A stretch of 64,000 bases of DNA from Escherichia phage ECO340P1. The stretch lies in the sequence record OP172791. One strand, written 5' to 3'. The notes below the pieces were generated by a model. That model did no database searches. It saw nothing but the letters and a program-made list of their open reading frames with translations, and was not told where the DNA came from. Positions 1 through 64,000 of this stretch are shown one piece after another (positions within the stretch are counted from its first letter, which is position 1; every line of letters begins with the position of its first letter). The position numbers and the translations under genes were made by a program.

Positions 1-77
1 GGTTGATCTATAAGCTCAACATGCAAGCCGGATGATTCAGCGGTTTTAACGGCGGTTAATACTGTTGCAATACTCAT
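1..77 (-). CDS. hypothetical protein, partial (3-prime end beyond window start)
   Basis: ATG at 77 with SD AAAGGAAAAG; ORF runs off window; GC hairpin 98-113 upstream. Confidence 0.4.
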   Translation of the reverse strand, partial: MSIATVLTAVKTAESSGLHVELIDQ

Positions 78-97
78 AATCTTTTCCTTTCTGATGT

Positions 98-113
98 GGG
101 GCGTTGCCGCCCC
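98..113 (-). promoter_or_regulatory. GC hairpin in 5-prime UTR (cassette family, hairpin only)
   Basis: GGGGCG-TTGC-CGCCCC inverted repeat directly upstream of SD of gene 1-77. Confidence 0.4.
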
Positions 114-121
114 TTTGTTGA

Positions 122-421
122 TTAGATCGCTGTTTCCAGTAGTTCGGCTAACGTCTTACCGCCTGATAGTTGGTCTAACGTTTGCTCTTCTGGCAAGAAA
201 TTAGCTGATATTAATCCGACTTGATTTCCTTTGTGCCAATTAGCTTGACGGATGATTCCATCCTTTAAAGATTTTACCGCCATTGTGCAACCGTCGCCAA
301 ATGATTCATTTTTATGATCCATCACTTCATAAGCGCCCAGCTTGCTACTGTTAGGCACCATTAACGCGAATACATCACCAACAACCAGTTTTTCTACGGT
401 AATAATAGCGATAGTTTCCAT
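122..421 (-). CDS. hypothetical early protein (99 aa)
   Basis: ORF with SD GAGGAAAG directly after promoter-hairpin cassette. Confidence 0.6.
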   Translation of the reverse strand: METIAIITVEKLVVGDVFALMVPNSSKLGAYEVMDHKNESFGDGCTMAVKSLKDGIIRQANWHKGNQVGLISANFLPEEQTLDQLSGGKTLAELLETAI

Positions 422-439
422 TTTACTTTCCTCATTATC

Positions 440-496
440 GGCGGCACCATTGCCGCCCTACGTGGTAAATATTAGCACACTGGCGATCTGTGTCAA
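440..496 (-). promoter_or_regulatory. promoter-hairpin cassette for 122-421
   Basis: TTGACA 491-496, N16, TAATAT 469-474, hairpin GGCGGCA-CCAT-TGCCGCC 440-457. Confidence 0.6.
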
Positions 497-502
497 TACT
501 TT

Positions 503-889
503 TTATTCAATATAAATCAAATTATCTTCACCAATGTAAGCCGACACGTTCGGCATAAACTTAGCTGCATTGGTTAGGCGGTTGGCTGTGTTAGTGGTGT
601 ATATTTCAGGGCGATCCCAAAAGCCTACGCCGTGACCGTTACGGGTAAAATGTAAATCATTCCCGATCTGGTTGGCTGTTGCGCCGTCGCTCATTGCCTC
701 AGAGATAGCGGCAAGATTAGCATTAATAAAGGCTGTTACATCCTGGGCGATCCGTTGATCTGCGCTAGGAGAAAAATCATAATCGTCTAAGTTATCAATA
801 AAATTACCTTCATGATCCCTTGCTGATTCAGCAAAAATAAAGGCTTCTTTATAGCCGTTGATGATTTCAATAATGATTTCTGTTTTCAT
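503..889 (-). CDS. hypothetical protein (128 aa)
   Basis: ORF; ATGA start/stop overlap with upstream gene, co-transcribed. Confidence 0.6.
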   Translation of the reverse strand: MKTEIIIEIINGYKEAFIFAESARDHEGNFIDNLDDYDFSPSADQRIAQDVTAFINANLAAISEAMSDGATANQIGNDLHFTRNGHGVGFWDRPEIYTTNTANRLTNAAKFMPNVSAYIGEDNLIYIE

Positions 890-1110
890 GCTGTACGCTC
901 GACAATAATAATAGTTTGCGGGATCTCGTTTTCTACTACTAACAAGGCTTTTTTCTGTGTGATAGATATTTTAACACGTTGTAAAGTAGCGGTAAAATCT
1001 TTCATTTCATTATGCGCGGATTTAGTACAATGCCAGATCTCAGGCTTACCAACTTGTAAGCCGCGTAAAAATTCCGTTTTGCCTGTTTTGTTCGTGATCA
1101 TTTGTTTCAC
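886..1110 (-). CDS. hypothetical protein (74 aa)
   Basis: ORF with SD AAGGTGA. Confidence 0.55.
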   Translation of the reverse strand: MKQMITNKTGKTEFLRGLQVGKPEIWHCTKSAHNEMKDFTATLQRVKISITQKKALLVVENEIPQTIIIVERTA

Positions 1111-1111
1111 C

Positions 1112-1216
1112 TTAACCGATACCGTGGGAAGATAGGATCATATTAGCCATAGTTGCAACTACTCCAACCGATAACGCCAGGCCAACCACTGCAACCGTGA
1201 AAATTTTCTCTAACAT
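1112..1216 (-). CDS. small hydrophobic membrane peptide (34 aa)
   Basis: Track ORF trimmed to ATG 1216 after SD GAGGGT; longer track ORF would read through promoter and hairpin. Confidence 0.4.
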   Translation of the reverse strand: MLEKIFTVAVVGLALSVGVVATMANMILSSHGIG

Positions 1217-1235
1217 GATTCTACCCTCATTAATG

Positions 1236-1296
1236 GGCGTTGCACCATTGCCCCGCCCTACGTAATACACTTTACTAGATAACAAATTATTGTCAA
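1236..1296 (-). promoter_or_regulatory. promoter-hairpin cassette for 1112-1216 operon
   Basis: TTGACA 1291-1296, -10 TAAAGT, imperfect GC hairpin 1236-1258. Confidence 0.5.
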
Positions 1297-1299
1297 GCT

Positions 1300-1437
1300 T
1301 TATTTTACTTCCCAAACGGAAAATTCGCTGCCTGTTGGGATCATTTTTTTAATCTTGTTTGCTGCCGCTACCAGGTCAACGGCTTGTACTGTAATAATAT
1401 AACCAATTGTCGAGGCTGTTGCGTTGAAAGTTTTCAT
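1300..1437 (-). CDS. small hypothetical protein (45 aa)
   Basis: Unlisted short ORF with SD AAAGGG just after GC hairpin 1457-1474. Confidence 0.3.
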   Translation of the reverse strand: MKTFNATASTIGYIITVQAVDLVAAANKIKKMIPTGSEFSVWEVK

Positions 1438-1456
1438 TATATTGCCCTTTAATACA

Positions 1457-1474
1457 GGCGGGATTAATCCCGCC
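1457..1474 (-). promoter_or_regulatory. GC hairpin (cassette family, hairpin only)
   Basis: GGCGGGA-TTAA-TCCCGCC; no promoter hexamers adjacent. Confidence 0.4.
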
Positions 1475-1481
1475 TTTTTGA

Positions 1482-1652
1482 TTACTCTTCATTATCGCCG
1501 TTATAGTATTCAATGCCGTTTTCATCGGTTACGGTGATGTTAACGCCACCGATAGCAACACGATCACGGGCAAACGTCATAGCTTCATTTAAATCTTCAG
1601 ACCAAAAAATATTGTGACCTTTGCGCGATACATAAAACATAGTCGGGATCAT
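1482..1652 (-). CDS. hypothetical protein (56 aa)
   Basis: Track ORF trimmed; N-terminal YHIGRRNGPP is translation of the UTR hairpin. Confidence 0.5.
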   Translation of the reverse strand: MIPTMFYVSRKGHNIFWSEDLNEAMTFARDRVAIGGVNITVTDENGIEYYNGDNEE

Positions 1653-1674
1653 GATTTGTTTCTCTTCTGTTATG

Positions 1675-1736
1675 AGCGGTGGACCATTCCGCCGCCCTAT
1701 GTGGTAAACTTTACTACGTTGTTTGCCTGCTGTCAA
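1675..1736 (-). promoter_or_regulatory. promoter-hairpin cassette for 1482-1652
   Basis: TTGACA 1731-1736, N17, TAAAGT, GC hairpin 1675-1696. Confidence 0.55.
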
Positions 1737-1737
1737 A

Positions 1738-2022
1738 CTATTTTTTAATGTTTTGCCCTACAAAATCGATCACTTCCTTAAGCTGTCTCTCTGTCATGAT
1801 CGTACCTGGTAACTCTTCTTTAATTTCTTCCGGTAAATAGATATTACCGCGCCAGGTTAACAAACAACCGTTTTGATCTTCGCAGATAGAATAAGAAAAC
1901 ATCCACTCGCAATCATTTTCAAGCTCCCAAAAACACAAAAAGTCTTCTTTCCCTAAGTTTTCAACGGTTAAACATAATCCGCGACGTGCTGCATAATTAG
2001 TTAGGCTTTTTGTGATTTTCAT
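1738..2022 (-). CDS. hypothetical protein (94 aa)
   Basis: Track ORF trimmed to ATG after hairpin and GAGAG-type SD. Confidence 0.55.
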   Translation of the reverse strand: MKITKSLTNYAARRGLCLTVENLGKEDFLCFWELENDCEWMFSYSICEDQNGCLLTWRGNIYLPEEIKEELPGTIMTERQLKEVIDFVGQNIKK

Positions 2023-2043
2023 GATTTTTCTCTCTTCTTGTGA

Positions 2044-2099
2044 GCGGCACCATTGCCGCCCTACAAGATACATATTACCAGATTAAGCGGACTTGTCAA
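2044..2099 (-). promoter_or_regulatory. promoter-hairpin cassette for 1738-2022
   Basis: TTGACA 2094-2099, N16, TAATAT 2072-2077, hairpin 2044-2059. Confidence 0.6.
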
Positions 2100-2220
2100 A
2101 CTATTTTTTCTTTTTCTTTGCTTTCAATCGTCTAAGGTTACGGCTGGACTTATTGCGCAAGGCGCTTAGATCGTCGTACCCTTTCCATGCTTGCATATCT
2201 TTCGGATTCATGTTATCCCC

Positions 2221-2382
2221 TTACTTGTTAGCCGGATCATATACCAGGACCGCGCCGCTTGCTTTCACGCTTTCCGCTTCATAGTTGCGCAGATCGTTTT
2301 CTGTAAGATTGAGCGCGATCACTTCCTCGATCTCAACGCCAGCGGCAAGGGCGATCTCTTTGATAATATCTGTTGTTTTCAT
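2221..2382 (-). CDS. hypothetical protein (53 aa)
   Basis: ATG 2382 with SD AAGGTG. Confidence 0.45.
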   Translation of the reverse strand: MKTTDIIKEIALAAGVEIEEVIALNLTENDLRNYEAESVKASGAVLVYDPANK

Positions 2383-2392
2383 GGTGTGCACC

Positions 2393-2512
2393 TTATAAGA
2401 TGATTGATAAGATAGTGACAACGAAAGCGATTATACTGATGGCAAATGTCATCTTTTTACCTTCGGATACTGCCGGATTTTCTACCGTGTATTCTACTGT
2501 GTACTTGCTCAT
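2393..2512 (-). CDS. small membrane peptide (39 aa)
   Basis: Unlisted short ORF with SD GAGAGGA after cassette; hydrophobic C-terminus. Confidence 0.35.
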   Translation of the reverse strand: MSKYTVEYTVENPAVSEGKKMTFAISIIAFVVTILSIIL

Positions 2513-2535
2513 CGTGTAATCCTCTCGTTTGCTTT

Positions 2536-2592
2536 GGGAACTATTCCCGCCGCCCTATGAATTAAATATACACTATCTCAAAATGATTGCAA
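2536..2592 (-). promoter_or_regulatory. promoter-hairpin cassette for 2393-2512 and 2221-2382
   Basis: TTGCAA 2587-2592, N16, TATATT 2565-2570, hairpin GGGAA-CTA-TTCCC 2536-2548. Confidence 0.55.
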
Positions 2593-2610
2593 GCCTTTTT
2601 CTAAATTATT

Positions 2611-2895
2611 TTATTCAGTAAACAAACCATCATTTACAACGGCGGCGATGATCTCCCGTGCCATTGATTCAGGGAAAGGGGCGCTATAGTCCTGGCTTGT
2701 CTCATCGGTATCGGTGATCCAATGATAAGCTAACGAGTAAAAGCCTTTACTAACTGTTTTCAGTGAGATGATGATCACTCGGTCAAGCTTATTGGTGAAT
2801 GTTGCCGTTAATGTGTTACCCTCCTGCGTCATGTTGGACAAGTAAGCGAGATCATTAATCAGGGAAAACATTAGCACGGTGTTAGCTTTACTCAT
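2611..2895 (-). CDS. hypothetical protein (94 aa)
   Basis: Track ORF trimmed to ATG with SD GAGGATG after hairpin. Confidence 0.55.
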   Translation of the reverse strand: MSKANTVLMFSLINDLAYLSNMTQEGNTLTATFTNKLDRVIIISLKTVSKGFYSLAYHWITDTDETSQDYSAPFPESMAREIIAAVVNDGLFTE

Positions 2896-2915
2896 GATTG
2901 CATCCTCAAAGGGGC

Positions 2916-2970
2916 GCGGCACCATTGCCGCCCTACACGATAACTATAACACAATGTAAAACAGGGTCAA
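2916..2970 (-). promoter_or_regulatory. promoter-hairpin cassette for 2611-2895
   Basis: TTGACC 2965-2970, N16, TATAGT 2943-2948, hairpin 2916-2931. Confidence 0.6.
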
Positions 2971-3173
2971 CCTTTATTTTTCCACGGTGTCAGCTTGTTA
3001 ATCATTGGTGATAAATAGCGTTTACCAACGTAAAACAGTACGCCAACTGATGCAACGGCGGCGACCTCATGCATAGCCGACGGGAAACGGGTATCATAAT
3101 AAGATCCAATAATAGCAATAGCGGCAACGGCTGCAACGTCGATAATGATTTTCTCTTGTTTTGCGGTGATCAT
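2967..3173 (-). CDS. small membrane protein (68 aa)
   Basis: ORF with hydrophobic stretch; cassette upstream. Confidence 0.5.
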   Translation of the reverse strand: MITAKQEKIIIDVAAVAAIAIIGSYYDTRFPSAMHEVAAVASVGVLFYVGKRYLSPMINKLTPWKNKG

Positions 3174-3195
3174 AGTATTTACCTTTTTGTATGGT

Positions 3196-3252
3196 GGGGA
3201 ACTATTCCCCGCCTGATGTAATACAGTTTAACAGGTCCGGTTATGGTGTCAA
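3196..3252 (-). promoter_or_regulatory. promoter-hairpin cassette for 2967-3173
   Basis: TTGACA 3247-3252, N16, TAAACT 3225-3230, hairpin GGGGAA-CTA-TTCCCC. Confidence 0.6.
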
Positions 3253-3258
3253 CCACTT

Positions 3259-3444
3259 TTAAAGATATTTTATGCTAATGACGTTTTCAGGTTTTACCTT
3301 GTTATGATGTGCATCAACATAGATCAAACCATCGTCAGAAAAGCCCAGGATCACGCCCTGCGCGATAAAACCGTACTCGTCACGGTAACGCACGGCTATT
3401 TTTAATGTTGCGTTGTAGGCTGTTTTAAGCTCGTTTAAAGTCAT
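3259..3444 (-). CDS. hypothetical protein (61 aa)
   Basis: ORF with SD GAGGATAAA. Confidence 0.5.
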   Translation of the reverse strand: MTLNELKTAYNATLKIAVRYRDEYGFIAQGVILGFSDDGLIYVDAHHNKVKPENVISIKYL

Positions 3445-3463
3445 TTTTGTTTATCCTCTACAT

Positions 3464-3491
3464 GTAAAAAGAAAGGGCGCTTGATGCGCCC
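3464..3491 (-). terminator. rho-independent terminator (minus strand)
   Basis: GGGCGC-ATCAA-GCGCCC hairpin followed by TTTCTTTTT on minus strand. Confidence 0.6.
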
Positions 3492-3499
3492 TTGTTATG

Positions 3500-3646
3500 T
3501 TAATCCTCTAAATCCATCCAATTATATTTGTCACTCTTCCCGCGCTTTGTTTTATTACGCTTGTCACCTTTGCGGATCACTTCCTCGTTCCAGGCCTTGC
3601 GGATCTTGGAAGATTGAATTTTTTCTGCGCGATTAGATGTATTCAT
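3500..3646 (-). CDS. small basic protein (48 aa)
   Basis: Unlisted ORF with SD AAGAGGAAA after cassette; Lys/Arg-rich; followed by terminator. Confidence 0.4.
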   Translation of the reverse strand: MNTSNRAEKIQSSKIRKAWNEEVIRKGDKRNKTKRGKSDKYNWMDLED

Positions 3647-3666
3647 TTTGTTTCCTCTTTATATGA

Positions 3667-3719
3667 GCGGCACCATTGCCGCTATATTGTTAATTTAAAC
3701 TGTTTTGTAAAATTGTCAA
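3667..3719 (-). promoter_or_regulatory. promoter-hairpin cassette for 3500-3646
   Basis: TTGACA 3714-3719, N16, TAAATT 3692-3697, hairpin 3667-3682. Confidence 0.55.
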
Positions 3720-3725
3720 GGTTTA

Positions 3726-4079
3726 TCATTCATAAGAGCAAGCAAGGATCACGCCTGCAATATAAAGCCAATAATTTTCCCTTTCTCGTTGGATTTTATC
3801 ATCGCTGCTATTCTCTTTAATGTATCCCCAGGATGTTAACAAGCGATCAATTTCCCAATATTCGAAAGCTATATTAATATCTGATGGCAAACCTTGTAAC
3901 CATGATGCAAGTGCTTTAACAATACTATAATTAAAACGTGATTGATTATCAGGGTACCAGTACTCGGAATTAAAACGGCGCATCAATTCCGCGATCTTCT
4001 CTTTTTCGGTTGTAATACCGTAATCATTAAAATCGATAGCGGCAAGGATGTACTCTTTAATTGCATTTTGTGCTTTCAT
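3726..4079 (-). CDS. hypothetical protein (117 aa)
   Basis: ORF downstream of cassette. Confidence 0.6.
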   Translation of the reverse strand: MKAQNAIKEYILAAIDFNDYGITTEKEKIAELMRRFNSEYWYPDNQSRFNYSIVKALASWLQGLPSDINIAFEYWEIDRLLTSWGYIKENSSDDKIQRERENYWLYIAGVILACSYE

Positions 4080-4097
4080 GGTCTTTCTCTCTTTTTA

Positions 4098-4154
4098 GCG
4101 GGAACTATTCCCGCCCTACGTGTAACAGTTTACTGAAAATTAAATCCGTGTCAA
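4098..4154 (-). promoter_or_regulatory. promoter-hairpin cassette for 3726-4079
   Basis: TTGACA 4149-4154, N16, TAAACT 4127-4132, hairpin GCGGGAA-CTA-TTCCCGC 4098-4114. Confidence 0.6.
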
Positions 4155-4157
4155 GCT

Positions 4158-4379
4158 TTATTTTGTTACTACCATTTGGTACCCTGTTTCAATGTTAGTA
4201 AATACTGTTATCCCGTCCTGGCGTTCACTCATTAGCATACAAGGCGCTAACATCCTTTCTACTGCCTTGCACTCATTGTAAACGGCGGTTATGTCTCCTG
4301 CGGCCTTGTCTTCTGTGGTGAATGTATCGTTTATGTAAACTTGACTAGCGACAACGGCGACAATAGCGAAAGTGATCAT
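4158..4379 (-). CDS. hypothetical protein (73 aa)
   Basis: ORF; weak SD. Confidence 0.5.
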   Translation of the reverse strand: MITFAIVAVVASQVYINDTFTTEDKAAGDITAVYNECKAVERMLAPCMLMSERQDGITVFTNIETGYQMVVTK

Positions 4380-4452
4380 GATATTTTTCTCTTTATGTGT
4401 TTCTATTAGTTGATATTACAGCAATTCGCAGATTATTTTTTAGCAATTCGTG

Positions 4453-4671
4453 CTATTTACTCATAACAGTATCGAAAACAAATTTTTCTTTGTTGTCAAA
4501 GCTCACGTATCCGATTCTACCACGCAAGCCGCAAGTAGTGCCGTATTCGTAACCGTCAAGACCTTTAACCTTCCAATCCACGCCCATTAAAACCGCATTA
4601 TATTTCTGACCAACTACAAACGCGCCACCAGTTGATTCAATGCAAACAACTTTAATTTTACGGATTGCCAT
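4453..4671 (-). CDS. hypothetical protein (72 aa)
   Basis: ORF downstream of promoter TTGACT-N16-TACAAT. Confidence 0.55.
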   Translation of the reverse strand: MAIRKIKVVCIESTGGAFVVGQKYNAVLMGVDWKVKGLDGYEYGTTCGLRGRIGYVSFDNKEKFVFDTVMSK

Positions 4672-4708
4672 TTTCTTTCTCTCTTTCTGGTGATTGGTTT
4701 CTCTTCTC

Positions 4709-4746
4709 TATAGCGCCCATTGTAAGGCGCTATAACGAAAAGTCAA
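4709..4746 (-). promoter_or_regulatory. promoter with overlapping 9-bp inverted repeat, for 4453-4671
   Basis: TTGACT 4741-4746, N16, TACAAT inside TATAGCGCC-N8-GGCGCTATA dyad 4709-4734. Confidence 0.5.
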
Positions 4747-4749
4747 CGA

Positions 4750-4917
4750 TTATTTTTTAAGGCTTAAAGTACCTAACTTGTCAGCATGACGCAGACCAGG
4801 GAATATCCATTTGCCTGACTCATCTTTCACCGGGGCTTTAAGCGTAGCGCCCAGGTTGGCGGCGTTAACTTTACGTGCAACGTTGCGAGCGGCTTCACGG
4901 GTAGCGAAAGTGATCAT
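4750..4917 (-). CDS. small hypothetical protein (55 aa)
   Basis: Unlisted ORF with SD AGAGGAAAA after cassette. Confidence 0.45.
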   Translation of the reverse strand: MITFATREAARNVARKVNAANLGATLKAPVKDESGKWIFPGLRHADKLGTLSLKK

Positions 4918-4941
4918 GGTGTTTTCCTCTTCTCTTTGTTA

Positions 4942-5003
4942 GGCGGTGGACCATTCCGCCGCCTTGATGTAATACAGTTTACTTTATTTTATTAAGATTG
5001 CAA
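4942..5003 (-). promoter_or_regulatory. promoter-hairpin cassette for 4750-4917
   Basis: TTGCAA 4998-5003, N16, TAAACT 4976-4981, GC inverted repeat 4942-4963. Confidence 0.55.
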
Positions 5004-5009
5004 GCGGTT

Positions 5010-5225
5010 TTATGAAATAATTGTCAAAGTAAAATCATAAGACTGATTTAATTTATATTGTACTTTATTGCCGTAGTAGTCACCTTTACGTAAAGATCCG
5101 CGAATACCTATCACATCCTTTACATCTTTAAGATTTTTTACGCCTGTAATGTCTTTATTGAAATACTCGTCATCTGAAAATAAAACTTGACTTGCATTTT
5201 TTAACAGTGTACGGATATTAGCCAT
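5010..5225 (-). CDS. hypothetical protein (71 aa)
   Basis: ORF downstream of cassette. Confidence 0.55.
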   Translation of the reverse strand: MANIRTLLKNASQVLFSDDEYFNKDITGVKNLKDVKDVIGIRGSLRKGDYYGNKVQYKLNQSYDFTLTIIS

Positions 5226-5250
5226 CGTGATAATCTCTCTTCTGTTGTGA

Positions 5251-5306
5251 GCGGCACTATTGCCGCCCTACGTAATACAGTTTACTCTTTTTCTTTCCGG
5301 TGTCAA
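5251..5306 (-). promoter_or_regulatory. promoter-hairpin cassette for 5010-5225
   Basis: TTGACA 5301-5306, N16, TAAACT 5279-5284, hairpin 5251-5266. Confidence 0.6.
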
Positions 5307-5315
5307 CAATCTTTT

Positions 5316-5543
5316 TCAGATTAATTCATCCAGGCATAACAGGCGATCAACGTTGAGATCGGTTAGGCTGATGGTTGGCACCTGGTAGGATTCGATGTAC
5401 TCGACGCTTGCATATTCCCCAAAATTAGCAACAGCCCACTTATTCAAGATCTCACATACATCATTAATCTTTTTGTTTGTTACAACTGCAATGACCTGGG
5501 AAGTGCCAACGGTGCCGGATACGCGAACAATATTGATAGCCAT
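5316..5543 (-). CDS. hypothetical protein (75 aa)
   Basis: ORF downstream of cassette. Confidence 0.55.
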   Translation of the reverse strand: MAINIVRVSGTVGTSQVIAVVTNKKINDVCEILNKWAVANFGEYASVEYIESYQVPTISLTDLNVDRLLCLDELI

Positions 5544-5565
5544 AATCTTTAATCTCTCTGTTTTG

Positions 5566-5624
5566 GCGGGAAACCACTTCCCGCCCTATGTGATACATCT
5601 TACACTAATTTTAAACGTTGTCAA
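5566..5624 (-). promoter_or_regulatory. promoter-hairpin cassette for 5316-5543
   Basis: TTGACA 5619-5624, N16, TAAGAT, hairpin GGCGGGAA-N5-TTCCCGCC 5566-5586. Confidence 0.6.
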
Positions 5625-5633
5625 CTGTTTTTA

Positions 5634-5873
5634 TTACATTCCAACCATCGCGGCACGGATCGCAGTAGTGCTATATTTGAAACCGTCTGGCGTTTTATCT
5701 TGTCCAGTTTGTTCCAGAAAAAGCATCATATCCCGCGCCGCATCATTACGATTAGCATTAGCGTTAATAAAATCTTGGGCCAACCGGTATAACGATTCAT
5801 CGTTATTAATCCAAAGGCTTACATTCCAATGAGTTTTGTTTTTGTGACCGTTGTACATTTTAGATTTAGCCAT
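5634..5873 (-). CDS. hypothetical protein (79 aa)
   Basis: ORF downstream of cassette. Confidence 0.55.
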   Translation of the reverse strand: MAKSKMYNGHKNKTHWNVSLWINNDESLYRLAQDFINANANRNDAARDMMLFLEQTGQDKTPDGFKYSTTAIRAAMVGM

Positions 5874-5897
5874 GATTTTTCTCTCTTTTTCAGTGAG

Positions 5898-5956
5898 GCG
5901 GGAAGTGTTCCCGCTCTCTATGTAATACAGTTTACTCTTTTTATTCGTGCTGTCAA
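5898..5956 (-). promoter_or_regulatory. promoter-hairpin cassette for 5634-5873
   Basis: TTGACA 5951-5956, N16, TAAACT 5929-5934, hairpin 5898-5914. Confidence 0.6.
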
Positions 5957-5962
5957 TGCTTT

Positions 5963-6328
5963 TTATAAATCTTTTTTACGTTTTACATCGCTCGCATGAC
6001 TGTATACAGTGATCCCATTGTCACGGCAAAAACGGGAAAGATACGCGCCGCGTGAAAACTCTTTACCTTCCATATTAATAACCTTGCTAAATTCTTCCAG
6101 GGCGACGGTATCAAAATGATCACCATAGCCATATTGAAACGGAACGTTAACCACCTCGATCAGTTTACCGCCGATCTCAACGTCAACCATTAAAGAAAAA
6201 TATGTGTTACCGTAGGACTGTTGAAACCAGCGACGGGCGCTAATGTGCACCGCTTCAATGCTGGATAATTCAATTTTAGCCGTGTTAGCCAGGGTAGCAT
6301 AAGCGGAAACATTGATATTAATAGCCAT
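5963..6328 (-). CDS. hypothetical protein (121 aa)
   Basis: ORF downstream of cassette. Confidence 0.6.
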   Translation of the reverse strand: MAININVSAYATLANTAKIELSSIEAVHISARRWFQQSYGNTYFSLMVDVEIGGKLIEVVNVPFQYGYGDHFDTVALEEFSKVINMEGKEFSRGAYLSRFCRDNGITVYSHASDVKRKKDL

Positions 6329-6354
6329 GATGATAATCTCTCTTTTTGGTTAGT

Positions 6355-6406
6355 GGGAAGTATTCCCGATAAAAGTTATTATGCTTATACTATCACTCAT
6401 TGTCAA
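6355..6406 (-). promoter_or_regulatory. promoter-hairpin cassette for 5963-6328
   Basis: TTGACA 6401-6406, N17, CATAAT 6378-6383, hairpin GGGAA-GTA-TTCCC. Confidence 0.55.
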
Positions 6407-6425
6407 TAGTATAAGACTAAAACTT

Positions 6426-6605
6426 TTAACGATAATCGTTATAGGCTTTATTGACCTGGCGAATGTAACATTCGAAAGCAAGATCAATGTATTCGTATTC
6501 ACGCACATAATCACCATAGGTCACTACATACATTTTTAAAGTTTCCTCATAAGCCAGGAGGATCGAATCTAAACCTATAATCTCAGTTTTTGCAATGATA
6601 GCCAT
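6426..6605 (-). CDS. small hypothetical protein (59 aa)
   Basis: Unlisted ORF with SD AAAAGG after cassette. Confidence 0.45.
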   Translation of the reverse strand: MAIIAKTEIIGLDSILLAYEETLKMYVVTYGDYVREYEYIDLAFECYIRQVNKAYNDYR

Positions 6606-6625
6606 GATGTTAACCTTTTATTGTT

Positions 6626-6682
6626 GGCGGCACCATTGCCGCCCTACGTGATAAACTATACCAGAAGTTTAAACAGTGTCAA
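6626..6682 (-). promoter_or_regulatory. promoter-hairpin cassette for 6426-6605
   Basis: TTGACA 6677-6682, N16, TATAGT 6655-6660, hairpin 6626-6643. Confidence 0.6.
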
Positions 6683-6688
6683 CCGTTT

Positions 6689-7051
6689 TTATTCGTAAAT
6701 TTTACCGCTTTCGGCCCATACCATAACGCGGCGCATACTATCCCAAGTGTTTTGATCCAGGTTTAATCCGTGCAATTCTTCGGTACTTCCCAGACCAGGT
6801 ACCGCCTTGTTGTAAGTTGCATATAAGCGCCCTTGATACTCATACGCCAGGGTGAGATCCGTTTGAATCATCTTTTTAAGCATAGCATTAAGCATCATAT
6901 TAGCGGCATGTTGATCACGTTTTAGCGGTAACATATCAATAAGGGCGCGATAAGCTGAAACATGAATATCAACCGTTTCACGTGGTAAATTTTTCATCTC
7001 ATCGCGGAAAGATACCAGATTAAACATGATAGTATTGATTTGCTTGCTCAT
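6689..7051 (-). CDS. hypothetical protein (120 aa)
   Basis: Track ORF trimmed to ATG with SD AAAGGG after hairpin. Confidence 0.6.
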   Translation of the reverse strand: MSKQINTIMFNLVSFRDEMKNLPRETVDIHVSAYRALIDMLPLKRDQHAANMMLNAMLKKMIQTDLTLAYEYQGRLYATYNKAVPGLGSTEELHGLNLDQNTWDSMRRVMVWAESGKIYE

Positions 7052-7074
7052 TGTGTTACCCTTTTTTTGTTTTG

Positions 7075-7134
7075 GCGGGGAAGTATTCCGCCGCCCTATG
7101 TGATACATCTTATCAGATTAAAAAACGTTGTCAA
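7075..7134 (-). promoter_or_regulatory. promoter-hairpin cassette for 6689-7051
   Basis: TTGACA 7129-7134, N16, TAAGAT 7107-7112, GC inverted repeat 7075-7096. Confidence 0.6.
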
Positions 7135-7143
7135 GAATATTTT

Positions 7144-7239
7144 TTAGAAAATAATAGCCGCTACTACAACCCAAAATGGAACGGCGAAAATGAGAGCGTT
7201 AATCGTTCCAACCGTCAAGCTATTTTCTTTATTAATCAT
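7144..7239 (-). CDS. small hydrophobic peptide (31 aa)
   Basis: Unlisted ORF with SD AGAGGC after a full cassette. Confidence 0.3.
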   Translation of the reverse strand: MINKENSLTVGTINALIFAVPFWVVVAAIIF

Positions 7240-7268
7240 TGTAAGCCTCTTGCATAATTTCACTATGA

Positions 7269-7325
7269 GCGGCACCATTGCCGCCCTACGTGGTAAATAT
7301 TATGCCAGTGGCGGCGATATGTCAA
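7269..7325 (-). promoter_or_regulatory. promoter-hairpin cassette for 7144-7239
   Basis: TTGACA 7320-7325, N17, TAATAT 7297-7302, hairpin 7269-7284. Confidence 0.55.
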
Positions 7326-7879
7326 AGACTATTTTCAAAGTTTTCTAGTGCGATCCTTTTTTCTTCCTCTGTCGGCTGATAATCAGGAAAAGCATCAACA
7401 CACAACAACGGCGGGATCTCTTCGTACTCTTCCTCTTCCGTTGTCTCCTCGTCTTCCTCCTGGGCTATGGCTGCAATTTTGGCTAATTTTCTTTCGGCTT
7501 GAATCAATTTACCATCAAGTACGTTTTTTGCCATGTTGTAAGCGGTCCAGGTGATGCGCTTACTTTCCAGGGCTTGATCGAGCGCCGCTATCTTGCTGGG
7601 GTATTCATCCAGGACACGAAAAGCCGGATCAATTTTGTACAAAGGATTATCTTTCGCGCCGTCGCTCGCATCTTCCGCACTGGATAAATCAGCGTTACCA
7701 TTTGCCAGCCAGCCAGGGCGCACATAACGCGCTTTTACGTTGCCGTTACTACGTGCTAACCTGTTACCTATTTGCTCACCGCTATATCCCGTGGATTCAT
7801 CGATAAGATGATCGGGAATGATGCGCGGATCATCTGCTTCATGTTTTACCCAAGACTGGATCACATATTCGCGGCCCAT
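7322..7879 (-). CDS. hypothetical protein with acidic C-terminal region (185 aa)
   Basis: ATG 7879 with SD AAGGTGG (track start is GTG); Glu-rich stretch EEDEETTEEEEYEE. Confidence 0.6.
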   Translation of the reverse strand: MGREYVIQSWVKHEADDPRIIPDHLIDESTGYSGEQIGNRLARSNGNVKARYVRPGWLANGNADLSSAEDASDGAKDNPLYKIDPAFRVLDEYPSKIAALDQALESKRITWTAYNMAKNVLDGKLIQAERKLAKIAAIAQEEDEETTEEEEYEEIPPLLCVDAFPDYQPTEEEKRIALENFENSL

Positions 7880-7880
7880 A

Positions 7881-8138
7881 TTAACCACCTTTTTTCAACA
7901 ATTGGCATACTTTGAAAAGACTTGCTGAATCCTTGCAAGGGTAGAAAGATGTACGATAATCACGTACGCCAACCTTGCGGATCTCGATGTTTTCGCATGT
8001 TGTTTGATCAAAGATATTTATTTCATCACGCCCCCTTATATAAACATAGTGGGGATGTATTAACGCATATTTTGCTAATCTGTAAAAAGCGTTATCTTTG
8101 AACGCGATCACGTGACCTTTTAATTTGATGTAAAACAT
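7881..8138 (-). CDS. hypothetical protein (85 aa)
   Basis: ORF with SD AAGGTGG after cassette. Confidence 0.55.
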   Translation of the reverse strand: MFYIKLKGHVIAFKDNAFYRLAKYALIHPHYVYIRGRDEINIFDQTTCENIEIRKVGVRDYRTSFYPCKDSASLFKVCQLLKKGG

Positions 8139-8156
8139 TCTACCACCTTACAAATA

Positions 8157-8212
8157 GCGGGAACTATTCCCGCTTTATGTAACATATTAACAAATTATTC
8201 GTTAATGTCAAG
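8157..8212 (-). promoter_or_regulatory. promoter-hairpin cassette for 7881-8138 and 7322-7879
   Basis: TTGACA 8207-8212, N16, TAATAT 8185-8190, hairpin 8157-8175. Confidence 0.6.
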
Positions 8213-8214
8213 CT

Positions 8215-8487
8215 TTAAAGCAAAAACGCTACATCTTGCGCTTTTAGTGTAGTATCAACCATTTTTGGGCTTTTATAATCAACAAAGCGCGCGGTTTTTT
8301 CAATAGCAAAACCGAGATAATCTTGTTTATTGAATTTACATTCTTTCTTAAATGTTTCCCGCGCCACGGTGATCGCTGCGTCCAGGGATAAACGCCCGTC
8401 AATGTTGATATTTGCGAAAGATCCGCCACCGCTCATAGGTTTACCAGTGGTGCCAGCTACGATCATTGTTGCGCTATATGATGCCAT
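8215..8487 (-). CDS. hypothetical protein (90 aa)
   Basis: Track ORF trimmed to ATG after hairpin and SD AGAGAG. Confidence 0.55.
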   Translation of the reverse strand: MASYSATMIVAGTTGKPMSGGGSFANINIDGRLSLDAAITVARETFKKECKFNKQDYLGFAIEKTARFVDYKSPKMVDTTLKAQDVAFLL

Positions 8488-8509
8488 GATGATAATCTCT
8501 CTGTTGTGA

Positions 8510-8570
8510 GCGGCTGGACCATTCCGCCGCCCTATGTGGTACATCTTATCAGGTTGTTGTTTGTTGTCAA
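8510..8570 (-). promoter_or_regulatory. promoter-hairpin cassette for 8215-8487
   Basis: TTGACA 8565-8570, N16, TAAGAT 8543-8548, GC inverted repeat 8510-8530. Confidence 0.6.
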
Positions 8571-8576
8571 TACTTT

Positions 8577-8774
8577 TTATTCTATTCCTGCAATTTGATT
8601 AACGCGCTTGCATTTTGTAGCGTGCTGGTCTTCTGTAATGACTCCCATTTCTAACAGGGAATCAATGAAAGATAAAACCGTTTCATGATCATCCTGGGGA
8701 TGACTGAACTCAGTAAAACCGTTTACTATTACGTTGATTTGTCCAGCTTTCGCCACAATATGCAATGTTGCCAT
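8577..8774 (-). CDS. hypothetical protein (65 aa; start uncertain, may extend to 8903)
   Basis: ATG 8774 with SD GGAG; long GC-rich leader upstream. Confidence 0.45.
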   Translation of the reverse strand: MATLHIVAKAGQINVIVNGFTEFSHPQDDHETVLSFIDSLLEMGVITEDQHATKCKRVNQIAGIE

Positions 8775-8908
8775 GATCTTAACTCCAGGTGATAAATGAT
8801 GTTTTTTGTTGGTGGACGGTGGATTATGGAGATCCTCACCTTTGCCCGTCCTGCATTGCGCCCTCCTGTTGTTTATTGTCGTTGTGCCGCGCCCCCTCGA
8901 CAAGATGA

Positions 8909-8937
8909 ATACTACGCTACCAGGTGAGGAACGTCAA
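8909..8937 (-). promoter_or_regulatory. sigma70-type promoter for 8577-8774 with long GC-rich leader
   Basis: TTGACG 8932-8937, N17, TAGTAT 8909-8914; ~130 nt leader holds a 6-codon uORF at 8836-8856. Confidence 0.5.
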
Positions 8938-8954
8938 CCACTTTTTCAATCTTT

Positions 8955-8981
8955 TTTATTTTCTTTTTGCTTGCTATATAT
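8955..8981 (+). promoter_or_regulatory. extended -10 promoter for 9047-9313
   Basis: TGcTATATA at 8972-8980; GC hairpin GCGCC-N6-GGCGC 9008-9025 in leader. Confidence 0.35.
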
Positions 8982-9046
8982 AAAGGAAAGGGCTATCATC
9001 TTTCTACCGCGCCAACCAGGGCGCACAACAAAGAAAGGGCGACACC

Positions 9047-9313
9047 ATGACAAATACTACATTACACCTTATGCACTCATTGGGCTGGCAAGGCGGCACG
9101 GTGCACCAGGTAGCAAGCGCAACGGGCTTAAAGGTTGAAACAGTTCTCAACCTGGGCGATCATAAGGTGGAAGAGATAGATCATTTTGATACGTTCGCAA
9201 ATGGTTATCTATGGGCTTGCAGTGGCGGCGGGGAAAGCAAGATACCACCAGGGGCGCGGGGCGATATGTATTTTTGGTTAGGTGTCCTATCCTGGCAAGA
9301 AAACAAAAAATAA
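9047..9313 (+). CDS. hypothetical protein (88 aa)
   Basis: ORF with SD AAAGGG; extended -10 promoter and GC hairpin upstream. Confidence 0.5.
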   Translation: MTNTTLHLMHSLGWQGGTVHQVASATGLKVETVLNLGDHKVEEIDHFDTFANGYLWACSGGGESKIPPGARGDMYFWLGVLSWQENKK

Positions 9314-9314
9314 T

Positions 9315-9343
9315 CTTGACAAGCCCAGGGATCGGGCTTATAC
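9315..9343 (+). promoter_or_regulatory. strong sigma70-type promoter reading into non-coding region
   Basis: TTGACA 9315-9320, N17, TATACT 9338-9343; spacer is itself a dyad AGCCC..GGGCT. Confidence 0.6.
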
Positions 9344-9559
9344 TGTTTTACATACAGAAGAGGAAGCGCCACCCCACGGCGTAAAGGCGGGGCTAACATA
9401 CCAGGGGGCACTGGTTGGAAGGTTGATCGCCGGTAGGCTGGGCGCTATATATTTGTAAAGAAATGTAAAGATAAAATAATCGCTTGCTTTCCTGGCTGGA
9501 TCTGTTATTCTTATTACATGGCGAGGGGACACGGGAGCGCGAGACAAACACCGCCCCTG

Positions 9560-9945
9560 CGCGTCATTCTCTAAATGAGAATGATTATCATTTACCTTAT
9601 CAAATAAGAATCAATCTCATTTATAAACCTAAATGCGAATCATTATCATTTGCATTTCCATATGAGAACTCTTCTCATTCTCATCTGCATAAATTTTTGT
9701 AAACTTTAAATTTTGCTTTTGTACTTTCATTTTTGTAAAAGCAAAAAAACTTTAAATACTGTGGGCGCGCAAAATTTTTAAAATTTTCCTTGACTTTTGA
9801 GTTTTGTTTTGTATCTGACATTTTAAGATAATTTTCCTAAACTTTAAATTTTGGTTTTCAACTTTCACTTTTGTAAATTCTTAAAAAGTTTAAATAATTT
9901 GAGGGATTTTTGAGATAATAGGTAATGGGAATTTGAGATAACCTT
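9560..9945. repeat. AT-rich non-coding region with direct repeats (candidate replication origin)
   Basis: ~42 bp direct repeat at 9698-9741 and 9837-9880; ATGAGAATGATTATCATTT-like repeats at 9575-9685; TTTGAGATAA twice at 9909-9941. Confidence 0.45.
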
Positions 9946-10038
9946 TAATCTTATTGGCAGACCTTCAGGAACCCACTCAGATCGAATCCTAGTGATGCAA
10001 ACTGAAAAAGATAAGTGTTTGTATAAGACAAAATAACA

Positions 10039-10070
10039 GGCTCTCTACGGTGCTGTAGGAGCCTTATTTC
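10039..10070. terminator. bidirectional rho-independent terminator
   Basis: GGCTC..GAGCC stem with T-runs on both strands; ends leftward operon after NADAR gene. Confidence 0.55.
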
Positions 10071-10119
10071 TGTGCTACAAAGTGACACCTTTGTTCTAAA
10101 AATGAAAAAAGTTAAAATA

Positions 10120-10662
10120 TCACAAATATCGTCTTTGCGGTATTTTGTCTGGGAAAAGTATTTCGATCAGTTTGTTATGATATTTGCCTAAAAGATTCTG
10201 CCCTTTCCAGGTGGCAGGGTTTAGCACCCCTGGTTCATACATCCCCATTCCAATTCCGTAAACCTTATCGTAGGGGCTTGCTTCAACAAACGTTTTGTAT
10301 TGGTAAAGGTGTAAGTCTGCATACAAATCTGGATTCTGTACATATTTCAAGCATAAACCTCGCATAACAATACGCTCACGGTTCTCTTCCCATACGTTGT
10401 TATCAAAATCCGACACTGCCCTACCCATACGTTTGTAATAAGCTTGTTTCCTCTCGTTGTCACGTATAGTCGAGTGATCAAGGATAGCTGCTGCAATCGC
10501 ATGATCCTTGAACAGCAAAGCCTTACGCCACATCATATATTGCTCAACACAACAGAAAGTCTCATTGTAACCTGGTTCGGTTTCTGTAAAGGGTGCAATA
10601 TACCAATTACTAAAAACATCTTTATGTGAAAAGAAGAATACATAATCATCCGTTATTCGCAT
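10120..10662 (-). CDS. NADAR (DUF1768, YbiA-like) domain protein
   Basis: Motifs FSNW, CVEQYMMWRKALLF, MGR, SPYDKVYGIGMG, WKGQNLLG align with NADAR family pattern. Confidence 0.8.
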   Translation of the reverse strand: MRITDDYVFFFSHKDVFSNWYIAPFTETEPGYNETFCCVEQYMMWRKALLFKDHAIAAAILDHSTIRDNERKQAYYKRMGRAVSDFDNNVWEENRERIVMRGLCLKYVQNPDLYADLHLYQYKTFVEASPYDKVYGIGMGMYEPGVLNPATWKGQNLLGKYHNKLIEILFPDKIPQRRYL

Positions 10663-10837
10663 TTTTCACACTCTCCAAAATTTCACGTTGCCCTTTCTGA
10701 TAGGCTTTCATCAGGACCACTTTAAGGTTTGTCTCCAAAAGATCTTCATTGTAGTTATACCGCTCCACAACATATGTCAATTCATCATAAAGATCAAGAA
10801 CGGGGTAGAATACAGGGTTATCTGCTAAACGTGCCAT
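10646..10837 (-). CDS. hypothetical protein (63 aa)
   Basis: ATG 10837 with SD AAAGGAGAAA; first ATG at 10873 lies inside upstream gene. Confidence 0.45.
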   Translation of the reverse strand: MARLADNPVFYPVLDLYDELTYVVERYNYNEDLLETNLKVVLMKAYQKGQREILESVKNANNG

Positions 10838-10850
10838 AGTTTCTCCTTTG

Positions 10851-11216
10851 TTAATCCATCCACCAGTAGCCATAAACTGCGTCTGCGTCGATGAGTTTGT
10901 GTTTGTTGTTCCGCATGTAGTCTAAGATAAGTAGACGTTTATTGTATCTGGAGAGATTATGACCCTCTTTTCCGCCATAGTCAAAATATTTTGCAAGATC
11001 TTTGCACTCAAACAAAATTAGTTCAGGAGTTTCTTCACACTGGTCTGTCTGGTACACTTGACGAATGATCATGTATACATCGTCGTCTTCCGCTAAATGC
11101 TCTACTGGTCCACATCCAGCAGGAACAAATTCATAGTCCCATCGAATCAGATGTTTCTCTACTGCTTCAAAGAAATCCATCCTTTCGTTGCGCATAATTT
11201 GAACGTCAACTAACAT
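10851..11216 (-). CDS. hypothetical protein (121 aa)
   Basis: ORF with SD ACAGGAGAAAA. Confidence 0.55.
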   Translation of the reverse strand: MLVDVQIMRNERMDFFEAVEKHLIRWDYEFVPAGCGPVEHLAEDDDVYMIIRQVYQTDQCEETPELILFECKDLAKYFDYGGKEGHNLSRYNKRLLILDYMRNNKHKLIDADAVYGYWWMD

Positions 11217-12412
11217 GTTTTCTCCTGTAATGTTCCACCATAAAGTTTATAAATGTTTTGTATTGAGGCCATGCAAGATAACTCTACTGTTTCTGTGTAG
11301 CCATCTGGCATAGCATATTTGCTCACTGCTTCCGTGTGAAGGACACGCTTACAACGCTTCTCTGCATCTTTGCATTGCTTCACAGTAGGGAAGTGCCACA
11401 CTTGGACCTGTTTCATAGTAAACACATTACGACTATTTTGTTTTTTGATACGGCGATCACTATTATTGGCAATTCCAAATTTCAAAGCACAGAGAATACC
11501 TTGTTCATCATGAATGTGGTTAATGTAACATTGTTGTTGTGTCTGGTTAGCACATTGCGGACAACCAGTGCCATGATTTAACAAACCACTGGCACGTCCT
11601 ATTTGTACCCCATGTTTCTTACATCCATATTTAAACTTACCTAATCTTACAGACGGTTTCCCGATCCAACCTACCCAGATATACCCTTTCCTTTCTACTG
11701 CCTTTTTTACCCTATAGGTAATCTGTGCTTCTGTGTAATGACAATTAGTTGCACAACGGCAAGGAATCTTCCCTTGTTTAAGGTCATTCCCTGCGACATA
11801 AAACTTACCATCACACACCCCAGCTTGCACATACTCATCGTGAGAGCAGGCAGGACACTCTACACACCATAAAGAATCGCGGCCTCGTTTTTTATCTGTT
11901 TTAGTGAAGATTGTACCCTCTTTAAACTTTCCTGTATTAATGAAGTCTTGTATGTGCTGATCGTCTGGAAGTATTTTAGAATTCCTAGATCTTTTGTTAC
12001 CGCATTTAGGACAACCACTACCACCCTTAAGATTATGAAATGTTAATGTTCGCCATTCCCCGTGCTCAGGACAAAGGTTGATCATCTTTGTATGTACACC
12101 TATAAACTCTCCATTAATGCCTAAAATCTTGATTCCCTTAGCTTCAGCAATAGGTTTACATTCCGAAAGGTAATAATCTAGGTTTTTACTGTTGTCTTGT
12201 CTTGCTTTCTCATTTTTGCACCTAGGGCAACCAGACTTACCACGTTTAAAATTGGCAAATGTGGATGTTCTCCACTCCCCATGATTAGGGCAGAAGTTGA
12301 TCATCTTCGTGTGCACACCTTTAAATGGCTCTACAATCCCTATAATCTCATATCCTTTAGCTTCCGCTATTGGTTTACATTCTCCTATATACTGTTCTAA
12401 CGTCTTCGCCAT
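11210..12412 (-). CDS. Cys-rich protein with duplicated Zn-ribbon modules, possible homing-endonuclease-like
   Basis: Two repeats ECKPIAEAKG...CPxHGEWRT...GCPxC; C-terminal KFGIANNSDRR resembles T5orf172/GIY-YIG-like motif. Confidence 0.5.
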   Translation of the reverse strand: MAKTLEQYIGECKPIAEAKGYEIIGIVEPFKGVHTKMINFCPNHGEWRTSTFANFKRGKSGCPRCKNEKARQDNSKNLDYYLSECKPIAEAKGIKILGINGEFIGVHTKMINLCPEHGEWRTLTFHNLKGGSGCPKCGNKRSRNSKILPDDQHIQDFINTGKFKEGTIFTKTDKKRGRDSLWCVECPACSHDEYVQAGVCDGKFYVAGNDLKQGKIPCRCATNCHYTEAQITYRVKKAVERKGYIWVGWIGKPSVRLGKFKYGCKKHGVQIGRASGLLNHGTGCPQCANQTQQQCYINHIHDEQGILCALKFGIANNSDRRIKKQNSRNVFTMKQVQVWHFPTVKQCKDAEKRCKRVLHTEAVSKYAMPDGYTETVELSCMASIQNIYKLYGGTLQEKTC

Positions 12413-12456
12413 CTTTATCTATCCTCTCTCCCTATAAGTCTGAAGTCAATATAACA

Positions 12457-12476
12457 AAACCCGCCGAAGCGGGTTT
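12457..12476. terminator. terminator hairpin (internal to leftward operon)
   Basis: AAACCCGC-CGAA-GCGGGTTT followed by T-rich sequence on both strands. Confidence 0.55.
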
Positions 12477-12492
12477 AGTTATTTGTGCTGTA

Positions 12493-13632
12493 TCAGAACA
12501 CGCTACCCAGTGTAGTGGAACGTTGTGTTACAGGCTCCAGCACCACTCGCAGAGTGTTTCCTGGTGTAGTGCTCATCACCAGAATCTTACCACCTTCAAT
12601 CAGATCACAAGTTAGACCATCAGCAGTTGCACACAGATCAATATGTGGATCGCCATCTTCATCCAGGATAACATAACTGTTGGTTTCCATTGCTTCCACT
12701 TCATCATCTTTCAAACTTTGTAGATAGATGTTCAGGGAACAAGCACCCGACAAAAACTTAGTAGGGGTGAAGTCGTGCCAGTTATTGATCCAATTCACCT
12801 TCAAGGTTTTGCCATTAGCTACGATAGAAGCCACATTCCATTTAGCATCGTTCCCTAAAGAAATACCCATCATTTCAAGACATTCTTTAAAAGTCATTTT
12901 TGGATAGAAATTCAATTCTTCTACAATGCCTTGAATAACATCGAAAGACAACTCTGTGCTAACATCCCATAAACGTTGGAAGTTATCTACGTGCTTTTTA
13001 TTTACCAAGTTCTTATCCAAGTAATCTAACATAGTTTCACTAGATAGTTTATCGTAATTGAAACTGTAGTAGATACGACTAGGACGGTTTACAAAATATT
13101 CCGAGATATAGCCACTATTTTTAGTGAGGATGTAAAGTTTATTCCCACTTCCTGTTCCATCCAACAAGGTCAACAGTGCTTCCTGATCTTCTTTCTTAGC
13201 GTACACTTTATCAAATTCGTCAAATAAAACAACAGCACGATCTGTAATTTTACTCATAAATTCTAAGAAGCCAGCATCTGTGTAAGGCTGTGTAACCAAA
13301 ATGGTTGGAATACCTAAACCTTCTGTGGACATTAGAGACATGCTAATCAGTTTAGCTAACATCGTCTTACCACTGCCCTTTGTCCCTGTCAGTAACACCC
13401 CAGTATTTTTACCTTCTTTACTACGACGAGCAAATGTTTTAATAACATGTGCGGCGCGGTCTTTAGTTTCCCCATAAAGAGTGTTCGGAAGAGAGAAACT
13501 TTCGCCACGCACTAAAGAGTAGTTACCGTGCGGATCGCAGTTGACAACCCAAACTCCAGCAGGAAGTTTATTAGCTTCAACACCATATTCCTTATTTACA
13601 ACAGCCACATCTCCAAAAATAGTGTATTTCAT
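12493..13632 (-). CDS. AAA+ ATPase
   Basis: Walker A GTKGSGKT and Walker B VVLFDEFD; unknown C-terminal domain. Confidence 0.65.
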   Translation of the reverse strand: MKYTIFGDVAVVNKEYGVEANKLPAGVWVVNCDPHGNYSLVRGESFSLPNTLYGETKDRAAHVIKTFARRSKEGKNTGVLLTGTKGSGKTMLAKLISMSLMSTEGLGIPTILVTQPYTDAGFLEFMSKITDRAVVLFDEFDKVYAKKEDQEALLTLLDGTGSGNKLYILTKNSGYISEYFVNRPSRIYYSFNYDKLSSETMLDYLDKNLVNKKHVDNFQRLWDVSTELSFDVIQGIVEELNFYPKMTFKECLEMMGISLGNDAKWNVASIVANGKTLKVNWINNWHDFTPTKFLSGACSLNIYLQSLKDDEVEAMETNSYVILDEDGDPHIDLCATADGLTCDLIEGGKILVMSTTPGNTLRVVLEPVTQRSTTLGSVF

Positions 13633-13988
13633 TAGAACGTTTCTCCTTTTAAAATAATTACTGTAAACTTTGCAGTTTTTTCACTCTTAATATTCTTGAC
13701 TAATAAGTACTCTCCTCCAGGGGCATCTTTGTATTGTTTAATAGCTACTATTTCATTTTTGCAAGTAGCTATAATCGAATAAAAAGGACGTTCCGTGTTA
13801 TCTTCTTTTCCTGTATATGCCTCAACATCTTGGCACTCTTCCAGAACACCATTTCCAGGTGTATAGTAAAATTTGTTGCCTGTGATCACAACATCTTTAC
13901 CAATATCTGTTTTAACTGCTACAAATTTTTGAGCGTAAGTGGTGAAGCTTACGGTAGCCAGCAATGTGGCTAAGATTAGTTTTTTCAT
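13632..13988 (-). CDS. secreted or periplasmic protein (118 aa)
   Basis: ATG 13988 with SD GGAGGGAAG; signal peptide MKKLILATLLATVSFTTYA. Confidence 0.55.
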   Translation of the reverse strand: MKKLILATLLATVSFTTYAQKFVAVKTDIGKDVVITGNKFYYTPGNGVLEECQDVEAYTGKEDNTERPFYSIIATCKNEIVAIKQYKDAPGGEYLLVKNIKSEKTAKFTVIILKGETF

Positions 13989-13999
13989 AAACTTCCCTC

Positions 14000-14164
14000 C
14001 TATTCCCACAACATACAAATCGCAGCGATAAACATATTAGCAATAGCCGCACCAAGAACTATAAACATCGCCAGTTCTGAACAATATTCACCAACCAGAG
14101 GAGATACTATTGCACAAAGTAGTCCCAATGTCAAACACAAATTGATGATGAAGTTTAAAATCAT
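14000..14164 (-). CDS. small membrane protein (54 aa)
   Basis: Unlisted ORF with SD AAGGAGAGAAT; two hydrophobic segments. Confidence 0.4.
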   Translation of the reverse strand: MILNFIINLCLTLGLLCAIVSPLVGEYCSELAMFIVLGAAIANMFIAAICMLWE

Positions 14165-14173
14165 ATTCTCTCC

Positions 14174-14338
14174 TTACAACCAACCCTTTGCCTGGTAGCC
14201 TTTAGAAAATCCATTTTCCCATTCTTCGAATTCCTTTTTGTGTGTCATTGGACAGTATGGATTTACTTTATTAAACATACCAAACTTGAACCCTGCGGTA
14301 TACCCTTTCTTAAAAGCTATTGATTCTAAAGAGATCAT
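14174..14338 (-). CDS. hypothetical protein (54 aa)
   Basis: ATG 14338 with SD AAGAGGAGAAA (track start is TTG). Confidence 0.45.
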   Translation of the reverse strand: MISLESIAFKKGYTAGFKFGMFNKVNPYCPMTHKKEFEEWENGFSKGYQAKGWL

Positions 14339-14351
14339 ATTCTTTCTCCTC

Positions 14352-14603
14352 TTAGAACTCGACAATGATTTTGTCTAAGTGTTCTGCTTCAACTTGGGAT
14401 AATGTTAACACCTGCACCAAACCTCTGTCAATGCCTAATTTGATCACTTGCAAATAATCACCGAAAAGATCAGAGATTTCAATCTGGTGTTCAGTAACCA
14501 CCACGACCTCGTTACCCTTGGTATACTCTCTCCAGATTCGTCCACACTTGTAAATGAAATCTTTCTGGTCTTCACTGATCATCTTAGGCTTAACGCTTAA
14601 CAT
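14352..14603 (-). CDS. hypothetical protein (83 aa)
   Basis: ORF with SD GGGAG; TAATG overlap with upstream gene. Confidence 0.55.
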   Translation of the reverse strand: MLSVKPKMISEDQKDFIYKCGRIWREYTKGNEVVVVTEHQIEISDLFGDYLQVIKLGIDRGLVQVLTLSQVEAEHLDKIIVEF

Positions 14604-14941
14604 TACATACTCCCGTATTCTGGTTCAATATTATGTTTACGACAAATGGTATCCCAACGTTCATTACCAAAACTTCTTCCATGTAGAGCGTTAAATGCGA
14701 AATGCTCTGCCAACCACAATACTACATCATCAGGATCTGTGTCAAGAGGAATTCTAAACTCTCGATCATAACGCATACGCAGAATAAAATCCTTATCATC
14801 TTCAAGGAGATACATGTGACTTTTAGCCCGTGATGCCAAATCAAAGAAAGGAGGCTCATCTTTCCAAACGTGACGCTCAACTTCAACACCATGATCAACT
14901 ACCAGAGTAGCGATCACCTCTCTCATTTCTTTACTAAACAT
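14603..14941 (-). CDS. hypothetical protein (112 aa)
   Basis: ATG 14941 with SD GGAGGT (track start is TTG). Confidence 0.55.
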   Translation of the reverse strand: MFSKEMREVIATLVVDHGVEVERHVWKDEPPFFDLASRAKSHMYLLEDDKDFILRMRYDREFRIPLDTDPDDVVLWLAEHFAFNALHGRSFGNERWDTICRKHNIEPEYGSM

Positions 14942-14951
14942 ATTACCTCCA

Positions 14952-15128
14952 TTAACCAATTAGTTCAACTGCTTTGCAGATGTAGATCCAAACCGGAGTG
15001 AGCATAAGAGCTATACCGAATGCACAATTCCACTTAATTCCCATTTCCTCTATTAGAGACATGATTAAGCCAACAGCACTAATAATCAAATAGATCCCTA
15101 AGAAAGCCATTGTGAAGAATTCAGACAT
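14952..15128 (-). CDS. small membrane protein (58 aa)
   Basis: ATG 15128 with SD TGGAG; hydrophobic. Confidence 0.45.
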   Translation of the reverse strand: MSEFFTMAFLGIYLIISAVGLIMSLIEEMGIKWNCAFGIALMLTPVWIYICKAVELIG

Positions 15129-15130
15129 AT

Positions 15131-15487
15131 TTAACTCCAAAGATTATCAAAATAACTAGCGAATAAAAGACGGCCCTCTAATCGTGCCTTCCTTTGATCT
15201 TCAGCATACACGATTTCTGGATTACCACTATCAATAAAAGCATTCTCCATCTTTTCTAAAATATTTAACCACTCTCTTCTACCTGTCTCCTCTTCTTCAT
15301 CTGTATACGGCGCACTTCTATTTGGATACAAAACACGCATCAGTTTAGTGGGGATCATGACAAACGTGCTATTGTTTGCCTTCTCACGGAAGGCTTTAAT
15401 TCCTGCATAGATTACCTTCCCCAAAGCTGCATCCAAATCCATCAGGTCACTTTCTTCTATTTGAATTTCATCGTGTACAATTTTCAT
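15131..15487 (-). CDS. hypothetical protein (118 aa)
   Basis: ORF with SD GGGAGAAGG; ATGA overlap upstream. Confidence 0.55.
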   Translation of the reverse strand: MKIVHDEIQIEESDLMDLDAALGKVIYAGIKAFREKANNSTFVMIPTKLMRVLYPNRSAPYTDEEEETGRREWLNILEKMENAFIDSGNPEIVYAEDQRKARLEGRLLFASYFDNLWS

Positions 15488-15771
15488 CGTGCCTTCTCCC
15501 GATCTGCATCTAATTTCAACAAGAAAGCTGTATACTCTTCCGAACCTTGGTGTAAAAACATGTGATAAGAGCTTACCAGTTTCTTCGTTGTCGTATAACG
15601 TTCCATTTCCCCAACAACACCTCCACCTAGTGTGTAGAGCACAATACCTTCAACTCCAACATGTGTTACTACTTCAACCAAATCTGTGTTATCCCAATAG
15701 TAGTTAGGTGACACAATAAGATCGCCCACTGCCAGTTTAATGTTTGCTACTTCATCTTGTGAATAATACAT
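15484..15771 (-). CDS. hypothetical protein (95 aa)
   Basis: ATG 15771 with SD AGAGAGGAGAA. Confidence 0.5.
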   Translation of the reverse strand: MYYSQDEVANIKLAVGDLIVSPNYYWDNTDLVEVVTHVGVEGIVLYTLGGGVVGEMERYTTTKKLVSSYHMFLHQGSEEYTAFLLKLDADREKAR

Positions 15772-15808
15772 TTGGTTCTCCTCTCTTAATTGATGGAAAT
15801 AGTATACC

Positions 15809-16300
15809 TTACCACATAATCTCGCGCAACTCTTTTTCTTCTTTAAAATTACGTAAGTTTTCCAGTGCACGATTTAGGTCTTCTTCCGTCTCTGCTTTCT
15901 GGACTTTTTCCATTATTTTCGCAACAATATTTTTCTTAACTTGCAAATCTGGAACAGGCATACGTTTTTCCATTTCATAAGCTTCTCGTTTATGACGTTC
16001 CTCCATCTCTGCTTTTTCTTTCACCCAATCCGCCTCGTCCATTGCACCTTTGCAGACACAAGTGTAACCTTTAATAGTATAATCCCCATGTTCAATACCA
16101 GGTTGAAGAGCTAAGGCTTCATTACCACAATACGCGCACAACGGACGACCTGGCATTTTCAAAGTTTTGGTAGCCTTAGCGCCACATTGACTATCCCAGC
16201 TTGTTTTATAACTGGAACCGTTGTCTCCGTGAGAACGACCAACCAAGAAGTTACGGAAGAAACCCATAGCACGTTCGTCAATGTAATCAGGGTAAGCCAT
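15809..16300 (-). CDS. hypothetical Cys-containing protein (163 aa)
   Basis: ORF with SD AAAGGAGAA; CAYCG and CVCKG motifs. Confidence 0.55.
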   Translation of the reverse strand: MAYPDYIDERAMGFFRNFLVGRSHGDNGSSYKTSWDSQCGAKATKTLKMPGRPLCAYCGNEALALQPGIEHGDYTIKGYTCVCKGAMDEADWVKEKAEMEERHKREAYEMEKRMPVPDLQVKKNIVAKIMEKVQKAETEEDLNRALENLRNFKEEKELREIMW

Positions 16301-16312
16301 TATATTCTCCTT

Positions 16313-16606
16313 TCACATTAAGACACGTTTTGTGTCGATGGGTGCATTATCAAACATGTTAAGAACATTGTCAAGCAGTTTTACTAATTCCTTTGTAATT
16401 TGTTCTTTTGAACGGGAGGAAGTGAGCACTTTGCTTTCACCAACGATATGCATAACTTTTATAGGAGCGTCTAAAATGATGTTGTGTTGACGATCCTCTT
16501 CAAAAGAAGCCAACCATTTCTCATTGTTACCGTGCAAGGCTACAATCACACCAAAACCGTTAATTGTTTCGGAAATATTTTTAGTTGCTAAAGTAATGTT
16601 CATCAT
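16313..16606 (-). CDS. hypothetical protein (first gene of leftward operon; start 16606 or 16603)
   Basis: ORF with SD AGAGAGG; promoter TTGATC-N16-TATCAT upstream. Confidence 0.5.
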   Translation of the reverse strand: MMNITLATKNISETINGFGVIVALHGNNEKWLASFEEDRQHNIILDAPIKVMHIVGESKVLTSSRSKEQITKELVKLLDNVLNMFDNAPIDTKRVLM

Positions 16607-16631
16607 CTACCTCTCTTGTTAATGTTCATAC

Positions 16632-16659
16632 ATGATACCTGAAAATAATTTCAGATCAA
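16632..16659 (-). promoter_or_regulatory. sigma70-type promoter for leftward operon 16606 to 10120
   Basis: TTGATC, N16, TATCAT on minus strand. Confidence 0.5.
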
Positions 16660-16662
16660 GTA

Positions 16663-16690
16663 TTGACATACTTTTTAATCTTGTTAAGAT
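16663..16690 (+). promoter_or_regulatory. sigma70-type promoter for rightward block starting 16721
   Basis: TTGACA 16663-16668, N16, TAAGAT 16685-16690; divergent from minus promoter. Confidence 0.6.
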
Positions 16691-16720
16691 CAACTCCTAC
16701 CAAACAAAAGGAGAAAACAA

Positions 16721-17164
16721 ATGCAAAACATCCAAAACATCAAACTGACTTGGCCCGAAGCTAAAGAAGCAATGAAGGAAGGTAGACGTGTTGAGCACCG
16801 CCATTTTTGTGGTGGCGAATGGTTTGAGATGCGAGATGGTGTTATTCTCGACGAACAAGGTTATAACATGGAAACTTGGTTCAGAGGGGAAGCTTGGCAG
16901 GAAGAGGGTTGGTCTGTAATTGAAAAAGAAGACAGTAAGGAAGAAGGCGTGTTGTCTAATGTAGAACGCGAGATGAGGGAAACAAAGATACCTGCTTTGG
17001 ATTTTGTATACCTGGAAGAACTTGTGGCAGCATCTTTTGTAGCAGGAAATCTTTGGAATACACCTGTTAGCCGACTGGAGAACCAAAATAACCCATCTGC
17101 TCGTAATCACAAGCTTTATAAGGGTAAAGGTCACAACAAATTAAAGAAAGGAAAGAAGAAATGA
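16721..17164 (+). CDS. protein with N-terminal DUF2829-like (Tad2-like) motif and basic tail
   Basis: SD AAAAGGAGAAAA; N-terminus LTWPEAKEAMKEGRRVEHRHF..GEW resembles DUF2829 pattern; Lys-rich C-terminus. Confidence 0.5.
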   Translation: MQNIQNIKLTWPEAKEAMKEGRRVEHRHFCGGEWFEMRDGVILDEQGYNMETWFRGEAWQEEGWSVIEKEDSKEEGVLSNVEREMRETKIPALDFVYLEELVAASFVAGNLWNTPVSRLENQNNPSARNHKLYKGKGHNKLKKGKKK

Positions 17165-17307
17165 TCTACAAAAACAAGTTCACTGGTTGTCTCCGTAAAT
17201 TTATCGATAAGAAAGGGTATGTTTCTCTTGACAACGGGGCTACATGGATAGAGAATGGTGCTTCAGAACAATTGATCAAAGCTTTGCCTTACTACGAGGA
17301 GGTTTAA
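17161..17307 (+). CDS. small hypothetical protein (48 aa)
   Basis: Unlisted ORF with SD AAGGAAAG; ATGA overlap; ends 1 nt before next ATG. Confidence 0.4.
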   Translation: MIYKNKFTGCLRKFIDKKGYVSLDNGATWIENGASEQLIKALPYYEEV

Positions 17308-17631
17308 ATGTCAAACAGCCTGTTTAGCGTGTCAATTGCACCACGTGTCAACATCCGTTGTCAGTTTGTTACTTTACCTGGTGTAACGCATATCACATTA
17401 GAATACGATCCTCGTTCACGAGAGAACCCAATTACAGGTAAGATTGATTCAGCCTACGGCGACTTCCTGATGGATCACCAAGCGATCTTATGTTGTGTGC
17501 AACGCTTACAGGCAGGGTCTTTATACATCTTTAAGAAGTCTGTGTTCCAAGAAATTGCTCAAGCAGTTGAAAGCGGTATGGAGACTCTTAACGCTATGAT
17601 TGAAGCAGCCAACAAGAAGGAGGTTTTATGA
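17308..17631 (+). CDS. hypothetical protein (107 aa)
   Basis: ORF with SD GAGGAGG. Confidence 0.55.
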   Translation: MSNSLFSVSIAPRVNIRCQFVTLPGVTHITLEYDPRSRENPITGKIDSAYGDFLMDHQAILCCVQRLQAGSLYIFKKSVFQEIAQAVESGMETLNAMIEAANKKEVL

Positions 17632-17888
17632 CACTTTATCACGTAACTACAGAAGGCGACTGTGAAGGCCGCACTACAAAAGATTTGGGGTATGTTGAAG
17701 CAGATTCACCTGAACATGCTATCAAATACCTGCATTCCATCGGGAAGTATGCGGGTTATGAGTATACTATCTACGAGGTTGAAATTATTAACCTTATACA
17801 AGTGGCAACTCCTATGGCAGAGTTGAAACATCTTAAGGCAAAAGTAAGACCTGGTATAGTGTCCGATTACAAAGGGGAAGTAAAATGA
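17628..17888 (+). CDS. hypothetical protein (86 aa)
   Basis: ORF with SD AAGGAGG. Confidence 0.55.
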   Translation: MTLYHVTTEGDCEGRTTKDLGYVEADSPEHAIKYLHSIGKYAGYEYTIYEVEIINLIQVATPMAELKHLKAKVRPGIVSDYKGEVK

Positions 17889-18097
17889 GTGGATGGATTA
17901 AAGTATCTGGTACCGAGGATGTTCCTATCGGAGAGTGGCTTGTAATCATGGCAAACGGCAAGAAGGGATTCTGTGAAGTTAACAAAACACGCAATGGCAC
18001 GATAGCTGTTATCAATGGTCATTTTTATTTTGACTTGGCACCTGTGATCGCATACCATGCACTACCAACATATGAAGAGGAGATTAACAATGGCTAA
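17885..18097 (+). CDS. hypothetical protein (70 aa)
   Basis: ORF with SD AAAGGGGAAG. Confidence 0.55.
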   Translation: MSGWIKVSGTEDVPIGEWLVIMANGKKGFCEVNKTRNGTIAVINGHFYFDLAPVIAYHALPTYEEEINNG

Positions 18098-18407
18098 CAA
18101 AGAACCACATGTATATACTGCACTGGTAAAGCACTTGAACAAAGAACGTAACAGGATCATTGCAGATTATCGTAAATTTAAACGTAGTAGTCTAAATCGT
18201 AAATACATGCCACATGCAGCTTTTGACGCTACACGTGCAGTATTTCGTGCAAAGATTGCGGAAATGGATAATCTGCTTAAGCTTGCACGATTATCTATTC
18301 ATGCATCCAAAGTAACAGGAGTCACTCACTTCTTTGACTTCGATACTAAAGCACTATATGCACCAGAAGCAGGTGAACAATTGATTTATCTACTTACCAA
18401 AAAATAA
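18090..18407 (+). CDS. hypothetical basic protein (105 aa)
   Basis: ATG 18090 with SD GAGGAG. Confidence 0.5.
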   Translation: MANKEPHVYTALVKHLNKERNRIIADYRKFKRSSLNRKYMPHAAFDATRAVFRAKIAEMDNLLKLARLSIHASKVTGVTHFFDFDTKALYAPEAGEQLIYLLTKK

Positions 18408-18583
18408 GTGTTGACTTTTTTCAAAAAATATGCTACCCTAACCCCGAAGGGTCGAGCGATAGCGAGTATAGATTATGTAATAGATTAATCTCTATCGTTA
18501 GATGTTCGAAGAACAGAGATTTAAGTACTTGTTCTTATCGGTAGATGATCGTAAGATCAAGAACAATAATAGGAGAGTGTGTT

Positions 18584-18781
18584 ATGTTAGTCAGTGAAAT
18601 ACTACCTGACTCTAATGGTAATCAGATCACTATTGATTGGTTTCCTGGTACTGGTACACTAGATCTAACTGCTGAATGGTCTGGTGATATTTATGGAGAA
18701 GGTGTATTATCATTGTCTACAGAACAAATGATCATCCTTCGTGACTTCTTAATTAGTTTAGATCTAGGAGAAAACAAATGA
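18584..18781 (+). CDS. hypothetical protein (65 aa)
   Basis: ATG 18584 with SD AGGAGAG. Confidence 0.5.
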   Translation: MLVSEILPDSNGNQITIDWFPGTGTLDLTAEWSGDIYGEGVLSLSTEQMIILRDFLISLDLGENK

Positions 18782-19047
18782 GTAAAACTTCTATCGAGTT
18801 TATCGAGAAATCCCCTGTTCCAAAGTTATACCGTTTATCTGAAATTGAACCTATGTCTGTTTTCTACTACTACGATTCAGAAGTAAGTGAACAAGAACGG
18901 GACTACTACTTAGCTACAGATACAGGTGCAGTGTGCTTAACAGGTTCTCGTGCAGGAGAATACATTGTGACTAGTCGTTTTAATGAAGCAGATTACTGTT
19001 GGGCTAAGGTTGAAACTAAGATTGTCATCAACATCACTAATCATTAA
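18778..19047 (+). CDS. hypothetical protein (89 aa)
   Basis: ORF with SD AGGAGAAAA. Confidence 0.55.
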   Translation: MSKTSIEFIEKSPVPKLYRLSEIEPMSVFYYYDSEVSEQERDYYLATDTGAVCLTGSRAGEYIVTSRFNEADYCWAKVETKIVINITNH

Positions 19048-19057
19048 GACTAATCTG

Positions 19058-19099
19058 ACAAAGAGTTACTTGACATGTGCAAAGCTCTTTGTGTAGAAT
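19058..19099 (+). promoter_or_regulatory. promoter bracketed by 8-bp inverted repeat (operator-like)
   Basis: TTGACA 19070-19075, N18, TAGAAT 19094-19099; ACAAAGAG 19058-19065 and CTCTTTGT 19085-19092 flank the -35. Confidence 0.5.
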
Positions 19100-19129
19100 A
19101 AAGATTCACTTACTAAGGAGATTTTATAA

Positions 19130-19327
19130 ATGGCTACAAAGAAACAGAAAATGAAATGTCTTACTCTCACTGAACTGGGTCAAGCTTCCAACTGCGTTAC
19201 TGTTGGTAAGATTTATTCTACAGTTCTTGATAAAGACAACAACAGTTTTACTTTCAAAGATGATAACGGAAACCCTCAAGTTGGAATCTACCCTTCCTGT
19301 GCTTTTGGTACTTGGGAAAAAGTGTAA
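19130..19327 (+). CDS. hypothetical protein (65 aa)
   Basis: ORF with SD AAGGAG; promoter with flanking inverted repeat upstream. Confidence 0.55.
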   Translation: MATKKQKMKCLTLTELGQASNCVTVGKIYSTVLDKDNNSFTFKDDNGNPQVGIYPSCAFGTWEKV

Positions 19328-19370
19328 CTAATTAGAGGGTATACTTGTAAACAAGATTAAGGAGGCATTT

Positions 19371-19544
19371 ATGGGAGATAAACAAAGTAACATCCGTTAC
19401 GCGCTTTATGGAAGAATGGGTGCAGATTGTGAATGGATGCTTCTGTCGCAACGTATACCCTCTTACAAAGAGGCTCTTGAAAAAAGAGACTATTATAAAC
19501 AAACATGGCGTTTTGTCATTTGTAAACACTATTTGGAGGCGTGA
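19371..19544 (+). CDS. small hypothetical protein (57 aa)
   Basis: Unlisted ORF with SD TAAGGAGG; overlapping track ORFs 19408-19632 and 19332-19559 judged spurious. Confidence 0.45.
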   Translation: MGDKQSNIRYALYGRMGADCEWMLLSQRIPSYKEALEKRDYYKQTWRFVICKHYLEA

Positions 19545-19852
19545 TGAGTACATTATCATTAGCAGTTACGGTGCACCAGTATTACGAAGAAGCTGTAAAA
19601 GATTCAGAAAACCCATCTACATTGGTGTTTGAAGATCGGACTGGTCTTAAATGGGTAGAATCTGGGGATGAACTCTACTTTTGGTATCCACAAGGTTGCA
19701 CAAGTAATTCTAATTTGTATAGTTATGAACTGGAGTATCGTGCGCCTGTAGACGAAGATGACAATTACATCATGTATTATGTTAATAATGGTTGCGGTGA
19801 AACGTTTAATGTAGTATTCTCTAAAGCCTTGAAGTCCGACGAGGAGATGTAA
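19544..19852 (+). CDS. hypothetical protein, tandem paralog A (102 aa)
   Basis: ATG 19544 with SD GGAGG; similar to the next gene. Confidence 0.55.
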   Translation: MSTLSLAVTVHQYYEEAVKDSENPSTLVFEDRTGLKWVESGDELYFWYPQGCTSNSNLYSYELEYRAPVDEDDNYIMYYVNNGCGETFNVVFSKALKSDEEM

Positions 19853-20157
19853 TGCGGCACAATACGACTTTAAGTTTGGCAGTTGCAGCCCACATGCTGT
19901 ACAATGATTCTGTGAAGAATGAGTTGTCGCCTGTGAGTTTAGCTTTCTATCTGATAGACAGGGATTGGATGTTCTCTGGTGAGGATGAAATCTACTACGT
20001 AAATTCACGCGGTTTTATTGAAAGTTTTGAACTTGAACATCGTGCACCAACAGCAGAAGATGATCGTTTTATTATGTTTTGTGTAAAAGATGGTTACGGA
20101 GAGGTATATGACGTAGTATTCTTCAAAAATCGACAGAAGACTGAAGAGGAATTCTAA
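19852..20157 (+). CDS. hypothetical protein, tandem paralog B (101 aa)
   Basis: ORF with SD GAGGAG; shares LSLAV..H..Y, ELE(Y/H)RAP, (F/Y)NVVF motifs with previous gene. Confidence 0.55.
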   Translation: MRHNTTLSLAVAAHMLYNDSVKNELSPVSLAFYLIDRDWMFSGEDEIYYVNSRGFIESFELEHRAPTAEDDRFIMFCVKDGYGEVYDVVFFKNRQKTEEEF

Positions 20158-20520
20158 ATGAAAAGGCTACTTTGTGTCCTGATATTGATGATTACCACCA
20201 ATGCTACAGCCGCCCGTGATGGTTTCAAGATTGGGGTGGAAGGTAGCCAATTCTTCACTTGGTATGGTGGTGAAGCTGTCTACCAAGTGGATGATAAAAA
20301 GTATAACTGCAAGTTTGATCGTATAGATCGTGGAGTGGATAATTGGGGTGACGCTTACAAAGCCACAGGTTTCTATTGCACAAAAGATTTATATATTACA
20401 GTCAAAGAACCACAAGACAACAGAAAGGTGTTGTTCATTGTGGTAAACCCTGCTAAATTTGAAGAACGTAAAGCTTACTATGCAGATATGTTCATTGAAT
20501 ACAAAAAGGAGGAAAAATGA
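20158..20520 (+). CDS. secreted protein (120 aa)
   Basis: Signal peptide MKRLLCVLILMITTNATAA. Confidence 0.55.
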   Translation: MKRLLCVLILMITTNATAARDGFKIGVEGSQFFTWYGGEAVYQVDDKKYNCKFDRIDRGVDNWGDAYKATGFYCTKDLYITVKEPQDNRKVLFIVVNPAKFEERKAYYADMFIEYKKEEK

Positions 20521-20879
20521 GAGAAACAATCGTAGATGTTGTTATTAATGGTCAACGTTATGTGCCTGTTGTAGAGAAAGCTGAACCAGATGCTTTAGAT
20601 GTTGTTTTTGAAGACGATGATCTTGGCACTGTTACTGTGCGTGAATATTTCAGACGACTGCTCTCTACGCTTTGGGAAGAAGAAGATAGTTTCAGTGGAA
20701 AACGCCCTTTCGGTAACTCTTGCTGGCAGTTCGATTTGATTATTGGTTTGATCGATGCTGGGTACCTGGAAGGTAAAGTTTATCGTGACGAAGATGGTGG
20801 TATAGAAGATACCGACTATGATCGGGAAGAAGCAGATAAACTCATCCAGGGTCTGATCGCACGTATGTGTTTAGGTTAA
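20517..20879 (+). CDS. hypothetical protein (120 aa)
   Basis: ORF with SD AAGGAGGAAAA. Confidence 0.55.
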   Translation: MRETIVDVVINGQRYVPVVEKAEPDALDVVFEDDDLGTVTVREYFRRLLSTLWEEEDSFSGKRPFGNSCWQFDLIIGLIDAGYLEGKVYRDEDGGIEDTDYDREEADKLIQGLIARMCLG

Positions 20880-20880
20880 T

Positions 20881-21249
20881 ATGAAGGTATTAAACTTTTA
20901 CCATTTAGGCAAAACAATCCCAGAAGGTGCTGTTTATATTGGTAGAGCAATGCCACACATGGAATTAAAAGCCTCTAAGTTTGCAAACCCTTTTAAGTTA
21001 AAAGATGATGAACCACGAGGATCAACTATACAAAGGTATAAAGAGTGGTTGTGGGAGCAAATTCGTTGTGGTAAGATCACTCTTGAAGATTTATTAGAGT
21101 TAGAAGGGAAAGATTTAGTTTGCTTCTGCTCCCCTCAACCTTGTCATGGAGATGTATTGGTAGCAGCCGTGACTTGGGCTAGAAAAGAGTGGGACAAAAG
21201 GCATCCTACTTATGTAGACAATTATTGGATTTGGGAGGAGAATTTTTGA
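20881..21249 (+). CDS. DUF4326-like protein
   Basis: Motif LVCFCSPQPCHGDVL. Confidence 0.5.
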   Translation: MKVLNFYHLGKTIPEGAVYIGRAMPHMELKASKFANPFKLKDDEPRGSTIQRYKEWLWEQIRCGKITLEDLLELEGKDLVCFCSPQPCHGDVLVAAVTWARKEWDKRHPTYVDNYWIWEENF

Positions 21250-21605
21250 AAAATATTATTGATGTAGATGTGTTTGGTATCACAGCACTACAAGACAAAC
21301 AAGCAACATTATACTACCATAAAAAAGAGGATAAGGCTTACATCTACATCTACCTAGGAGCAGAAAAATTTGGTGTTGGAGATATGGCTCTAAATGTAGA
21401 AGGGGATCTTCCTTTAGAACAAAAGTTGAAAGTTTTTCGTTTCACAAGAGATGTTAAACTAGACGGCGTTATCGCAATCCTACAAGAAGACCATTATTAT
21501 ATGGTAACTTTCGTTACTCCTGCTTTCTCTGGTCTTAATGGAGAAGAAGCTCTTAACGATGTTATTATCTTAAAGATTGGTAATGCTTTAAACGATGTAA
21601 ACTAA
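21246..21605 (+). CDS. hypothetical protein (TTG start, 119 aa)
   Basis: TTG 21246 five nt after SD GGGAGGAG. Confidence 0.45.
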   Translation: MKNIIDVDVFGITALQDKQATLYYHKKEDKAYIYIYLGAEKFGVGDMALNVEGDLPLEQKLKVFRFTRDVKLDGVIAILQEDHYYMVTFVTPAFSGLNGEEALNDVIILKIGNALNDVN

Positions 21606-21619
21606 AGGAGGGAGTGTGT

Positions 21620-22129
21620 ATGTTCTTTGATGCAAATTCTCTTTTTGTATCTACAGCAGGGCAGTCTGCTGTTAATGCAGAATTTGAGGAAAGAGAAGAA
21701 TGGATTGATAATCACAACTATGATCCAAGTAATCTAAACTGGTGCAGTTTGGATGTTGGTAATCTTAGTAGAGATAATGCACTTAGAGCATACTACTCTG
21801 TATATACTGTTGACAATCTTTATCAATACTACGTGTTTCGTAGTCTTATTGTTAATCTTAATTTAGCTGGACGTTTAAAGAACAATAAGGCATTCACATT
21901 GGGACATTATATTCCCTTCCGTAAAGGTGGTGTGCATTTTCCATGTAATTGGATCATTCAAACACGAAAAGAAAACAGTTTAGCAGGAGACACCATGCCA
22001 AGATTTAAAGATAAGTGGACATGGGAAAAACAAATGGGGTACATTAATGCACATTTGCCACCTAATCTAAAAGAACCTTATGCCAGCAGAGCTAAGGAAA
22101 TGATGAGGATTGTCAAGAGTTTTTATTAA
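21620..22129 (+). CDS. HNH endonuclease-like protein
   Basis: ATG 21620 with SD AAAGGAGGGAG; motif GHYIPFRKGGVH..CNW..ENS. Confidence 0.5.
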   Translation: MFFDANSLFVSTAGQSAVNAEFEEREEWIDNHNYDPSNLNWCSLDVGNLSRDNALRAYYSVYTVDNLYQYYVFRSLIVNLNLAGRLKNNKAFTLGHYIPFRKGGVHFPCNWIIQTRKENSLAGDTMPRFKDKWTWEKQMGYINAHLPPNLKEPYASRAKEMMRIVKSFY

Positions 22130-22143
22130 GAGAGGAGAAATAC

Positions 22144-23736
22144 GTGTCTACACAATTGAGTTTTACACCTACCGAGGAACAATACGCTATTGAAAGCGGG
22201 TATAAAGAAAATCGTTTCGTTACAATTCAAGCTAAATCTGGATCAGGTAAAACGTCAACACTGTATATGTTGGCTAATGGCACAAATGATAGTATTCTAT
22301 ACTTGGCGTTTAACAAAAGTATGGCAGAGGAAGCTCGACGTAAAATGCCGCCTAACGTTATGTGCCGAACGCTACATTCAATCTGTTACCAGCGTCTTCC
22401 ACAAAACCTTCGACACAAATTGTCTCGTCCAGAAGGTCAATATGTTAACGTAGCTGGAACTGGTAGTGAGATTGCCAAAAAATTCAAGATTCAGAACTTG
22501 ATTGATAAGAATGGTAAAGTGCTACTGACTCGTGCAATGATCGGGTTAATGGTAAAACAAACTTTAGCTAAATATGAGTTTTCTGACGATGAACATATTG
22601 GACATAAACATTTTCCTAAAGTGCATATGTCAGATCTTAAACGTAAGAACATCAACGAACAAAAACTTATTAACGAAGTTGTTAAATATGCGAAGCAACT
22701 TTGGCGTGAGCGTATTGATCCTAAATCAGAAACCATTATGACTCATGACACCTATGTGAAACTCTTTGAATTGAGCAAAGAAGACTTAGGATATGATATT
22801 ATTTTTGGAGATGAATTCCAGGATGTTAACCCTGCATTCCTGTCTATCCTTCGCAATGCTAAATCGGCTAAACGTATTGTTGTTGTGGGTGATGAATTTC
22901 AGAGTATTTATCAGTTCCGTGGAAGCCAGAACATGATGAAGCAAACGGCTACATATGGGATTGAGTTGCCTCTGACAACTTGTTTTCGCTTTGGTCCTAA
23001 AGTTGCGGATATTGCTAATGCGATCCTTTCTGATCGCTCACCTCTGAAGCATCCGCTGGTAGGCAAAGGTTATGATACTGTCACTGGAAGTTTTCATTCT
23101 GATGTGGTAGATTATAGTAAACCTTACACCATTATTTTCCGTAAGAATTTGACTCTGTTGCTCGAAGCTATGGACCGAATCGCTAACGGAGAAGAGATTA
23201 TTATTAACGTAGATACCAAAGATTTCATTTCTATGGTTGATAGTGTTAATGCTTTACGTAGAGGTGATTTGGACAAAGTTAAGCATGAGACAGTCTTACC
23301 TTACACTTCTTGGGAAGAATTTGTAGAGTGTGCAGAATCAGATCCTGATGCAAAACGACTTTTAAACATCGTTGTTTCTGGTAAAGCTAATAATATTGCA
23401 TACACTTTACGTATGCACCGTAACTCTCCAACGGCTAAAGTTACTTTAACTACAGCCCACAAATCAAAAGGTTTGGAGTGGGATCAGGTTATTGTTGCAA
23501 ATGACTTCCCTTCCAATTATGATAAGAAGGGTGAGTGGGTAGGTCTTGAAGAATCAGAACGAAATCTTCTGTATGTTGCACATACACGTTGTATTAAATG
23601 TCTGCAATGGAACCGGACTGTTCAAGAGATTTTAGACATGCATCGTTTAGGTAAGAGCACGGCTCCTGTATCTGAAGAAGATAAGCTTATAGCTGCCCTT
23701 GCTCGTAAGATTAATCAAATCAGAGAGGATCGTTAA
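22144..23736 (+). CDS. UvrD/PcrA-like superfamily 1 DNA helicase
   Basis: GTG start after SD AGAGGAGAAA; Walker A AKSGSGKT, motif II DEFQDVN, motif III VGDEFQSIYQFRG. Confidence 0.8.
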   Translation: MSTQLSFTPTEEQYAIESGYKENRFVTIQAKSGSGKTSTLYMLANGTNDSILYLAFNKSMAEEARRKMPPNVMCRTLHSICYQRLPQNLRHKLSRPEGQYVNVAGTGSEIAKKFKIQNLIDKNGKVLLTRAMIGLMVKQTLAKYEFSDDEHIGHKHFPKVHMSDLKRKNINEQKLINEVVKYAKQLWRERIDPKSETIMTHDTYVKLFELSKEDLGYDIIFGDEFQDVNPAFLSILRNAKSAKRIVVVGDEFQSIYQFRGSQNMMKQTATYGIELPLTTCFRFGPKVADIANAILSDRSPLKHPLVGKGYDTVTGSFHSDVVDYSKPYTIIFRKNLTLLLEAMDRIANGEEIIINVDTKDFISMVDSVNALRRGDLDKVKHETVLPYTSWEEFVECAESDPDAKRLLNIVVSGKANNIAYTLRMHRNSPTAKVTLTTAHKSKGLEWDQVIVANDFPSNYDKKGEWVGLEESERNLLYVAHTRCIKCLQWNRTVQEILDMHRLGKSTAPVSEEDKLIAALARKINQIREDR

Positions 23737-23988
23737 ATGGCGGGGTATCACATAACAGACATTAAGAAACAACCTTATGGCAGCATAGAAAAGATTAAAG
23801 AGGAAGTAGAAGAACTTTTTGATGCTGTTGAACAGGATTGCAAAATAATGCAACTTGTTGAATTATCAGATATTATAGGTGCTGTTGAGGGAGTTTTAGA
23901 ACAACAGTTCCCAGATATGACTTTACAAGATTTAATCATTATGTCCAGCATTACTAAACGCGCTTTCCGCACAGGAGGGAGATCATGA
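23737..23988 (+). CDS. MazG-like nucleotide pyrophosphohydrolase (tentative)
   Basis: Small helical protein with EKIKEEVEELFDAVE and LVELSDIIGAVEGVLEQ motifs. Confidence 0.5.
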   Translation: MAGYHITDIKKQPYGSIEKIKEEVEELFDAVEQDCKIMQLVELSDIIGAVEGVLEQQFPDMTLQDLIIMSSITKRAFRTGGRS

Positions 23989-24539
23989 ACGTAGCTGTTA
24001 TTGCTCAAGCTATTGATTACTATGGGCGATTTGCGGAGATGTTGGAAGTCCCTTATCTTGTAGATGCGGATATCCTTGCATATACATTACCAGAAGGTAA
24101 AGAGGATCGCCCCTTGGGGCATCCTAATGGTAAGTTCTACGTAGCCAGTGCAGAGCAGTCTTTCCTCCAGATGGAGAAAGACGGGTTTGAATTTTCAACA
24201 GACCATCCTTATATGGCTCTAACACCTTGCTACCGAACAGAAGAAGAGTTAGATGATGTTCATTTTAACATTTTCTTGAAGTTGGAAATTATTGAGTTTT
24301 ATCCAGGAGCATCCATCAAAGAATATGCCGAAACTATGCGCTATTTCTTTTGGACGTATTACAAAGTTCAAACTCAAATCATAGAGACAGATATTGGTCT
24401 TGACGTGGAAGATATGTATGGGTTAGAATTAGGTTCGTTTGGGATGAGAACTTCTCCACAAGGTCATCCGTATTTATACGCCACTGGTATCGCAGAGCCT
24501 AGGGCATCTATTGCAATAAAACGAGGAGGGTTATTATGA
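23985..24539 (+). CDS. hypothetical protein (184 aa)
   Basis: ORF with SD; no confident motif. Confidence 0.55.
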   Translation: MNVAVIAQAIDYYGRFAEMLEVPYLVDADILAYTLPEGKEDRPLGHPNGKFYVASAEQSFLQMEKDGFEFSTDHPYMALTPCYRTEEELDDVHFNIFLKLEIIEFYPGASIKEYAETMRYFFWTYYKVQTQIIETDIGLDVEDMYGLELGSFGMRTSPQGHPYLYATGIAEPRASIAIKRGGLL

Positions 24540-25882
24540 ATGTATATACACATAAGCAAGATTTGGTAACAGCGGCAAACAATCGGGGCTTGTTCGATAG
24601 GCTTTGCAAAGCTATTGAAATTGCATATGGTTGGACTAAAGAGACAGATCCTAAACTTACAGGACAATATGCTCTTTTACACGGTTGCACAAATTTTCCA
24701 TACATCTGTCACACAGTCGGGACCAATGAATTTTCTGGAGAGCCGACAGTAGGAGATAATGAGCTACGTTTTACAGGAGATGCAATGCTAGATTTAATTC
24801 TTAAGAAAACTAAAATGCTAAAAATTGAAGATGTTTACACAGACACTAGTAACCTTTCTGAAGAAGAAATTGGAGAAATGATTACTACTTTCAATAATAC
24901 AACAGGGAAGAGTTTTTGGACTAAAAGCGATGCTTCCCGTCTTAAACGAGTAGACCCTGCTATTCCAGAAGACGGTAAGAAGTATCGAAAAGTTATCTTT
25001 TACGATAAAATGGCAGGTCTGGATGCTCTCCATCTTGAGTGTGGAAGCCTTGTGCCTCCGGCTGTTAGAGAACATGAATTTGCAGTTGAGGTTGAAGCAC
25101 AGGAGTTTAAAGATATGTTTTATACTAAACATGTAAGAAAAGTGGAAGATGTGGAACAACAAAAAGAGACTTTTGAACCAGAAGACACAGAGCCTACCTA
25201 TATTCCTAATACAGGTATTCAACCTTGCGAGGACTTTGTTCAAGTCCGTTACAAAAATGGTGTTTTAGAAGTATGCAAAGCCAACCACTTCGAATGGGAG
25301 AAATACGACAGTGAATGGCAGATTGAAGAATATTTTGTTCTCCCAAGAACAGCAAAATACCAAGCCCACATCGGAGGTAGACGCCCTTGTGATGGTCCTG
25401 TTAATGTTCTTTTTCGAAATGGGGACCAAGGAAAAGGGTTGGCAGAGACGTTTTATTGGAGCCACTCTGGAGATGGATCAGATATTGTAGGTTATATTAA
25501 ACTTAACCCGTCTCCCCGTTACCGCAAGCGTCGTCAGAAGCCTCCAGTAGGTAAGAAGAGTGTCGTTCGTGTCCTTTACACTACACAGCAGACATACACA
25601 TTTAAAAATGTGGTAGACGTGCAAGTGACCGAGGAGCGAGTTTATATCCAATATGATCGTGAAGTTACAGAGGGTATTAAAGAATCGGTTACTACCGAAA
25701 TTGAAAATAAGCTTGTTATGGCAATCATTGTGGAAGAAAGTAAAGTAGAGAACGGTAAAGCCTACACTGTTCGTGATAGTTTCTTGCGTAACATTGATGG
25801 AACTTGGGATTATAATGGACACGATGGGACCGCTGTAAAGAACGGTAAGATCATGGGAAGACAATTCCTCTCCAAACGATAA
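24536..25882 (+). CDS. hypothetical protein (448 aa)
   Basis: Long ORF followed by terminator. Confidence 0.6.
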   Translation: MNVYTHKQDLVTAANNRGLFDRLCKAIEIAYGWTKETDPKLTGQYALLHGCTNFPYICHTVGTNEFSGEPTVGDNELRFTGDAMLDLILKKTKMLKIEDVYTDTSNLSEEEIGEMITTFNNTTGKSFWTKSDASRLKRVDPAIPEDGKKYRKVIFYDKMAGLDALHLECGSLVPPAVREHEFAVEVEAQEFKDMFYTKHVRKVEDVEQQKETFEPEDTEPTYIPNTGIQPCEDFVQVRYKNGVLEVCKANHFEWEKYDSEWQIEEYFVLPRTAKYQAHIGGRRPCDGPVNVLFRNGDQGKGLAETFYWSHSGDGSDIVGYIKLNPSPRYRKRRQKPPVGKKSVVRVLYTTQQTYTFKNVVDVQVTEERVYIQYDREVTEGIKESVTTEIENKLVMAIIVEESKVENGKAYTVRDSFLRNIDGTWDYNGHDGTAVKNGKIMGRQFLSKR

Positions 25883-25887
25883 AACTT

Positions 25888-25912
25888 AAAGGCGCACTTT
25901 GCGCCTTTTTTG
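25888..25912 (+). terminator. rho-independent terminator
   Basis: AAAGGCGC-ACTTT-GCGCCTTT followed by TTTTTGATTTT. Confidence 0.7.
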
Positions 25913-25982
25913 ATTTTCCTCAAAGCTTTTTTCGGTTGGAAGAGGTAGAATAATAGTTCTACTCACAAAATAAGGATTAATA

Positions 25983-27809
25983 ATGAAAGATTTGTACCAA
26001 GATGTTTTTTCTTTTTTAGATCGCACTTCAGAAACATACACTAGAGAGAATGCAAACAAACCTTCCCACCTCGTTAACACACACAGGGATCTCTTGGCGG
26101 GGATTTTAAGCAAACATATGGCAATGACACAGATACTGCCAAAAAACTTGTCAGAATGGCATACAGAAGGTTTTGGACATATTCACGACTTGGATTATCT
26201 GCTCTCTCCTCTTACAAACTGTTGTCTTGTTAATTACCAAGATATGTTAGAAAATGGTTTTAAGATCGGTGCTGCACAGATAGAAAAACCAAAATCTATT
26301 GGAGTAGCTACCACAGTGCTAACTCAAATCATCCAAGCTGTAGCATCGAGCCAGTATGGTGGACAGACTTGTGCGCATATTGACGAGGGATTAAAACAAT
26401 ACGTAGAAAAAAGCTACAACAAAATCTTTAATAATCTCAGCAAAAATTATCGTGGTCCTAATACAGAGGACTTAGAGAAAAGGGCGATGGAAGTGGTGGA
26501 CAGTCTTGTTTATGACGCAATGCAAACACTTCTGTATCAAGTTAATACCTTGATGAGTGTGAATGGTCAATCACCATTCATCACTATCAGCCTCGGCTTG
26601 GACACCTCTGTTTTTGGACGAATGATCACTAAGAACTATTTAAAGGTTCATACAGGAGGTCTTGGGAAGGATCGCGTGACCCCAGTATTCCCGAAAGTCG
26701 TGTTCTTCCTGAAAGACGGGGTGAATATGAAACCGGGTGACCCGAATTACGATCTCAAGCAACTGGCAATGGAATGTTGTGCAGAAAGGATTTACCCTGA
26801 TTTCATCTCTGTTCCACTGAACATGGAAGTCACAGGATCTTCAGATGGCAAGGTTACAAGCATGGGTTGCAGAAGCTTCCTTTCTCACTATGCCACCGAA
26901 CAAGGAGAAAAATACGACGGACGATTCAACCTTGGAGTAGTTTCTATCAACTTACCTCTGATCGCTGCGGAAGCGAGAAGTAAAGGAGAATCTTTCACCG
27001 ATCTTCTTAATAAACATATGGAGATAGCCTACGATGCTCACATGCTACGTGTAAACCGTATCAGACATACCAAAGCATCTGAAAACCCTATTCTTTTCAT
27101 GGAAGGGGCTTTAGCTCGTTTAAATGCCAACGATGAAATTGGTGTTTTGTTTGAAGGTGGTTATGCTTCTATTAGTATTGGTTATGTAGGTCTTGCCGAA
27201 GCTTTGGAAATCCTTTATCCAGAAGAAAAAGATAAAAAGGAACTTGGTAAAAACATTCTGCAACATATGAAAGATGTGTGTGCTGTGTTTAAAGAACGAT
27301 CTAATTTGGCGTTTAGTCTCTATGGAACTCCAGCAGAATCTTTGTGCTATAAGTTTGCAACAGCTTTAAATGAAAAATACCCAGGTTTGGTAGAAAGAGA
27401 CTATCTTACTAACTCTTTTCATCAACCTGTGTGGTTGGTAACAAACCCTTTTGAAAAATGGGATTATGAAGCAGGTTTTGCACAGATTAGTAATGGTGGT
27501 AACATAAGTTATGTCGAAACACCAAACTTAAAGAATAACTTAGAAGCTTTGGAGACTTTAGTAGACTACGCTTATGAACATATTCACTATTTTGGTATTA
27601 ATCAGCCCGTGGATCAATGCTTTAAGTGTGGTTTTCATGGGGAATTTAAGGCAACGGCTAAAGGGTTTGAGTGTCCTGATTGTGGCAACCATGAAGAAGA
27701 AACTATTTCTGTAGTTAGACGTGTGTCAGGGTATCTTTCTGCCCCTAACTCACGCCCTTACAACAAAGGTAAAATGCAGGAAGTTTTGCAAAGGGAGAAA
27801 CATCTTTGA
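25983..27809 (+). CDS. nrdD: anaerobic ribonucleoside-triphosphate reductase (class III)
   Basis: C-terminal Zn-ribbon CFKCGF..CPDCG and glycyl-radical motif RVSGYL; adjacent radical SAM activase. Confidence 0.9.
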   Translation: MKDLYQDVFSFLDRTSETYTRENANKPSHLVNTHRDLLAGILSKHMAMTQILPKNLSEWHTEGFGHIHDLDYLLSPLTNCCLVNYQDMLENGFKIGAAQIEKPKSIGVATTVLTQIIQAVASSQYGGQTCAHIDEGLKQYVEKSYNKIFNNLSKNYRGPNTEDLEKRAMEVVDSLVYDAMQTLLYQVNTLMSVNGQSPFITISLGLDTSVFGRMITKNYLKVHTGGLGKDRVTPVFPKVVFFLKDGVNMKPGDPNYDLKQLAMECCAERIYPDFISVPLNMEVTGSSDGKVTSMGCRSFLSHYATEQGEKYDGRFNLGVVSINLPLIAAEARSKGESFTDLLNKHMEIAYDAHMLRVNRIRHTKASENPILFMEGALARLNANDEIGVLFEGGYASISIGYVGLAEALEILYPEEKDKKELGKNILQHMKDVCAVFKERSNLAFSLYGTPAESLCYKFATALNEKYPGLVERDYLTNSFHQPVWLVTNPFEKWDYEAGFAQISNGGNISYVETPNLKNNLEALETLVDYAYEHIHYFGINQPVDQCFKCGFHGEFKATAKGFECPDCGNHEEETISVVRRVSGYLSAPNSRPYNKGKMQEVLQREKHL

Positions 27810-28276
27810 ATTTTGCAGGATATGAACCTGTAGATCTTATTAATGGCGAGGGAGTTAGGTGCTCCCTCTGGGTTAGTGGTTGTAGCCACGGTTGTCGTGG
27901 CTGTTTTAACCAAAAAGCCTGGTCTTATTCTTATGGGAAACCGTTCACTCACGAAAATGTAGAGCAAGTTTTAAAAGATTTGTCAAGACCGTTTGTAAAA
28001 GGCTTAACAATTTTAGGAGGAGAGCCATTAGATCCACAGAATATTTACAATGTTAAAAACCTTATAGAAAAGGTTAGAGACGTTTATGGGTCAAGCAAAG
28101 ATATAATGGTGTATACAGGGTATACTTTTGAGGAAGTGCCTTTGTATATTAAAAATCTTGTTGACATTATTGTAGACGGAAAGTATGAAATAAACAATCC
28201 AACTACAAAACCTTTCAGAGGGTCAGATAATCAAAGATTATGGACCAAAACGGCAAGTGGTTGGCAATCAGATTAA
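27806..28276 (+). CDS. nrdG: anaerobic RNR activating protein (radical SAM)
   Basis: TTG start overlapping nrdD stop; CSHGCRGC cluster. Confidence 0.85.
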   Translation: MNFAGYEPVDLINGEGVRCSLWVSGCSHGCRGCFNQKAWSYSYGKPFTHENVEQVLKDLSRPFVKGLTILGGEPLDPQNIYNVKNLIEKVRDVYGSSKDIMVYTGYTFEEVPLYIKNLVDIIVDGKYEINNPTTKPFRGSDNQRLWTKTASGWQSD

Positions 28277-28289
28277 CTTAGGAGGTTTC

Positions 28290-28481
28290 ATGGTTACATA
28301 TTTTGCTGTAGGAGATAGAGTAGGGACGGCAGGAGAACTTTTGAAGAACAGTGATCGGGACGTTAAGGACATTCTTGCAACCCTTGTGGATATTTTACAA
28401 AGAAAAGAGTTGCTTTCTGATCGAGATGTTGCTAAATTACTTGATATCGGAGGAGATGAACTTCAAAGACTTCCATTTTAA
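28290..28481 (+). CDS. hypothetical protein (63 aa)
   Basis: ATG 28290 with SD TAGGAGG. Confidence 0.45.
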   Translation: MVTYFAVGDRVGTAGELLKNSDRDVKDILATLVDILQRKELLSDRDVAKLLDIGGDELQRLPF

Positions 28482-28496
28482 GTGAGGAGATAAGTA

Positions 28497-29102
28497 ATGC
28501 AACATAGTGTAGTAGTCAACATGCCGAATAGTGGGGATAAATCTTTTGGTGTCCCTGCTAAAAAAGTGTGGAAAGCCCATTTTCATCTTACTTTATCTAA
28601 CGTTAGTTCTGAAGAGTTGATGAAAGCAGCTAAGATTATTGGTGCCAAATGCACAACAATTGATTTACATCGGGATACAAAGTCTCAACGTGATCGTATG
28701 TTAACAAAGTATCAAAGCGATCTCGACACTACTTTAATGTTGCAGTGTGTAGAAAAACTTGAGAATGCAGGTTTCAATGTTGTTCGTTACAAACTGGAAC
28801 GAATGTTTAAACATGTTGCCTGTGTTCTTTTCATGGATCTAAGTAAAGAAAATTACGGAGAAGTTCACATTAAGACTTCAGCAAGTGATCCCGAAGTAGA
28901 AACAAACTTCTTCCGTATTTCTTCTAATGCTGAAGAAGTTGATTACCGATTTTATAATGCTCGCTTATATTCCGCAGAAGATAAGTTGCGTTTCAATGAA
29001 GCGTATGATATGCTCTTGAACAGTGGGATACAGATAAAAGGCTACCACATAGAACAAGTGGTAGTGGACAGTAATCTTAACTTAGACGCATGGTGGGCTT
29101 AA
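28497..29102 (+). CDS. hypothetical protein (201 aa)
   Basis: ORF with SD GAGGAGA; first gene of Ter-like module. Confidence 0.55.
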   Translation: MQHSVVVNMPNSGDKSFGVPAKKVWKAHFHLTLSNVSSEELMKAAKIIGAKCTTIDLHRDTKSQRDRMLTKYQSDLDTTLMLQCVEKLENAGFNVVRYKLERMFKHVACVLFMDLSKENYGEVHIKTSASDPEVETNFFRISSNAEEVDYRFYNARLYSAEDKLRFNEAYDMLLNSGIQIKGYHIEQVVVDSNLNLDAWWA

Positions 29103-29103
29103 T

Positions 29104-29760
29104 ATGACTATTAAACATATCTCTTTTGATGTATGGAACACACTGATCACAGCAAACTCCAATTACGCAGACATGCGAGCCTGGACTATCGCAAAATATG
29201 GAGATATTACGGAAGTGGAAGCAAGAGCAGCTTATAAAAAGATCAAAAAGGAACTGGATAATGCAGCACTTCAAGGCAAAGCCGAGTGTGCAGCATACGC
29301 CTGGGAAAGACTTGGTTCTGAACTTGGGATAACACCTTGGAAGTCTGCAAAGCTTCGTTTCGAGTGTGAACAGTGGTTCCTTAAGTTTCCACCACACGTA
29401 GCCGTGGATCTGCCGATGTACTTGTTGTATCTTTCGGGGCGTTATGATTTGAGTATTAAGAGTAATACCAACTTCATATCAGGGGATATCCTGCGTCGTG
29501 CTTGTAAGTTTGATAGTTGGAATTGTTTTGAGTTCACCCATTTCTCGGATGAAGCTTTACTTTGTAAACCAGATCCGCGATTCTTTGCTCGCACGCTCAC
29601 GTATTCTCCGATCCCTCTGTTAGGGCACGAAGTATTGCACGTAGGAGATAGTGAAGAATATGATGGGAAATGTGTTGACTTAGGATTTAACTTCTGTCAT
29701 ATTAAGAACCCTAACGACTTACTAGAGAAACTTAAAAGAGGAGAAATTGTAAATGCGTAA
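29104..29760 (+). CDS. HAD-superfamily hydrolase-like protein
   Basis: N-terminal ISFDVWNTL (HAD motif I variant) and C-terminal LHVGDSEEYDGKCVDLG. Confidence 0.6.
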   Translation: MTIKHISFDVWNTLITANSNYADMRAWTIAKYGDITEVEARAAYKKIKKELDNAALQGKAECAAYAWERLGSELGITPWKSAKLRFECEQWFLKFPPHVAVDLPMYLLYLSGRYDLSIKSNTNFISGDILRRACKFDSWNCFEFTHFSDEALLCKPDPRFFARTLTYSPIPLLGHEVLHVGDSEEYDGKCVDLGFNFCHIKNPNDLLEKLKRGEIVNA

Positions 29761-30580
29761 TCAAACTCAAATTTTTGCAAATAAATTTGATGACCTGGAA
29801 GCTGCTACTTTTGATATCCAAGATTATTCAAAATTGAAATTTGGTAGTAACCAAGCTGCGCGTCGTATGGGTAAAGAATTGGCACTTCAGTTTTTTGCTC
29901 AAGTGGCAATGAAACATATTGGGGAACAATTTGTTATCATTCCTTCTCCTTACAACCATGTGCATAATGCTGCAACAATGATGACAGATCATTTTATTAA
30001 TTACTTTAATATGTTGCAATCACAATATGATCAAGGTCGTTCAGCAGAACTGGATATTATTCATCGTAAAGTTAGCTATATCAACGATTATGGTTTCTTG
30101 GATAAAGCTAGTCGTAAGAAACTTATTGATGGGGATACATTCTACTGCAACAAAGAATTCTGGGGTGATAAGAAGCTTGTGTTTATTGATGATGTAAATA
30201 TCACTGGAACTCATGAAGACAAACTGATTGAGATCCTTGATGAAAATCAAGTTAAAAATGATGTTTACTTCCTGTATTTTGCAAAATATGAAGGTAATCA
30301 AGCAGATACCGAAGCTAAACTGAATTTTAACTACATTAATACACCGGAAGCGTTTGTTAAAATGATTAATGAAGAACGTGATGCACAGTGTCTTGTTCGT
30401 CCTATTAAGTATCTTATGGGCCAAAATCATGAAGACTTCAAAATCATTCTTAGCCAATTGCCACATTACTATGTAGAGCAACTTTTCTTTGGATGCTTGG
30501 GAGAAGGTTACAACCGAATTTCAAAGTATGCTGAAAACTTTGAATTCTTGGATCGTTACACAAAACAACACATTCTGTAA
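29753..30580 (+). CDS. phosphoribosyltransferase (PRTase type I fold) protein
   Basis: PRPP-binding signature KLVFIDDVNITGTHE. Confidence 0.65.
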   Translation: MRNQTQIFANKFDDLEAATFDIQDYSKLKFGSNQAARRMGKELALQFFAQVAMKHIGEQFVIIPSPYNHVHNAATMMTDHFINYFNMLQSQYDQGRSAELDIIHRKVSYINDYGFLDKASRKKLIDGDTFYCNKEFWGDKKLVFIDDVNITGTHEDKLIEILDENQVKNDVYFLYFAKYEGNQADTEAKLNFNYINTPEAFVKMINEERDAQCLVRPIKYLMGQNHEDFKIILSQLPHYYVEQLFFGCLGEGYNRISKYAENFEFLDRYTKQHIL

Positions 30581-30593
30581 TAAGGAGCTAAAA

Positions 30594-31067
30594 ATGCTTA
30601 AAATGAAAACAGGTAATCTTATTGATGCCGCTAAAGCAGGTGAAGTAACTGTTATTGCTCATTGTTGCAACTGTATGTGTAATATGGGGGCAGGTATTGC
30701 CCCACAAATCAAACAAGCATTTCCTTACGCATATGCAGCAGACTTAGACACAATGGCTGGTGATCAAAGTAAACTAGGTTGTTTTAGTTTAGGGGTGCCA
30801 GACGAACAATCAGACCCTTTGGTATATAATCTATACGGGCAATACCGTTACGGATACAATGCTAAAGGTCGTCAGTTGGACTATGATGCACTTTACGATG
30901 CACTAATAGCTATGGCTAACGATTTGCTTCTCCGTGACCAAAAATGTAAGATCGGCTTACCTATGATTGGCGCTGGATATGCTGGAGGTAATTGGGCTAT
31001 CATCCAAGTGATGATTGAAGAAACTTTAGTAAAAACAGGTCACGATGTGACTATTTATAAACTTTAA
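30594..31067 (+). CDS. macro domain (ADP-ribose binding/processing) protein
   Basis: ATG 30594 with SD TAAGGAG; motifs VIAHCCNCMCNMGAGIA and LPMIGAGYAGGNW. Confidence 0.6.
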   Translation: MLKMKTGNLIDAAKAGEVTVIAHCCNCMCNMGAGIAPQIKQAFPYAYAADLDTMAGDQSKLGCFSLGVPDEQSDPLVYNLYGQYRYGYNAKGRQLDYDALYDALIAMANDLLLRDQKCKIGLPMIGAGYAGGNWAIIQVMIEETLVKTGHDVTIYKL

Positions 31068-31079
31068 GAGGAGATTAGT

Positions 31080-31301
31080 ATGGGTGTTTTTGCAGGTATT
31101 GTTGCAGTGGTAAGCTTTTTTGTTATTGCTTTTATGCTTAGTTTGATTCCAGCTTGGTTACTGTTGCTGGCTTACAACTATGTTGCTGAAGTTATGGGTC
31201 ATGCAGATATCACTGTCCCAGTAACCTTCTGGACCGTGGTTTGTGTTTCGTTTATTCTGGCTGTATTACGAGGAATCTTTTCCTCTCATTCAACAAAATA
31301 A
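31080..31301 (+). CDS. small membrane protein (73 aa)
   Basis: SD AAGAGGAG; two predicted transmembrane segments. Confidence 0.5.
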   Translation: MGVFAGIVAVVSFFVIAFMLSLIPAWLLLLAYNYVAEVMGHADITVPVTFWTVVCVSFILAVLRGIFSSHSTK

Positions 31302-31304
31302 GTG

Positions 31305-31363
31305 TTGACATAGTTCTTAAAAAGAGTAAGATATATCACATGAAGCGGGGAATAGTTCCCCGC
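31305..31363 (+). promoter_or_regulatory. promoter-hairpin cassette (plus-strand copy) for TerC gene
   Basis: TTGACA 31305-31310, N16, TAAGAT 31327-31332, hairpin GCGGGGAA-TAG-TTCCCCGC 31345-31363, then SD GAGAGGAGAAAAG. Confidence 0.6.
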
Positions 31364-31380
31364 AAAGAGAGGAGAAAAGA

Positions 31381-32355
31381 ATGCAACTTGGTTTCCCAAT
31401 TATTGATGTAGTTGTTTTAGTTGGTATTTTAGCATTGTCTATTGGTATTGATTTCTTTGGTCACAAAGAAAATAAAGAAATTTCATTCAAATCCGCAGTT
31501 GGTTGGTCGATCTTTTGGATTGGTGTATCATTAGCTTATTATGGTTTTGTATACTTCCAACATGGTGCCGATTTTGCTAACTTGTTTTTAAGTGGATATG
31601 TGTTGGAAAAATCTTTGTCGGTAGATAACTTGGTAGTATTTGTAGCAGTATTCGCAAGTTTTGGTATTAAAAGCACACACTTGCAGCACAAAATTCTACT
31701 TTGGGGTATTGCAGGTGCGATTGTCTTCCGAGGTGTGTTTGTAGCAGTAGGCACTTACTTGTTAAGTTTGGGCTGGTATGTTAATATCTTCTTCGGTGCG
31801 GTCATCCTTTTCTGTGCAGCTAAAATGGTATTTGCTGGAGATAATGACGCAGAAGTTGATTACTCTAAACACTGGGCTACCCGTATTGTTCGTAAACTGT
31901 TCCCTGTATCTAATAAAATGGATGGGGAGAAGTTCTTCACAATCGAAAATGGTGTTCGTGTAGCAACTCCAGCTTTGGTTTGCGTATTCGTGATGGAAAT
32001 GGTTGATGTAATCTTTGCAGTAGATTCTGTTCCGGCAGTGATCGCAGTAACACAAGAACCTCTGCTTGTATTCTCTTCGATGTTATGTGCAATCTTAGGT
32101 CTACGTGCTCTGTTCTTTGTTCTTAGTGTTGCACTGAAGTATCTGGTTCACTTGGAGAAAGCAGTTATTGTGGTTCTGGTGTTTGTAGGTGTTAAACTAA
32201 TGTATCACCCGTTTGCAGAAACGTTACATGAAAAAATGAGCTTCCTGCCAGCGCACATTGATCCAACTATTAGTATGTATATTGTCCTGGGCACATTAGC
32301 TCTTGGTGTTATTGCAAGCTTTATCTTCCCTGAAAAAGAAGAAGCTACTGTTTAA
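31381..32355 (+). CDS. TerC-family integral membrane protein
   Basis: Multiple TM segments; motifs VLEKSLSVDNLVVF and EMVDVIFAVDSVPAVIAV; own promoter-hairpin cassette; terminator downstream. Confidence 0.8.
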   Translation: MQLGFPIIDVVVLVGILALSIGIDFFGHKENKEISFKSAVGWSIFWIGVSLAYYGFVYFQHGADFANLFLSGYVLEKSLSVDNLVVFVAVFASFGIKSTHLQHKILLWGIAGAIVFRGVFVAVGTYLLSLGWYVNIFFGAVILFCAAKMVFAGDNDAEVDYSKHWATRIVRKLFPVSNKMDGEKFFTIENGVRVATPALVCVFVMEMVDVIFAVDSVPAVIAVTQEPLLVFSSMLCAILGLRALFFVLSVALKYLVHLEKAVIVVLVFVGVKLMYHPFAETLHEKMSFLPAHIDPTISMYIVLGTLALGVIASFIFPEKEEATV

Positions 32356-32361
32356 TAAATG

Positions 32362-32386
32362 AGCCTCCTTCGGGAGGCTATTTTAT
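32362..32386 (+). terminator. rho-independent terminator after TerC gene
   Basis: AGCCTCC-TTCG-GGAGGCT followed by ATTTTAT. Confidence 0.7.
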
Positions 32387-32397
32387 AGGAGAGATTT

Positions 32398-32748
32398 ATG
32401 AGTAATTTTGATGAAATTCAAGAACTTGTTTGGGATTTATCTGGTGATGTGGATTACATTTCAGATTATCTTTCAAAAGTTTACCCTGGGGTAAGCGTTA
32501 TGATTGTGACCAAAGATCCAATTAATTTGCCTCCTAATGTTGTAGCTTGTTGTGGAAGTGGTTCAGGAGAAGTAGAGCCTGTATCTCGTTGGGAATTAAC
32601 TAAAGCTGTTTCAAAACGAAACGGTGAAGTTTTGAATATTGATATTGAGCAAATATGGACTTCTCCAGCAGCCAAATGGAATGATCCAAATGGTTGGGAT
32701 TTGTTCTTCTGGGATAATGAGACTGATGATGAGGTGTTTTTAAAATGA
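32398..32748 (+). CDS. hypothetical protein (116 aa)
   Basis: ORF with SD AGGAGAG. Confidence 0.55.
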   Translation: MSNFDEIQELVWDLSGDVDYISDYLSKVYPGVSVMIVTKDPINLPPNVVACCGSGSGEVEPVSRWELTKAVSKRNGEVLNIDIEQIWTSPAAKWNDPNGWDLFFWDNETDDEVFLK

Positions 32749-32990
32749 AATACTTGTTGGTTGTGTTTGAAAATATCTGTTTTGCAATAGGGTTGTTTGT
32801 TGTAATTTTTGTATTGACAAGCGTAATCAACGGCAGTAAAGTGAGTTTATACCGAGATGGAGAGCAACTTTATTGCTTCTCTGGAGATTTCAAACACAGA
32901 TGTATTAATAGCCAAAACGAGGAAAGCAAATATGAAAAAACTAGCCCTGATTTTAATTGGTTGTATCTTTTTAACAGCTTGCGAGGATGA
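32745..32990 (+). CDS. possible small membrane protein (overlaps next gene by 59 nt)
   Basis: ORF with SD GAGGTG and hydrophobic segment; overlap makes it doubtful. Confidence 0.3.
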   Translation: MKYLLVVFENICFAIGLFVVIFVLTSVINGSKVSLYRDGEQLYCFSGDFKHRCINSQNEESKYEKTSPDFNWLYLFNSLRG

Positions 32991-33369
32991 AACAAATCCT
33001 GCACAATACCAACAACCTCCTCAACAATACGCTCAACAAGGATCTGACGGAGATACAACTATTATCAACAATGGTGGCGGTTCTAGTAGTAGCGGTGTTG
33101 GTGAGTTTGCTACAGGTATGTTGTTAGGGCATATGATGAGTGGCGGTAGTAATCGTAGCAGTGGGGATTATAACGATAACAGAACGATTATTAATAAGCA
33201 TTATAATACACCTAAACCGAAAACTAATTTTTATGGTAAGCCTAAACAAGAGATAAAAACTTATGAAAAGCCGAGACAAACTTTTAAAACAAATAGTAGC
33301 TATACAACTCGTAAATCTTACAATAGCCCTTTAAGTAAAAAGAGTTCATCTCGTAGCAAGCGACGTTAA
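32932..33369 (+). CDS. lipoprotein with Gly/Ser-rich region
   Basis: ATG 32932 with SD GAGGAAAG; signal peptide plus lipobox LTAC; glycine-zipper-like GEFATGMLLGHMMSGG. Confidence 0.6.
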   Translation: MKKLALILIGCIFLTACEDETNPAQYQQPPQQYAQQGSDGDTTIINNGGGSSSSGVGEFATGMLLGHMMSGGSNRSSGDYNDNRTIINKHYNTPKPKTNFYGKPKQEIKTYEKPRQTFKTNSSYTTRKSYNSPLSKKSSSRSKRR

Positions 33370-33383
33370 TAAGGAGAAAAACA

Positions 33384-33977
33384 ATGACAATTTCTATTCG
33401 TACTTCCATTACAGGTGTTAAAAGTTTGCCTAATGCTTTGCAAATCACACGTGCTTTGAGGGATACGTTCTCTGCTGTGGATGAGCATAAGATGCTCGAT
33501 AATCTCTCAAATTGGCCCTATTTTCATTATTTTAAAAATGAAGACGACGAGTTTATAGACGCTGTTTCTTACGGTTATGATTTCGGTAAGGAGGTTTCTC
33601 CTGAAGAATTTGTAGCTATGGTGTTCCCAAACGGTTTGCCTACTCGCAGTAAACGTAAAAAAGGACCAAAAAACAAGAAACGTGCTACTAATAAAGCTAC
33701 CATTTTCTTTACTGATGGCACACAATATACGATTAAAGATTTTGAAGAGGTATCTTATACAGCAGGTGGGAGTCTTTCTTTCTACACCATCAAAAAACAA
33801 AACTATACGTTCAGCCATGTTTCTAACATGATTGAAATGTTAGTAGAAGATATTGAAAGCGTGGCTGTGTTAGGTATGCATAAAAGCTTTTTAATTACAA
33901 ATATTTCAGATTTCAGTGCAAGTTTATCTGGCCCTGATTTTGAAGCCACGACCACGCATTTCGCTTTTAAGGTGTAA
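33384..33977 (+). CDS. hypothetical protein (197 aa)
   Basis: ORF with SD TAAGGAGAAAA; basic stretch RSKRKKGPKNKKR. Confidence 0.55.
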   Translation: MTISIRTSITGVKSLPNALQITRALRDTFSAVDEHKMLDNLSNWPYFHYFKNEDDEFIDAVSYGYDFGKEVSPEEFVAMVFPNGLPTRSKRKKGPKNKKRATNKATIFFTDGTQYTIKDFEEVSYTAGGSLSFYTIKKQNYTFSHVSNMIEMLVEDIESVAVLGMHKSFLITNISDFSASLSGPDFEATTTHFAFKV

Positions 33978-33980
33978 GTT

Positions 33981-34571
33981 ATGCATACCGAGAGAGACTT
34001 GCAACTCTTGTGGTGGGAAGTGATGCAGGAAATAAAAGAAGATTTTCCTGTTTACTACAACATGTTACGTGAAGCAGGATATAAAGCTTGTGTTAGAAAC
34101 AAAGTGAATAACTCTTTCGGTTGGTGCAACTACCGAGATAAAATTGTTGTTGTAAATTGGCACTTGCATAAGAACTCCACAAGAGATATGATCGTGGATA
34201 CAATGAAGCACGAAATTGCTCATGCTATTGATGGTTGTATGGGTAAGTTTAGTAGGCACGGTGCTCATTGGCAAAAACTGGCAGCAGAATTAGGGGCTAA
34301 TCCTAAAGCCACTTCCAAAGAGCCGTTGAACCACGAATATAAATATGTTCTTGTTCTGGTAGATAGGTTTGCGACAAGATGTGTTAGAGGTTATAATCGT
34401 AAACCTAATCGCATGTACCCAGGTAAGCAACCTAATATGTGGTTGAAATCAGATAAAGAAGGGACCGAAGGAAAATTATGGTTGTATAAATGGGACGATT
34501 GGGTTAAAGTAGCTAAAGAGTACGGTGTTTCACCATATATAAGAGATGCAGAAGAGGAGAATGAAGAATGA
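33981..34571 (+). CDS. SprT-like zinc metallopeptidase domain protein
   Basis: HExxH motif in context MKHEIAHAIDG. Confidence 0.6.
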   Translation: MHTERDLQLLWWEVMQEIKEDFPVYYNMLREAGYKACVRNKVNNSFGWCNYRDKIVVVNWHLHKNSTRDMIVDTMKHEIAHAIDGCMGKFSRHGAHWQKLAAELGANPKATSKEPLNHEYKYVLVLVDRFATRCVRGYNRKPNRMYPGKQPNMWLKSDKEGTEGKLWLYKWDDWVKVAKEYGVSPYIRDAEEENEE

Positions 34572-35680
34572 CAAGTCCATTTTTAAAAGCAGCTACTGGT
34601 GGTCAGAAGAAGCCTGAAATGAGCGTATTTGCTGCAACAACAGATGCAAGTAAATCTGTATTCGCTCCAAGCGTGTTAGATGCCAGTCCTGTTTATGCAC
34701 CAGCGGCACCGCAAGAAGTTCCAGTTTTGCCTTCTATGACCCGACAAGAGATTGAAGAGATTGGGGCAGAGGCAGGAACAACCTTGCGTTCCTTGAATGC
34801 CGAGGTGTTAAAACATCAACGTAGTAATCAAGGCGATCAGATGAGTGAACGACTCACAGCTTTGATTAAACAGGCAAAACAACTTGATCCAAACTCTATT
34901 AAACAAAGCAAGGGTATTACTAAACTCATTAAAAAAGTTATGGGTATGAAAGAAGACCTGTTCGGGGAGTTTGATAATGTTAATAACCGTATTGAAGAGT
35001 TGGTAAAGAACCTTCAAATGGATATTCGCAAAGAAGAAGATTCCTTGGTATATCTTGAAAAGCTGCATCAAGCTATTGGACAATATGCTGCAAGTTTGAA
35101 CCGAGATATGCAGCTTCTAACAGCAACCTATGAAAAAGAAGAACAAGCTTTGGCTGCTCTTCCAGAAGATGCAGTAGAACAGCGACAAGTGATCCGAGAT
35201 ACTTTGGATCTTCTGGAGATTCGTATTGCAGATTTAAAAGCATTGCGCCTACTGTGTGTCCAAATGGGACCGCGTGTACAAGGTATGCAAAAAGTTTCTG
35301 CAAGCTTAATGCGATCTGCGCGTAACATAGTAAATAATGTTATTCCTGCTTACTCTGCTAACTTCTCAATGTATATCGAGAGCTTACGTCAAATGAAAGC
35401 AGCAGAGACGCAGAATAACGTTCTTGATGAATTTAACCTGGCAATTAAACTGGGTAGCGATCTTGCCACACAGAATCAGATCGAAGCAGCAGCACTGGCT
35501 AACCGTCAAGTGTTGGATATTGAAACTCTGCGTCACGATCAGGAAAACTTGGTTAAGATGCTGGAAGAAACTAACCGCATCAATACGGAAGCCCGTGCTG
35601 CTCGTGTTGATTATATTAATGAAGTTCAATCTCTGGAAGACGGGATGGTAGCTGCTGTGAAACGAGGGCTTGGTAAATGA
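34568..35680 (+). CDS. coiled-coil protein, TelA/KlaA-like (tentative)
   Basis: Long helical Leu/Glu/Gln-rich protein; family assignment is from memory of TelA pattern and genomic context. Confidence 0.55.
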   Translation: MTSPFLKAATGGQKKPEMSVFAATTDASKSVFAPSVLDASPVYAPAAPQEVPVLPSMTRQEIEEIGAEAGTTLRSLNAEVLKHQRSNQGDQMSERLTALIKQAKQLDPNSIKQSKGITKLIKKVMGMKEDLFGEFDNVNNRIEELVKNLQMDIRKEEDSLVYLEKLHQAIGQYAASLNRDMQLLTATYEKEEQALAALPEDAVEQRQVIRDTLDLLEIRIADLKALRLLCVQMGPRVQGMQKVSASLMRSARNIVNNVIPAYSANFSMYIESLRQMKAAETQNNVLDEFNLAIKLGSDLATQNQIEAAALANRQVLDIETLRHDQENLVKMLEETNRINTEARAARVDYINEVQSLEDGMVAAVKRGLGK

Positions 35681-35874
35681 GAATCCGTATCTATATAATT
35701 GATGAAGACATTGGTGTCCGTTATGATGACGAAAAACGATTCGCACCGATGGGAGGCATATATCCCCCAAGTGTTCTAGCAGTTTGTCGTGATTGTTATA
35801 TTTATGAAGGTTGTCGTAACTTCCGTAAATTCGAACTCCTTGCAGATATTGACTTCAATGAGGAGGAGGAGTAA
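35677..35874 (+). CDS. hypothetical protein (65 aa)
   Basis: ORF with ATGA overlap. Confidence 0.5.
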   Translation: MRIRIYIIDEDIGVRYDDEKRFAPMGGIYPPSVLAVCRDCYIYEGCRNFRKFELLADIDFNEEEE

Positions 35875-36047
35875 TGAAAATATTACGAGTGAATATTGAA
35901 ACTGCTTGGTGTGGATGCAATGAGGTTGTTGATATTGAGATTGAAGAGGATATGTCTCAAGAAGATATCGAAGATCTTGCAAAAGAAACATTCCAGGATT
36001 ATTGTAACTACGGGTTCCATATTTTAGAGGAGGGAGAAGATGTTTAA
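35874..36047 (+). CDS. small acidic protein (57 aa)
   Basis: Unlisted ORF with SD GAGGAGGAGGAG. Confidence 0.4.
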   Translation: MKILRVNIETAWCGCNEVVDIEIEEDMSQEDIEDLAKETFQDYCNYGFHILEEGEDV

Positions 36048-36243
36048 CTACGAGAACGACCCTAACATTATCCAGTTAACTCGACAAGAACTGATCACAA
36101 TCATGGAAGATGCTTTTATCGATGGGTGGAAGACTCAAAACTATGATTGGAGTGGCCCAGAAGACTTTCTGCGTCTTCATAAAGAGTATGACGAGTCCAG
36201 TGAGACGACTATTGCCATTGACGATCTTAAGGCAGGTGTATAA
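36040..36243 (+). CDS. hypothetical protein (67 aa)
   Basis: ORF with SD AGAGGAGGGAG. Confidence 0.5.
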   Translation: MFNYENDPNIIQLTRQELITIMEDAFIDGWKTQNYDWSGPEDFLRLHKEYDESSETTIAIDDLKAGV

Positions 36244-36812
36244 TGGGTTGCTTTAGTTTTCTGTGTAAGGAGTCGGGCAAAGCTGCCCTCTCCACCTCTT
36301 TCGATGGATCTCCTTGTTATCTCTTTCTACTGAAAGATGGAAAGGTTATCGAAGAGATGCACGGCAATTATGATAGTTATGGGCGTGTCTTCTCCAGTAA
36401 GCAGGATGCTCACGGGAACAGAGAAAGCTTTAAATGGACTATACCTTGGAGCGACGTTTGTGATCTTATGTTCTCTGTAAACCGTGGAGACGGTATTGCT
36501 ATGGTTTTAGCAGAACACTTTACAGGAGAAGCCCCCACAGAACGATCCGAGGATGATCCTAATCAAGGTTGGGGAGACGGAGACGGAGAAGAAGAAGAGG
36601 ATTATTTCTACAGCACCGAAAATAATATTTTCAAACGTGTTGACAACCCTTATCATAAAGTGCATAATGTCCTCACTGAAACAGAAGACGACAAAATGGA
36701 AATTGAAGAAGATGATCCTCTTGTAACACTTCCTATAAGTGAGTTACAAAAGATCACTAAGGAAGCTTACGATTTGGGCTTCAAAATTGGTAGAGGAGGT
36801 ATGCGTGTTTAG
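36243..36812 (+). CDS. acidic hypothetical protein (189 aa)
   Basis: ORF; acidic stretch GDGDGEEEEDY. Confidence 0.55.
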   Translation: MGCFSFLCKESGKAALSTSFDGSPCYLFLLKDGKVIEEMHGNYDSYGRVFSSKQDAHGNRESFKWTIPWSDVCDLMFSVNRGDGIAMVLAEHFTGEAPTERSEDDPNQGWGDGDGEEEEDYFYSTENNIFKRVDNPYHKVHNVLTETEDDKMEIEEDDPLVTLPISELQKITKEAYDLGFKIGRGGMRV

Positions 36813-37083
36813 ATTCAATATTCAAGAAGAAAAAAGTCAAGATTTACCTATTGCTTTCGAAGATCTTGACGTAGGGGCAACATTCATGTATTATGATGCC
36901 TATGAAGACGCAGGGTTGGATACCTACCGTAACTTGGTGTTCATTAAAAATTCCACAAACAGTGCGATTTGTATTAATGGATCACTAGCACAACGAGGCT
37001 ATACTCATTGCATCCCACCAGATACAAATATGGTGGAAGTAGATTTAGAAGTTACCAATATTACACTTAAGAAGGAGAAATAA
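36805..37083 (+). CDS. small protein, paralog of 38105-38374 (GTG start)
   Basis: GTG five nt after SD GAGGAGG; shared motif DLDVG.TF.Y..A..E.GLD. Confidence 0.45.
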   Translation: MFRFNIQEEKSQDLPIAFEDLDVGATFMYYDAYEDAGLDTYRNLVFIKNSTNSAICINGSLAQRGYTHCIPPDTNMVEVDLEVTNITLKKEK

Positions 37084-37084
37084 T

Positions 37085-37879
37085 ATGTCCGAGAAAATCA
37101 GCCTGAAAAAACGTCAAGAAAACCTTGCTTTCTCTCTGAAAAAGAATAAGAACCTGAATGAAGGTAAGATTGTTCTTCGTGTAGCATGTGCTCTAGATAT
37201 TTCTGGTAGTATGCATGGTCTATATTCTAGTGGGGTAGTGAGTGATTTTGTAGGTAAACTGCTTCCTTTTGGTATGCTGTTCGACGATAATCAACAAATT
37301 GATATGTGGGCCTTCAATACGAGTTCCCAAGAGCTTACTCCAGCAACAGCAGACGTTTACGATGACTATGTTGGTAAATGTATGCGTAATGTTCGTATCG
37401 GAGGTGGAACAAATTACGCCCCTGTAATGGCAGATATCTACGATGAGTATTTTGGCACTGTTACCAAATATATTACCACTAAACAAGTGGTACAAGAGGA
37501 GGCTCCAAAGAAAGGCTTCTTTAATCGTCTGCTTGGTAAAACTGAAACAGTGTCTGTAGAGCGTGAAAAAGTTGTAGCTGTATCTGAACCAGGTGCTGAC
37601 GTTACCCCTGGTGTTGTATTCTTCCAGACGGATGGTGAGAATGGTGATCCTAGTGCTGTTCGTCGTCTTATTGAAGAGAATAAGAATAAACCTATTTATT
37701 GGTTCATGGTTGGCGTTGGTAATGAGAAGTTTGGGTTCCTGAAAGAACTGGCAAATGCTTATGATAATGTTGGTTTTATTGGCATTAAAGATTTAGACTT
37801 GACAGATTCAGAGCTTTATGACAAACTCTTATCTGAGGAGTTCGGAGAGTGGGTTGTTAAAGTAGGTGCTAAAAAATGA
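37085..37879 (+). CDS. von Willebrand factor type A (vWA) domain protein, TerY-like
   Basis: MIDAS motif LDISGSMHG, GGTNYAP, FFQTDGENGD; N-terminal KISLKK repeat like TerD N-terminus. Confidence 0.7.
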   Translation: MSEKISLKKRQENLAFSLKKNKNLNEGKIVLRVACALDISGSMHGLYSSGVVSDFVGKLLPFGMLFDDNQQIDMWAFNTSSQELTPATADVYDDYVGKCMRNVRIGGGTNYAPVMADIYDEYFGTVTKYITTKQVVQEEAPKKGFFNRLLGKTETVSVEREKVVAVSEPGADVTPGVVFFQTDGENGDPSAVRRLIEENKNKPIYWFMVGVGNEKFGFLKELANAYDNVGFIGIKDLDLTDSELYDKLLSEEFGEWVVKVGAKK

Positions 37880-38124
37880 TCGACGAGCTTGCCTCTCAAG
37901 TCATAGAAAATTATTGGCGCGAGAGAGAAGCTTTCATTATGCGCAGTCTCAAAGAGTATTTCATTGGGACTGTGCGAATGGAAGATATTGTAAGTAGAGT
38001 GGAGATTCATGTATGGCCCGATTATGAAGAATGGGTTGACAAAGAAAATGAAAATGCTATAATTCTTCGTATATACAAACCGGAGATAACATTAGGAGGA
38101 AGAAGTGTTAAACTTCGAAATTGA
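37876..38124 (+). CDS. hypothetical protein (82 aa)
   Basis: ORF with ATGA overlap. Confidence 0.45.
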   Translation: MIDELASQVIENYWREREAFIMRSLKEYFIGTVRMEDIVSRVEIHVWPDYEEWVDKENENAIILRIYKPEITLGGRSVKLRN

Positions 38125-38374
38125 TGAGCAAAAAGTAAATAAACGATGCCTTACCATTAAAGATTTGGATGTAGGAGATACTTTCGTCTATGAAAATGCA
38201 TTTGACGAAAATGGTTTAGACCTTAGTGAAATCATTGTTTATTTAAAAGTAGATGATGGGGAAAATGATTATTCTGCTGTAGAACTAAACCATCATGCAC
38301 AATTAGTATCAATCCAAAACACATCTAAGCTTTTGGAAGTAGAATTGACTGTAACTGGTATTACACTTAAATAA
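38105..38374 (+). CDS. small protein, paralog of 36805-37083 (GTG start)
   Basis: GTG after SD GGAGGAAG; paralogous sequence. Confidence 0.45.
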   Translation: MLNFEIDEQKVNKRCLTIKDLDVGDTFVYENAFDENGLDLSEIIVYLKVDDGENDYSAVELNHHAQLVSIQNTSKLLEVELTVTGITLK

Positions 38375-38389
38375 TAGAGGAGACAAAAG

Positions 38390-38992
38390 ATGACTGATAA
38401 AATTTCCCTGAAAAAAGGCTCTAGCGAAAAAATTTCCCTGAAGAAAGTTGCTCCGGCTCTGAAAGAACTGCGCCTGGAATTCTCTTGGAAATCTGATTCT
38501 AAACTGGATCTGGATGTAAGTGCACTGGTTTGTCGTCACAATGCCGCTGGTAATCCTGAAATGCTGTCTGCACGTCATCTGGTTTGCTATGCTAACAAGT
38601 TTGATCCTGAACGTTCTACCTTCGCTGGTGACGATGTTCGTGATGGAACTGGCAGCATGGAGCAGATTGATATTACTCTGGCTAAAATCTCTCCTGATGC
38701 ACAAGAGATTGCCTTTGTTCTGACCATTGATGATGATACAGGTCTGAAACGTTTTGGTCATGCTTCTGAAGGTATGCTTAAAATCTTCGACTCCGAGCGC
38801 AATGTGGAAATTCTGGATTTTGACTTCCTGGCTCCTGAAGTAGCTGGCAACACAATCTGCCACGTGGCTTCCTTGGTTCGTGAAGATGGGGAATGGAAGC
38901 TGAAAGCATATGGTGTAGGTAAAGCTGGTCTGGATATTTGTGATGTGGTGATGGCCTTCGGTGGTAAAAAAGAATGGTATGAATGTCCATAA
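38390..38992 (+). CDS. TerD-domain protein
   Basis: N-terminal KISLKKGSSEKISLKK, DLDVSALV, acidic-loop GDDVRDGTGSMEQIDI, C-terminal WKLKAYGVG match TerD family pattern. Confidence 0.8.
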   Translation: MTDKISLKKGSSEKISLKKVAPALKELRLEFSWKSDSKLDLDVSALVCRHNAAGNPEMLSARHLVCYANKFDPERSTFAGDDVRDGTGSMEQIDITLAKISPDAQEIAFVLTIDDDTGLKRFGHASEGMLKIFDSERNVEILDFDFLAPEVAGNTICHVASLVREDGEWKLKAYGVGKAGLDICDVVMAFGGKKEWYECP

Positions 38993-39010
38993 TAATTAAC
39001 AAATGATTTT

Positions 39011-39033
39011 GAGGGGGAGAAATCCCCCTCTTG
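39011..39033 (+). terminator. possible terminator hairpin after TerD gene
   Basis: GAGGGGGA-GAAA-TCCCCCTC stem with only a short T tail. Confidence 0.4.
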
Positions 39034-39059
39034 CAATAAAGCCTCTATCGTGTTATACT
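39031..39059 (+). promoter_or_regulatory. sigma70-type promoter for hydrolase gene 39092
   Basis: TTGCAA 39031-39036, N17, TATACT 39054-39059. Confidence 0.55.
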
Positions 39060-39091
39060 AGAAATTCGTTAACTTAAAAAGGAGGCAAAAT

Positions 39092-39613
39092 TTGCTGATA
39101 AAAAACTTTGTAACAGTTGCGTTACTATCCTTAACTGCTTTTACATTTACACCTGTTGTGGCGAAAGCCGAAGCTGCAAACGTAAAAACCGCTAAAGTAG
39201 TTCACAAATGTACAAAGCAATATAATGATAAAATTCTATTAGCTTGTGCAATTTACGCAGAAGGTCGCGGTCTGGGTAAAAAAGGAATGAATGCCGTTGG
39301 GAATGTGGTAATCAACAGAAGAAATGATACCTACTTCCCTAACACAGTCAGAGGAGTCTTGTTCCAGAAAGGACAATTCTCATATGCGAAAACTTTTAAC
39401 GTAACAGAGAAAGATAAGTGGCAGGAAGCAAAAGCAATAGCGGAACGTTTACTTTATTTAGAGAAACATTTTCCTGAATTGCGGTCTGTTTTAGATGTTA
39501 CTAAAGGTGCTCTATACTTCAAGAAACGGAATATAAGGACAAACTGGGAACGTGATATGCGTCTTGTTTATCGAGATAAAGTGCATGGTTTCTATCTACC
39601 AAAGGGGAGTTAA
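39092..39613 (+). CDS. secreted cell-wall hydrolase, SleB-like (candidate endolysin)
   Basis: TTG start after SD AAGGAGG; signal peptide; motifs LLACAIYAEGRG and NTVRGVLFQKGQFSY. Confidence 0.65.
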   Translation: MLIKNFVTVALLSLTAFTFTPVVAKAEAANVKTAKVVHKCTKQYNDKILLACAIYAEGRGLGKKGMNAVGNVVINRRNDTYFPNTVRGVLFQKGQFSYAKTFNVTEKDKWQEAKAIAERLLYLEKHFPELRSVLDVTKGALYFKKRNIRTNWERDMRLVYRDKVHGFYLPKGS

Positions 39614-39614
39614 A

Positions 39615-39899
39615 ATGCAAGAAGATAATACTGTTGTTGTAGCAAGTTACCTGGTTGTCGGTCTTACCGAAGAGGACGTATACTACACCCGTAAGCATTT
39701 GGAAGCATACGCTACTTTGTTTATGGAAGATGAAAAGGATGTAGATAAATATAGCATTGATATGATCAACGACAGTATTTATCCTTGTATGGTTCTTAAA
39801 GTAGATGCTGTGTTGTGGGAGCGTTTTGCAAGGACTCATGATGCTGTAGAATGCTCCGCAGTAATGTCTCAAAACAACATTTTAGGGGAGATTCATTGA
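39615..39899 (+). CDS. hypothetical protein (94 aa)
   Basis: ATG 39615 with SD AAGGGGAG. Confidence 0.5.
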   Translation: MQEDNTVVVASYLVVGLTEEDVYYTRKHLEAYATLFMEDEKDVDKYSIDMINDSIYPCMVLKVDAVLWERFARTHDAVECSAVMSQNNILGEIH

Positions 39900-40129
39900 T
39901 GGGAGAAGTCATTGAAGTCAATTTTCGCACTAAACAGAAAGTGCAAAAATATGTCGTTATTAAAAACATTTGCGTTGTCTGCTTCAATACAGTAATATAC
40001 GACTCACGACGCGGAGAAAACGAAAATGAACCTTACATTGAAATTTCTAAGAACAAAGGTCAATGTATTTGTAAGAACTGTGCAGTAGCTATTAAGGAGG
40101 TTGTAAATGAAAACGCTTGGGACCAATGA
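39899..40129 (+). CDS. small Zn-ribbon protein (76 aa)
   Basis: ATG 39899 (TGATG overlap); CVVCF and CKNC motifs. Confidence 0.45.
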   Translation: MGEVIEVNFRTKQKVQKYVVIKNICVVCFNTVIYDSRRGENENEPYIEISKNKGQCICKNCAVAIKEVVNENAWDQ

Positions 40130-40298
40130 AACTGGCGAAATCTCTCTTCAAGAAGTGACAAACGACAAGCTGATTAAACTACGGGATGTAGCTCGTGACC
40201 ATCTCCAAGAATCTTTTAAAGAATATATGGAAGCACGAGATCGTGTGATCCAGATTCAACAAGAAATGATTAAACGTGGGATTGTAGCTGACAGTTAA
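40107..40298 (+). CDS. hypothetical protein (63 aa)
   Basis: ORF with SD AAGGAGG. Confidence 0.5.
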   Translation: MKTLGTNETGEISLQEVTNDKLIKLRDVARDHLQESFKEYMEARDRVIQIQQEMIKRGIVADS

Positions 40299-40314
40299 TA
40301 TAACGGAGGGGAGA

Positions 40315-40878
40315 ATGATTTATTATATTACTCCCTATCTGACAGGAAATATCGGCAAGGCTATCAATGAAGCCATTGCCGTTCTTCCAGATGATAGTTG
40401 GGTGTGTTTAAGAGATACCGATACAATGTTCCTCCTACCTGATCAACCATCTATGCTTGAAGAGCTTGTTATGTCAAATCCGCCTTTTGATGTAATAGGT
40501 GCAACTTGTAACAGGTTAGGCAGTGGTTATCAGCTTTTCTCTAACCAAATTAACGATGATCCAGATATTCTAAACCATATAGAATATGCTAAGATTGCAA
40601 GAGAATATCATAAAGTGAGTGTTGAAGAAGTTCCTTTCGGAACACCTCTAGCAGGTTTCTTCTTGCTTTTTAGAAAATCATTGTGGAATGAAATTCCTTT
40701 CGAAGAAAAATCTATCCAATTCGACTTAATTTTCTCTCGCACTTTACATGAAAAAGGAAAGAGGTTAGGATTGATGCGGGGAATGTATCTGTTTCACATT
40801 TACAGATTAGGTCAAACAAATCCTCAACGGTCTATACATCATTTATTACACTGTCATGATCACAGTAAAACTATTTAG
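40315..40878 (+). CDS. hypothetical protein, possible glycosyltransferase-associated
   Basis: ORF with SD GGAGGGGAG; DTDTMF motif; in glycosyltransferase cluster. Confidence 0.55.
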   Translation: MIYYITPYLTGNIGKAINEAIAVLPDDSWVCLRDTDTMFLLPDQPSMLEELVMSNPPFDVIGATCNRLGSGYQLFSNQINDDPDILNHIEYAKIAREYHKVSVEEVPFGTPLAGFFLLFRKSLWNEIPFEEKSIQFDLIFSRTLHEKGKRLGLMRGMYLFHIYRLGQTNPQRSIHHLLHCHDHSKTI

Positions 40879-40886
40879 GAGAGAAA

Positions 40887-41570
40887 ATGGAAAATATTAA
40901 AATTGGAGTGGGTGTTATCACTGTAGGTGTCCGTCCACTTAAAGACTACCTTGTAACAGATCCACGTGCAGATTTTCGAGTATTCAACGATCCAGATCGT
41001 AAAGGTGTAGCTTATGCCAGGAATGAACTTATGCACCAGTTTTATGAAGAAGGTTATGATTATTGGTTTATTTTTGACGACGATTGCTACCCAGTCATGG
41101 AGGGATGGGAAACATACTTTGTAGGTCAAGCTGTCTCTGGAGGATGGGATTTCTTTGGTATGCCGGAGTATTTCAAAGATAAAGTTGTTGGAAGCAAAGG
41201 AGAAGTTATTCTCTGGGAACTTGCAATGTGTCAATTTGCAATGTATTCTCGTGCCGTTGTTGAGAAGATGGGTTATTTCCGTCCTTACACTCACGGCTAT
41301 GGTTTTGAAGATGCTGAATGGGGACACCGTTTGCAAGCTGCTGGTTTGAATCATGGTATTCAGGCAACACCTTGTCCACTTCGTATCATGGCTTATATCC
41401 ACCCAGACGATGTTTTTGGAAACAATCCTATGCCTTTTGCTAATCTGACAAAAGAAGAGAAAGAAGCTGCTATCGGGATTAACTGGGAAGAATATAAAGC
41501 ATCTTTAGAGGATATTAAAAATGGGAAAATCCGAATTTCCTATGAGGAGGCACTGGCACATGTCAAATAA
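40887..41570 (+). CDS. glycosyltransferase family 2-like protein
   Basis: DxD motif IFDDDC and GYGFEDAEWGHR motif. Confidence 0.6.
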   Translation: MENIKIGVGVITVGVRPLKDYLVTDPRADFRVFNDPDRKGVAYARNELMHQFYEEGYDYWFIFDDDCYPVMEGWETYFVGQAVSGGWDFFGMPEYFKDKVVGSKGEVILWELAMCQFAMYSRAVVEKMGYFRPYTHGYGFEDAEWGHRLQAAGLNHGIQATPCPLRIMAYIHPDDVFGNNPMPFANLTKEEKEAAIGINWEEYKASLEDIKNGKIRISYEEALAHVK

Positions 41571-42507
41571 AAAATGGTCTAAACTAAAAATTGATGCAAA
41601 ACCTCATAGCGGTTGTGACTATCATCGTATTGTTATGCCATTTAACAACAATAATTTTCAACCTAAGAAAGATATTGTTGTGTTTAACCGTATCCACTCT
41701 AAAGGTGCAGAATACGTTTTATCTTTGAAACGTCAAGGTGTTAAGGTTGTTGTAGATTTAGATGATTTTTACCAACTTAATCCAGAGCATTATTTAGCAA
41801 GTCTATACGAGTCAAACACTCATGCTATTGTAGCTATGGTTAAGCTTGCTGATGTGGTTATTGTGACTACAGAATATTTGGCATATAAGATCCGTCACTT
41901 AAATAGAAATGTCGTTGTGATCCGAAATGCACTTCCTTTTGATAGCGGACAATTCACTTTGTCAAATGATCGTTCATCCGGTACCCCTGTTGTATGGGCT
42001 GGCGGTGCTAGTCACGAACCAGATTTACGACTAGTCTCTAATACTTTCGATGATGAACTTCTTACTATTGCGGGATATGAAGCATCACAAAGCATCACGG
42101 GACAAGAGTGGATTAAGATTCGCAGAAATTTACCAAATGCCAAATATAAAGCTGCTGTAAAAGATTTAGATAATTACATGAGTGTTTACGAAAGTCATGC
42201 TATTGCTATAGCTCCTTTGGTAGACAATGATTTTAATAATTGTAAAAGTAATCTCAAAATCCTGGAAGCTGGAGCAAAAGGTATTCCGATTATTTGTTCT
42301 AAGGTATTACCTTATTTTAACCCTGTAGATGCTCGCGCTGTTGCTTACGCAGAGAATAAAGCAGAATGGCATTACGAAATTGTTAAGCTTCTTCGCAATC
42401 CAAACTATCGGGAAGATCGTGGCTTGTTCTTGGCTGAACATGTTCGAACACATTATAATCTGGCAGATGCAAACGAGTTGCGACGCCAGGTTATTGAAAG
42501 TTTGTAG
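41560..42507 (+). CDS. glycosyltransferase-like protein, tandem paralog A
   Basis: ATG 41560; C-terminal KSNLKILEAGAKGIPIICS resembles GT-B nucleotide-sugar motif. Confidence 0.55.
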   Translation: MSNKKWSKLKIDAKPHSGCDYHRIVMPFNNNNFQPKKDIVVFNRIHSKGAEYVLSLKRQGVKVVVDLDDFYQLNPEHYLASLYESNTHAIVAMVKLADVVIVTTEYLAYKIRHLNRNVVVIRNALPFDSGQFTLSNDRSSGTPVVWAGGASHEPDLRLVSNTFDDELLTIAGYEASQSITGQEWIKIRRNLPNAKYKAAVKDLDNYMSVYESHAIAIAPLVDNDFNNCKSNLKILEAGAKGIPIICSKVLPYFNPVDARAVAYAENKAEWHYEIVKLLRNPNYREDRGLFLAEHVRTHYNLADANELRRQVIESL

Positions 42508-42514
42508 GTGAAGT

Positions 42515-43459
42515 ATGGGACAAATAATTCTTGACAATCGTAACGGAATCAATTATAGTGTCTGCGATTTCCATAGGGTAGTGCTGCCTTACTCAAGGCA
42601 GTTCTCTTCACAACCTAAATACAACGTTTTCGTTTTTAACGGAGTGCCAACAAAAGGTAAAGAGGGCTTTTTAGCCCTTAAAAACCTAGGCTTTAAAATG
42701 GTTATGGATTTGGATGACTCTTTAGTTATTCCAAAAGGACACATGTTAGAAGGTATTTTTGAATCAGGTATTCGTGAACATTTAAAATGGTTTTTAGAGC
42801 ACAGTGATCTTGTTACAACTACGACACCTGCCTTGCAAGTTGAACTTTCACAATACAATGATAATGTGCACATAATCCCTAATGGACTTCCTTATGACGA
42901 AGGTCAATTTGTGTTGACCCGTGATCGCTACTCCAAAACTCCATTAGTCTGGGCTGGAAGTGAAACACATAAGCAAGATTTGGCTATCTTGCCCGATTTT
43001 GGTAAAGATCTTACAATATGTGGTTTTCGTAGGGATTCTGAAGTTTTAAGTAGTCGTGAATGGTCTGTAATCAGAGAAAATGTAGCACCAACTTGTGTTT
43101 ATGAAGGTGTAAGACCATATGCCAACTACATGGAATCTTACGATGGTCATCAAATCAGTCTTGCGCCACTGATTGATAACGTGTTTAATAATGCAAAAAG
43201 CAATCTTAAAATTCTTGAGGCAGGTGCTAAGGGTTTACCTTTGATCTGTTCTCCTCGTGAGAATTATCATACACAAGAGTTTAAAGATCTGTTGTTCTTT
43301 GCTGAAACACCTTCCGAGTGGAAAGATATTACGGAATACTTATTAAGTGCTCCCGATGTTTGCATGGAGAAAGGATTAGCATTAGCTAAGTATGTCAGGA
43401 CTCATTATCACATTGATGTGTTGAATGAGCGTCGTAGACTTTTATTTGAGGAGCTATAA
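42515..43459 (+). CDS. glycosyltransferase-like protein, tandem paralog B
   Basis: Paralog of previous gene (CD(Y/F)HR, DLDD, KSNLKILEAGAKG(I/L)P(I/L)ICS). Confidence 0.55.
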   Translation: MGQIILDNRNGINYSVCDFHRVVLPYSRQFSSQPKYNVFVFNGVPTKGKEGFLALKNLGFKMVMDLDDSLVIPKGHMLEGIFESGIREHLKWFLEHSDLVTTTTPALQVELSQYNDNVHIIPNGLPYDEGQFVLTRDRYSKTPLVWAGSETHKQDLAILPDFGKDLTICGFRRDSEVLSSREWSVIRENVAPTCVYEGVRPYANYMESYDGHQISLAPLIDNVFNNAKSNLKILEAGAKGLPLICSPRENYHTQEFKDLLFFAETPSEWKDITEYLLSAPDVCMEKGLALAKYVRTHYHIDVLNERRRLLFEEL

Positions 43460-43737
43460 TGATTAACACTTTTGATTTTGAATACACCACTCGTAACGGG
43501 AAAGCCTTAGTTGTGGAGGTGGATTACTATTATGAAGAGCCTAACCCGCTTTCTCGTGAAAGTGATTGGGATTACCACGGAGGGCTTTTAATTGACGGTA
43601 TTCGTTTTTATGAAGGCTCTACAGAAGTTTTTGAAAAAGATTTAAATGTAACTGTAGCAGAAATTGCTTTCCAATTTAGAAAGCATATGGAAGAACTAGA
43701 AGCAGAATATATGATGGAGACTAACGAACCATTTTAA
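43459..43737 (+). CDS. hypothetical protein (92 aa)
   Basis: ORF with SD. Confidence 0.55.
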   Translation: MINTFDFEYTTRNGKALVVEVDYYYEEPNPLSRESDWDYHGGLLIDGIRFYEGSTEVFEKDLNVTVAEIAFQFRKHMEELEAEYMMETNEPF

Positions 43738-43749
43738 CAGGAGAACAAA

Positions 43750-45528
43750 GTGTCGCACATTATAACTAAATATGGATTTGATGTTGATCTTAGCAAGGAA
43801 GGGCATACAGGTTGTCCGCGCTGCATGAAAAATGGCAAGGATCGCTCTCGTAATAACCTGATGGTTTATGGATTAGATTCTAATGGAGAGCATAAAGGTG
43901 CTAAGTGCTTTGCGTGTGAATACACTATTCCTAGCGTAGAATGGTTACGAGAAAATGGTGAAGTTTTAGAAGAAGAGGAGGAGATTGTGGGTTCGGAATT
44001 TAATAAACAGATTCATCGTAAAATTGTTCAAGAAACATCAACCAACCCACGTGGTTATCGAGGAATTAAAGAAAAAGTTTCATCTTTCTATGGTGTTCGT
44101 TATGAATACCGTCAGGAAGGGGATCAGATGGTAGTAGAAAGTTGTTTATATCCGACTACTATCGGTAAAGAATTGGTTGGTTTTAAGCGTCGTATTCATC
44201 CTAAAGATTTCAGTAAACCTATTGGTCAAGTAGGTAAAGATGTAGATCTTTTTGGACAAATTCGTTTTGCAGACCGTTCTCATACTGTGGTAATTACAGG
44301 TGGTGAACACGATGCTCTGGCAGCTTATCAAATGCTATCTGAAAACTTGGACAACAAGTATGAACTTCCAGCAGTAGTTAGTGGCACAACTGGTGAAACC
44401 AGTATGTATAAACAAGTTCAGGCACAATATCCTTTCTTTGAAAAATTTAAGAAGATTATTGTTTGCATGGATAATGACAAAGCAGGTAATGAAGCATTTG
44501 AAAATATTGTTAAGGTGCTGCCTCGTAACAAAGTCTACCGTATGCAGATGGATCTTAAGGATGCCAATCAGTATCTGGAAGAAGGTCGTGCAAAAGATTT
44601 CGTAAAAGCTTTTTGGAGTGCTCGTCTATACACCCCAGCAGGTGTTTATGCTTCTAATGTCTTGTATGAAGCTGCATTAGAATGCTTGGAATCCAAGATG
44701 ATTACCTTGCCTCCTTTTATGCGTGTAGCTGCAAACATGCTGGGTGGTGGTTTAGTAGAGGAAGAGATTACAGTCATCCTGGCAAAGACCAGTATCGGTA
44801 AAACTTTAATGGTGAACGAGATCACCAAACATATTATTGTTGCGCACCCAGAACATACCCTAGGTATCCTGTCCTTGGAAGCAACTTATAAGAAATATTC
44901 TCGTAACCTGTTGTCCTCGTTCCTGCATATTCCTCTACACAGGAAAACACCGGAAGAGAAATTTCAAATCTTGGAAGAGAATAAAGAAAAAATCCTAGAT
45001 TTTTACGAAAGAGAAGATGGATCACCACGTTTTTATGTGTGTGATGATCGTGGAGCAGATGTGGAGTCTATCAAAGAAAAAGTTTTGGAGATGATCATCT
45101 ATTTTGGAGTAACAATTCTTGTTATCGACCCTTATTCTGATTTGCTTTCTGGTATGGATGTTCAAGCCCAGGAAGAGTTAGCAACATGGTTGAAGCGCAT
45201 CATGAAAGAGTATGCTATAACTATTATCGTCATCTCACACGTTAAGAAATCGGCTAATGGTGGCAATGAACACTTAACAGAGGACGATGCAATGGGTAGT
45301 AGTTTCTTGGCTAAAGGTGCTGGTATTACCTTGGCTTTGGAACGAGATAAAGCCGCTGAAGACCCTGTAGAACGCAATACGACTCATTGCTTTATCCTAA
45401 AAAACCGTGAGTTCTCGGAAACTGGTCCGGCAGGGCAGTTTTACTATGACATTAGAACTGCAACTCTGCATGACAAAGAGCAGTATTTCAACAATCCTGC
45501 TAATTTGCCTACGGATAGCAACTATTAA
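43750..45528 (+). CDS. DNA primase/helicase (T7 gp4-like)
   Basis: GTG start after SD AGGAGAA; Zn-binding CPRC..CFAC, TOPRIM (GGEHDA, MDNDKAGNEA), Walker A AKTSIGKT. Confidence 0.85.
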   Translation: MSHIITKYGFDVDLSKEGHTGCPRCMKNGKDRSRNNLMVYGLDSNGEHKGAKCFACEYTIPSVEWLRENGEVLEEEEEIVGSEFNKQIHRKIVQETSTNPRGYRGIKEKVSSFYGVRYEYRQEGDQMVVESCLYPTTIGKELVGFKRRIHPKDFSKPIGQVGKDVDLFGQIRFADRSHTVVITGGEHDALAAYQMLSENLDNKYELPAVVSGTTGETSMYKQVQAQYPFFEKFKKIIVCMDNDKAGNEAFENIVKVLPRNKVYRMQMDLKDANQYLEEGRAKDFVKAFWSARLYTPAGVYASNVLYEAALECLESKMITLPPFMRVAANMLGGGLVEEEITVILAKTSIGKTLMVNEITKHIIVAHPEHTLGILSLEATYKKYSRNLLSSFLHIPLHRKTPEEKFQILEENKEKILDFYEREDGSPRFYVCDDRGADVESIKEKVLEMIIYFGVTILVIDPYSDLLSGMDVQAQEELATWLKRIMKEYAITIIVISHVKKSANGGNEHLTEDDAMGSSFLAKGAGITLALERDKAAEDPVERNTTHCFILKNREFSETGPAGQFYYDIRTATLHDKEQYFNNPANLPTDSNY

Positions 45529-45547
45529 GGGCTTCGGCCCTTTTATT
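45529..45547 (+). terminator. rho-independent terminator after primase-helicase
   Basis: GGGCTTCGGCCC followed by TTTTATT. Confidence 0.7.
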
Positions 45548-45558
45548 AAAAATACCTG

Positions 45559-45587
45559 TTGACAACTTTGCGGAAGGGACTTATACT
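45559..45587 (+). promoter_or_regulatory. strong sigma70-type promoter for 45621 / MTase / DNA polymerase
   Basis: TTGACA 45559-45564, N17, TATACT 45582-45587; same hexamers as promoter at 9315. Confidence 0.6.
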
Positions 45588-45620
45588 TGTCTCATCAACC
45601 AAACAAGAGGAGAAGTAAAA

Positions 45621-46052
45621 ATGCGTATGACAATCGATCTGAATGCAAAAGTTAAAGCTGCTGGTGCTCTGGGTGCTGGTGTTATTAAACACAAACAAGC
45701 GTTGGCATTTGCCATCCCACATATGATTGTTGAGGATCATCCTGAAGAGTTTGCTGTAAAAGTTGTTGAGAACAATGTCTCTGTTATTGAACATCTTCCA
45801 ACTGGACGTTCTTACCGTGTTGTTTCTTCTAAAGGTTTCCGTTTCGATGTAAGCCCTTCTTTCACAAAAGGTGCTGGTCGTAGTAAAGTGGGTATTCTTT
45901 CTTACAAATATTATATCGATAAAGTTGCAGATGGTGTTGCATTCTGTCGTGTAAGTGAAGGTAAAGTAGATATCATCTTTAAAAATACTAAAAACATGGT
46001 TATTTCTGATGATGGTAAAGTTGACCTCACTATTGAGTTCGCTAACAACTAA
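45621..46052 (+). CDS. hypothetical protein (143 aa)
   Basis: ORF with SD AAGAGGAGAAG directly after strong promoter. Confidence 0.55.
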   Translation: MRMTIDLNAKVKAAGALGAGVIKHKQALAFAIPHMIVEDHPEEFAVKVVENNVSVIEHLPTGRSYRVVSSKGFRFDVSPSFTKGAGRSKVGILSYKYYIDKVADGVAFCRVSEGKVDIIFKNTKNMVISDDGKVDLTIEFANN

Positions 46053-46061
46053 GGAGGACTA

Positions 46062-46856
46062 TTGAGCAAGTTGAACACACTTGATCAATATTACACTAAC
46101 CCCGCTTATGCGGGGTTCTTATGTGATAAGATCAAAGAAATTTTTGGAGAGGAAGCTAACTACGTAGAACCATCTGCGGGAGAAGGAGCTTTCTCTTCTT
46201 GTTTTAAAAACATAACTTCTTTTGATATTGACCCTAAGTTTGAAGATTGTATTGAGGCAGATTTTTTAGCTCAATCTGTTGAGTCTGTTGGTAGTGTAAC
46301 TGCTTTTGTCGGTAATCCTCCATTTGGAAAAAATGCTAGTCTTGCCATTAAATTCTTTAACCATTGTGCTGAAATGCTGGATAACGAAGGTGGTATTTGT
46401 TTTATCTTGCCTCGCACATTTCAAAAAATCTTTTTTGCACACAAGCTAAATCCCCATATGCATCTTCTTTACGAAGAAGAATGTCCAAAAGGATCTTTTA
46501 TTCTTCATGGAGAACCTTGGGATGTTCCTTGTGTATTCCAGGTATGGATTAAACGCAACGAGAAGCGTTCTCCCGTTGTTTTAGGAGAGAATCGACTATT
46601 CGTATTAGGTAACAGTAAAGACTACGATATAGCCGTTAGGAGAGCGGGAGCAAGTGCAGGTAAAGTGTTATCAGAAGAAGATTCTTTATCTGAAGCATCT
46701 ACCTATTTTTTAAAAGCCTTGACTTCTGATCTTAAAACGCGTATCATTGAGGCTTACCCGTTACTTAAAGCTGAAGCTAGTAAAACTGCGGGAGTAAGAA
46801 GTTTAAGTTTAAAAGAACTTCAGTGGGTTCTGGAGAACATTAGAAAGGAGGAATAG
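46062..46856 (+). CDS. DNA N6-adenine or N4-cytosine methyltransferase (gamma-class-like)
   Basis: TTG start after SD AAGGAGG; motif order QYYTNP, EPSAGEGAF, VGNPPFG. Confidence 0.75.
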   Translation: MSKLNTLDQYYTNPAYAGFLCDKIKEIFGEEANYVEPSAGEGAFSSCFKNITSFDIDPKFEDCIEADFLAQSVESVGSVTAFVGNPPFGKNASLAIKFFNHCAEMLDNEGGICFILPRTFQKIFFAHKLNPHMHLLYEEECPKGSFILHGEPWDVPCVFQVWIKRNEKRSPVVLGENRLFVLGNSKDYDIAVRRAGASAGKVLSEEDSLSEASTYFLKALTSDLKTRIIEAYPLLKAEASKTAGVRSLSLKELQWVLENIRKEE

Positions 46857-49453
46857 TGAGTAAGTTTACATGGGATATTGAAGCAAACGGATTGTTGAAT
46901 AATGACACTATTGATTATTTAGCTAGTCCTTATCGTCTCAAAGACACATTTCAAATGCACTGTATTGTCTTAGAGAACCATGAAACAGGAGAAATAGTAG
47001 CTTTCCACGATGGCCCTAAATACATCTTTGATGGGCGTCCTTACGAAGAGTCAGATGGTAAATACACATATGTTCTTAAAGAGTATGTGGCGCAAGATTA
47101 CACACATTTTCAACTAAAAGATTTCCCAGATTTTATTAATCATGAAGGTTATTTTAAAGACAAGCCTGAATATCTAGTTGAAATGGCTGTGGCTCACAAC
47201 GGTATCAACTACGACTGGTTGGCTACAAAACTGTTTTATGGATTAGATTACAGTGTTAAATATAATACGTGGGGCAAAAATAAGGTAAAACTTATTGACT
47301 CCTTGATTTTGAGTAAAGTGTTAAACCCAGATCGAAAGATTGAGGGCAAATCAGGACATAGCTTGGCAGCACTTTCTCGAAAAGCAGGTGGTGATGTAAA
47401 AATAGATTTCCGTAAAGAGATTCCAGAAGAAGATCGATTTAAGACTTTTGCTGCGGATATGCTTTATTACTGTATCTATGACAACAAAGCCAATACGAGC
47501 GTATATAATTACCTTATGGAAGAATGGGGTGATTATGATAAATGGGAAGGTCCATTTGAACTTGAACAACGTGTAGCAGACATTATTACACGCCAGGAAC
47601 ACCGTGGGTTTGCTTTTAACATGAAACAAGCAGAAGAGAACCTTGCTTTTTTGGATGCAGAAATGGAGCGTCTTCGTTTACTCGTTGAGCCTATTTTGCC
47701 ACCTAAACCAGCAACAAAAGGTTATCTTAAGGCTTTTATTCCACCTAAGTTGCAAATTAAAAAGAACTTAGAGCCAACTAACCATATGATCAATTTTGCT
47801 AAGAAACATGATGGTCATTTGGAAGAGAGGGATGGCGATTGGTGGTTAGTTATGTTGGGGAAAGAGTGGAAACTGCCAGTTGCAGCAGATGAGCCTCTAT
47901 GTGATCCTAACATTCCTGCAACATTGAACGATACAACCCATATTAAAAACTGGCTTGTAGGATTAGGTTGGGTACCGTCTGAATATAAAGATAAAGACTT
48001 GACGCTTAAATCTGGCACCAAAATTAAAAAGAGCGAGGAAGAACTTCAGAAAGGTATTAGAGCTTACGTTGAGCAAACTCTATCTTCTAATTTTTGTCAG
48101 GATCGTTGTGATCATCTGGAGTGCACACCGGAAACTTTGGAAAGGAAGATTCAAGAGCGTATAGCAAAAGGTAAAGGTCGCGGTCTTAAAGTATTGACTA
48201 ACCCATGTTTTACCAAAGGTCAGGAAAAAGAAATTTGTCCTAACCTGCAAGCTTTGGGTGAGAAATTTCCTTATGCTACACAGATTGTAGAATACTTAAC
48301 GTATAAGCATCGTAGGAACTCTATTTTAGGTGGCGGTGCTGATTGGGAAGAAGATGAAGAAGATCAAGAATACGATAAAGGTTTCTTAGCCGCAGTAAGG
48401 GCGGATGGGCGTATTCCTACACCAGCCGCTACATGTGATGCTGCAACCTCTCGTATGAAACATAGATCTGTAGCTAATATTCCTCGTGTCACATCTTTGT
48501 TTGGATGGGAGATGCGTAACTTGTTTGGTGTAGAGGTTCCTAAATACTTCCAGATCGGCTACGACTTCGACTCTTTGGAAGCAAAAATTGAATCACATTA
48601 CTGTTGGCGGTACGAGCCGGAGCCACACGAGTATTGTAACGCTCTGTTGTTAGAGAAACCTAATGATGTTCACACAATGATGGCAAAACGTATCACTGAA
48701 ACTATTGGACGTAAATTTGAACGTAGTCCTGCTAAATCTGTTAAGTATGGTATTACCTATGGTGCACAAGCCGACAAGGTTGCTAAAACAATTGGTAGCG
48801 ACAAGTTTACAGGTCAATTGGTGTTCGATGCTTTCTGGGAAGCTGCATTCCCATTGGCGCGTCTTAAAGAACGTTTAAACGATTTCTGGGTTAAGACTGG
48901 TAAACAATATGTTTTGGGTATTGACGGTCGTAAGGTTCCTACTCGTTCTGCTCACGCGATTCTTAACTCTCTGTTCCAAAGCGGTGGGGTTATCTGTGCT
49001 AAACGTGCAATGGTTATTTATGATGACATGATCGAAGAAGAAGGGCTAAGTGTTGACTTCTTTAAAGATGACTGGAAGAATAAAGACTTCGTGCAACAAA
49101 TGATTGCATATCACGATGAAGCCCAGCTTGAAGTTTCTCGTAACCTTGTAGAATTCAAATGGTTTTCACCTGAATCATTAGGTTGGAAGAAAGTAGACGA
49201 TCCTGAAGAACAAAAGAAAATTGATAAAGAATGCCTTGCTAAAGTCGAAGAATGGAAGCATAATAAGGAAAAAGAGACAGGGCAAATTTGGGCTAACATT
49301 CATGAATCTCCCAAAGGTGGATGGTTTACAGCCTATAGTCGGGCAGGTGAACTTGCTGCTTTAGCTGTTACTAAAGCTGGAGAATTTTACAATCTTAATG
49401 TTCAGCTTACTGCTGGATATGACGTGGGGAATTCCTGGGCCAGTTGTCACTAA
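46856..49453 (+). CDS. family A DNA polymerase with 3-prime to 5-prime exonuclease
   Basis: GTG start after SD AAAGGAGGAA; Exo I WDIEANGL; motif A GYDFDSLEAKI; motif B RSPAKSVKYGITYGA; motif C YHDEAQ. Confidence 0.9.
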   Translation: MSKFTWDIEANGLLNNDTIDYLASPYRLKDTFQMHCIVLENHETGEIVAFHDGPKYIFDGRPYEESDGKYTYVLKEYVAQDYTHFQLKDFPDFINHEGYFKDKPEYLVEMAVAHNGINYDWLATKLFYGLDYSVKYNTWGKNKVKLIDSLILSKVLNPDRKIEGKSGHSLAALSRKAGGDVKIDFRKEIPEEDRFKTFAADMLYYCIYDNKANTSVYNYLMEEWGDYDKWEGPFELEQRVADIITRQEHRGFAFNMKQAEENLAFLDAEMERLRLLVEPILPPKPATKGYLKAFIPPKLQIKKNLEPTNHMINFAKKHDGHLEERDGDWWLVMLGKEWKLPVAADEPLCDPNIPATLNDTTHIKNWLVGLGWVPSEYKDKDLTLKSGTKIKKSEEELQKGIRAYVEQTLSSNFCQDRCDHLECTPETLERKIQERIAKGKGRGLKVLTNPCFTKGQEKEICPNLQALGEKFPYATQIVEYLTYKHRRNSILGGGADWEEDEEDQEYDKGFLAAVRADGRIPTPAATCDAATSRMKHRSVANIPRVTSLFGWEMRNLFGVEVPKYFQIGYDFDSLEAKIESHYCWRYEPEPHEYCNALLLEKPNDVHTMMAKRITETIGRKFERSPAKSVKYGITYGAQADKVAKTIGSDKFTGQLVFDAFWEAAFPLARLKERLNDFWVKTGKQYVLGIDGRKVPTRSAHAILNSLFQSGGVICAKRAMVIYDDMIEEEGLSVDFFKDDWKNKDFVQQMIAYHDEAQLEVSRNLVEFKWFSPESLGWKKVDDPEEQKKIDKECLAKVEEWKHNKEKETGQIWANIHESPKGGWFTAYSRAGELAALAVTKAGEFYNLNVQLTAGYDVGNSWASCH

Positions 49454-49471
49454 TCTAACGTATTGTTTTAT

Positions 49472-49492
49472 AAGGGGCTTCTGCCCCTTTAT
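49472..49492 (+). terminator. possible terminator after DNA polymerase
   Basis: AAGGGGC-TTCT-GCCCCTT with short T tail. Confidence 0.45.
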
Positions 49493-49502
49493 AGGAGAAG
49501 AT

Positions 49503-49694
49503 ATGAGTTACGATTTAGATTGTTTTGGTATGCCTTACCTACCAGATGAATTTGAAGGTAAAGAAGAACGTGAATGGGACGATGGGGATATCCGTTGTTG
49601 GTCTTGTGGTAAAGATATGTCTTATGAACAACATATGCACAATGATGGTTTCTGCATACATTGCTATAATGAAATTGATCTGGAGGAAGATTAA
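49503..49694 (+). CDS. small Cys-rich protein (63 aa)
   Basis: ATG 49503 with SD AGGAGAAG; CWSCG and CIHC motifs. Confidence 0.45.
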   Translation: MSYDLDCFGMPYLPDEFEGKEEREWDDGDIRCWSCGKDMSYEQHMHNDGFCIHCYNEIDLEED

Positions 49695-49861
49695 TGGGAA
49701 ATGGTATCATGATTTGCTATAAAATTGTGCGTATTGTCGGAGACGAAATTACCACTCGGTATTTTATGATAGAGTCTCAAGCCGATGAGGTTTACAATGA
49801 CTGGCTTGAAAAAGGTGGATACGATTTTGTATCTAAAGAAACTTTCCGTTTAGAAGTATAA
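49694..49861 (+). CDS. small hypothetical protein (55 aa)
   Basis: Unlisted ORF with SD TGGAGGAAGA; TAATG overlap. Confidence 0.4.
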   Translation: MGNGIMICYKIVRIVGDEITTRYFMIESQADEVYNDWLEKGGYDFVSKETFRLEV

Positions 49862-49871
49862 GGAGAAAACA

Positions 49872-50090
49872 ATGCGTAAATTAGTGAGCTTTAATGTTTC
49901 AATTCTTGTTGATGAACAAAATGAAGATGTTATTAAAGGTCTTGCAAATAAGATTGCAGGTGGAATGACGGAAGCTGAAGTGTGGGAAGAATGTGCTCGA
50001 CTTTATGAGGAAGGTGTTATTGAGGTCTTGGGGGATGAGATTAATATGGACGATGTTGTAAAAGTAACTGTGGAGCGTATCAATGACTAA
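49872..50090 (+). CDS. hypothetical protein (72 aa)
   Basis: ORF with SD AAGGAGAAAA. Confidence 0.5.
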   Translation: MRKLVSFNVSILVDEQNEDVIKGLANKIAGGMTEAEVWEECARLYEEGVIEVLGDEINMDDVVKVTVERIND

Positions 50091-50676
50091 ATCAAAACAA
50101 ATCAATATTGCCAAAGAAATTCTTACCGTATTAAAGATCGCTGATCCTAATTCTGTCTTGGCTGGCGGTGCTGTTCGTGATTGGCGTATTCTTGATATTG
50201 CTGGACGTGATCTGGATTTCTATACATCCCTTCCTGCACATCGGACTGAAGAACAAATACAAGGATTAATTGCATCTGCTTTAATGGGAACCAATATTCG
50301 TAAACTAGGAAACAAAGAGGCTTCTGACAATTATGAAGGTGTTACTGGTCTTAAACACGTTTTTGAGTTTGAACGTGATGGTCAGCTTTGCAACCTTATG
50401 ATTATGGAACCAAGCGTAATGACAACCTTTCTAAATGAGTTCGATCTGTCCATCTGCCAGGCTGCATTTGATGGGAAGGATTGTTATTATTCTAAAGATT
50501 TTGAAACAACCTTGGAAACAGGGATCTGCTTCTTGCACAAAGACGTTAGAGAAGATGCCAAACACGTTATTAAAATTGCTACACGTTTCCCATATCTTCG
50601 TTTTGTGAAAGAGGTTAAGGTTCCACGTCCACCTCAAGTAGATACCAGATTGGAAGAAGATGATATTCCTTGGTAA
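50083..50676 (+). CDS. minimal nucleotidyltransferase (Pol beta superfamily, CCA-adding/poly(A) polymerase head-like)
   Basis: Motif LAGGAVRDW..LDIAGRDLDF matches CCA-type head domain GGAVRD...D.D. Confidence 0.6.
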   Translation: MTKSKQINIAKEILTVLKIADPNSVLAGGAVRDWRILDIAGRDLDFYTSLPAHRTEEQIQGLIASALMGTNIRKLGNKEASDNYEGVTGLKHVFEFERDGQLCNLMIMEPSVMTTFLNEFDLSICQAAFDGKDCYYSKDFETTLETGICFLHKDVREDAKHVIKIATRFPYLRFVKEVKVPRPPQVDTRLEEDDIPW

Positions 50677-50683
50677 TTAAAGC

Positions 50684-50713
50684 TTGACAATATTAAACAT
50701 TTTATGATAGGAT
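50684..50713 (+). promoter_or_regulatory. sigma70-type promoter for 50722
   Basis: TTGACA 50684-50689, N18, TAGGAT. Confidence 0.45.
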
Positions 50714-50721
50714 AGCATTCA

Positions 50722-51114
50722 ATGACTGAACGTTCTAAGATAGCTGTTGAAACTGTTTATGGAAACTATACCAGTTTGACACTAGTTGAGAAAAATGTTG
50801 TAGGTCTTGACAACTCTTTTTATTTTCAAATTTTGGTTATTCAAGGTGGAAACAAGAAGCTAACTGCTCGTGTTGAAACATCTGAAATAATTGAAACCAC
50901 TGTTACAAACAAAGAATTCATTTCACTGCAAGATACAATCCGAAACGTTATAGACGAAGAAGGCAAAGCTGCCACAATTAAACTCGGAGGTTTCCCAGTG
51001 CAAATAGTTCATTTTCCTAATGGTGAAATTGGAGTTGGAATAGGTAAAGGTAAATACCTGTTAGAGCAAGATGATATGGAAAGACTCCGTTCTTTCTGTG
51101 CAAAATTAATGTAA
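50722..51114 (+). CDS. hypothetical protein (130 aa)
   Basis: ORF after promoter TTGACA-N18-TAGGAT; weak SD. Confidence 0.5.
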   Translation: MTERSKIAVETVYGNYTSLTLVEKNVVGLDNSFYFQILVIQGGNKKLTARVETSEIIETTVTNKEFISLQDTIRNVIDEEGKAATIKLGGFPVQIVHFPNGEIGVGIGKGKYLLEQDDMERLRSFCAKLM

Positions 51115-51130
51115 TGTAGAGGAGATAATA

Positions 51131-52018
51131 ATGTCCGTAATTAATACTGAAACTGATCGTAAAGGCAAAACCGTAACTTATGCAACTGGTATCGTAGACT
51201 ACGTTAAACTGGATAAATTCGCTGAACCTAAAACTTTTCATTGGGAAGGAAAAACGATTGTTTCAACTCACCGAGCTTCTCTTGTTCTGAAAGAGAAAGG
51301 TGCTAAACCAGATGAGAAAGGTGTTTGGATTTCTCTTGGTGACATTGAACTGAAAGAAGGTTATGAAAACCTGCAAGTCAAAGAAGGTGATAATTGGATC
51401 ACTATTGAAAAAGGTGTAGAAGTAAGTATTGATATTGATCGCGTTGATAATAAAGGCGGTAAAACTTACTACAATACTAAAAAATCTCGTATTACAGTAT
51501 TGTCTACCGATGGTGTTCAGAAGTCTAACAAATCTTCTGGCAATAAAGGTTCCAACGATGCTGCTCCTAAGCAATCCTATAAAAAACGTGATACTGTAGG
51601 TCTGGAAACTGGTCACGCAGTAAATGGTGCACTGGAACTGATTCGTAATGGTGTTAAAGGCGATGCTTTCGATATCGCTGGGGTTGTTCAATCTGCAACT
51701 GTCACGCTGAAATCGGAAATTGCTGAATCTCGTGGCGTTGATATTAATGATTATGATCTTGGGGCATCTGTTGGTCACGCTATTCTTAATGCTTGTAAAG
51801 ACCATACCATTAAGACTGTATCTGTAGAAGATCTGATTGACTCTGCTCGTAAAGTTCTAGCTCTGTCTGATAAAGTTGCTGCTGCCATTCGTGGTTCCGC
51901 AGAACAACCTAAGAAAGAAGAGAAGAAAGAAGTTAAAAAGCCTGAACCACAACCAGAACCAACTCCAAGCAATCAAGAAGAACCTCCAATGGACTTCGAT
52001 GATGATATTCCATTCTGA
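51131..52018 (+). CDS. single-stranded DNA-binding-like protein with SSB-type acidic C-terminal tail
   Basis: C-terminus PPMDFDDDIPF matches E. coli SSB tail; Lys/Pro/Glu-rich linker before it. Confidence 0.6.
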   Translation: MSVINTETDRKGKTVTYATGIVDYVKLDKFAEPKTFHWEGKTIVSTHRASLVLKEKGAKPDEKGVWISLGDIELKEGYENLQVKEGDNWITIEKGVEVSIDIDRVDNKGGKTYYNTKKSRITVLSTDGVQKSNKSSGNKGSNDAAPKQSYKKRDTVGLETGHAVNGALELIRNGVKGDAFDIAGVVQSATVTLKSEIAESRGVDINDYDLGASVGHAILNACKDHTIKTVSVEDLIDSARKVLALSDKVAAAIRGSAEQPKKEEKKEVKKPEPQPEPTPSNQEEPPMDFDDDIPF

Positions 52019-52051
52019 TCTTATTGATTTATAAAGAGTTTTTATAAAAGA

Positions 52052-52081
52052 AAAGGGAACCTTTGCGGGTTCCCTTTTTTA
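52052..52081. terminator. bidirectional terminator between convergent SSB-like and tail fiber genes
   Basis: AAAGGGAACC-TTTGC-GGGTTCCCTTT with A/T runs on both sides. Confidence 0.7.
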
Positions 52082-54757
52082 TTAGTCGTAATATTTCAAA
52101 CCTGTAATGAACTTCGATCCCCAATCCGCACTTGCGGCGGTGAACGTCAACATCCAAGTTGTAGCTGTACCAGTGAAGACCTCTCGTTGCACAGTACCAT
52201 CAGTGTGGTAAATGTCCACGCCAGTATGTCCATTCTTAGGAATAGTGAAGGTAACAGCACTGGTAGTGTCTCGTGCATAAGAACAAACAAATGGTGTCCC
52301 CGCCCAAACTGGATTTGTCATATCACCCATCTCAAGCTGTGGAACCCAAGCAATAAGACCTGCCGTACCATCTCCTGCGAAAGTGTCTGATCCACTTGCA
52401 TTCAAAGCTATAATCTCATAGGTTATAGATGCTTGTTTGGCAACTGTCACTTTGTGTAGAATTACACGATACCAACCGTTCCCCATATCGATTATGTTTG
52501 CATCTGCACCTGTAAATGTTCCAGCTACAAGATCATAAGTCCCTTCGTTAATCTCATCTCCTGAAGTCAATTTGAGTTTCACTTTAGTGATCCCGTCTGG
52601 CTTCAAGAATACGGATGCCGCCCAGTGCTTACCTGCTGTAATATCAGAAGCTGTATTCACTGCTGATAAAATATGTTGTCCTGAAGTTGTAGAAGGTGTT
52701 AACTTGTAAGTGTTAGCCGTAGTTCCAACCGGAGAGTTGATTGTTGATGCTGTGACTGTCAAGTTCGTCTTCAACCACGGGGAAGCTGTTGTCAAGTTAT
52801 TGTTGATAAAGATATGTGTACGGTTGGCTGCTACAACACGTCTACCTTGTGGAGTTGTACCAACATATTCTAAAGGTGCTACGGGAGCAGAACTCTCTGT
52901 AGGTACAAGGATATCTCCAGAAGCCCTGGCATAACGGTTACTCCTGTTGACCTTTACATCCGCCGGAATAGTTTCTTGCGTCAAATCATAGTCCATCACA
53001 ATGACCACAGCATTCACTGTGAGATAAGAACTATCTTCGGCAGTTACCACACCTTGATAAGTTGCTCTACAACCGATACGACAACCTCCATCAGCAACCG
53101 CTGTAATAACGCCTGTAACGGGGTCAACTGTTGCTACCGTAGGGTCATTAGAGAAATACTCAACAACCACACCAGGTAAGCTTGCTGCTCCTGTTGGCGT
53201 TATTTCTGCTACCATTGTTTGTGTTGTTCCTACATCCATCGCAGATAAGCTAGGAGTGTAAACGCTCAATGTTGAAGCATATCCTCCAGAGGTATCTGAT
53301 AAAGTTGTTCCTTCAGCGTTTAAGGCTGTCATACCTGCATCAAAACCACCTTCTGCATGGAAAGTCATTAAACCAGTAGATGATATTGTCATGTTTGCAG
53401 GGGCAGAAGAAGTGTATTTAATATTGAAAAGTTTACCTCCTTCTGGGCTAACAGAATGTGTCAACTGTTTAGTTCCACCTACAATACAAATTCCTAAAGA
53501 ATCTGTAGTTAAGCCAGTTGCCAGAATATCACCCGTAATCACGGAGCTTGCTATTGGTGTGAATTTATTATAGTTTAGACCACTATTGAACAGATACGAG
53601 GCTTTCCCATCTTTCCAAATACCGGAATAATACATATCCCCGTTATAAACGAAAAAGGTTCCTTGATAACCTAATTGGTTAGTAATATCCATATTCAGCG
53701 TATGAACGCTTGTGAGCTTGTTTATATCCCAGGAACCCACTCCTTCAGGTTTAACTGGTTTTCCCACTTGGAGTGGATCTCCGCTCGCAGAATCATACCC
53801 CAAACCTAAGTTTGCAGTGTAGTTCTTACCAATAGCCCACAAGGAATTGTTGATCCCAACGAAAAAAGAGTGGCGGCTTGGTGGAAATTTCCATGTTGAG
53901 AAACCTGCTGCAAAGGTATCCAGTTTAGTGTAGGTTGTTTCTGTATTAGACCTGACATATAAGTAGTTTACCGTGCCCGTACCACCGGAGGTATCTCCTA
54001 CAACTATTGTCTGGGAAACTGTATTGATGTAATCTTTGACATACACTGTTTCAGTAGCGGATATCGTGGCATTGACAAAAGCGGTTGTTGTGTTATTATT
54101 ACCTGCTAAACCTTTACTAGCTCCACAAACACGCAAGGTTCCCACATTGTTGACATAAGAGCATTGGTTGTAACCTGCATCAAAAGCAACTGCTGAACTT
54201 GTTATCTGACGAGGAGTAGAAACTTCGTTAGTAGTGCTTGCACCTAAACTACCTACTGTGTTTTGACCCGATCCATAAAGAACACCACTATTCATTAACC
54301 AGAGAGTATTGTTATACCCTCCTTTAACCTCTTTAAGATTGGCTAAAGAAATAGTCCCTGTTATTACAGATGGAAAGCTGGTCCAAGTAGTTACACATGC
54401 ATCCGTACCACCTGCTGCTATAGATCCTACCAACCCTGCTGTCAATCCTGAATATTGCCATCCCCCACTGTTAGTTTTAATAACAAAACAACGATCTGCG
54501 GTAAACACATCCGCTACTACAGTAGAAGCTAAGTGGAAATTATTGAATCGTGCACTACGAGTTCCATCTGCAATCTCACCAAAGAGGTTTGCGCCTTGAG
54601 TAAACAATCTACCATCATTAAGCAAAATTGCCAAACTGCTGTTAGAATTACCAGCGTTATCTGGGTAATCTAAAGTAATTACTTTTTTAACAATACCTGC
54701 TGGCAGAGGAACGACACCAGTGCTGGTCATAATAGTAAATATTGGAATTGGAAACAT
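52082..54757 (-). CDS. large tail fiber / host-specificity protein with Ig-like (Big_2-like) domain
   Basis: 891 aa Gly/Thr/Ser-rich protein; SD GGAGGG; Ig-like segment VATVDPVTGVITAVADG. Confidence 0.7.
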   Translation of the reverse strand: MFPIPIFTIMTSTGVVPLPAGIVKKVITLDYPDNAGNSNSSLAILLNDGRLFTQGANLFGEIADGTRSARFNNFHLASTVVADVFTADRCFVIKTNSGGWQYSGLTAGLVGSIAAGGTDACVTTWTSFPSVITGTISLANLKEVKGGYNNTLWLMNSGVLYGSGQNTVGSLGASTTNEVSTPRQITSSAVAFDAGYNQCSYVNNVGTLRVCGASKGLAGNNNTTTAFVNATISATETVYVKDYINTVSQTIVVGDTSGGTGTVNYLYVRSNTETTYTKLDTFAAGFSTWKFPPSRHSFFVGINNSLWAIGKNYTANLGLGYDSASGDPLQVGKPVKPEGVGSWDINKLTSVHTLNMDITNQLGYQGTFFVYNGDMYYSGIWKDGKASYLFNSGLNYNKFTPIASSVITGDILATGLTTDSLGICIVGGTKQLTHSVSPEGGKLFNIKYTSSAPANMTISSTGLMTFHAEGGFDAGMTALNAEGTTLSDTSGGYASTLSVYTPSLSAMDVGTTQTMVAEITPTGAASLPGVVVEYFSNDPTVATVDPVTGVITAVADGGCRIGCRATYQGVVTAEDSSYLTVNAVVIVMDYDLTQETIPADVKVNRSNRYARASGDILVPTESSAPVAPLEYVGTTPQGRRVVAANRTHIFINNNLTTASPWLKTNLTVTASTINSPVGTTANTYKLTPSTTSGQHILSAVNTASDITAGKHWAASVFLKPDGITKVKLKLTSGDEINEGTYDLVAGTFTGADANIIDMGNGWYRVILHKVTVAKQASITYEIIALNASGSDTFAGDGTAGLIAWVPQLEMGDMTNPVWAGTPFVCSYARDTTSAVTFTIPKNGHTGVDIYHTDGTVQREVFTGTATTWMLTFTAASADWGSKFITGLKYYD

Positions 54758-54765
54758 TTAAACCC

Positions 54766-54794
54766 TCCATAAAAAGAAAGCCCCTTTCGGGGCT
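54766..54794 (-). terminator. terminator-like hairpin between the two tail fiber genes
   Basis: AGCCCC-GAAA-GGGGCT then TTTCTTTTTAT on minus strand, overlapping the SD of the downstream fiber gene. Confidence 0.45.
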
Positions 54795-54798
54795 TCTG

Positions 54799-56823
54799 TT
54801 ATCGTGTTACAACAACCATGTCCACGATATTACCCACACCAGGATACGTTAATTGCAAAATTGTTACTGCGTTAGCAGTAGTTGCTATTTCTGTATCATT
54901 CAGTGCTCCATAAGACGCATCTAGTGTAACCGTGTGTCCCGTTGTATCTTGAATCAAATAAATCATTGCTGAAAATGCTTTAGGTTTTGTAGATCCAGTG
55001 ACACCAGGCCATGCTCCAACTGTCAGAGCGTCAGTTACTGTAACAACATACATATTGGAAGTTCCAGAAGGAGTCCAAGATGCTCCAGAGTTGGCAGTAG
55101 TTGTTTCAAGTTCCATGAAACCTGCTGTAACTTTAGTTGGTGTTATAGCTTCTGTAGGATCTGATCCTGATATTTCGATCCAGTTCCCATCAGAACGACC
55201 ATACGTCAAGCCGTCTTGAGGTGCTTCTGGTATACTAGGAAGAGTTCCTATAAGTGTCCACGTAGAAGAATCTGTTTTCTTGAACACTGCTCCAGTGGTA
55301 GTATTGAAGGCGTAATCATTGATAACACCATCTCCTGCGACTGGATTAGTTGTTGCTACAAACCACTGTGCGCCGTCCTTACCGTTGGTCCCATCTGTAC
55401 CGTTGGTTCCGTTTGTTCCAGGATCACCCTTATCTCCTTTATCCCCTTTTTCACCTTTGTCGCCTTTAATACTTCCCATGTCAACAAAAGATGCGGAATT
55501 GGTGTCTTGATCGTAGGTATAGATATAAAGATTACTAGTATCTTCAGTTAAGTAGGCATCACCATAGTTATTATAAACAGGGAGAGCTTCACTGTTCGGA
55601 ACATGACCTTTAGCTGTAATTGATGTTCCTCCAAGACTGCCAACATTCATCCATTCTGTAGCATCTTGAACCCAAACATACAAATCATTATTAATTTTAT
55701 ATGCATCACCTACTTCTCCAGTAGGAGGAAGTTCAGCTTCACTGTTCAGAACCCCGATAATCTCTAAGCCTGATCCTGTTGCACCCACTGGTCCTTGTGG
55801 ACCTAGTTCACCTTGTGGACCTCGCTCTCCTTGATCACCCTTGTCTCCTTTTGGACCTTTAAGTGAGTCAATAAAATCTACTTCTGTCCCTTCATTACCA
55901 GCATCCAGCCAACTTTGATATGCAGATTTCCCTTCATCTCCATCTGTTCCATCAAGACCGTCTTTACCTGCCTCACCTTGTGGACCTTGAGGACCAACAA
56001 TATTACCCATGTTGACCCAAGCTGTCCCATTAGAGACATAAAGATTACCATTGATAGAATAAGCTTGGCTTACGTTTTCAGAGTTAGGTTGTGGTAAGTT
56101 ACTTGTAGAAGGTAAATCCCCACGATAATCAAAACCGTTGGCGTTAACACCAGGTGCTCCCTGTGGCCCTGTAGGACCAACATCACCTTTATCACCTTTT
56201 ATAGAGGTAAGAAAGTCATAAACAGATCCTGTATTACCATCTGCCAACCATACCTCATAAGCTGATTTCCCTTCTGGTCCAAGAGAAGAAATAAGTTTCC
56301 AAACAGAACCATCCCAAGCATAGATTACATCGCCTACGATATAACCGTCCCCTGCAACGTTACCTGTAGATGGTAGCTCACTAGTGCTTGCTAATGATCC
56401 TTTAATATTAAGTTGAGCACCAGTATCTCCTTTCAAAGAAGCAAGCCATTGTGCTTCTGTTCCAACAAAACCATTATCAAGTGCGATCTGATAAGCTGAT
56501 TTACCAGCTTCAGGTATTGTTTCCGACAGATCATCGATCTGTTGCTGCACTGCCGTAAACTTGGCATTGATAATTGCTATATCATCAGCGGTCCCAACAT
56601 TTTGCCATGCAAGGGAAGAAATACCACCTGTGGTGGCTGGTGTAGAGTTTGCTGGAACTACTTTAGGAAAAGTTCCTTTCCATTGGTAATAATTCCCTTC
56701 TGCTGCTAACAGCAAAACTTCACGGGAATTACGTAATGTAAAACCTGCCTCAAAACTGCGACGTTTTCGATAAGTAGCTTCTACCAGATCGGCTATCGCA
56801 CTATTAGGTCTTGTTAAATTCAT
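54799..56823 (-). CDS. tail fiber protein with collagen-like Gly-X-Y repeats
   Basis: Gly-X-Y runs (GDKGDVGPTGPQGAPG, GPQGPQGEAGKDG, GDKGEKGDKGDKGDPG) and three GKSAY..WL..G...(W/F).(A/S/T)(S/L)(I/L)KG repeats. Confidence 0.75.
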   Translation of the reverse strand: MNLTRPNSAIADLVEATYRKRRSFEAGFTLRNSREVLLLAAEGNYYQWKGTFPKVVPANSTPATTGGISSLAWQNVGTADDIAIINAKFTAVQQQIDDLSETIPEAGKSAYQIALDNGFVGTEAQWLASLKGDTGAQLNIKGSLASTSELPSTGNVAGDGYIVGDVIYAWDGSVWKLISSLGPEGKSAYEVWLADGNTGSVYDFLTSIKGDKGDVGPTGPQGAPGVNANGFDYRGDLPSTSNLPQPNSENVSQAYSINGNLYVSNGTAWVNMGNIVGPQGPQGEAGKDGLDGTDGDEGKSAYQSWLDAGNEGTEVDFIDSLKGPKGDKGDQGERGPQGELGPQGPVGATGSGLEIIGVLNSEAELPPTGEVGDAYKINNDLYVWVQDATEWMNVGSLGGTSITAKGHVPNSEALPVYNNYGDAYLTEDTSNLYIYTYDQDTNSASFVDMGSIKGDKGEKGDKGDKGDPGTNGTNGTDGTNGKDGAQWFVATTNPVAGDGVINDYAFNTTTGAVFKKTDSSTWTLIGTLPSIPEAPQDGLTYGRSDGNWIEISGSDPTEAITPTKVTAGFMELETTTANSGASWTPSGTSNMYVVTVTDALTVGAWPGVTGSTKPKAFSAMIYLIQDTTGHTVTLDASYGALNDTEIATTANAVTILQLTYPGVGNIVDMVVVTR

Positions 56824-56850
56824 TTATCTCTCCTATCATTAGACCATTCT

Positions 56851-56880
56851 ATTGGAAGAAGAGGGGGAATCCCCCCCTCT
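56851..56880 (-). terminator. possible terminator after tailspike gene
   Basis: AGAGGGGG-AAT-CCCCCTCT hairpin followed by TTCTTCC on minus strand. Confidence 0.45.
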
Positions 56881-56886
56881 ATTCCA

Positions 56887-59800
56887 TTAGGTTGTTGGCA
56901 CATCTACTACTGGCGTTGGGCGAATAACTGCAGTATTACCTACAGAAACATTACTGGAATCATTAGGTATGGTTTTAATTCTAACTCCAGCACTTGTAGG
57001 CGTTACAATTGGATCTGCAATGTCTATTTTAACTGGGTTAGTCCACGTATCATTATCTTGATAAGGTGCACGAGTAATAACTGTGTCCAAATCTGCTCCA
57101 CCTACGCCAGCACCAGGAATACGGATACGTGTCCCTGCTGACAGAGGGTAATGATACAACCAAGAAGCATTTGTTGCTGTCCCGTTAGGAGTCAAGTTCT
57201 GTGTCAGGAAGGTATCTCCTGCCTGTGTAGCTCGAATACCGAAAGCTGGGATATCTGGAATATATGCCCCACTTGTTGTTACAAGGAAGAACGTATTATC
57301 CGCCTTGACTATCATATCACCTTTGTCAAACTCTTTCCCTGTTGGGAAATGCATTCCATCAATGTTTCGACTAGGATTAGGCTCTAAGTAATAAACTTTG
57401 CCCGTTGTCCCTACAATAGCTCCAATACCACCTGCGATATTGGTATACATATTAGCTTCAACATTACAGTTGACACGATGAATATCCGAGTAACGGCAAC
57501 GGCTCCACTGTGGACGACCAGTAACCATCGTCTTGCCATCTGGGTAACAGTTTACGTTAACCATTTCAAGAACAGATTTTTCTCTACGGAAGAATCCATC
57601 ATAAAATGTCCCTGGACCAGATTCAGGTTGACCAACACAATCGAAGATATTACAGGTGATGTTAGACATTGAAAGCCAAGAAGCTATACCGAACAACTGC
57701 AATGCAGCGCAACGAATATTTTCAAAGCTAACTCTGTTTTCATAACCTGGCCCAGCGGAAACTCCCGCAAAAACACGCCCAGTTTTGGTGTGAATGTTAC
57801 GAACAGAATAGTTAAAACATGGATTTGAAGGTCTGCCCTGTGCCGGAACTACCGGATTACCCTCTTCGTCCAGAACTGCGTTAGTTCCCCACTCCAAATA
57901 AATCATACGGATATTACTTGCAAGTGTGCTACCGTCTGTTTTAGGCTCTCCATAAACACCGTCAATCGTAAAATCTTTACTTCCGTACATTACAACTGCG
58001 CCAGTTGCCAAACCTGTCCCAACAGATACAGTCTGATCTGGATCGCCATGAATGTTTTCGATAGAGATATTACGACCAACTTCTACGTGGACAATCTGAC
58101 GACAACGTTTTGCAAAAACGTTACGAATTGTAATATTCTTGCAATATTGATCATCAGGGATTCCGTAACCATATGGTCCTTTACCAGCTACACCGATACC
58201 GATACCCCAGTTGGACAGAGGAATAGGAGCGTTAGTCCCATCGATATTAGACAGGTAAATATTCTCAATCACACAACCATCGTCATAATGTTTATTGATG
58301 ACGTTCAGTTCTATTGCATCACCTTGCATGTCCATGAAGGTAAGGTTACGGAAGACACCACGTGTTACTGGTTCCCCTGTTCCTTGTTGAAGGATGCCAT
58401 ACAACCCGTTTTTAAAAGTACAGTTATCAATTTCAAAAGTACCTGATATTGGGTTGCCTTGGAATACCAAGCTACCAACTTGACCTGCGCGAGGAGCACC
58501 GTCCCACAAACAATCGAACATGCGCACAGCACCACCCCAATACATAACACGAGAGTTACGGAAAGTTGTGCCTTCTACTGTAGCATTTTGCACACGATAG
58601 TCGCGTTGACCACGGAACACACCCCCACGCAAAGTGATACCTTGAATATCAAAAGAGCTTGTCGTGAAAGTCATATCGCAACCGTAAGCATCGAGAATCT
58701 TGCTTTTCGAAGATTTTGCTGCTAACAGTGCCGCTTGGAAAGCTGCTTCTGGTGTGGTATAGGTAGTTGTATTGTTAGCAAATTCGGACAAGTAGACAAC
58801 ATCGAATAAATCGTTGTATGTTCCACCACGAGGGGTTAACAGTCCTTCTGTATTAGTCAGAACCCATGCATTTGGACCTAATCCTCCGCTCGTCTCCAAG
58901 GTATCGGAAGCCAAAATACTTTTTGGTAAACTTCCAGCCCAACGATAACGACCAGCGCCACGTCCAATCGTCTGATTTTTAGCTGTCAGAGTTACATTAT
59001 TACCAAAGCTTGTAGGCAAATGAACAAACTGTCCACGCTCAACAGCCAGTGCAGAAAGGTCTACAGATCCTCCAGAATAAGTCATTACTCCAGAAACAGA
59101 CAAGGATGTTAAAGTGCCTGTAATGTTAGGAGGTAATGTGTAGGAAGACTGCGCTACCGGATCATACAGAGCTTTAATCCCTGTTAACGATTGACCTGCT
59201 GTTGCGTAAGCCACCTCATCATCTAACAAACCATACTTACGAGCAATAGTTTGCAGAGGGACTTTATCCATGCTTTCTGTTAGTTCTTCCGTTTTTGTTT
59301 CTAAACTAACAAGACGGTTCTCTAGATTAGGATCTGTATCTGCTGAAGCTACGATTTTGCCAATATAAGCAAAAAGTTTGTTTGGCAGTCCTGTTGCAGG
59401 ATCGTGTCCCAAAGGTTCAGATAAGATGATCTTACTATCTTCTATACGGAAAGCTTCCCCCAGAACCTGAATAACACCATTGATCGTAACAATAGCACTA
59501 TCAAAGATGTAAGGAGGACTAATTACTGTTTCATAACCAGTTGCACCAGAATATACCCAAGGGGTGACTTCTGTTGCCAATTGTTCTGTCTTCAGTCCCC
59601 ACAATACCCAGTTGTTATCTCCTACTGGAGTCCCTTGCATAGGGATTGGGTTAACCAATGTAGCGTTAGGGGCATAGTAATAACCGCTCAATACTCCATT
59701 CTGGAAATAACGAAGTTGGTTAAAAACTGTTTCGTTTGTGCCTTGCGCCCAATCCAATGGGCTTTTAAAGAAAAAGTTGTCAACAAGGGCTTTTCTCAGG

Positions 59801-59940
59801 GTTGGTATCAACCCTGATTCTGTTTCAATACTCTCTGTAGCACTTCCATTAATAACATCATGGAGTTGGTTAGATGAGAAAATAACCAGGTCTACGCCCT
59901 GTTCGAGAGACGTTGCTGGATATGTTGGGAATGTTGCCAT
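56887..59940 (-). CDS. tailspike protein with right-handed beta-helix (pectate-lyase-like) putative depolymerase domain
   Basis: 1017 aa; repetitive Asn/Gly/Thr-rich beta-helix-like central region; SD AAGGGG. Confidence 0.75.
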   Translation of the reverse strand: MATFPTYPATSLEQGVDLVIFSSNQLHDVINGSATESIETESGLIPTLRKALVDNFFFKSPLDWAQGTNETVFNQLRYFQNGVLSGYYYAPNATLVNPIPMQGTPVGDNNWVLWGLKTEQLATEVTPWVYSGATGYETVISPPYIFDSAIVTINGVIQVLGEAFRIEDSKIILSEPLGHDPATGLPNKLFAYIGKIVASADTDPNLENRLVSLETKTEELTESMDKVPLQTIARKYGLLDDEVAYATAGQSLTGIKALYDPVAQSSYTLPPNITGTLTSLSVSGVMTYSGGSVDLSALAVERGQFVHLPTSFGNNVTLTAKNQTIGRGAGRYRWAGSLPKSILASDTLETSGGLGPNAWVLTNTEGLLTPRGGTYNDLFDVVYLSEFANNTTTYTTPEAAFQAALLAAKSSKSKILDAYGCDMTFTTSSFDIQGITLRGGVFRGQRDYRVQNATVEGTTFRNSRVMYWGGAVRMFDCLWDGAPRAGQVGSLVFQGNPISGTFEIDNCTFKNGLYGILQQGTGEPVTRGVFRNLTFMDMQGDAIELNVINKHYDDGCVIENIYLSNIDGTNAPIPLSNWGIGIGVAGKGPYGYGIPDDQYCKNITIRNVFAKRCRQIVHVEVGRNISIENIHGDPDQTVSVGTGLATGAVVMYGSKDFTIDGVYGEPKTDGSTLASNIRMIYLEWGTNAVLDEEGNPVVPAQGRPSNPCFNYSVRNIHTKTGRVFAGVSAGPGYENRVSFENIRCAALQLFGIASWLSMSNITCNIFDCVGQPESGPGTFYDGFFRREKSVLEMVNVNCYPDGKTMVTGRPQWSRCRYSDIHRVNCNVEANMYTNIAGGIGAIVGTTGKVYYLEPNPSRNIDGMHFPTGKEFDKGDMIVKADNTFFLVTTSGAYIPDIPAFGIRATQAGDTFLTQNLTPNGTATNASWLYHYPLSAGTRIRIPGAGVGGADLDTVITRAPYQDNDTWTNPVKIDIADPIVTPTSAGVRIKTIPNDSSNVSVGNTAVIRPTPVVDVPTT

Positions 59941-59943
59941 TAA

Positions 59944-60279
59944 TTACCCCTTATTCTGTGTACGTTTAACTATGTCATCTAGCATCATTTGGATAGTCGC
60001 ATTCTTGAGGTCCATAATCTTTTCAATTTTTTGCTCAAGGGTGTTATTATTTGCCATTAATGTAGAGTTAATTTGATTTAGCATCTGGGTAAGTTCGGCT
60101 TTAGTTGCATAAGTTGATTCAACAAAGACCAACTTCTTCTCTAGCTCTCGACTTTTCTCCTCCATTTCCTCAAGATCAGAGCCGAATTTATCCATTTTTT
60201 GTTTGAAAAAGAACCAGATGACTCCGATTAAAGGGATTATTGCATCCTTTGCAAGTCCCCATGCTTCTTGAAATTCCAT
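59944..60279 (-). CDS. membrane-anchored coiled-coil protein (111 aa)
   Basis: N-terminal TM segment IIPLIGVIWFFF; helical remainder. Confidence 0.5.
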   Translation of the reverse strand: MEFQEAWGLAKDAIIPLIGVIWFFFKQKMDKFGSDLEEMEEKSRELEKKLVFVESTYATKAELTQMLNQINSTLMANNNTLEQKIEKIMDLKNATIQMMLDDIVKRTQNKG

Positions 60280-60288
60280 AGTGATCCC

Positions 60289-60834
60289 TTATTCTGTCGG
60301 TAATGTAGGCCAATCTATAGCGTAAGGATAGTCTTTTTGAAGCGGAACACGATTTAGTTTAACTACATAAACTTGAAGATTTTTAAGATAAGCTAATTCG
60401 TCTTCAGTAGCCATTTCTAAATCTTTAGCATACTGTAAAGGTGTTATAAGTGCTACCGCTGTTTCTTGTAAAGAGCGAATTTTTGCACTAGCTTGTGTCA
60501 TCAACTCTTCACGGGAATACTCTTTATCCTTAAGAGTTAAGGTTTCTAAATCCAGAACCTTGTTCCTAATATCCTCAAAAGTATCTATATTAAAGTCTAC
60601 TTGTGCTATAGAAAGATCTTCAGGGCAAAGTAGTGTAGGATCAGTATTCCAAAACACAATACGATTTTGATCATCAAAAACGACTTTCATTTTATCGTTA
60701 TTGAATTCTGTGCTACGTAAATCATACCAATCGTAACCTTGATCGCAACGAAGAAAAAGAATGTTCTCTGCTTCTACCAATTCTTTTAGTTCAGGGTCTT
60801 CAGGAATATATTTTTTAAAGTTTGTAAATATCAT
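60289..60834 (-). CDS. tail fiber assembly protein (Tfa-like chaperone)
   Basis: Directly downstream of tail fiber gene; C-terminus VPLQKDYPYAIDWPTLP resembles conserved Tfa C-terminus. Confidence 0.65.
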   Translation of the reverse strand: MIFTNFKKYIPEDPELKELVEAENILFLRCDQGYDWYDLRSTEFNNDKMKVVFDDQNRIVFWNTDPTLLCPEDLSIAQVDFNIDTFEDIRNKVLDLETLTLKDKEYSREELMTQASAKIRSLQETAVALITPLQYAKDLEMATEDELAYLKNLQVYVVKLNRVPLQKDYPYAIDWPTLPTE

Positions 60835-61896
60835 TTAGCCTCCAATATCGTACCAGTTTCCGTTAACGTTGCGCTGGAGGCGTTTGAAGTAAACCCCACC
60901 GATGTTATCCGCAGAGCTACGTCCTGTTTCCTGTACGATAATACCAGAAAGAACATAACCAGAAGAACAGATATAAGTCCAAGAAACCTCGTTCCCTGGT
61001 GGATAATACACACCTTGGCTAGTATAACGAATATCTCTTACAAAGGTTCCGTTAGCATAATTGTAGTTATTTGTAATCTGACTTTGATGATTACTTTCTA
61101 CATTGTTTATACGGGAAGAAAGGTTGCTGTTAACATTATTCAAGTTATTTTGAACAGTGTTAATATTCGTCTGCAATGTGTTCTGAAGGGAAGTCAAACG
61201 AGAGTTCAGATAATCTAAACGAACTAAAGCATTTCCGTTAGAAGTATCTTGTCCACTGTTTGATCTTGGATTATCTATTAGAACATAACCTGCATCATAT
61301 AAACGAACACCTGCCGATACACTACCTGTGCTAGGATTTCTACGATAAATATAAAGCTGACCTCCGCTTTGATACTCGGCAGAAATCTCACCATTTGTTT
61401 GTCCTGCAAAGTTTTTGAAGAACAGTGTTGCAGGATCTGTTGTGGAAGTACCGTTAACATAAACATCGCCACCATAAATAGCACCACCCGCATCACGTTT
61501 TACCAGCACGTTTGGTGTTACTGTTGAACTAGTGGCATCTGTAATGTTTGCCGACAAGTGATTATGACTGTTATCTTGAACCTGGATAGATAAAGTAACT
61601 TCTTTGTTACCGTTCCAAGTGGCCTCACCAGTAGCATCACCTGCCATTGTAATCTTAGTTCCCACTAAAGGCAAGTAGGTATTAGGTAAAGTTGGAAGAA
61701 AATCATCCACCAAATAGCGAATCCATAAACCGATATTATTAAGAATCCAGTTCATTTCTTCGCAAGTCATGATTTGACCATAATCCATACCAACTGTGCG
61801 GATGGTTTCTTTAGGTCTAATTTTGTTTGTGTTTAAAGTTCCTGGGAGCGTTACAGTTTGTGTAGCCCAGTCAGGATAATATATTGGCTTCGCCAT
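60835..61896 (-). CDS. tail fiber protein
   Basis: 353 aa Asn/Ser/Thr-rich fiber-like protein between baseplate genes and Tfa; SD AAGGAG. Confidence 0.7.
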   Translation of the reverse strand: MAKPIYYPDWATQTVTLPGTLNTNKIRPKETIRTVGMDYGQIMTCEEMNWILNNIGLWIRYLVDDFLPTLPNTYLPLVGTKITMAGDATGEATWNGNKEVTLSIQVQDNSHNHLSANITDATSSTVTPNVLVKRDAGGAIYGGDVYVNGTSTTDPATLFFKNFAGQTNGEISAEYQSGGQLYIYRRNPSTGSVSAGVRLYDAGYVLIDNPRSNSGQDTSNGNALVRLDYLNSRLTSLQNTLQTNINTVQNNLNNVNSNLSSRINNVESNHQSQITNNYNYANGTFVRDIRYTSQGVYYPPGNEVSWTYICSSGYVLSGIIVQETGRSSADNIGGVYFKRLQRNVNGNWYDIGG

Positions 61897-61905
61897 TTAA
61901 ACTCC

Positions 61906-62535
61906 TTAATCTATTTGCTTGAGAAGCGTACACATGCGTCCTGTTTCATCCCCAGTAGATTCCATGTACAGGGAACCTAAACCACCAATACCATGAGGCG
62001 GTTTGGTAGCATAATAAGAACTAAAACCAAAAGCTGATCCTGCTTTTGCTCCAAGACGGTAGCTACTAATAATAGGGAAAACACTTAGCAACTGCTCTAA
62101 AGCTTGATCAGATTGAAGACACAGGTTGTAGAAAAACACATCAAAGGTTTTATTCAAACCTACGTAAGTATTAAGCGTTTCACGCTCTGTTCCTGTGAAA
62201 CGGGCGAAGATATCAATTATGTCGCCACGAGTCCCCGATGAGGCTACGCGGTAAGCCCTGATTTTTAATATTGTTCTATACTCTTCATCATCAGAGCCAT
62301 TACGTTCGATCCCCATTTCTTCCCCTAGAATATCTAGGTATTTGCCTGTGGCTGTAGAGATCAAGCGGTGTTTAGCAAGATAGATCATTGCCTGATCTAT
62401 CTTTTGCTTTTCACTGGATACGATGTAGAGGAGCTTGACAATGTTAGGAGAAGATTTAAAATCTTCAATCAGAAGGTTTTTAACATCTTCATTGATACTG
62501 GCCCAAGTTGTTACATGGTCAACACTCACTGCCAT
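61906..62535 (-). CDS. baseplate protein (P2 gpI-like position)
   Basis: Position between baseplate J and tail fiber, as in P2 J-I-H-G order; no confident motif. Confidence 0.5.
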   Translation of the reverse strand: MAVSVDHVTTWASINEDVKNLLIEDFKSSPNIVKLLYIVSSEKQKIDQAMIYLAKHRLISTATGKYLDILGEEMGIERNGSDDEEYRTILKIRAYRVASSGTRGDIIDIFARFTGTERETLNTYVGLNKTFDVFFYNLCLQSDQALEQLLSVFPIISSYRLGAKAGSAFGFSSYYATKPPHGIGGLGSLYMESTGDETGRMCTLLKQID

Positions 62536-62537
62536 TT

Positions 62538-63956
62538 TTACACTCCATACTCGTAAGAAATGTTATCAAGGTCAAAAGAAGGGACAACATTATAAGCAGG
62601 AACTATATTATTCTCTGTATATTTACTGTCATCCTCAGTATTAAGTTTAACATAAACACGAAGAGAAGTCAAGCGTCCAAAAGCAAGTGCTGCATAAATA
62701 ACACCTTTGATTTGATCGTTCGTTACTGAAGAACCTAACTCAAAGTAAGCTTGCAGGTTTTGCAAAGCTTCTACGATGTTTTGTTTTTCTGTTCCACTTA
62801 AAGTTGTTCCGTTGACAGTTTGATAAACAAGTTTTACGGAATACATAGCAGAAGCACCAGGAGAGAAGCGAATAATTTCTTGTCCTCCATCTTCTGTTGT
62901 AACTGTTATGTTAGTTGTTCCGTGTGTCAAAGTGTTGATTGGTTTGGTTTTATAGATAACATTTGCAATTTCTTCTGCACTGCCACCATAAACTATAGTC
63001 TGGAAAGTCATAGCTGGAGCATGTTCTTGATCGTGTAATGTGGGGTTATCGTAGATTTTCACTTTGGTAACACCATCTGTAAGCAGCAGTGCTTTCACAA
63101 TAGCTGCTCGTGTCCCCGCATTAGCTTCATCCACATTATCATTGAAACGAGAGCGGAATTCTGCATCTGTCTCAACATCTCGACCAGGAGAAAACGAATA
63201 GAAGTTACCACTATCAAGATAACCTGTAAAGGTAGAAGATATCCCTGTAATAGACTCCACACCCACCGGATTGTATCCTTTCTCTGCTGCAACTACCGGA
63301 ATTTCACTCCATTTGGTTCCAACTGGAACACTAGCATAAAATTTGATAGGAGTTACTAGTCCCACTGGAGTATCGCTGGTTAAAGAAGTAAAACCAATTG
63401 ACAAGTTACCAGAATCAGAAAATACAAGACTACGATCAGCTTCTGTTAAATTCGCCTTGATAAAAGTTTCAAGATCGGTTATAAATGTAGAAGAACCAGG
63501 TGCAAGTGTTTTACTGTTTAGTCCTCCATCCACCGCACTTTGTGCATAAAAAGTAATATTTGGAACACCTGTAGCAGTTGCATTAGCACGGGAGATTTGA
63601 TAAGCTGCAATCTTAGCATTCAACATAGTTGGTGTGCTAACATAGTAGTTCATATCACTATCAGAGTTGAAATAAATATCTGTGCCTAGCTCATAAGTCC
63701 AAGCTGCTTTGTTATTACTCTTAACATATGCATAACCTGTACTTGCTGCTGCACCTGCTCGATAGAAACCGCGTTTAGAAAAGATTTCATCAAGATAAAT
63801 ACCTTCTGCACCATCCAGTGTTTGAGTATTATAAACACCTTGCATACCTTCCCACAATGTGTAATCTGTGTATGCAATTATTCTAAACAGTTGTCCGATC
63901 ACAGTATCTTCCGAAGTGGCTGCATCTGCACCAAATGTGTTTTTTACTGCTGTCAT
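62538..63956 (-). CDS. baseplate J-like protein (may extend 5-prime beyond window)
   Basis: 472 aa with baseplate J family character; reading frame stays open upstream of ATG 63956 to window end. Confidence 0.75.
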   Translation of the reverse strand: MTAVKNTFGADAATSEDTVIGQLFRIIAYTDYTLWEGMQGVYNTQTLDGAEGIYLDEIFSKRGFYRAGAAASTGYAYVKSNNKAAWTYELGTDIYFNSDSDMNYYVSTPTMLNAKIAAYQISRANATATGVPNITFYAQSAVDGGLNSKTLAPGSSTFITDLETFIKANLTEADRSLVFSDSGNLSIGFTSLTSDTPVGLVTPIKFYASVPVGTKWSEIPVVAAEKGYNPVGVESITGISSTFTGYLDSGNFYSFSPGRDVETDAEFRSRFNDNVDEANAGTRAAIVKALLLTDGVTKVKIYDNPTLHDQEHAPAMTFQTIVYGGSAEEIANVIYKTKPINTLTHGTTNITVTTEDGGQEIIRFSPGASAMYSVKLVYQTVNGTTLSGTEKQNIVEALQNLQAYFELGSSVTNDQIKGVIYAALAFGRLTSLRVYVKLNTEDDSKYTENNIVPAYNVVPSFDLDNISYEYGV

Positions 63957-64000
63957 GTAGTTGTTTAAAACATCGTCAAAAGTCGGGATTACAAATCCCG

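Follow-up and report, generated by a model that had tools for sequence, protein, structure and literature searches.

A gene in the Ter-like region of Escherichia phage ECO340P1 (record OP172791) is predicted, from sequence comparisons and a structural model, to encode a genuine, stand-alone macrodomain enzyme of the ALC1-like class (TARG1/DarG/SCO6735/Poa1p) and of the phage Tk.4 family. This family is already recognized as a widespread group of phage enzymes that serve in counter-defence by removing groups from ADP-ribose, and the protein is a further member of it. With regard to its substrate and biological role we infer, tentatively, an independent counter-defence hydrolase, which would probably reverse DarT2-type ADP-ribosylation of DNA.

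Gene, fold and family

The analysed stretch of 64,000 nt (the window) belongs to a Phapecoctavirus, a phAPEC8-like E. coli myophage, with 99.3% identity to Mt1B1_P17. The open reading frame of 157 aa extends from an ATG at 30594 to a stop codon ending at 31067 and is preceded by a good ribosome-binding site (Table 1). This ATG was preferred over a TTG at 30489 because the 192-aa reading frame starting there overlaps the PRTase gene and is used neither by homologues nor by the GenBank annotators, whose existing labels for the gene are "macro domain protein" or "Tk.4-like phosphatase". A literature search for Phapecoctavirus and macro domain returned no paper, and no experimental study of a Stephanstirmvirinae macrodomain was found.

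The Pfam profile Macro (PF01661) was passed marginally, with 22.4 bits against a gathering score of 22.0 (E 1.3e-4), and the domain call therefore rests on other evidence. The protein matched PHROG 335, the phage Tk.4 family with about 2,980 phage records, with an E-value of 1.2e-53. In the phmmer search against the PDB, SCO6735 of Streptomyces coelicolor (PDB 5E3B) was the best single-sequence match (3.5e-12) and BT1257, TARG1 and DarG were matched as well, while the family profile detected BT1257 (4e-21), SCO6735 (3e-19), TARG1 (9e-18), DarG (2e-10) and yeast Poa1p (9e-10). For structure prediction the single-sequence AlphaFold2 model was unusable (pLDDT 40) and an alignment-based model was used instead; AlphaFold2 with the 69-sequence alignment reached a pLDDT of 95.1 and a pTM of 0.91, and the three-layer alpha/beta/alpha macro fold is present in this model. 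Human TARG1/OARD1 (4j5s) was the top Foldseek match in the PDB (E 7e-12, TM 0.80/0.89), followed by BT1257 and DarG, with TM values to the three between 0.80 and 0.89; 240 PDB entries were matched at E <= 0.001, and the best 50 of these 240 were all macrodomains. Poa1p is also matched, and the sequence identity of TARG1 and Poa1p to the protein is 20-28%. A macro domain at this place had been proposed in an earlier note, which named the lack of a macro fold in a predicted structure as grounds for dropping the claim. The fold was found, and fold and family membership are demonstrated by the PHROG 335 match, the PDB profile matches, AlphaFold2 and Foldseek. The Ter-like module that the note placed around the gene is likewise real, as judged by the matches to PRTase_3, TerC, TelA, vWA-TerF-like and TerD genes.

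Table 1. Macrodomain gene of ECO340P1, its active-site codons and neighbouring features (positions refer to the window)
Feature	Position	Strand	Basis
NADAR-domain gene, about 20 kb from the macrodomain gene	10120..10662	-	profile searches
HAD-fold gene with motif I DVWNT, running into the start of the PRTase gene	29104..29760	+	conserved HAD motifs
PRTase_3 (PF15610) gene, ending 13 nt before the macrodomain ATG	29753..30580	+	Pfam, 2.3e-41
Ribosome-binding site AAGGAG, ATG 6 nt downstream	30582..30587	+	read from sequence
Macrodomain gene (157 aa + stop), phage Tk.4/AdfM/Adpp family	30594..31067	+	sequence, profile and structure searches
Codons of His23-Cys24-Cys25-Asn26 (SCO6735 His24-Val25-Cys26-Asn27; His23 = Adpp His24)	30660..30671	+	alignment
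Codon of Gln83 (position of SCO6735 Gln85, TARG1 Lys84, DarG Lys80)	30840..30842	+	alignment
Gly-rich diphosphate-binding loop G126-A-G-Y-A-G-G132	30969..30989	+	alignment
73-aa hydrophobic (membrane) ORF, 12 nt past the macrodomain stop	31080..31301	+	ORF list, homologous loci
TerC-family membrane protein gene	31381..32355	+	Pfam, 9.9e-39
Terminator-like GC hairpin with T-rich tail after TerC	32362..32379	+	sequence scan
TelA gene	34568..35680	+	Pfam, 3.2e-33
vWA-TerF-like gene	37085..37879	+	profile match, 1.6e-37
TerD gene	38390..38992	+	profile match, 3.2e-28

Predicted active site

The profile search and mapping of catalytic residues that the earlier note had suggested confirmed the macro family and placed the residues of an SCO6735-type active site, which is predicted to work without a catalytic lysine. 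SCO6735 hydrolyses thymidine-linked ADP-ribose on DNA without such a lysine, this activity is abolished by the exchanges Q85A and N27S, and SCO6735 rescued cells from DarT (PMC9411070). Its residues His24, Asn27, Gln85 and Gly128 and its long mobile loop all have counterparts in the phage protein. By contrast, the Lys84/Asp125 dyad of TARG1 is absent and replaced by Gln83 and, according to the profile alignment, Ala130; Gln83 also stands in place of the catalytic Lys80 of DarG. The mobile loop following Gln83 comprises residues 84-95 and is long as in SCO6735, whereas TARG1 shows a gap of 6 residues relative to the family profile; in the SCO6735 subtype this loop exceeds that of TARG1 and DarG by about 5 residues. 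The two Gly-rich loops, MGAGIA at residues 31-36 and IGAGYAGG at 125-132, have MGAGIA and IGCGLDRL as their counterparts in the TARG1 alignment. Conservation of the active-site residues is demonstrated across 69 homologues, all of which share His23, Asn26, Gly126 and Gly128 and at least 90% of which have Gln83; G34 and G132 are invariant in the family alignment, too. One difference is Cys24, which occupies the position of SCO6735 Val25 (Val/Ile, the backbone of which holds the catalytic water), but its side chain may not matter because the role proposed for Val25 is a backbone contact. Furthermore, SCO6735 is encoded by a bacterial chromosomal gene with a DNA-damage promoter.

On this basis ADP-ribose would be held in the cleft between the two Gly-rich loops, and the group attached at C1'' of the distal ribose would be cut off. 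Gln83, fixed by Asn26, would position the distal ribose, and a backbone-bound water would take part in catalysis in place of a lysine.

Candidate substrates and roles

The enzyme would act as a counter-defence factor by itself, outside the chemistry of the HAD-PRTase_3 pair, and its likeliest substrate would be the ADP-ribosyl-thymidine that DarT2-type toxins leave on single-stranded phage DNA, i.e. the role of AdfM. Tk.4 of phage T4 is AdfM, an anti-DarTG2 factor found to be conditionally essential when the host carries DarTG2 (10.1101/2025.11.20.689424); it also belongs to PHROG 335 and is 36% identical to the ECO340P1 protein over 124 aa (E 1e-20). Like the ECO340P1 protein it is stand-alone (about 155 aa), has a Gln at the position of the catalytic lysine and carries the signature ADxxTxxGDxxKLG; T4 also resembles ECO340P1 in having no NARP1 and an orphan NADAR gene. 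Tk.4 differs in that its mobile loop is about 8 residues shorter and that its gene lies among the tk/vs early genes instead of next to Ter or PRTase genes, and its function is known from genetics only, from a preprint. DarT2 marks on DNA are removed in vitro by PhiKZ gp104, an AdfM which, by its published description, is a stand-alone macrodomain protecting the phage; this biochemically tested AdfM is, however, of the Lys type (N23/K78), unlike the protein studied here, and is imported into the phage nucleus (PMC13309987). The conserved Gln/Asn arrangement of SCO6735, which acts on thymidine-linked ADP-ribose (PMC9411070), also argues for AdfM-like action. AdfB of ICP1 was considered and rejected as a relative, being a 77-aa DarT binder with no macrodomain.

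DarG of DarTG2 (T. aquaticus 5M31/5M3E, M. tuberculosis 5M3I) falls into the same macro class (Foldseek E 5e-10, TM 0.80), and the PADLOC DarG model, which matches in its macro part only (E 4e-10, profile positions 1-144 of 329), adds to the case for a DarT2-directed eraser. The NCBIfam DarG model gave 35.2 bits against a cut-off of 250. The C-terminal DarT-binding domain of DarG is absent from the 157-aa protein, which speaks against such an eraser, and no darT gene is adjacent.

The NADAR of the phage is of the AdfN type, another class of DNA ADP-ribose eraser, and its product would complement the macrodomain by handling guanine-linked ADP-ribose. It is an orphan, neither NARP1 nor NARP2 genes being present in any part of the 99%-identical genome, and in other lineages NADAR directly adjoins the macrodomain gene (7 NADAR matches among 150 neighbour proteins at 38 non-redundant loci); both observations favour erasure of DNA marks. 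The NARP3 pathway (PnuC and NadR) was also checked and is unrelated.

The main rival is an Adpp-like role, in which the enzyme would be an ADP-ribose-1''-phosphate phosphatase, taking off the phosphate that RES-domain NAD+ phosphorylases (aRES defence) leave on ADP-ribose, and would neutralize ADPR-1''P or give ADP-ribose back to metabolism. The protein is closer to Adpp of Vibrio phage Gary, its closest studied relative (40% full-length identity, E 4e-34), than to T4 Tk.4. The two share the same His (H24 in Adpp, H23 here, invariant in the family), the NxYGQY motif, the Gly loops and the C-terminal DVTI(F/Y)KL, and Adpp turns ADPR-1P into ADPR in vitro and loses its anti-aRES activity upon the exchange H24A (10.64898/2026.01.28.702374). 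NARP1-associated macrodomain proteins of Pseudomonas phages are 40-47% identical to the protein, an Adps-like/Namat-like pair lies beside or near the macrodomain gene at 7 of 39 non-redundant loci, the family profile matches Poa1p and E. coli has aRES systems. Adpp is, however, encoded between Adps and Namat and acts by feeding both in the NARP1 NAD+ pathway (10.64898/2026.01.28.702374), whereas tblastn searches of the window and the rest of the Mt1B1_P17 genome found no Adps, Namat, NAMPT, PRS or NMNAT. Because Adps, Namat, NAMPT and NMNAT were not found there, dephosphorylation alone would not rebuild NAD+. In addition, the NARP1-macro Table S1 in the supplement of the aRES/Adpp preprint holds no 'Escherichia', 'Klebsiella' or 'Salmonella' entry. 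An Adpp-like role is regarded as possible but unlikely; one protein could also combine phosphatase and DNA-directed activity.

The functions of AdfM and Adpp are not separable by sequence clade or net charge. A neighbour-joining tree, built without support values, shows orphan macrodomain proteins interspersed among the NARP1-associated ones, which weakens the DarT2-directed reading; a clade-based split between Adpp and AdfM was rejected, and sequence cannot assign the substrate since the NARP1-associated proteins are polyphyletic. The net charge of -3 gives no pointer to DNA binding, whereas the surface of SCO6735 is described in its paper as highly electropositive. Net charge and pI were nevertheless uninformative as discriminators between DNA and small-molecule substrates, as T4 AdfM is also negative (-2) and Gary Adpp has a net charge of +1.

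An improbable further role is the removal of ADP-ribose from protein or RNA, by which the phage would reverse attack by host ADP-ribosyltransferases (ARTs; CmdT-like or other) or tune its own modifications. Glu/Asp-linked ADP-ribose on proteins is another substrate of SCO6735 and TARG1, the nearest homologues of solved structure (PMC9411070), erasers of RNA-linked ADP-ribose from the same class are described, and a Sir2-family protein is encoded elsewhere in the phage genome. Against this, no phage relative is known in such a role, the window shows no ART gene, and the genomic context of the family is enriched for NAD+ salvage and NADAR genes, not ARTs.

The HAD-PRTase_3 pair and remaining alternatives

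The earlier note had offered two alternatives, an independent eraser, which is favoured here, and the processing of a ribose-phosphate-containing product of the PRTase and HAD genes, which found no support. In a broader form, the macrodomain protein would be the pathway partner of a co-transcribed HAD-PRTase_3 pair, either as processor of its product or as supplier of ADP-ribose in analogy to NARP1-AP. The genes are tightly packed (8-nt overlap of HAD and PRTase, 13-nt gap to the macrodomain gene), and there is no terminator-like site before the end of TerC, the hairpin listed in Table 1 being the first on the + strand downstream of 28497. This gene order, HAD-PRTase_3-macro, is shared by Phapecoctavirus, phi92-like and Klebsiella relatives, with macrodomain identity down to 49-53%.

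However, HAD-PRTase_3 was found next to the macrodomain gene only in Stephanstirmvirinae, at 5 of the 80 viral loci and in GenBank relatives, and all these cases amount to one evolutionary event because they lie in one collinear subfamily. The sister lineages L019 and L024 keep the macrodomain and Ter genes and lack the pair, and in some lineages PRTase and macrodomain gene are separated by an additional gene. The 73-aa ORF still adjoins the macrodomain gene in lineages without the PRTase. Conversely, the overlapping pair occurs with no macrodomain gene within 6-8 kb in all four outside lineages examined, namely Xanthomonas (XaC1), Rhizobium and Brevundimonas phages and one Fibrobacterota MAG; a scan of bacterial genomes for PRTase_3 yielded, besides this one Fibrobacterota locus, nothing but the phage itself within a MAG. 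In the three phage groups the pair is accompanied only by a Nudix domain, a DUF2828/DUF7788 protein and a lysozyme; a GenBank label 'NMN adenylyltransferase' in a Rhizobium phage had no Pfam support. In these neighbourhoods (three phage groups and one MAG) the macrodomain gene is thus not a recurrent component, and elsewhere its neighbours are NARP1, NAMPT or NADAR genes. PRTase_3 was found in 156 phage records, against about 2,980 for the macrodomain family. These context statistics are demonstrated, and the independent occurrence of gene and pair argues for the independent hydrolase. The description of the PRTase and HAD module of Ter systems by Anantharaman et al. 2012, as given in PMC7824862, names no macrodomain.

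The chemistry points in the same direction. The HAD gene scores under the Pfam threshold although its HAD motifs are conserved, and its phosphatase role is uncertain because Trp replaces the general acid at Asp+2. For PRTase_3 there is neither a relative of solved structure nor a known substrate: in the PDB its profile matched nothing beyond the PRPP loop of HPRT (E 0.4), with no clue to the base substrate, and a literature search for PF15610/PRTase_3 found nothing. What macrodomains recognize in ADP-ribose is its ADP part, and the protein is unlikely to process the product of the pair because the base-riboside(-phosphate) expected from a type I PRTase and a HAD enzyme would be without this part. 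A kinase corresponding to Adps is absent, and the NARP1 relative next to PRTase-type enzymes is a substrate supplier, not a processor of their product. The product-processing idea is unsupported because of the restricted linkage, the separate occurrence, the unequal record numbers and the substrates of the studied relatives; a pathway partnership of either kind is considered very improbable, and the position next to PRTase and HAD appears to reflect the gene neighbourhood of this lineage rather than a pathway in common.

Tight binding of ADP-ribose derivatives is typical of macrodomains, and phage sponges against Thoeris signals are described, but a non-catalytic sponge for ADP-ribose-derived immune signals is extremely improbable here, as the SCO6735/Adpp catalytic residues are all invariant or nearly so across the family and catalysis is needed in both studied phage relatives, in which Adpp H24A and the PhiKZ Asn mutant (PMC13309987) lose function.

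One speculative reading, a long shot, is that HAD-PRTase_3-macro forms an ADP-ribose/NAD+-centred pathway in which a new type I phosphoribosyltransferase would receive ADP-ribose that the macrodomain enzyme frees from ADPR-1''P or ADP-ribosylated DNA. Such a pathway could exist because HAD-PRTase_3 in Stephanstirmvirinae and Adps/Namat in Otagovirus share the slot immediately upstream of the macrodomain gene and of TelA, vWA-TerF, TerC and TerD, an arrangement that also favours the pathway-partner reading. If true, it would tie the enigmatic enzymes of a 'Ter nucleoside-like metabolite' to the NAD+ arms race. The layout of phosphoribosyl module, macrodomain gene and Ter genes in two unrelated phage groups provides a lead on the chemistry of PRTase_3 and HAD.

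The comparison brings together one phage macrodomain family and two functions, AdfM and Adpp, reported by two laboratories. The gene, which is conserved across a large group of therapeutic-candidate phages of E. coli and Klebsiella (phAPEC8- and phi92-like), gains a testable function, and if it counters DarTG2 or aRES, it would help to predict which hosts these phages can infect.

Macrodomain gene, fold and existing annotation

The 157-aa protein that the earlier note had called a macro domain is a macrodomain, which was borne out by Pfam, PHROG 335 and PDB profile searches and by alignment-based AlphaFold2 modelling with Foldseek; the predicted structure contains the macro fold. The Pfam Macro cut-off of 22 was narrowly passed (22.4 bits), while PHROG 335 was matched at 1.2e-53. 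SCO6735, BT1257, TARG1 and DarG were matched with phmmer against PDB, and a family profile of 69 sequences matched BT1257 (4e-21), SCO6735 (3e-19), TARG1 (9e-18), DarG (2e-10) and Poa1p (9e-10). The structural work is based on the alignment-based model (pLDDT 95.1, pTM 0.91), the single-sequence model reaching a pLDDT of only 40; its best Foldseek matches were TARG1 (E 7e-12, TM 0.80/0.89), BT1257 and DarG.

The window belongs to the genus Phapecoctavirus (phAPEC8-like E. coli myophages, subfamily Stephanstirmvirinae) and is 99.3% identical to Mt1B1_P17 across 4 kb. The observation is correct but not new, because GenBank records already label the gene 'macro domain protein' or 'putative phosphatase, Macro_Poa1p_like'; its phi92 counterpart is recorded as a 'potential Tk.4-like' phosphatase. 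This phi92 protein (locus L005, 7851..8567) is annotated with 238 aa, including an N-terminal extension of about 89 aa without Pfam match, and given the 149-aa protein in the close relative L021 the annotated start may lie too far upstream.

Features of the macrodomain region and the NADAR gene in the window
Feature	Position	Strand	Remark
NADAR-domain gene, 180 aa	10120..10662	-	Pfam 1.8e-35; GenBank name 'GTP cyclohydrolase II / COG3236'
ORF, 201 aa	28497..29102	+	just upstream of HAD-PRTase-macro
HAD gene	29104..29760	+	8-nt overlap with PRTase gene
PRTase_3 (PF15610) gene	29753..30580	+	stop 13 nt before macro ATG
Ribosome-binding site AAGGAG	30582-30587	+	6 nt ahead of macro ATG
Macrodomain ORF, 157 aa	30594..31067	+	ATG start
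Hydrophobic ORF, 73 aa	31080..31301	+	12 nt 3' of macro gene
Promoter-like site TTGACA, 16 nt, TAAGAT	31305..31332	+	just upstream of TerC
TerC gene	31381..32355	+	
GC hairpin, terminator-like	32362-32379	+	directly after TerC

Active site and subclass

The catalytic-residue mapping proposed earlier was carried out with HMMER alignments, in which Gln83 aligned with SCO6735 Gln85 and TARG1 Lys84, Ala130 held the position of TARG1 Asp125, and the loop behind Gln83 had six residues more than that of TARG1. In SCO6735, Gln85 superposes structurally on TARG1 Lys84 and DarG Lys80, thymidine-linked ADP-ribose on DNA is no longer hydrolysed after a Q85A or N27S exchange, G128E weakens the enzyme, and a longer mobile loop was proposed to aid DNA binding (PMC9411070). 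The Gln at the catalytic-lysine position and the longer loop are both shared with the window protein. Among 44 and 69 homologues, His23, Asn26, Gly34, Gly126, Gly128 and Gly132 were invariant and Gln83 was invariant or at least 90% conserved; the family-specific motif ADxxTxxGDxxKLG (residues 49-62) has invariant D50, T53, G56, K60 and G62. Residue mapping and conservation place the protein in the ALC1-like class, as a Gln-type protein akin to SCO6735. By homology and conservation it would bind ADP-ribose, and the C1'' substituent would be hydrolysed via a Gln/Asn/backbone-water arrangement as described for SCO6735.

A Lys-type TARG1 or DarG enzyme was ruled out by the residues at the Lys84 and Asp125 positions. 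A DarG antitoxin was also ruled out, since the PADLOC DarG profile aligned through its macro part only (positions 1-144 of 329) and the NCBIfam DarG model, which has a cut-off of 250 bits, gave only 35. No darT gene adjoins the macro gene.

Relationship to the HAD-PRTase_3 pair

The gene overlap, the short gaps flanking the macro gene and the lack of any + strand terminator-like site before the hairpin that follows TerC suggest that the three genes are co-transcribed. TerC is flanked by the promoter-like site and this strong hairpin, and could in addition have a transcript of its own.

Phi92, Klebsiella phage KP13-26 and metagenomic relatives share the order HAD-PRTase_3-macro-73aa-...-TerC-...-TelA. 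In KP13-26 and L013, however, PRTase and macro are separated by an additional gene of 184-187 aa, which speaks against a common pathway. As all these cases form one collinear subfamily, the conserved order is a single evolutionary event. A HAD-PRTase_3 pair was found within 8 kb of a macro relative at only 5 of 80 viral loci, and the sister lineages L019 and L024 kept macro and Ter genes without the pair. PRTase_3 occurs in 156 phage records, and the overlapping pair is present in Xanthomonas XaC1, Rhizobium RHph_TM2_3B, Brevundimonas Kikimora and a Fibrobacterota MAG; in all four of these extra-subfamily lineages no macro, TerC or TelA gene was found within 6-8 kb of it. Macro and HAD-PRTase_3 therefore show a double dissociation. 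Moreover, the ADP moiety bound by the macro cleft would be missing from a base-riboside(-phosphate) produced jointly by a type I PRTase and a HAD protein. The placement after the PRTase and HAD genes is real, but the proposed processing of their ribose-phosphate product is not supported on these grounds, and a role within a HAD-PRTase_3 pathway is highly improbable. The macro/small-membrane-protein pair persists more than the PRTase/macro pair, because the 73-aa ORF still adjoins macro where HAD-PRTase is absent (L027-L029, 38% identity).

Several further observations concern this region. Across 29104..32355 divergence from the phi92 locus is mosaic, the enzyme genes (macro 49%, HAD 49%, PRTase 65% identity) being far more diverged than TerC (95%), a pattern that points to recombination or to rapid change in these genes. 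Motif I of the HAD protein (residues 9-13) reads D-V-W-N-T in 7/7 phage and MAG homologues; the nucleophile Asp, motif II Ser, motif III Lys and motif IV Asp are invariant, and an invariant Trp stands where HAD phosphatases typically carry their Asp+2 general acid. The protein is possibly not a phosphatase of the classical kind. A PRTase 99% identical to that of the window lies on JAEZZU010000022.1 (L103), a contig filed as a 'Proteobacteria bacterium' MAG but almost certainly derived from a phage and placed in a bacterial genome bin. Almost the entire 201-aa protein aligned with two PADLOC 'AbiEi' antitoxin models (E 3.6e-13 and 3.1e-12), and nothing was matched in Pfam, NCBIfam or PDB. Conservation extends to KP13-26 (74%) and several metagenomic relatives, while tblastn found no copy in phi92; the gene may represent an orphan antitoxin-like counter-defence gene.

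Family functions and proposed substrate

Macro relatives were found by tblastn in 2,979 phage records, including T4-like, Felix O1-like, Vi1-like, rV5-like, Pakpunavirus and many other phages, and functions of the family were already published in 2025-2026. Studies exist for two of these relatives. T4 Tk.4 (36% identity to the window protein, E 1e-20) was named AdfM, an anti-DarTG2 macrodomain, and was needed only on DarTG2 hosts in transposon sequencing (bioRxiv 10.1101/2025.11.20.689424); the Lys-type AdfM of PhiKZ removed DarT2 marks in vitro (PMC13309987). The other, Adpp of Vibrio phage Gary (40% full-length identity, E 4e-34), is a macrodomain whose gene lies between those for Adps and Namat. 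Its substrate is ADP-ribose-1''-phosphate, which RES-domain NAD+ phosphorylases produce; the ADP-ribose that it forms lets the NARP1 pathway (Adps and Namat) rebuild NAD+, and the H24A variant of Adpp is inactive (bioRxiv 10.64898/2026.01.28.702374). The equivalent of H24 in the window protein is His23. NARP1-associated macros from Table S1 of that study, for example those of Pseudomonas phages VCM and PAK_P1, share 40-47% identity with the window protein. They were scattered across a neighbour-joining tree that lacked support values, T4 Tk.4 grouping with an Acinetobacter member, and net charge did not separate them from other macros. For these reasons, sequence alone cannot assign one of the two published functions of this orthologous family to the window protein.

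Thymidine-linked ADP-ribose of the DarT2 type on phage DNA, and hence an AdfM role, is tentatively favoured as a quite possible substrate, because this phage, like T4, carries an orphan macro and an orphan NADAR without an NAD+ reconstitution pathway, because SCO6735, a Gln-type enzyme, performs this reaction, and because Adpp is useful only where Adps and Namat use its product. The main rival, an Adpp-like phosphatase role, draws on Adpp being the closer relative than Tk.4, but is rather unlikely, as Adps and Namat, like NAMPT and NMNAT, were not found by tblastn in the 99%-identical genome, which does contain genes for Sir2 and a DprA-like SLOG protein. A single enzyme could have both activities. 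That the protein erases marks on protein or RNA is improbable, and a non-catalytic sponge the least probable of all. NADARs of the window's kind are AdfN anti-DarTG1 factors in T4-like phages, so with such a gene present the phage may be equipped to erase DNA ADP-ribose linked to guanine as well as to thymine.

Two genes on each side of macro were surveyed at 38 non-redundant viral loci. Among the 150 neighbouring proteins, NAPRTase/NAMPT (8), NADAR (7) and HAD_SAK_2 (5) were the commonest Pfam families, and PRPP synthetase, SLOG-type and T4 gp30.3 domains also occurred. NAMPT- or PRS-type genes lay within 8 kb of macro at 17 of 39 loci, arranged either as NUDIX, NAMPT, NADAR, macro, HAD_SAK_2, SIR2, PRS or as an Adps-like and Namat-like pair near macro. 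In Otagovirus M5.1 (Pseudomonas phage, L099 3112..12597) and contig L031 (3856..13631) a single block reads Adps, Namat, macro, SLOG, TelA, vWA-TerF, TerC, TerD, so that these Otagovirus-like phages combine a module of the NARP1-AP type with a small but complete Ter module. The parallel to the window is striking, with NARP1 standing where the window has HAD-PRTase_3, and through it a part of HAD-PRTase_3 in NAD+/ADP-ribose conflict is conceivable, if doubtful.

Whatever its substrate, the window protein is probably a catalytic counter-defence ADP-ribose hydrolase of the macro family. It is of some interest that two functions inseparable by sequence are claimed within one macro family, and that two unrelated groups of phages share the order phosphoribosyl-type module, macro, Ter genes.

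Follow-up and report, generated by a model that had tools for sequence, protein, structure and literature searches.

Organisation of the locus

The window, by which we mean the whole 64-kb stretch of DNA that was analysed, is Phapecoctavirus-like coliphage DNA, and many Phapecoctavirus genomes match the region described here at 96% identity. Genes encoding TerC, TelA, TerD and a TerF-type vWA protein, together with PRTase and HAD genes, are co-located on one strand between positions 29104 and 38992 (Table 1), and the gene set of a Ter module is thus present, the list of Ter-system components being that of PMC7824862. A phage Ter (tellurite-resistance-type) module of a known kind ends in this region. 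At this end, as the original prediction had it, each of two small genes directly precedes a larger one: s1 stands before the vWA-TerF-like gene and s2 before the TerD gene. Both of the proposed pairs are present, but they do not lie side by side, as orf82 is situated between vWA and s2. PADLOC matched 0 models to s1, s2, orf82 and the other cluster proteins tested.

Table 1. Features of the Ter module and its distal end, with positions in the window.
Feature	Position	Strand	Basis or remarks
HAD	29104-29760	+	Pfam match below gathering threshold
PRTase_3	29753-30580	+	Pfam
Macro	30489-31067	+	Pfam match below gathering threshold
TerC	31381-32355	+	Pfam
SprT-like	33981-34571	+	Pfam
TelA	34568-35680	+	Pfam
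P1, promoter-like site TTGACA-17-CATAAT, 11/12	36640-36668	+	Consensus match
s1, small acidic paralog, 92 aa, pI 4.4	36805-37083	+	GTG start; predicted SH3-like β-barrel
vWA-TerF-like protein, 264 aa	37085-37879	+	PF10138, 130.1 bits (cut-off 29.4), two stretches
vWA N-terminal hxLxK...hxLxK motif, residues 4-20, KISLKKRQENLAFSLKK	37094-37144	+	Homolog alignment
orf82, 82 aa, phrog_22387	37876-38124	+	Start overlaps vWA stop (ATGA)
P2, candidate σ70 promoter TTGACA-16-TATAAT with extended -10 TG, 12/12	38036-38063	+	Consensus match
s2, small acidic paralog, 89 aa, pI 4.3	38105-38374	+	GTG start
TerD protein, 200 aa	38390-38992	+	PF02342, 98.9 bits (cut-off 25.3)
TerD N-terminal hxLxK-turn-hxLxK motif, residues 4-19, KISLKKGSSEKISLKK	38399-38446	+	Equivalent to canonical β1-β2
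GC-rich hairpin after TerD	39011-39030	+	8-bp stem, -17.2 kcal/mol, z=-3.05; without T-run

The vWA-TerF-like and TerD proteins

The MIDAS motif of the vWA protein, DISGS, occupies residues 38-42, and among 40 vWA homologs D38, S42, T109 and D183 were invariant, with S40 conserved in at least 90%. The AF2 model of the protein has a pLDDT of 90.9, and a Foldseek search matched it to integrin I domains and to the VWA domains of copine and RGLG (E ~1e-6). Residues 5-179 of the TerD protein match positions 3-177 of the 187 in the PF02342 profile. Compared with solved structures using phmmer, TerD matched 2KXT (E=1.5e-15) and 3IBZ (E=2.9e-14), in each case from residue 5. In the alignment with Klebsiella TerD (2KXT), ISLKKGSSEKISLKK is placed against VSLSKGG--NVSLSK, while ldldvsa is placed against FDLDASA and agdd.vrdgtgs against TGDNRTGEGDG. 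According to the paper on the 2KXT structure, the acidic DLD.SA and GD..G segments reportedly bind Ca2+.

s1 and s2 are paralogs with a predicted SH3-like fold

A GGAGG sequence is found at 36795-36799 ahead of s1 and at 38095-38099 ahead of s2, with GTG exactly 5 nt further on in each, confirming both the coordinates and the kind of start predicted for the two genes. The GTG starts are further supported because homologs in other phages carry ATG at the aligned position. The upstream gene, at its stop, and the beginning of s1 have 8 nt in common, and s2 overlaps the 3' end of orf82 by 20 nt. The excess of substitutions at third codon positions between orthologs provides evidence that the small genes are coding.

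The predicted paralogy of the two genes held in pairwise alignment, where s1 and s2 were 34% identical over their full length (BLASTP, E=2e-14). Both also match the same PHROG, phrog_11278, with the whole profile covered (4.2e-51 for s1 and 7e-45 for s2), and the motif DLDVG.TF.Y..A..E.GLD was confirmed as common to the two. Judged by sequence, s1 and s2 are true paralogs. The residues F4, G24, F27, G37 and L38 are invariant in the small family, whose pattern is kept down to 23% identity. The C-terminal tails of the copies that precede vWA all read K/R-K/E-E-K, coding for AGGAG.

No Pfam match was found for s1 or s2, which carry net charges of -7 and -11. Modelling predicted an SH3-like β-barrel fold for the pair, the s1 prediction being confident and compact. 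The s1 model agreed with the independent BFVD model of K7QLS7 (phAPEC8, 89 aa), taken as the phAPEC8 s2 ortholog from its length and its 34% identity to s1, with TM scores of 0.81-0.84. The resemblance to known SH3-like domains is generic (Z of at most 5.1, sequence identity 4-13%) and therefore implies no specific activity.

Candidate promoters, translational signals and orf82

P1 lies inside the 189-aa gene upstream, 137 nt before s1. Its hexamers are identical in phi92 (L001 3836-3864), and phiWec179 has an 11/12 promoter-like site in the intergenic region before s1 (L002 2647-2675). P2, 42 nt ahead of the s2 GTG, is the sole 12/12 site in the window and would place a transcription start near 38070. 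It was kept as a 12/12 site with the TG extension in 3/3 lineages with two copies of the small gene (L002 3935-3962, L096 4955-4982 and L017 6226-6253), and it is conserved although the orf82 residues that overlap it differ between the window and phiWec179. The gene that carries P2, orf82, is present only in two-copy lineages and is 60% identical to its phiWec179 ortholog. A duplication reaching into the upstream gene is unsupported, as no significant similarity was found between orf82 and the 189-aa gene that precedes s1 (E=0.36).

The vWA gene has its ATG 1 nt past the stop of s1 and its Shine-Dalgarno sequence inside the 3' end of s1. Beyond TerD, the hairpin is likely to mark the end of the transcription unit. 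A scan for T-run terminators did not detect it; the annotations of the related record MZ726793 over the full 4.6-kb match include a 'terminator' feature.

Distribution and history of the small family

A word-index homolog search with s2 returned near-identical sequences only, and it was an exhaustive profile search that revealed the family. Among 1.84 billion representative proteins this search gave 17 matches at E<=0.001, most of which were family members of ~54-93 aa, while 4 were weak repeated matches in giant proteins. A tblastn search using an outgroup family member found no cultured relative. The family is tiny, evolves fast and is restricted to phages, and its proteins are acidic and ~90 aa long.

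In all 17 loci that hold the family, the small gene is immediately upstream of a vWA-TerF-like or TerD gene. The arrangements seen were s1 only (phi92 and 05F01, which have just the copy before vWA), a copy before TerD only (several metagenomic phages), both copies, and none, as in KP13-26. No small gene was found in the close relatives KP13-26, L097 and L101-L108, in 33 of the 37 IMG/VR viral loci surveyed, or in any of the 76 bacterial vWA-TerF-like loci surveyed. The function of vWA and TerD accordingly does not depend on the small gene, and the family is at most a lineage-specific accessory. Of the co-occurrence expected from the original prediction, the adjacency stood wherever the family occurs (17/17), but the family was missing from most viral (33/37) and all bacterial (76/76) loci. 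Nor did the small gene and its neighbour prove to be a contiguous, co-distributed two-gene unit, given the intervening orf82 and the existence of relatives with no copy or with a single copy at either position. In one natural deletion variant, P0009, the upstream gene and the 32 C-terminal residues of s1 are fused.

The phi92 protein gp174 is the s1 ortholog and is 67% identical to s1 of the window, as against 34-38% identity between s1 and s2; for this reason the duplication, as read from sequence, is old. Between the same pairs of genomes, the small proteins are 44-67% identical, compared with 68-91% for vWA and TerD. In neighbour-joining (NJ) trees the copies preceding vWA were monophyletic and the s2 copies fell into one clade, with the other copies preceding TerD basal to them. 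The deep branches had bootstrap values of 3-25%, and the ancestral position of the small gene is thus only suggested. All small-gene carriers are related phages, and the adjacency could for that reason stem from descent and local duplication and not from function.

The N-termini of vWA and TerD co-vary within genomes

The vWA and TerD proteins begin with MSEKISLKKRQENLAFSLKK and MTDKISLKKGSSEKISLKK, which have K-I-S-L-K-K in common, and the repeated (I/F)SLKK-type motif that had been noticed at the two N-termini is present in the sequence. In a six-frame translation of the window, [ILVFM]SLKK occurs five times, and four of these occurrences are the vWA and TerD sites. In TerD the motif forms strands β1-β2, aligned with residues 3-15 of 2KXT. 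In vWA, L7, K9, L18 and K20 were conserved in at least 90% of the 40 homologs, bacteria included, and from this homolog alignment the double hxLxK motif is defined here as a feature of the vWA family. Bacterial stand-alone proteins carry it before their vWA core, and so do TerD-vWA fusions. AF2 predicted residues 7-20 of the phage vWA protein as a helix. The N-terminal 24-mers of vWA and TerD carry net charges of +3.5 and +4.5.

Aligned directly, the two proteins are alike over their first 20-29 residues, as predicted, but the likeness is limited to this stretch and the BLASTP E-values of 0.013-0.11 are, for a single comparison, marginal alone. Across 19 lineages, the mean match between the N-termini of vWA and TerD was 3.16/5 within genomes versus 1.31/5 between genomes, and a sum as high as the observed one arose in 0 of 200,000 permutations. 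With 11 hand-curated lineages, this was so in 0 of 100,000. The two N-termini match each other also in phages and bacteria that have no small gene. Identical N-terminal residues were encoded by different codons at 31 of 71 positions, including Ser as AGC versus TCC. Recent gene conversion was rejected as the source of the likeness, the codon being shared at only 40 of the 71 identical residues. These sequence comparisons support the view that the N-termini of vWA and TerD are kept similar within each genome by protein-level selection. The ISLKK start belongs to Ter systems in general, where it co-evolves, and it has no connection with the small genes. The original prediction, by which a two-gene unit was duplicated and its effector domain exchanged, was not borne out, since the N-termini match without a small gene too in the 19 lineages.

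Discussion

Ter systems occur widely in bacteria, on plasmids and in phages, and their working is poorly understood; the bacterial systems were reportedly treated by Anantharaman, Iyer and Aravind in 2012. In jumbo and other virulent phages, Ter modules consist of TelA, a TerF-type vWA protein, TerC and TerD, to which PRTase and HAD may be added (Iyer et al. 2021, PMC7824862; phiKp34, PMC8386662). The same component set (PRTase_3, HAD, TerC, TelA, vWA-TerF-like and TerD) is found in the window, and the linkage of vWA with TerD recurs in Caulobacter, Pseudomonas, Rhizobium and Acinetobacter phages. The difference lies in TerC, which here is 5 kb upstream and not between vWA and TerD, and in the insertion around vWA and TerD of one or two small genes, SH3-like by prediction, and of orf82 with a consensus promoter of its own, none of which occurs in the other Ter loci examined. 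Bacterial TerF-type fusions (TerD domain, linker, vWA-TerF-like domain) contain the same vWA family with the same hxLxK repeats right before vWA (P0077-P0080). In the phage, by contrast, the domains are separate genes, and the phage vWA protein retains the ~20-residue motif without a TerD domain.

Both s1 and s2 are full-length members of phrog_11278, a family without annotation that contains phi92 gp174 and phAPEC8 homologs. The paralogy, the predicted fold, the fixed place beside vWA or TerD and the copy-number states of this family were worked out here. The likeness of the small proteins to stand-alone SH3-like barrels (FeoA, the C-terminal SH3-like domain of DtxR/IdeR, the SH3-like domain of ribosomal L2, KOW and HspQ/YccV) is at the level of fold only and allows no transfer of function; the small-protein model has, in addition, a short helix after strand 1.

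The best overall explanation, to which we assign a probability of about one half, is that the locus is the end of a Ter module for membrane and metal stress, arranged as two promoter-led units, with old small paralogs whose predicted barrels would serve as accessory subunits. The units appear to be translationally coupled, with P1 leading s1, the TerF-like vWA gene and orf82, and P2 leading s2, TerD and the hairpin. The ancestral small gene was probably situated between vWA and TerD, as in more distant relatives; a single copying event would have placed it before vWA, and later losses would have removed either or both copies in different lineages. The small barrels would then be accessory subunits that the phage can do without and that bind vWA and TerD as adaptors or in the manner of chaperones. 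With their acidic surface they may touch the KISLKK-type N-termini, which are strongly basic in this phage clade. That the small proteins would be partners in this way is plausible. For the entire Ter module, the literature (PMC7824862, PMC8386662) proposes that TerD, the MIDAS-vWA protein, TelA and TerC assemble below the membrane into a complex that binds Ca2+ or other metals. Superinfection exclusion is one possible benefit of the module to the phage, and homeostasis of the host envelope or of ions is another.

It is less probable, and on balance unlikely, that the small genes are unrelated passengers, for instance host-takeover or dispensable early genes, placed by descent and local tandem duplication without a link to vWA or TerD. 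Their patchy presence among close relatives and the natural deletion variant are consistent with passengers, as are their faster evolution than that of their neighbours, the abundance of small β-barrel ORFs in phage genomes and the origin of all carriers from one related phage group. However, in every locus the small gene is no more than ~35 nt upstream of vWA or TerD, even among members that share as little as 23-30% identity, and it occupies two different insertion positions, both within the vWA-TerD pair. Translational coupling is indicated by overlapping stops and starts and by the shortness of the gaps, and in the two-copy lineages s2 and TerD share one conserved candidate promoter with a perfect consensus.

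A more specific scheme, which we regard as speculative and improbable, would make the hxLxK-hxLxK element a co-evolving docking tag, through which TerD and vWA of one locus bind a common site or bind each other by strand pairing or mimicry. The s1 and s2 proteins of the enterobacterial Stephanstirmvirinae-like phages would be dedicated binders of its basic KISLKK version (chaperones or regulators), with one paralog per client.

We consider it very unlikely that the small ORFs act mainly in cis, as translated leaders that tune the expression of vWA and TerD by translational coupling, with their proteins unimportant. The vWA Shine-Dalgarno sequence within the 3' end of s1 and the 1-nt gap from stop to start would suit such leaders, as would the AGGAG-encoding tails of all copies before vWA and the location of s2 between a strong promoter-like site and TerD. 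Against this, the protein pattern is conserved even at 23% identity, with its five invariant residues, the predicted fold is confident and compact, and vWA and TerD are expressed in relatives that have no leader ORF.

Slightly less likely again is the duplication of a whole cassette, made up of a small gene and an ISLKK effector, in which the effector was later swapped between vWA and TerD and the shared N-terminus is a remnant, and this model is already contradicted by the distribution data. In its favour are the common GGAGG-5nt-GTG spacing, a strong promoter-like site ahead of each unit, and an alignment across the small-gene 3' end, the Shine-Dalgarno sequence and the first 9 downstream codons (70% over 83 nt, E=1e-6). 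This junction match was rejected as cassette evidence, because conserved peptide ends and the Shine-Dalgarno sequence explain it while synonymous sites differ (Ser AGC versus TCC). Moreover, the vWA and TerD N-termini are already alike where there are one or zero small genes, and in unrelated phages and bacteria with other variants of the motif; the hxLxK motif is integral to the TerD family and to the vWA-TerF-like family each, and outside its ~20 residues the two are unrelated families with unrelated folds. The unit itself is broken by orf82, of which no counterpart was found upstream of s1, and the usual arrangement is vWA next to TerD with no small genes.

To return to the Ter module with accessory small barrels, we know of no model for the assembly of TerD, the TerF-type vWA protein, TelA and TerC. 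Because the N-termini of TerD and vWA co-vary under protein-level selection, the ~20-residue element is pointed to as a determinant of interaction or recognition. The small, easily expressed protein with its predicted barrel fold, genetically tied to vWA and TerD in coliphages able to grow on E. coli K-12, offers an experimental handle. Should neither handle hold, the locus would represent a lineage-specific elaboration of the known phage Ter module.

Gene organisation and promoters of the Ter module

The 4.6 kb surrounding the two small genes, s1 (before the vWA-TerF-like gene, hereafter vWA) and s2 (before terD), are matched at 95-97% identity by dozens of Phapecoctavirus coliphage genomes (phAPEC8-like, Stephanstirmvirinae). 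The gene set of the window corresponds to the component list of phage Ter systems summarised by Iyer et al. 2021 (PMC7824862), components of which were also noted in phage phiKp34 (PMC8386662), which makes the general setting a known one. The HAD, PRTase, Macro and TerC genes at 29104-32355 (+) represent the nucleoside-like metabolite arm of Ter systems, and with this arm present upstream the ~150-kb phage thus has a nearly complete Ter system.

Features of the Ter module and of the small-gene region
Feature	Position	Strand	Basis or remark
HAD-like hydrolase	29104-29760	+	weak Pfam match, below Pfam threshold
ComF-like PRTase	29753-30580	+	Pfam
Macro-domain protein	30489-31067	+	weak Pfam match, below Pfam threshold
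TerC	31381-32355	+	Pfam
SprT-like	33981-34571	+	Pfam
TelA	34568-35680	+	Pfam
Promoter-like site, 11/12	36640-36668	+	before s1; common to window and phi92
s1	36805-37083
vWA-TerF-like	37085-37879	+	Pfam
hxLxK motif of vWA	37094-37144
β-arm of vWA	37457-37591		residues 125-169; AF2-predicted
orf82	37876-38124		82-aa ORF between vWA and s2
σ70 consensus promoter, perfect extended	38036-38063	+	TTGACA-N16(TG)-TATAAT; inside orf82, 42 nt before s2
s2	38105-38374
TerD	38390-38992	+	Pfam
hxLxK motif of TerD	38399-38446
Stable hairpin after TerD	39011-39030	+	-17.2 kcal/mol

Packing is tight: the start of s1 overlaps the stop of the upstream gene by 8 nt and its own stop lies 1 nt from the vWA ATG; the vWA stop and the start of orf82, an ORF missing from the original prediction, overlap (ATGA), orf82 and s2 share 20 nt, and 15 nt separate s2 from terD. 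The putative promoter within orf82 is the sole 12/12 σ70 site in the window, where twelve sites of at least 11/12 were found against 3.1 expected. It is kept as 12/12 with the TG in all three two-copy lineages, and the orf82 residues lying over it differ between the window and phiWec179 (V/I and AII/VIM). Other lineages have weaker promoter-like sites just before terD or before the small gene-terD pair. The order promoter, small gene, Ter protein thus occurs twice, giving the two similar units of the original prediction an architectural basis; such a repeated layout is not, however, equivalent to a duplicated cassette.

Small genes s1 and s2 belong to a narrow paralogous family

Both small ORFs were present as described, each with a GTG start 5 nt 3' of GGAGG, and homologues elsewhere have an ATG at the aligned residue. 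Most differences between orthologues fall at third codon positions, which supports s1 and s2 as real coding genes. Pairwise alignment bore out their proposed paralogy, BLASTP matching the two over their entire length at 34% identity (E=2e-14). Each is a full-length member of phrog_11278, a family catalogued but uncharacterised; neither matched Pfam or PADLOC. When 1.84 billion representative proteins were searched with an s1+s2 profile, 17 matched at E≤0.001, most of them family proteins of ~54-93 aa. Four were weak, repeated matches in giant proteins (P0005, 2389 aa; P0013, 3274 aa; P0014; P0016), confined to profile positions ~17-31 and consisting of a DLDVGDTF-like segment repeated up to 22 times, which is most probably a repeat motif of other origin and not a sign of homology.

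An AF2 model built from a 14-sequence alignment (pLDDT 86.8, pTM 0.75) has one short helix and five short strands, a fold predicted to be SH3-like. In BFVD it was matched best (TM 0.81-0.84) by an independently built model of an 89-aa phAPEC8 protein, apparently the s2 orthologue, followed by many uncharacterised small phage proteins. The s1 and s2 proteins have pI values of 4.3-4.4 and net charges of -7 and -11, and are thus strongly acidic. In codon choice terD, with a GC3 of 0.36 and many of the codons preferred in E. coli (CTG, AAA, GAA), departs from s2 directly upstream (GC3 0.21), a hint that genes of one transcription unit differ widely in expression demand or in history.

All ORFs of Ter loci drawn from cultured phages, metagenomic contigs, IMG/VR and bacterial genomes were scanned with a family HMM. 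The small protein had been suggested as a possible dedicated partner of TerD-like N-termini. The family occurred in 17 loci, every time directly upstream of a vWA-TerF-like or terD gene, and most loci were without it. The scan found none in Caulobacter, Pseudomonas, Rhizobium, Acinetobacter and Bacillus phage Ter modules or in 76 bacterial loci. A pre-vWA copy alone occurs in phi92 (gp174), Klebsiella phage 05F01, L099 and L104; a pre-TerD copy alone (vWA-small-TerD) in L004-L008 and L100; both, always with an orf82 homologue between vWA and s2, in the window, phiWec179/L096 and SRR10902858_632 (L015/L017); and neither in Klebsiella phage KP13-26, L097 and L101-L108.

Identity to window s1 is 67% for phi92 gp174 but only 34-38% for s2, although s1 and s2 stand in one genome. 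NJ trees group the pre-vWA copies in a single clade and the three Phapecoctavirus-type s2 copies in a second; other pre-TerD copies lie outside both, and deep nodes lack resolution. These comparisons would most simply be read as an ancient duplication of a gene that first stood before terD, with repeated losses afterwards. In P0009, a 55-aa metagenomic protein, residues 1-23 of the upstream 189-aa protein are fused to the C-terminal 32 of s1 (36243-36311 joined to 36985-37083), and this natural ~0.7-kb in-frame deletion, which removed most of both genes, suggests that both are dispensable.

vWA genes 99-100% identical to that of the window also appear in MG065650.1 ('Campylobacter phage'), OP562383.1 ('Acinetobacter phage') and L019 (a 'Proteobacteria bacterium' MAG), and phi92-type copies of these genes in MG065689.1 and MG065639.1 ('Campylobacter phage'); these records probably have incorrect host labels or result from faulty binning.

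The N-termini of vWA and TerD covary within genomes

The predicted shared N-terminus is present, vWA beginning MSEKISLKKRQENLAFSLKK and TerD MTDKISLKKGSSEKISLKK; these sites supply four of the five [ILVFM]SLKK matches obtained when the whole window is translated in all six frames. The resemblance between the two proteins is confined to their first 20-29 residues, the rest being unrelated. The TerD domain itself opens with the motif, which aligns with VSLSKGG--NVSLSK of the solved Klebsiella TerD 2KXT. In the vWA family L7, K9, L18 and K20 are at least 90% conserved (40 homologues, bacterial ones including Neobacillus), and TerD-vWA fusion proteins carry the same repeats ahead of the vWA domain; judged from sequence, the hxLxK motif of vWA is a family-wide N-terminal element. 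Residues 7-20 of vWA come out helical in AF2 (pLDDT 75-94), but their i, i+2, i+4 conservation looks strand-like, and they may adopt either conformation. A further feature of the vWA model is a long β-arm of two strands (E125-141 and E153-169) set into the fold, with no equivalent in the integrin-type vWA domains found by Foldseek.

Unexpectedly, the two N-termini agree inside each genome as the motif varies among lineages, as noted in the window and in loci L009, L011-L013, L020, L021, L031, L109-L114, L130 and L131.

Matching N-terminal motifs of vWA and TerD
Lineage	vWA	TerD
This phage group	KISLKK	KISLKK
Phage CcrColossus	DVINLAK	DTINLTK
Acinetobacter phage	LQFDLVK	LQFDLCK
Gallionellaceae MAG	MAINLQK	MAINLEK
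Uhrbacteria MAG	AFNLEK	TFNLEK
Pseudomonas phage M5.1	MLDLTK...ELNLEK	ELNLSK...MLDLTK

Across 19 lineages obtained by automated extraction (vWA proteins <60% identical pairwise; five variable positions scored), the mean best match was 3.16/5 within genomes versus 1.31/5 between them, and the observed sum was reached in 0 of 200,000 permutations; 11 hand-curated lineages gave the same outcome (0/100,000). Recent gene conversion was rejected as the source of this similarity, since the two genes share the codon at no more than 40 of the 71 identical residues, encoding Ser as AGC in one case and as TCC in the other. These synonymous differences indicate that the similarity is kept at the protein level by co-evolution. 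As the small gene is absent from most of the covarying loci, the shared N-terminus cannot stem from the s1/s2 duplication. The original observation was confirmed, but its evolutionary interpretation was largely wrong: a duplicated two-gene unit with a swapped effector does not fit N-termini that match in genomes without the small gene, nor so old a duplication.

Possible role of the small proteins

Paralogy, narrow distribution, fixed adjacency, family-wide motifs and within-genome covariation are shown or strongly supported, and the small predicted barrels may be dispensable accessory subunits of the vWA-TerD pair, a reading to which we assign a probability of about 0.5. The patchy distribution and fast evolution of the small genes would also suit passengers retained by descent, the main rival, which we consider less likely. 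The negative charge of the barrels complements the positive charge of KISLKK-type N-termini (net +3.5 to +4.5). SH3-like barrels commonly bind short extended peptides; that these barrels recognise the N-terminal tag, and that this tag serves both proteins as a docking element, is, as one joint claim, quite improbable.

The literature searched, with the 2012 Ter paper outside it, made no mention of four results worked out here: the predicted SH3-like fold of the small proteins, the copy-number history of their genes, the conserved promoter within orf82 and, most notably, the way the N-termini of TerD and vWA covary inside single genomes.

Follow-up and report, generated by a model that had tools for sequence, protein, structure and literature searches.

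A soluble four-gene glycosyltransferase cluster in a Phapecoctavirus genome: a possible rhamnose-glycan module for virion proteins

The window analyzed here is a stretch of 64,000 nucleotides from Escherichia phage ECO340P1 (sequence record OP172791), a Phapecoctavirus with 99.7% identity to Escherichia phage Mt1B1_P17. The source phage is phAPEC8-like. As an earlier sequence-only reading had placed them, four open reading frames (ORFs) on the + strand lie between the lysis and replication genes: GT1 (40315..40878, 187 amino acids), GT2 (40887..41570, 227 amino acids), GT3 (41560..42507, 315 amino acids) and GT4 (42515..43459, 314 amino acids). The endolysin gene (39092-39613) is upstream, and the primase/helicase (43750-45528) and DNA polymerase (46856-49453) genes are downstream. 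Within the window, the cluster has the same orientation as the replication genes and not the structural genes.

The four genes are tightly packed. GT1 and GT2 are separated by 8 nt, GT2 and GT3 overlap by 11 nt, GT3 and GT4 are separated by 7 nt, and GT4 overlaps the next ORF by 1 nt. Shine-Dalgarno-like sequences were found upstream of the starts at 40315 and 41560, and because of the latter we chose 41560 as the start of GT3 over a longer ORF from 41521. No terminator-like sites were found on the + strand within the cluster, and the promoter-like matches there were not beyond chance (26 versus 19 ± 4 expected). The operon-like packing would be best explained by co-transcription of the four genes.

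Each of the four ORFs matched a PHROG annotated as "glycosyltransferase," with E values from 5e-78 to 3e-149: GT1 matched phrog_14179 (E 8.5e-113), GT2 matched phrog_2456 (E 5e-78), and GT3 and GT4 both matched phrog_7162 (E 3e-149 and 5e-145, respectively). The 3.8-kb segment is present in 70 phage records, and all four ORFs lie far beyond chance. All four genes are already called glycosyltransferases in RefSeq NC_052662.1 and the PHROGs, and as it stands the cassette represents an ordinary class of genes.

GT1 had been described in the sequence-only reading only as an associated protein. Its place in the cluster stands, but the AF2 model (pLDDT 93), the Foldseek matches and a conserved D34-x-D36 indicate that it is itself a GT-A glycosyltransferase. 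Its DxD motif, D34-T35-D36 (nt 40414-40422), keeps both aspartates in at least 90% of 26 sequences, and the residues invariant among 32 homologues include D59, N66-R67-L68, H161 and Y163-R164. The top Foldseek matches of the GT1 model in the PDB were the LH3 glycosyltransferase domain, ColGalT1 (a GT25-family enzyme), WrtF, B4GALNT1 and K4CP, and the top match in BFVD was a Cellulophaga phage glycosyltransferase (TM 0.88). GT1 had no match in Pfam, including PF00535 (Glycos_transf_2).

GT2 had been read as a GT2-like protein with DxD and ED motifs. Both motifs, FDDD at nt 41073-41084 (F63-D64-D65-D66) and YGFED at nt 41298-41312 (Y138-G139-x-E141-D142), respectively, are invariant across 18 homologous sequences, and the AF2 model (pLDDT 88) has a GT-A fold, with Foldseek matches in the PDB to STIV A197, vaccinia H3, TarP, LH3, WrtF and RmlT. 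Both the GT1 and GT2 models matched solved GT-A enzymes with a Foldseek probability of 1.0. On the other hand, GT2 scored 13 bits against PF00535, under the gathering score of 23.3, and 19.5 bits (E 1e-3) against the Pfam TAGT model, under the threshold of 27.5 and over residues 32-68 only. The models thus place GT1 and GT2 in the GT-A class by fold and not among the curated GT2-family (PF00535) members.

GT3 and GT4 share 41% identity over 303 amino acids (E 2e-77), in agreement with the proposal that they form a tandem pair of GT-B-like paralogues. GT4 scored just above the cut-off of 25 for Pfam PF13524 (25.2 bits), while GT3 was below it (20.7 bits) and also below the threshold for PF13692; several homologues have precomputed PF13524 matches. 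The GT-B family profile weakly but consistently matched, at positions 234-316, the C-terminal domains of solved TreT, PglA and BshA (E 2e-3 to 3e-2), which are GT4-family members. The canonical E-x7-E motif of the GT4 family is absent: the corresponding stretch in gene product GT4 is K228-S-N-L-K-I-L-E235 (nt 43196-43219), and the position of the first Glu is occupied by A, C or G. The invariant residues of the family persist in 17 homologues that span five bacterial phyla or classes; their hosts or sources include Enterobacterales, Pseudomonas, Ideonella, Acetivibrio and Bacteroidota. Twelve positions within or next to the N-terminal half, on the acceptor side, are invariant or nearly so (16 to 17 of the 17): H20, R21, P25, D65, D67, D68, H76, D98, N123, F132, H152 and D155, with H20-R21 and D65-x-D67-D68 as the invariant residues of the GT4 N-domain. 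GT3 and GT4 are therefore assigned as predicted GT-B-type glycosyltransferases.

None of the four proteins contains a membrane segment, the highest 19-residue Kyte-Doolittle hydropathy being 0.76-1.65. PHROG matches, folds and paralogy together upheld the description of the locus as a cluster of four glycosyltransferases with a tandem paralogue pair, and the four products are predicted to be soluble cytoplasmic Leloir-type enzymes, two of them DxD GT-A and two paralogous GT-B.

To our reading, what is new at this locus is the unit in which the genes travel. Gene order across genomes shows the trio of small GT-A, GT-A and GT-B to be an ancestral unit, inherited and horizontally transferred together. 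The same order with a single GT-B occurs in more distant large myoviruses. In Klebsiella phage KP2025, the small GT-A adjoins the GT-B and a GT-A homologue lies elsewhere in the genome, and a Serratia prophage carries the trio with overlapping genes as a mobile cassette. The GT-A/GT-B pair was found in lambdoid contigs, Pseudomonas prophages and one unclassified phage contig, and this core extends, more distantly, to Bacteroidota prophages. IMG/VR holds more than 570 GT-B relatives. A strictly virulent phage subfamily carries the four-gene cluster as a fixed feature.

In temperate phages, which include small lambdoid and HK97-like prophages, the cassette occupies moron sites, flanked either by the Q antiterminator/hicAB and the lysis genes or by the lysis and terminase genes. 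A neighbor-family census of 27 dereplicated loci found the large terminase in about a third of them and replication genes about as frequently. A third is roughly the chance level for a ±7-kb window. The cassette is found at the replication/packaging junction and at classical moron sites, places that would suit accessory genes or genes for lysogenic conversion as well.

The likely sugar donor is dTDP-L-rhamnose. The same phages encode RmlC (225 bits versus an NCBIfam equivalog cut-off of 156) and RmlD (236.5 bits versus 224) outside the window, at NC_052662.1 117033-118435, and the phage clade that has the cluster also has RmlD. A tblastn search of the phage genome gave no RmlB-like sequence, and RmlA was neither annotated nor detected there; the pathway is therefore partial and host-dependent. 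In the relative L005, an NDP-hexose 4,6-dehydratase with RmlB as its best match lies immediately upstream of GT2. As far as is known, every E. coli makes dTDP-4-keto-6-deoxy-glucose via RffH/RffG for enterobacterial common antigen (ECA). Phage RmlC and RmlD would convert this host intermediate into dTDP-L-rhamnose, and the glycosyltransferases may then work one after another, assembling a short oligosaccharide with rhamnose on a single acceptor.

What that acceptor is was considered against several alternatives. It had been suggested that the enzymes glycosylate phage DNA bases for anti-restriction. In such a scheme, sugars, possibly rhamnose, on hydroxymethylated or otherwise modified bases would block restriction. 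The cluster adjoins the primase/helicase and DNA polymerase genes, and the DxD region of GT2 gave, besides the sub-threshold TAGT match, another weak one (E 9e-6) to the beta-glucosyl-HMC alpha-glucosyltransferase PHROG. The T-even alpha/beta-glucosyltransferases and TAGT are likewise phage Leloir glycosyltransferases near DNA metabolism genes, although the GT2 similarity to them stays below family thresholds. A Mom-family neighbor was seen at one environmental locus, and DNA modification was raised by Olsen et al. 2020, prompted by the dTDP-rhamnose genes. However, for the reference genome with its 99.7% identity, the RefSeq annotation and a Pfam scan covering 67 ORFs revealed, at Pfam-level sensitivity, no ThyA-type hydroxymethylase, TET/JBP, other 2OG oxygenase or C5-methyltransferase that could make an acceptor base; the only thymidylate-type enzyme was ThyX. 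We know of no glycosyl transfer to canonical bases. Two near-identical phages, ESCO37 and REC, have DNA that HincII cuts, with three other phages in that published study left unrestricted, and the phi92-like phages of the BASEL collection were described as "exceptionally susceptible" to restriction-modification systems. Two of these, PaulScherrer and EmilieFrey, carry an orthologous cluster. Unlike the T-even systems, the cassette also resides in small temperate phages.

On these grounds bulk glycosylation of phage DNA found no support, and DNA as the target in any form appears very improbable, with room left only for a rare, sequence-specific modification. The common assumption that dTDP-rhamnose genes and glycosyltransferases mark DNA hypermodification in these phages appears to be wrong, which bears on the prediction of their restriction sensitivity.

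The main rival to a virion-protein acceptor is the modification of host envelope glycans, which had also been raised for the locus. Soluble glycosyltransferases could add rhamnose branches at the inner membrane face, either to undecaprenyl-linked O-unit or ECA intermediates or to lipid A-core, and the envelope change would result in superinfection exclusion in lytic phages and lysogenic conversion in prophages. In O-antigen and LPS synthesis, the cytoplasmic steps are usually carried out by GT-A enzymes of the GT2-like kind and GT-B enzymes of the GT4-like kind. The closest solved structures include PglA, which has an undecaprenyl-PP acceptor, as well as TarP, RmlT, WrtF and K4CP. TarP of S. 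aureus prophages, Listeria RmlT, PglA and the O-antigen GT2/GT4 enzymes resemble the phage proteins in fold and in being soluble, and a rhamnose donor is plausible because RmlT uses dTDP-L-rhamnose. GT3 is basic (pI 8.5), RmlC and RmlD would tap the ECA precursor pool, and the moron positions in temperate phages fit as well. ECA and the LPS core serve as receptors for relatives of these phages (BASEL study).

Against an envelope target, membrane segments are absent from the proteins, and there is no linked carrier-lipid, flippase or polymerase gene and no GtrA/B/C-like partner. A Gtr-type serotype-conversion module (GtrA/GtrB/GtrC) was rejected, as there is neither a transmembrane segment nor a Gtr-like neighbor. 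On its acceptor side, the GT-B has the same invariant residues in phages whose hosts (Gram-positive Acetivibrio, Bacteroidota, Pseudomonas and enterics) have no such envelope acceptor in common. Unlike TarP, RmlT, PglA and the O-antigen enzymes, the cluster is a fixed feature of a virulent subfamily; about 135 virulent genomes retain it whole, and surface remodeling within one lytic cycle would probably alter few existing receptors. The suggestion of surface polysaccharide modification was thus weakened, and we consider it unlikely.

A second rival is that the cassette glycosylates a host protein or small molecule in the cytoplasm, for takeover or counter-defense. The enzymes are soluble, the phage would make its own dTDP-rhamnose supply, and the acceptor is seemingly universal across very different hosts. 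The GT-B enzyme EarP rhamnosylates an arginine of EF-P and is a precedent for a dTDP-rhamnose-dependent GT-B acting on protein. Speculatively, the invariant acidic D65-x-D67-D68 together with H20-R21 could bind a cationic acceptor, and the co-orientation with the replication-type genes in the window was taken to indicate an early/middle class. However, no similarity to EarP, toxin-type glycosyltransferases or defense/anti-defense proteins was seen in Pfam, NCBIfam or the PDB, and three or four enzymes together would suggest an oligosaccharide and not a single inactivating sugar. This alternative appears quite improbable. If the host envelope or a host protein were the target, the cassette would represent a new takeover or exclusion function.

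The reading that we favor is that the acceptor is one or more phage virion proteins. Because the acceptor side of the GT-B keeps the same residues across diverse hosts, the acceptor may be independent of the host envelope, and the H-R/D-x-D-D site would recognize a feature intrinsic to the phage. Virion glycosylation would be analogous to the O-glycosylation of capsid and tail tube by mycobacteriophage Che8 gp108-110. When GT2 was searched by tblastn against 50,697 phage genomes, the matches outside its own clade were almost all in mycobacteriophages (352 records). The GT2 profile matched the N-terminal GT-A domain of mycobacteriophage Dorothy gp102 (72 bits, E 4e-23). The gp102 gene belongs to the equivalent locus, and only two genes away from it is gp104, a 91% orthologue of Che8 gp110. 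According to later accounts of the work (PMC11256854, PMC12363180), Che8 gp110 is essential for capsid glycosylation (Freeman et al. 2023).

Similarities were also found for GT1. The GT1 homologue of Cellulophaga phage phi17:1 lies between portal/head-morphogenesis and protease/capsid genes and adjoins a TylF-type Methyltransf_24 protein, and the same methyltransferase domain is found in Che8 gp108. The collagen-glycosylating enzymes LH3 and ColGalT1 are among the best solved structural neighbors of GT1, and Che8 gp110 matches the Pfam GT25 model. Like the Che8 locus, the cluster is a phage-encoded set in which small soluble GT-A enzymes would act together. Yet the Che8 locus has no GT-B by Pfam, whereas the system described here has no detected sugar methyltransferase, a Gram-negative host and a dTDP-rhamnose supply through phage RmlC/D. 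No direct match was found between GT1 to GT4 and Che8 gp108, gp109 or gp110 (best pairwise E 0.004), and homology of a GT-A domain does not carry over acceptor specificity. The authors of the Che8 study reportedly saw little sign of virion glycosylation outside actinobacteriophages.

A 2026 cryo-EM study resolved the whole phi92 virion, with capsid, tail and baseplate at 3-3.9 Å, and its text makes no mention of glycans or glycosylation. It is therefore unlikely that the major proteins bear glycans on their ordered parts, and only flexible termini and unresolved tail fibers remain as sites. The terminase frequency in the census, which was near the chance level, and the co-orientation of the cluster with replication genes also speak against a virion acceptor. 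Ser/Thr-rich tails were not obvious at the C termini of the capsid, decoration, tube and sheath proteins. Our best guess is that the acceptor would be found among such flexible termini or unresolved fibers.

That the locus is a glycosyltransferase module not directed at bulk DNA is, on its own, probable. The whole statement, in which the module builds a rhamnose oligosaccharide on virion proteins, is held only tentatively, and its extension, with mobile GT-A/GT-A/GT-B cassettes and phage RmlC/RmlD placing rhamnose glycans on virion proteins in phages of Gram-negative and other bacteria, is somewhat more doubtful. In giant viruses such as chlorovirus PBCV-1 and mimivirus, capsids or fibrils are glycosylated with the help of virus-encoded nucleotide-sugar enzymes, and these viruses likewise combine several soluble glycosyltransferases with both late steps of a nucleotide-sugar pathway for a 6-deoxyhexose (rhamnose), but their hosts are eukaryotic and the donor is UDP- and not dTDP-rhamnose. 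If a virion-protein acceptor were true, it would be, to our knowledge, the first virion glycosylation outside actinobacteriophages, and antibody recognition, clearance and adsorption could change, as reported for mycobacteriophages. Phapecoctavirus and phi92-like phages rank among the broad-host-range coliphages isolated most frequently, and several papers characterize them for therapy or biocontrol.

Both Phapecoctavirus and Justusliebigvirus have the paralogue pair, which places the GT-B duplication in the lineage leading to these two genera. In a neighbor-joining tree, GT3 clusters with the single-copy prophage versions. GT3 and GT4 each retain every invariant residue of the GT-B family, and their divergence is about even, with 38% identity between the N-terminal halves and 43% between the C-terminal halves. 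The earlier suggestion that the duplication reflects two sugars or two acceptor specificities is a plausible candidate reading. In one isolate, the pair has collapsed into a single hybrid gene.

We are fairly confident that the four glycosyltransferase genes at 40315-43459 of the window form a co-inherited, soluble glycan-assembly module of three to four enzymes, with dTDP-L-rhamnose made by the phage as its probable donor and with a target other than bulk DNA. The surrounding 3.8-kb segment (40000-43800) shares 99.7% identity with Escherichia phage Mt1B1_P17 (NC_052662.1; Stephanstirmvirinae, Phapecoctavirus), the reference genome; adding about 4731 to a window position gives the position there. 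Identity to the segment is 95% or more in about 64 further phAPEC8-like records and 60-80% in 6 others. The four + strand ORFs are GT1 (40315-40878, 187 aa), GT2 (40887-41570, 227 aa), GT3 (41560-42507, 315 aa), and GT4 (42515-43459, 314 aa). Since RefSeq (NC_052662.1) labels all four "glycosyltransferase" and PHROGs matches assign each of them to a glycosyltransferase family (E values of 5e-78 to 3e-149), the cluster proposed by the sequence-only reading is real and already annotated. None of the four proteins was assigned to an NCBIfam family, and none has a membrane segment.

The proposed position between the lysis and replication genes was also confirmed. On the + strand, the cluster is part of a long block together with ribonucleotide reductases, Ter-type genes, the endolysin (39092-39613, +), primase/helicase, DNA polymerase, and SSB. 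The four genes are separated by 8, -11, and 7 nt, ribosome-binding sequences precede the starts at 40315 and 41560, and a promoter/terminator scan found no + strand terminator-like site within the cluster; promoter-like matches in that scan were at chance level and uninformative. Judged from these sequence features, the cluster reads as one transcription unit. The 92-aa downstream ORF (43459-43737) was rejected as a cassette member, as it travels with the primase/helicase instead. Between the primase/helicase and DNA polymerase, a 264-aa ORF (46062-46856, +), hypothetical in RefSeq, carries an N6-adenine-methyltransferase-like "GNPPFG" motif.

We then analyzed the two GT-A enzymes, for which fold comparison was needed because neither single sequences nor profiles found a useful match among PDB sequences. 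GT1 has a conserved D34-x-D36 motif and a confident structure model (pLDDT 93), and its best solved neighbours are the GT-A enzymes LH3, ColGalT1, WrtF, B4GALNT1, and K4CP. A BFVD fold search with GT1 returned, besides a Cellulophaga homologue, generic phage GT-A proteins. Thus, the product of 40315-40878, previously described as an associated protein, does belong to the cluster but is itself a GT-A glycosyltransferase, so that all four proteins are glycosyltransferases. GT2 has only 17 homologues in the database, across which F63-D64-D65-D66 and Y138-G139-x-E141-D142 are invariant. Its AlphaFold model (pLDDT 88) matched the solved GT-A structures of STIV A197, vaccinia H3, TarP, the LH3 GT domain, WrtF, and RmlT, while its Pfam matches were sub-threshold and confined to the DxD region (TAGT, 19.5 bits; GT2, 13 bits).

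GT3 and GT4 are 41% identical, in agreement with the tandem paralogue pair noticed earlier. GT4 narrowly passes the PF13524 threshold, which GT3 fails to reach. A family profile of 29 sequences matches TreT, PglA, and BshA, all GT4-family enzymes, in their C-terminal domains. The family has K-S-N-L-K-I-L-E in place of the canonical E-x7-E motif. Since every invariant residue of the family is kept in both paralogues, both look active from their sequences. Their divergence is about equal in the N- and C-terminal halves and thus gives no hint whether donor or acceptor has changed.

The genes recur together in distant phages. In distant large myoviruses with one GT-B, the order is Ter genes, endolysin, small GT-A, GT-A, GT-B, small ORF, primase/helicase, and polymerase; in Klebsiella phage KP2025, the small GT-A and GT-B are adjacent and a GT-A homologue lies at another genome position. 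A Serratia prophage has the trio in the same order, with overlapping genes, between lysis and terminase genes. A GT-A/GT-B pair is found between the Q antiterminator/hicAB and holin-lysozyme genes of lambdoid contigs, just upstream of the phage metallopeptidase, large terminase, and portal genes of Pseudomonas prophages, and between terminase and portal in one further phage contig. In Bacteroidota prophages, GT-B and other sugar enzymes lie between primase and terminase, and more than 570 GT-B relatives in IMG/VR carry the exact family motif. The recurrence of the trio or pair across myoviruses, prophages, and contigs shows that the enzymes are a mobile, phage-borne unit whose members work together. 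The GT-B domain also forms the C-terminal part of ORFs of about 880 to 1,700 aa in MAG contigs of Gammaproteobacteria, Chromatiaceae, and Dechloromonas (loci L036-L040); these ORFs adjoin other giant ORFs, in an apparently non-phage context.

The GT-B gene is duplicated in Justusliebigvirus (phi92 gp163-166) as well as in Phapecoctavirus. By neighbour joining, GT3 grouped with the single-copy prophage versions and GT4 formed a separate clade, so the duplication is old and common to the two genera. A Justusliebigvirus alia isolate (OZ035770.1; locus L018, 2429-3412) has a single hybrid GT-B, of GT3 type in its N-terminal half and of GT4 type in its C-terminal half, and the same hybrid type is present in metagenomes. 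The switch lies near the predicted boundary of the two halves in L018 and in the hybrid protein P0030, and later, at the conserved KSNLKILEAGAKG motif, in the hybrid P0031. Since such single hybrid genes occur, the tandem paralogues evidently recombine, with loss of one copy, in viable phages.

Genes beyond the window suggested the likely donor. In the reference genome, RmlC and RmlD are encoded and score above the NCBIfam equivalog cut-offs, and no RmlA or RmlB was found. RmlD has essentially the same distribution, by phage clade, as the glycosyltransferase cluster, and in relative L005 a 4,6-dehydratase (best match RmlB) lies directly upstream of GT2. Every E. coli makes dTDP-4-keto-6-deoxy-glucose via RffH and RffG for ECA synthesis. 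The phage RmlC and RmlD would turn this host intermediate into dTDP-L-rhamnose, whatever the host O-serotype. Olsen et al. described the dTDP-rhamnose pathway as complete in these phages, whereas here only the last two steps were confirmed.

The sequence-only reading had proposed glycosylated phage DNA as a main function, with base-modifying genes to be sought elsewhere in the genome. Hydroxymethylated pyrimidines are the only known acceptors for glycosyl transfer to DNA. RefSeq annotation and Pfam scans of 67 reference-genome ORFs revealed ThyX, a 5'-nucleotidase, a MazG-like protein, and other enzymes, and no ThyA-type hydroxymethylase, TET/JBP or other 2OG oxygenase, or C5-methyltransferase. 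HincII was reported to cut the DNA of phages ESCO37 and REC (99.7% identity to the window), and three other phages of that study were resistant. The orthologous cluster is present in two BASEL phi92-like phages, PaulScherrer and EmilieFrey, whose susceptibility to restriction-modification systems was called exceptional "despite a putative dTDP glycosylation machinery." The cassette is also present in small temperate phages. Together, the lack of hydroxymethylase, oxygenase, and C5-methyltransferase genes in these scans, the HincII cutting, the restriction-sensitive relatives, and the temperate carriers make bulk glycosylation of phage DNA unlikely, and that proposal is not supported; rare, sequence-specific DNA modification by the cassette is retained as a ranked alternative. 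The only thymidylate-synthase-like gene, outside the window at NC_052662.1 110429-112045 (locus L003, 42430-44046), encodes a long divergent ThyX (332 aa; Pfam Thy1, 33 bits, partial match) with an extra C-terminal region. It adjoins an NT5C-type 5'-deoxynucleotidase and is taken as ordinary dTMP supply.

Host envelope glycans are another ranked candidate for the acceptor. In fold and nearest structures, the proteins resemble enzymes that build O-antigen, teichoic acid, and undecaprenyl-linked glycans, and the prophage positions of the cassette are classical moron sites. However, twelve GT-B residues that lie within or next to the acceptor-side half show little or no variation (conserved in 16-17 of 17) among homologues of Enterobacterales, Pseudomonas, Ideonella, Acetivibrio, and several Bacteroidota, and a common envelope acceptor for such hosts is hard to imagine. 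The cassette also has no membrane partners, and all four genes are kept intact in a strictly virulent subfamily.

We propose, with low confidence, that the acceptor is phage virion proteins. In a tblastn search of 50,697 phage genomes, GT2 matches beyond its own clade were almost entirely mycobacteriophages (352 records). The GT2 profile matched the N-terminal GT-A domain of gp102 of mycobacteriophage Dorothy at 72 bits, and a 91% orthologue of Che8 gp110 is encoded two genes away from gp102. Che8 gp110 is reported to be essential for capsid glycosylation, in the only known system of phage virion glycosylation (Freeman et al. 2023, as cited in PMC11256854 and PMC12363180). Direct comparison of the four proteins with Che8 gp108-110 gave no significant match; the likeness runs via Dorothy gp102 only. 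In Cellulophaga phage phi17:1, a GT1 homologue lies within the head-morphogenesis module and adjoins a TylF-type methyltransferase, whose domain is shared by Che8 gp108. Both links, drawn from sequence comparison, are suggestive of virion proteins.

Proximity to morphogenesis genes is not strong evidence, because in a neighbour-family census of 27 dereplicated GT-B loci the terminase/portal association was not clearly above chance. In the reference genome, a gene annotated as "DNA methyltransferase" and located between portal and scaffold was considered as a sugar methyltransferase and rejected, since its product is a prohead protease of the XkdF type. No telling Ser/Thr tails are seen at the C-termini of the capsid, decoration, tube, and sheath proteins, and glycans go unmentioned in a whole-virion cryo-EM study of phi92 (2026), which leaves only flexible termini and unresolved fibres as candidate sites. 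No glycoprotein staining was reported for ten phages including coliphage JEP7; this result was set aside, because the paper gives no taxonomy for JEP7.

Another cytoplasmic target is also among the ranked alternatives for the acceptor.

Elsewhere, outside the window, the reference genome encodes Sir2-like, NADAR domain, and Macro domain proteins (L004 13638-14453 and other ORFs), which relate to NAD/ADP-ribose metabolism and could serve counter-defence.

Records labelled "Campylobacter phage" (MG0656xx; search matches H33, H41, H119, and H150) and "Acinetobacter phage vB_AbaM_ABPW7" (H12/H127) are close in this region to the E. coli phages described here: the Phapecoctavirus-like ones have 96-100% protein identity to the window, and the rest have phi92-type scores. 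On these protein comparisons, their host labels look doubtful.

The run of Ter-type genes that directly precedes the endolysin (28911-38992, +) encodes a HAD-like hydrolase (28911-29567), a ComF-like PRTase (29560-30387; Pfam PRTase_3, E value of 2e-41), a TerC membrane protein (31189-32163), a TelA-like "toxic anion resistance" protein (34376-35488), a vWA/TerF-like protein (37085-37879), and a TerD-like protein (38390-38992), all on the + strand. The same set is found alongside the glycosyltransferase module in distant relatives (locus L015 and KP2025).
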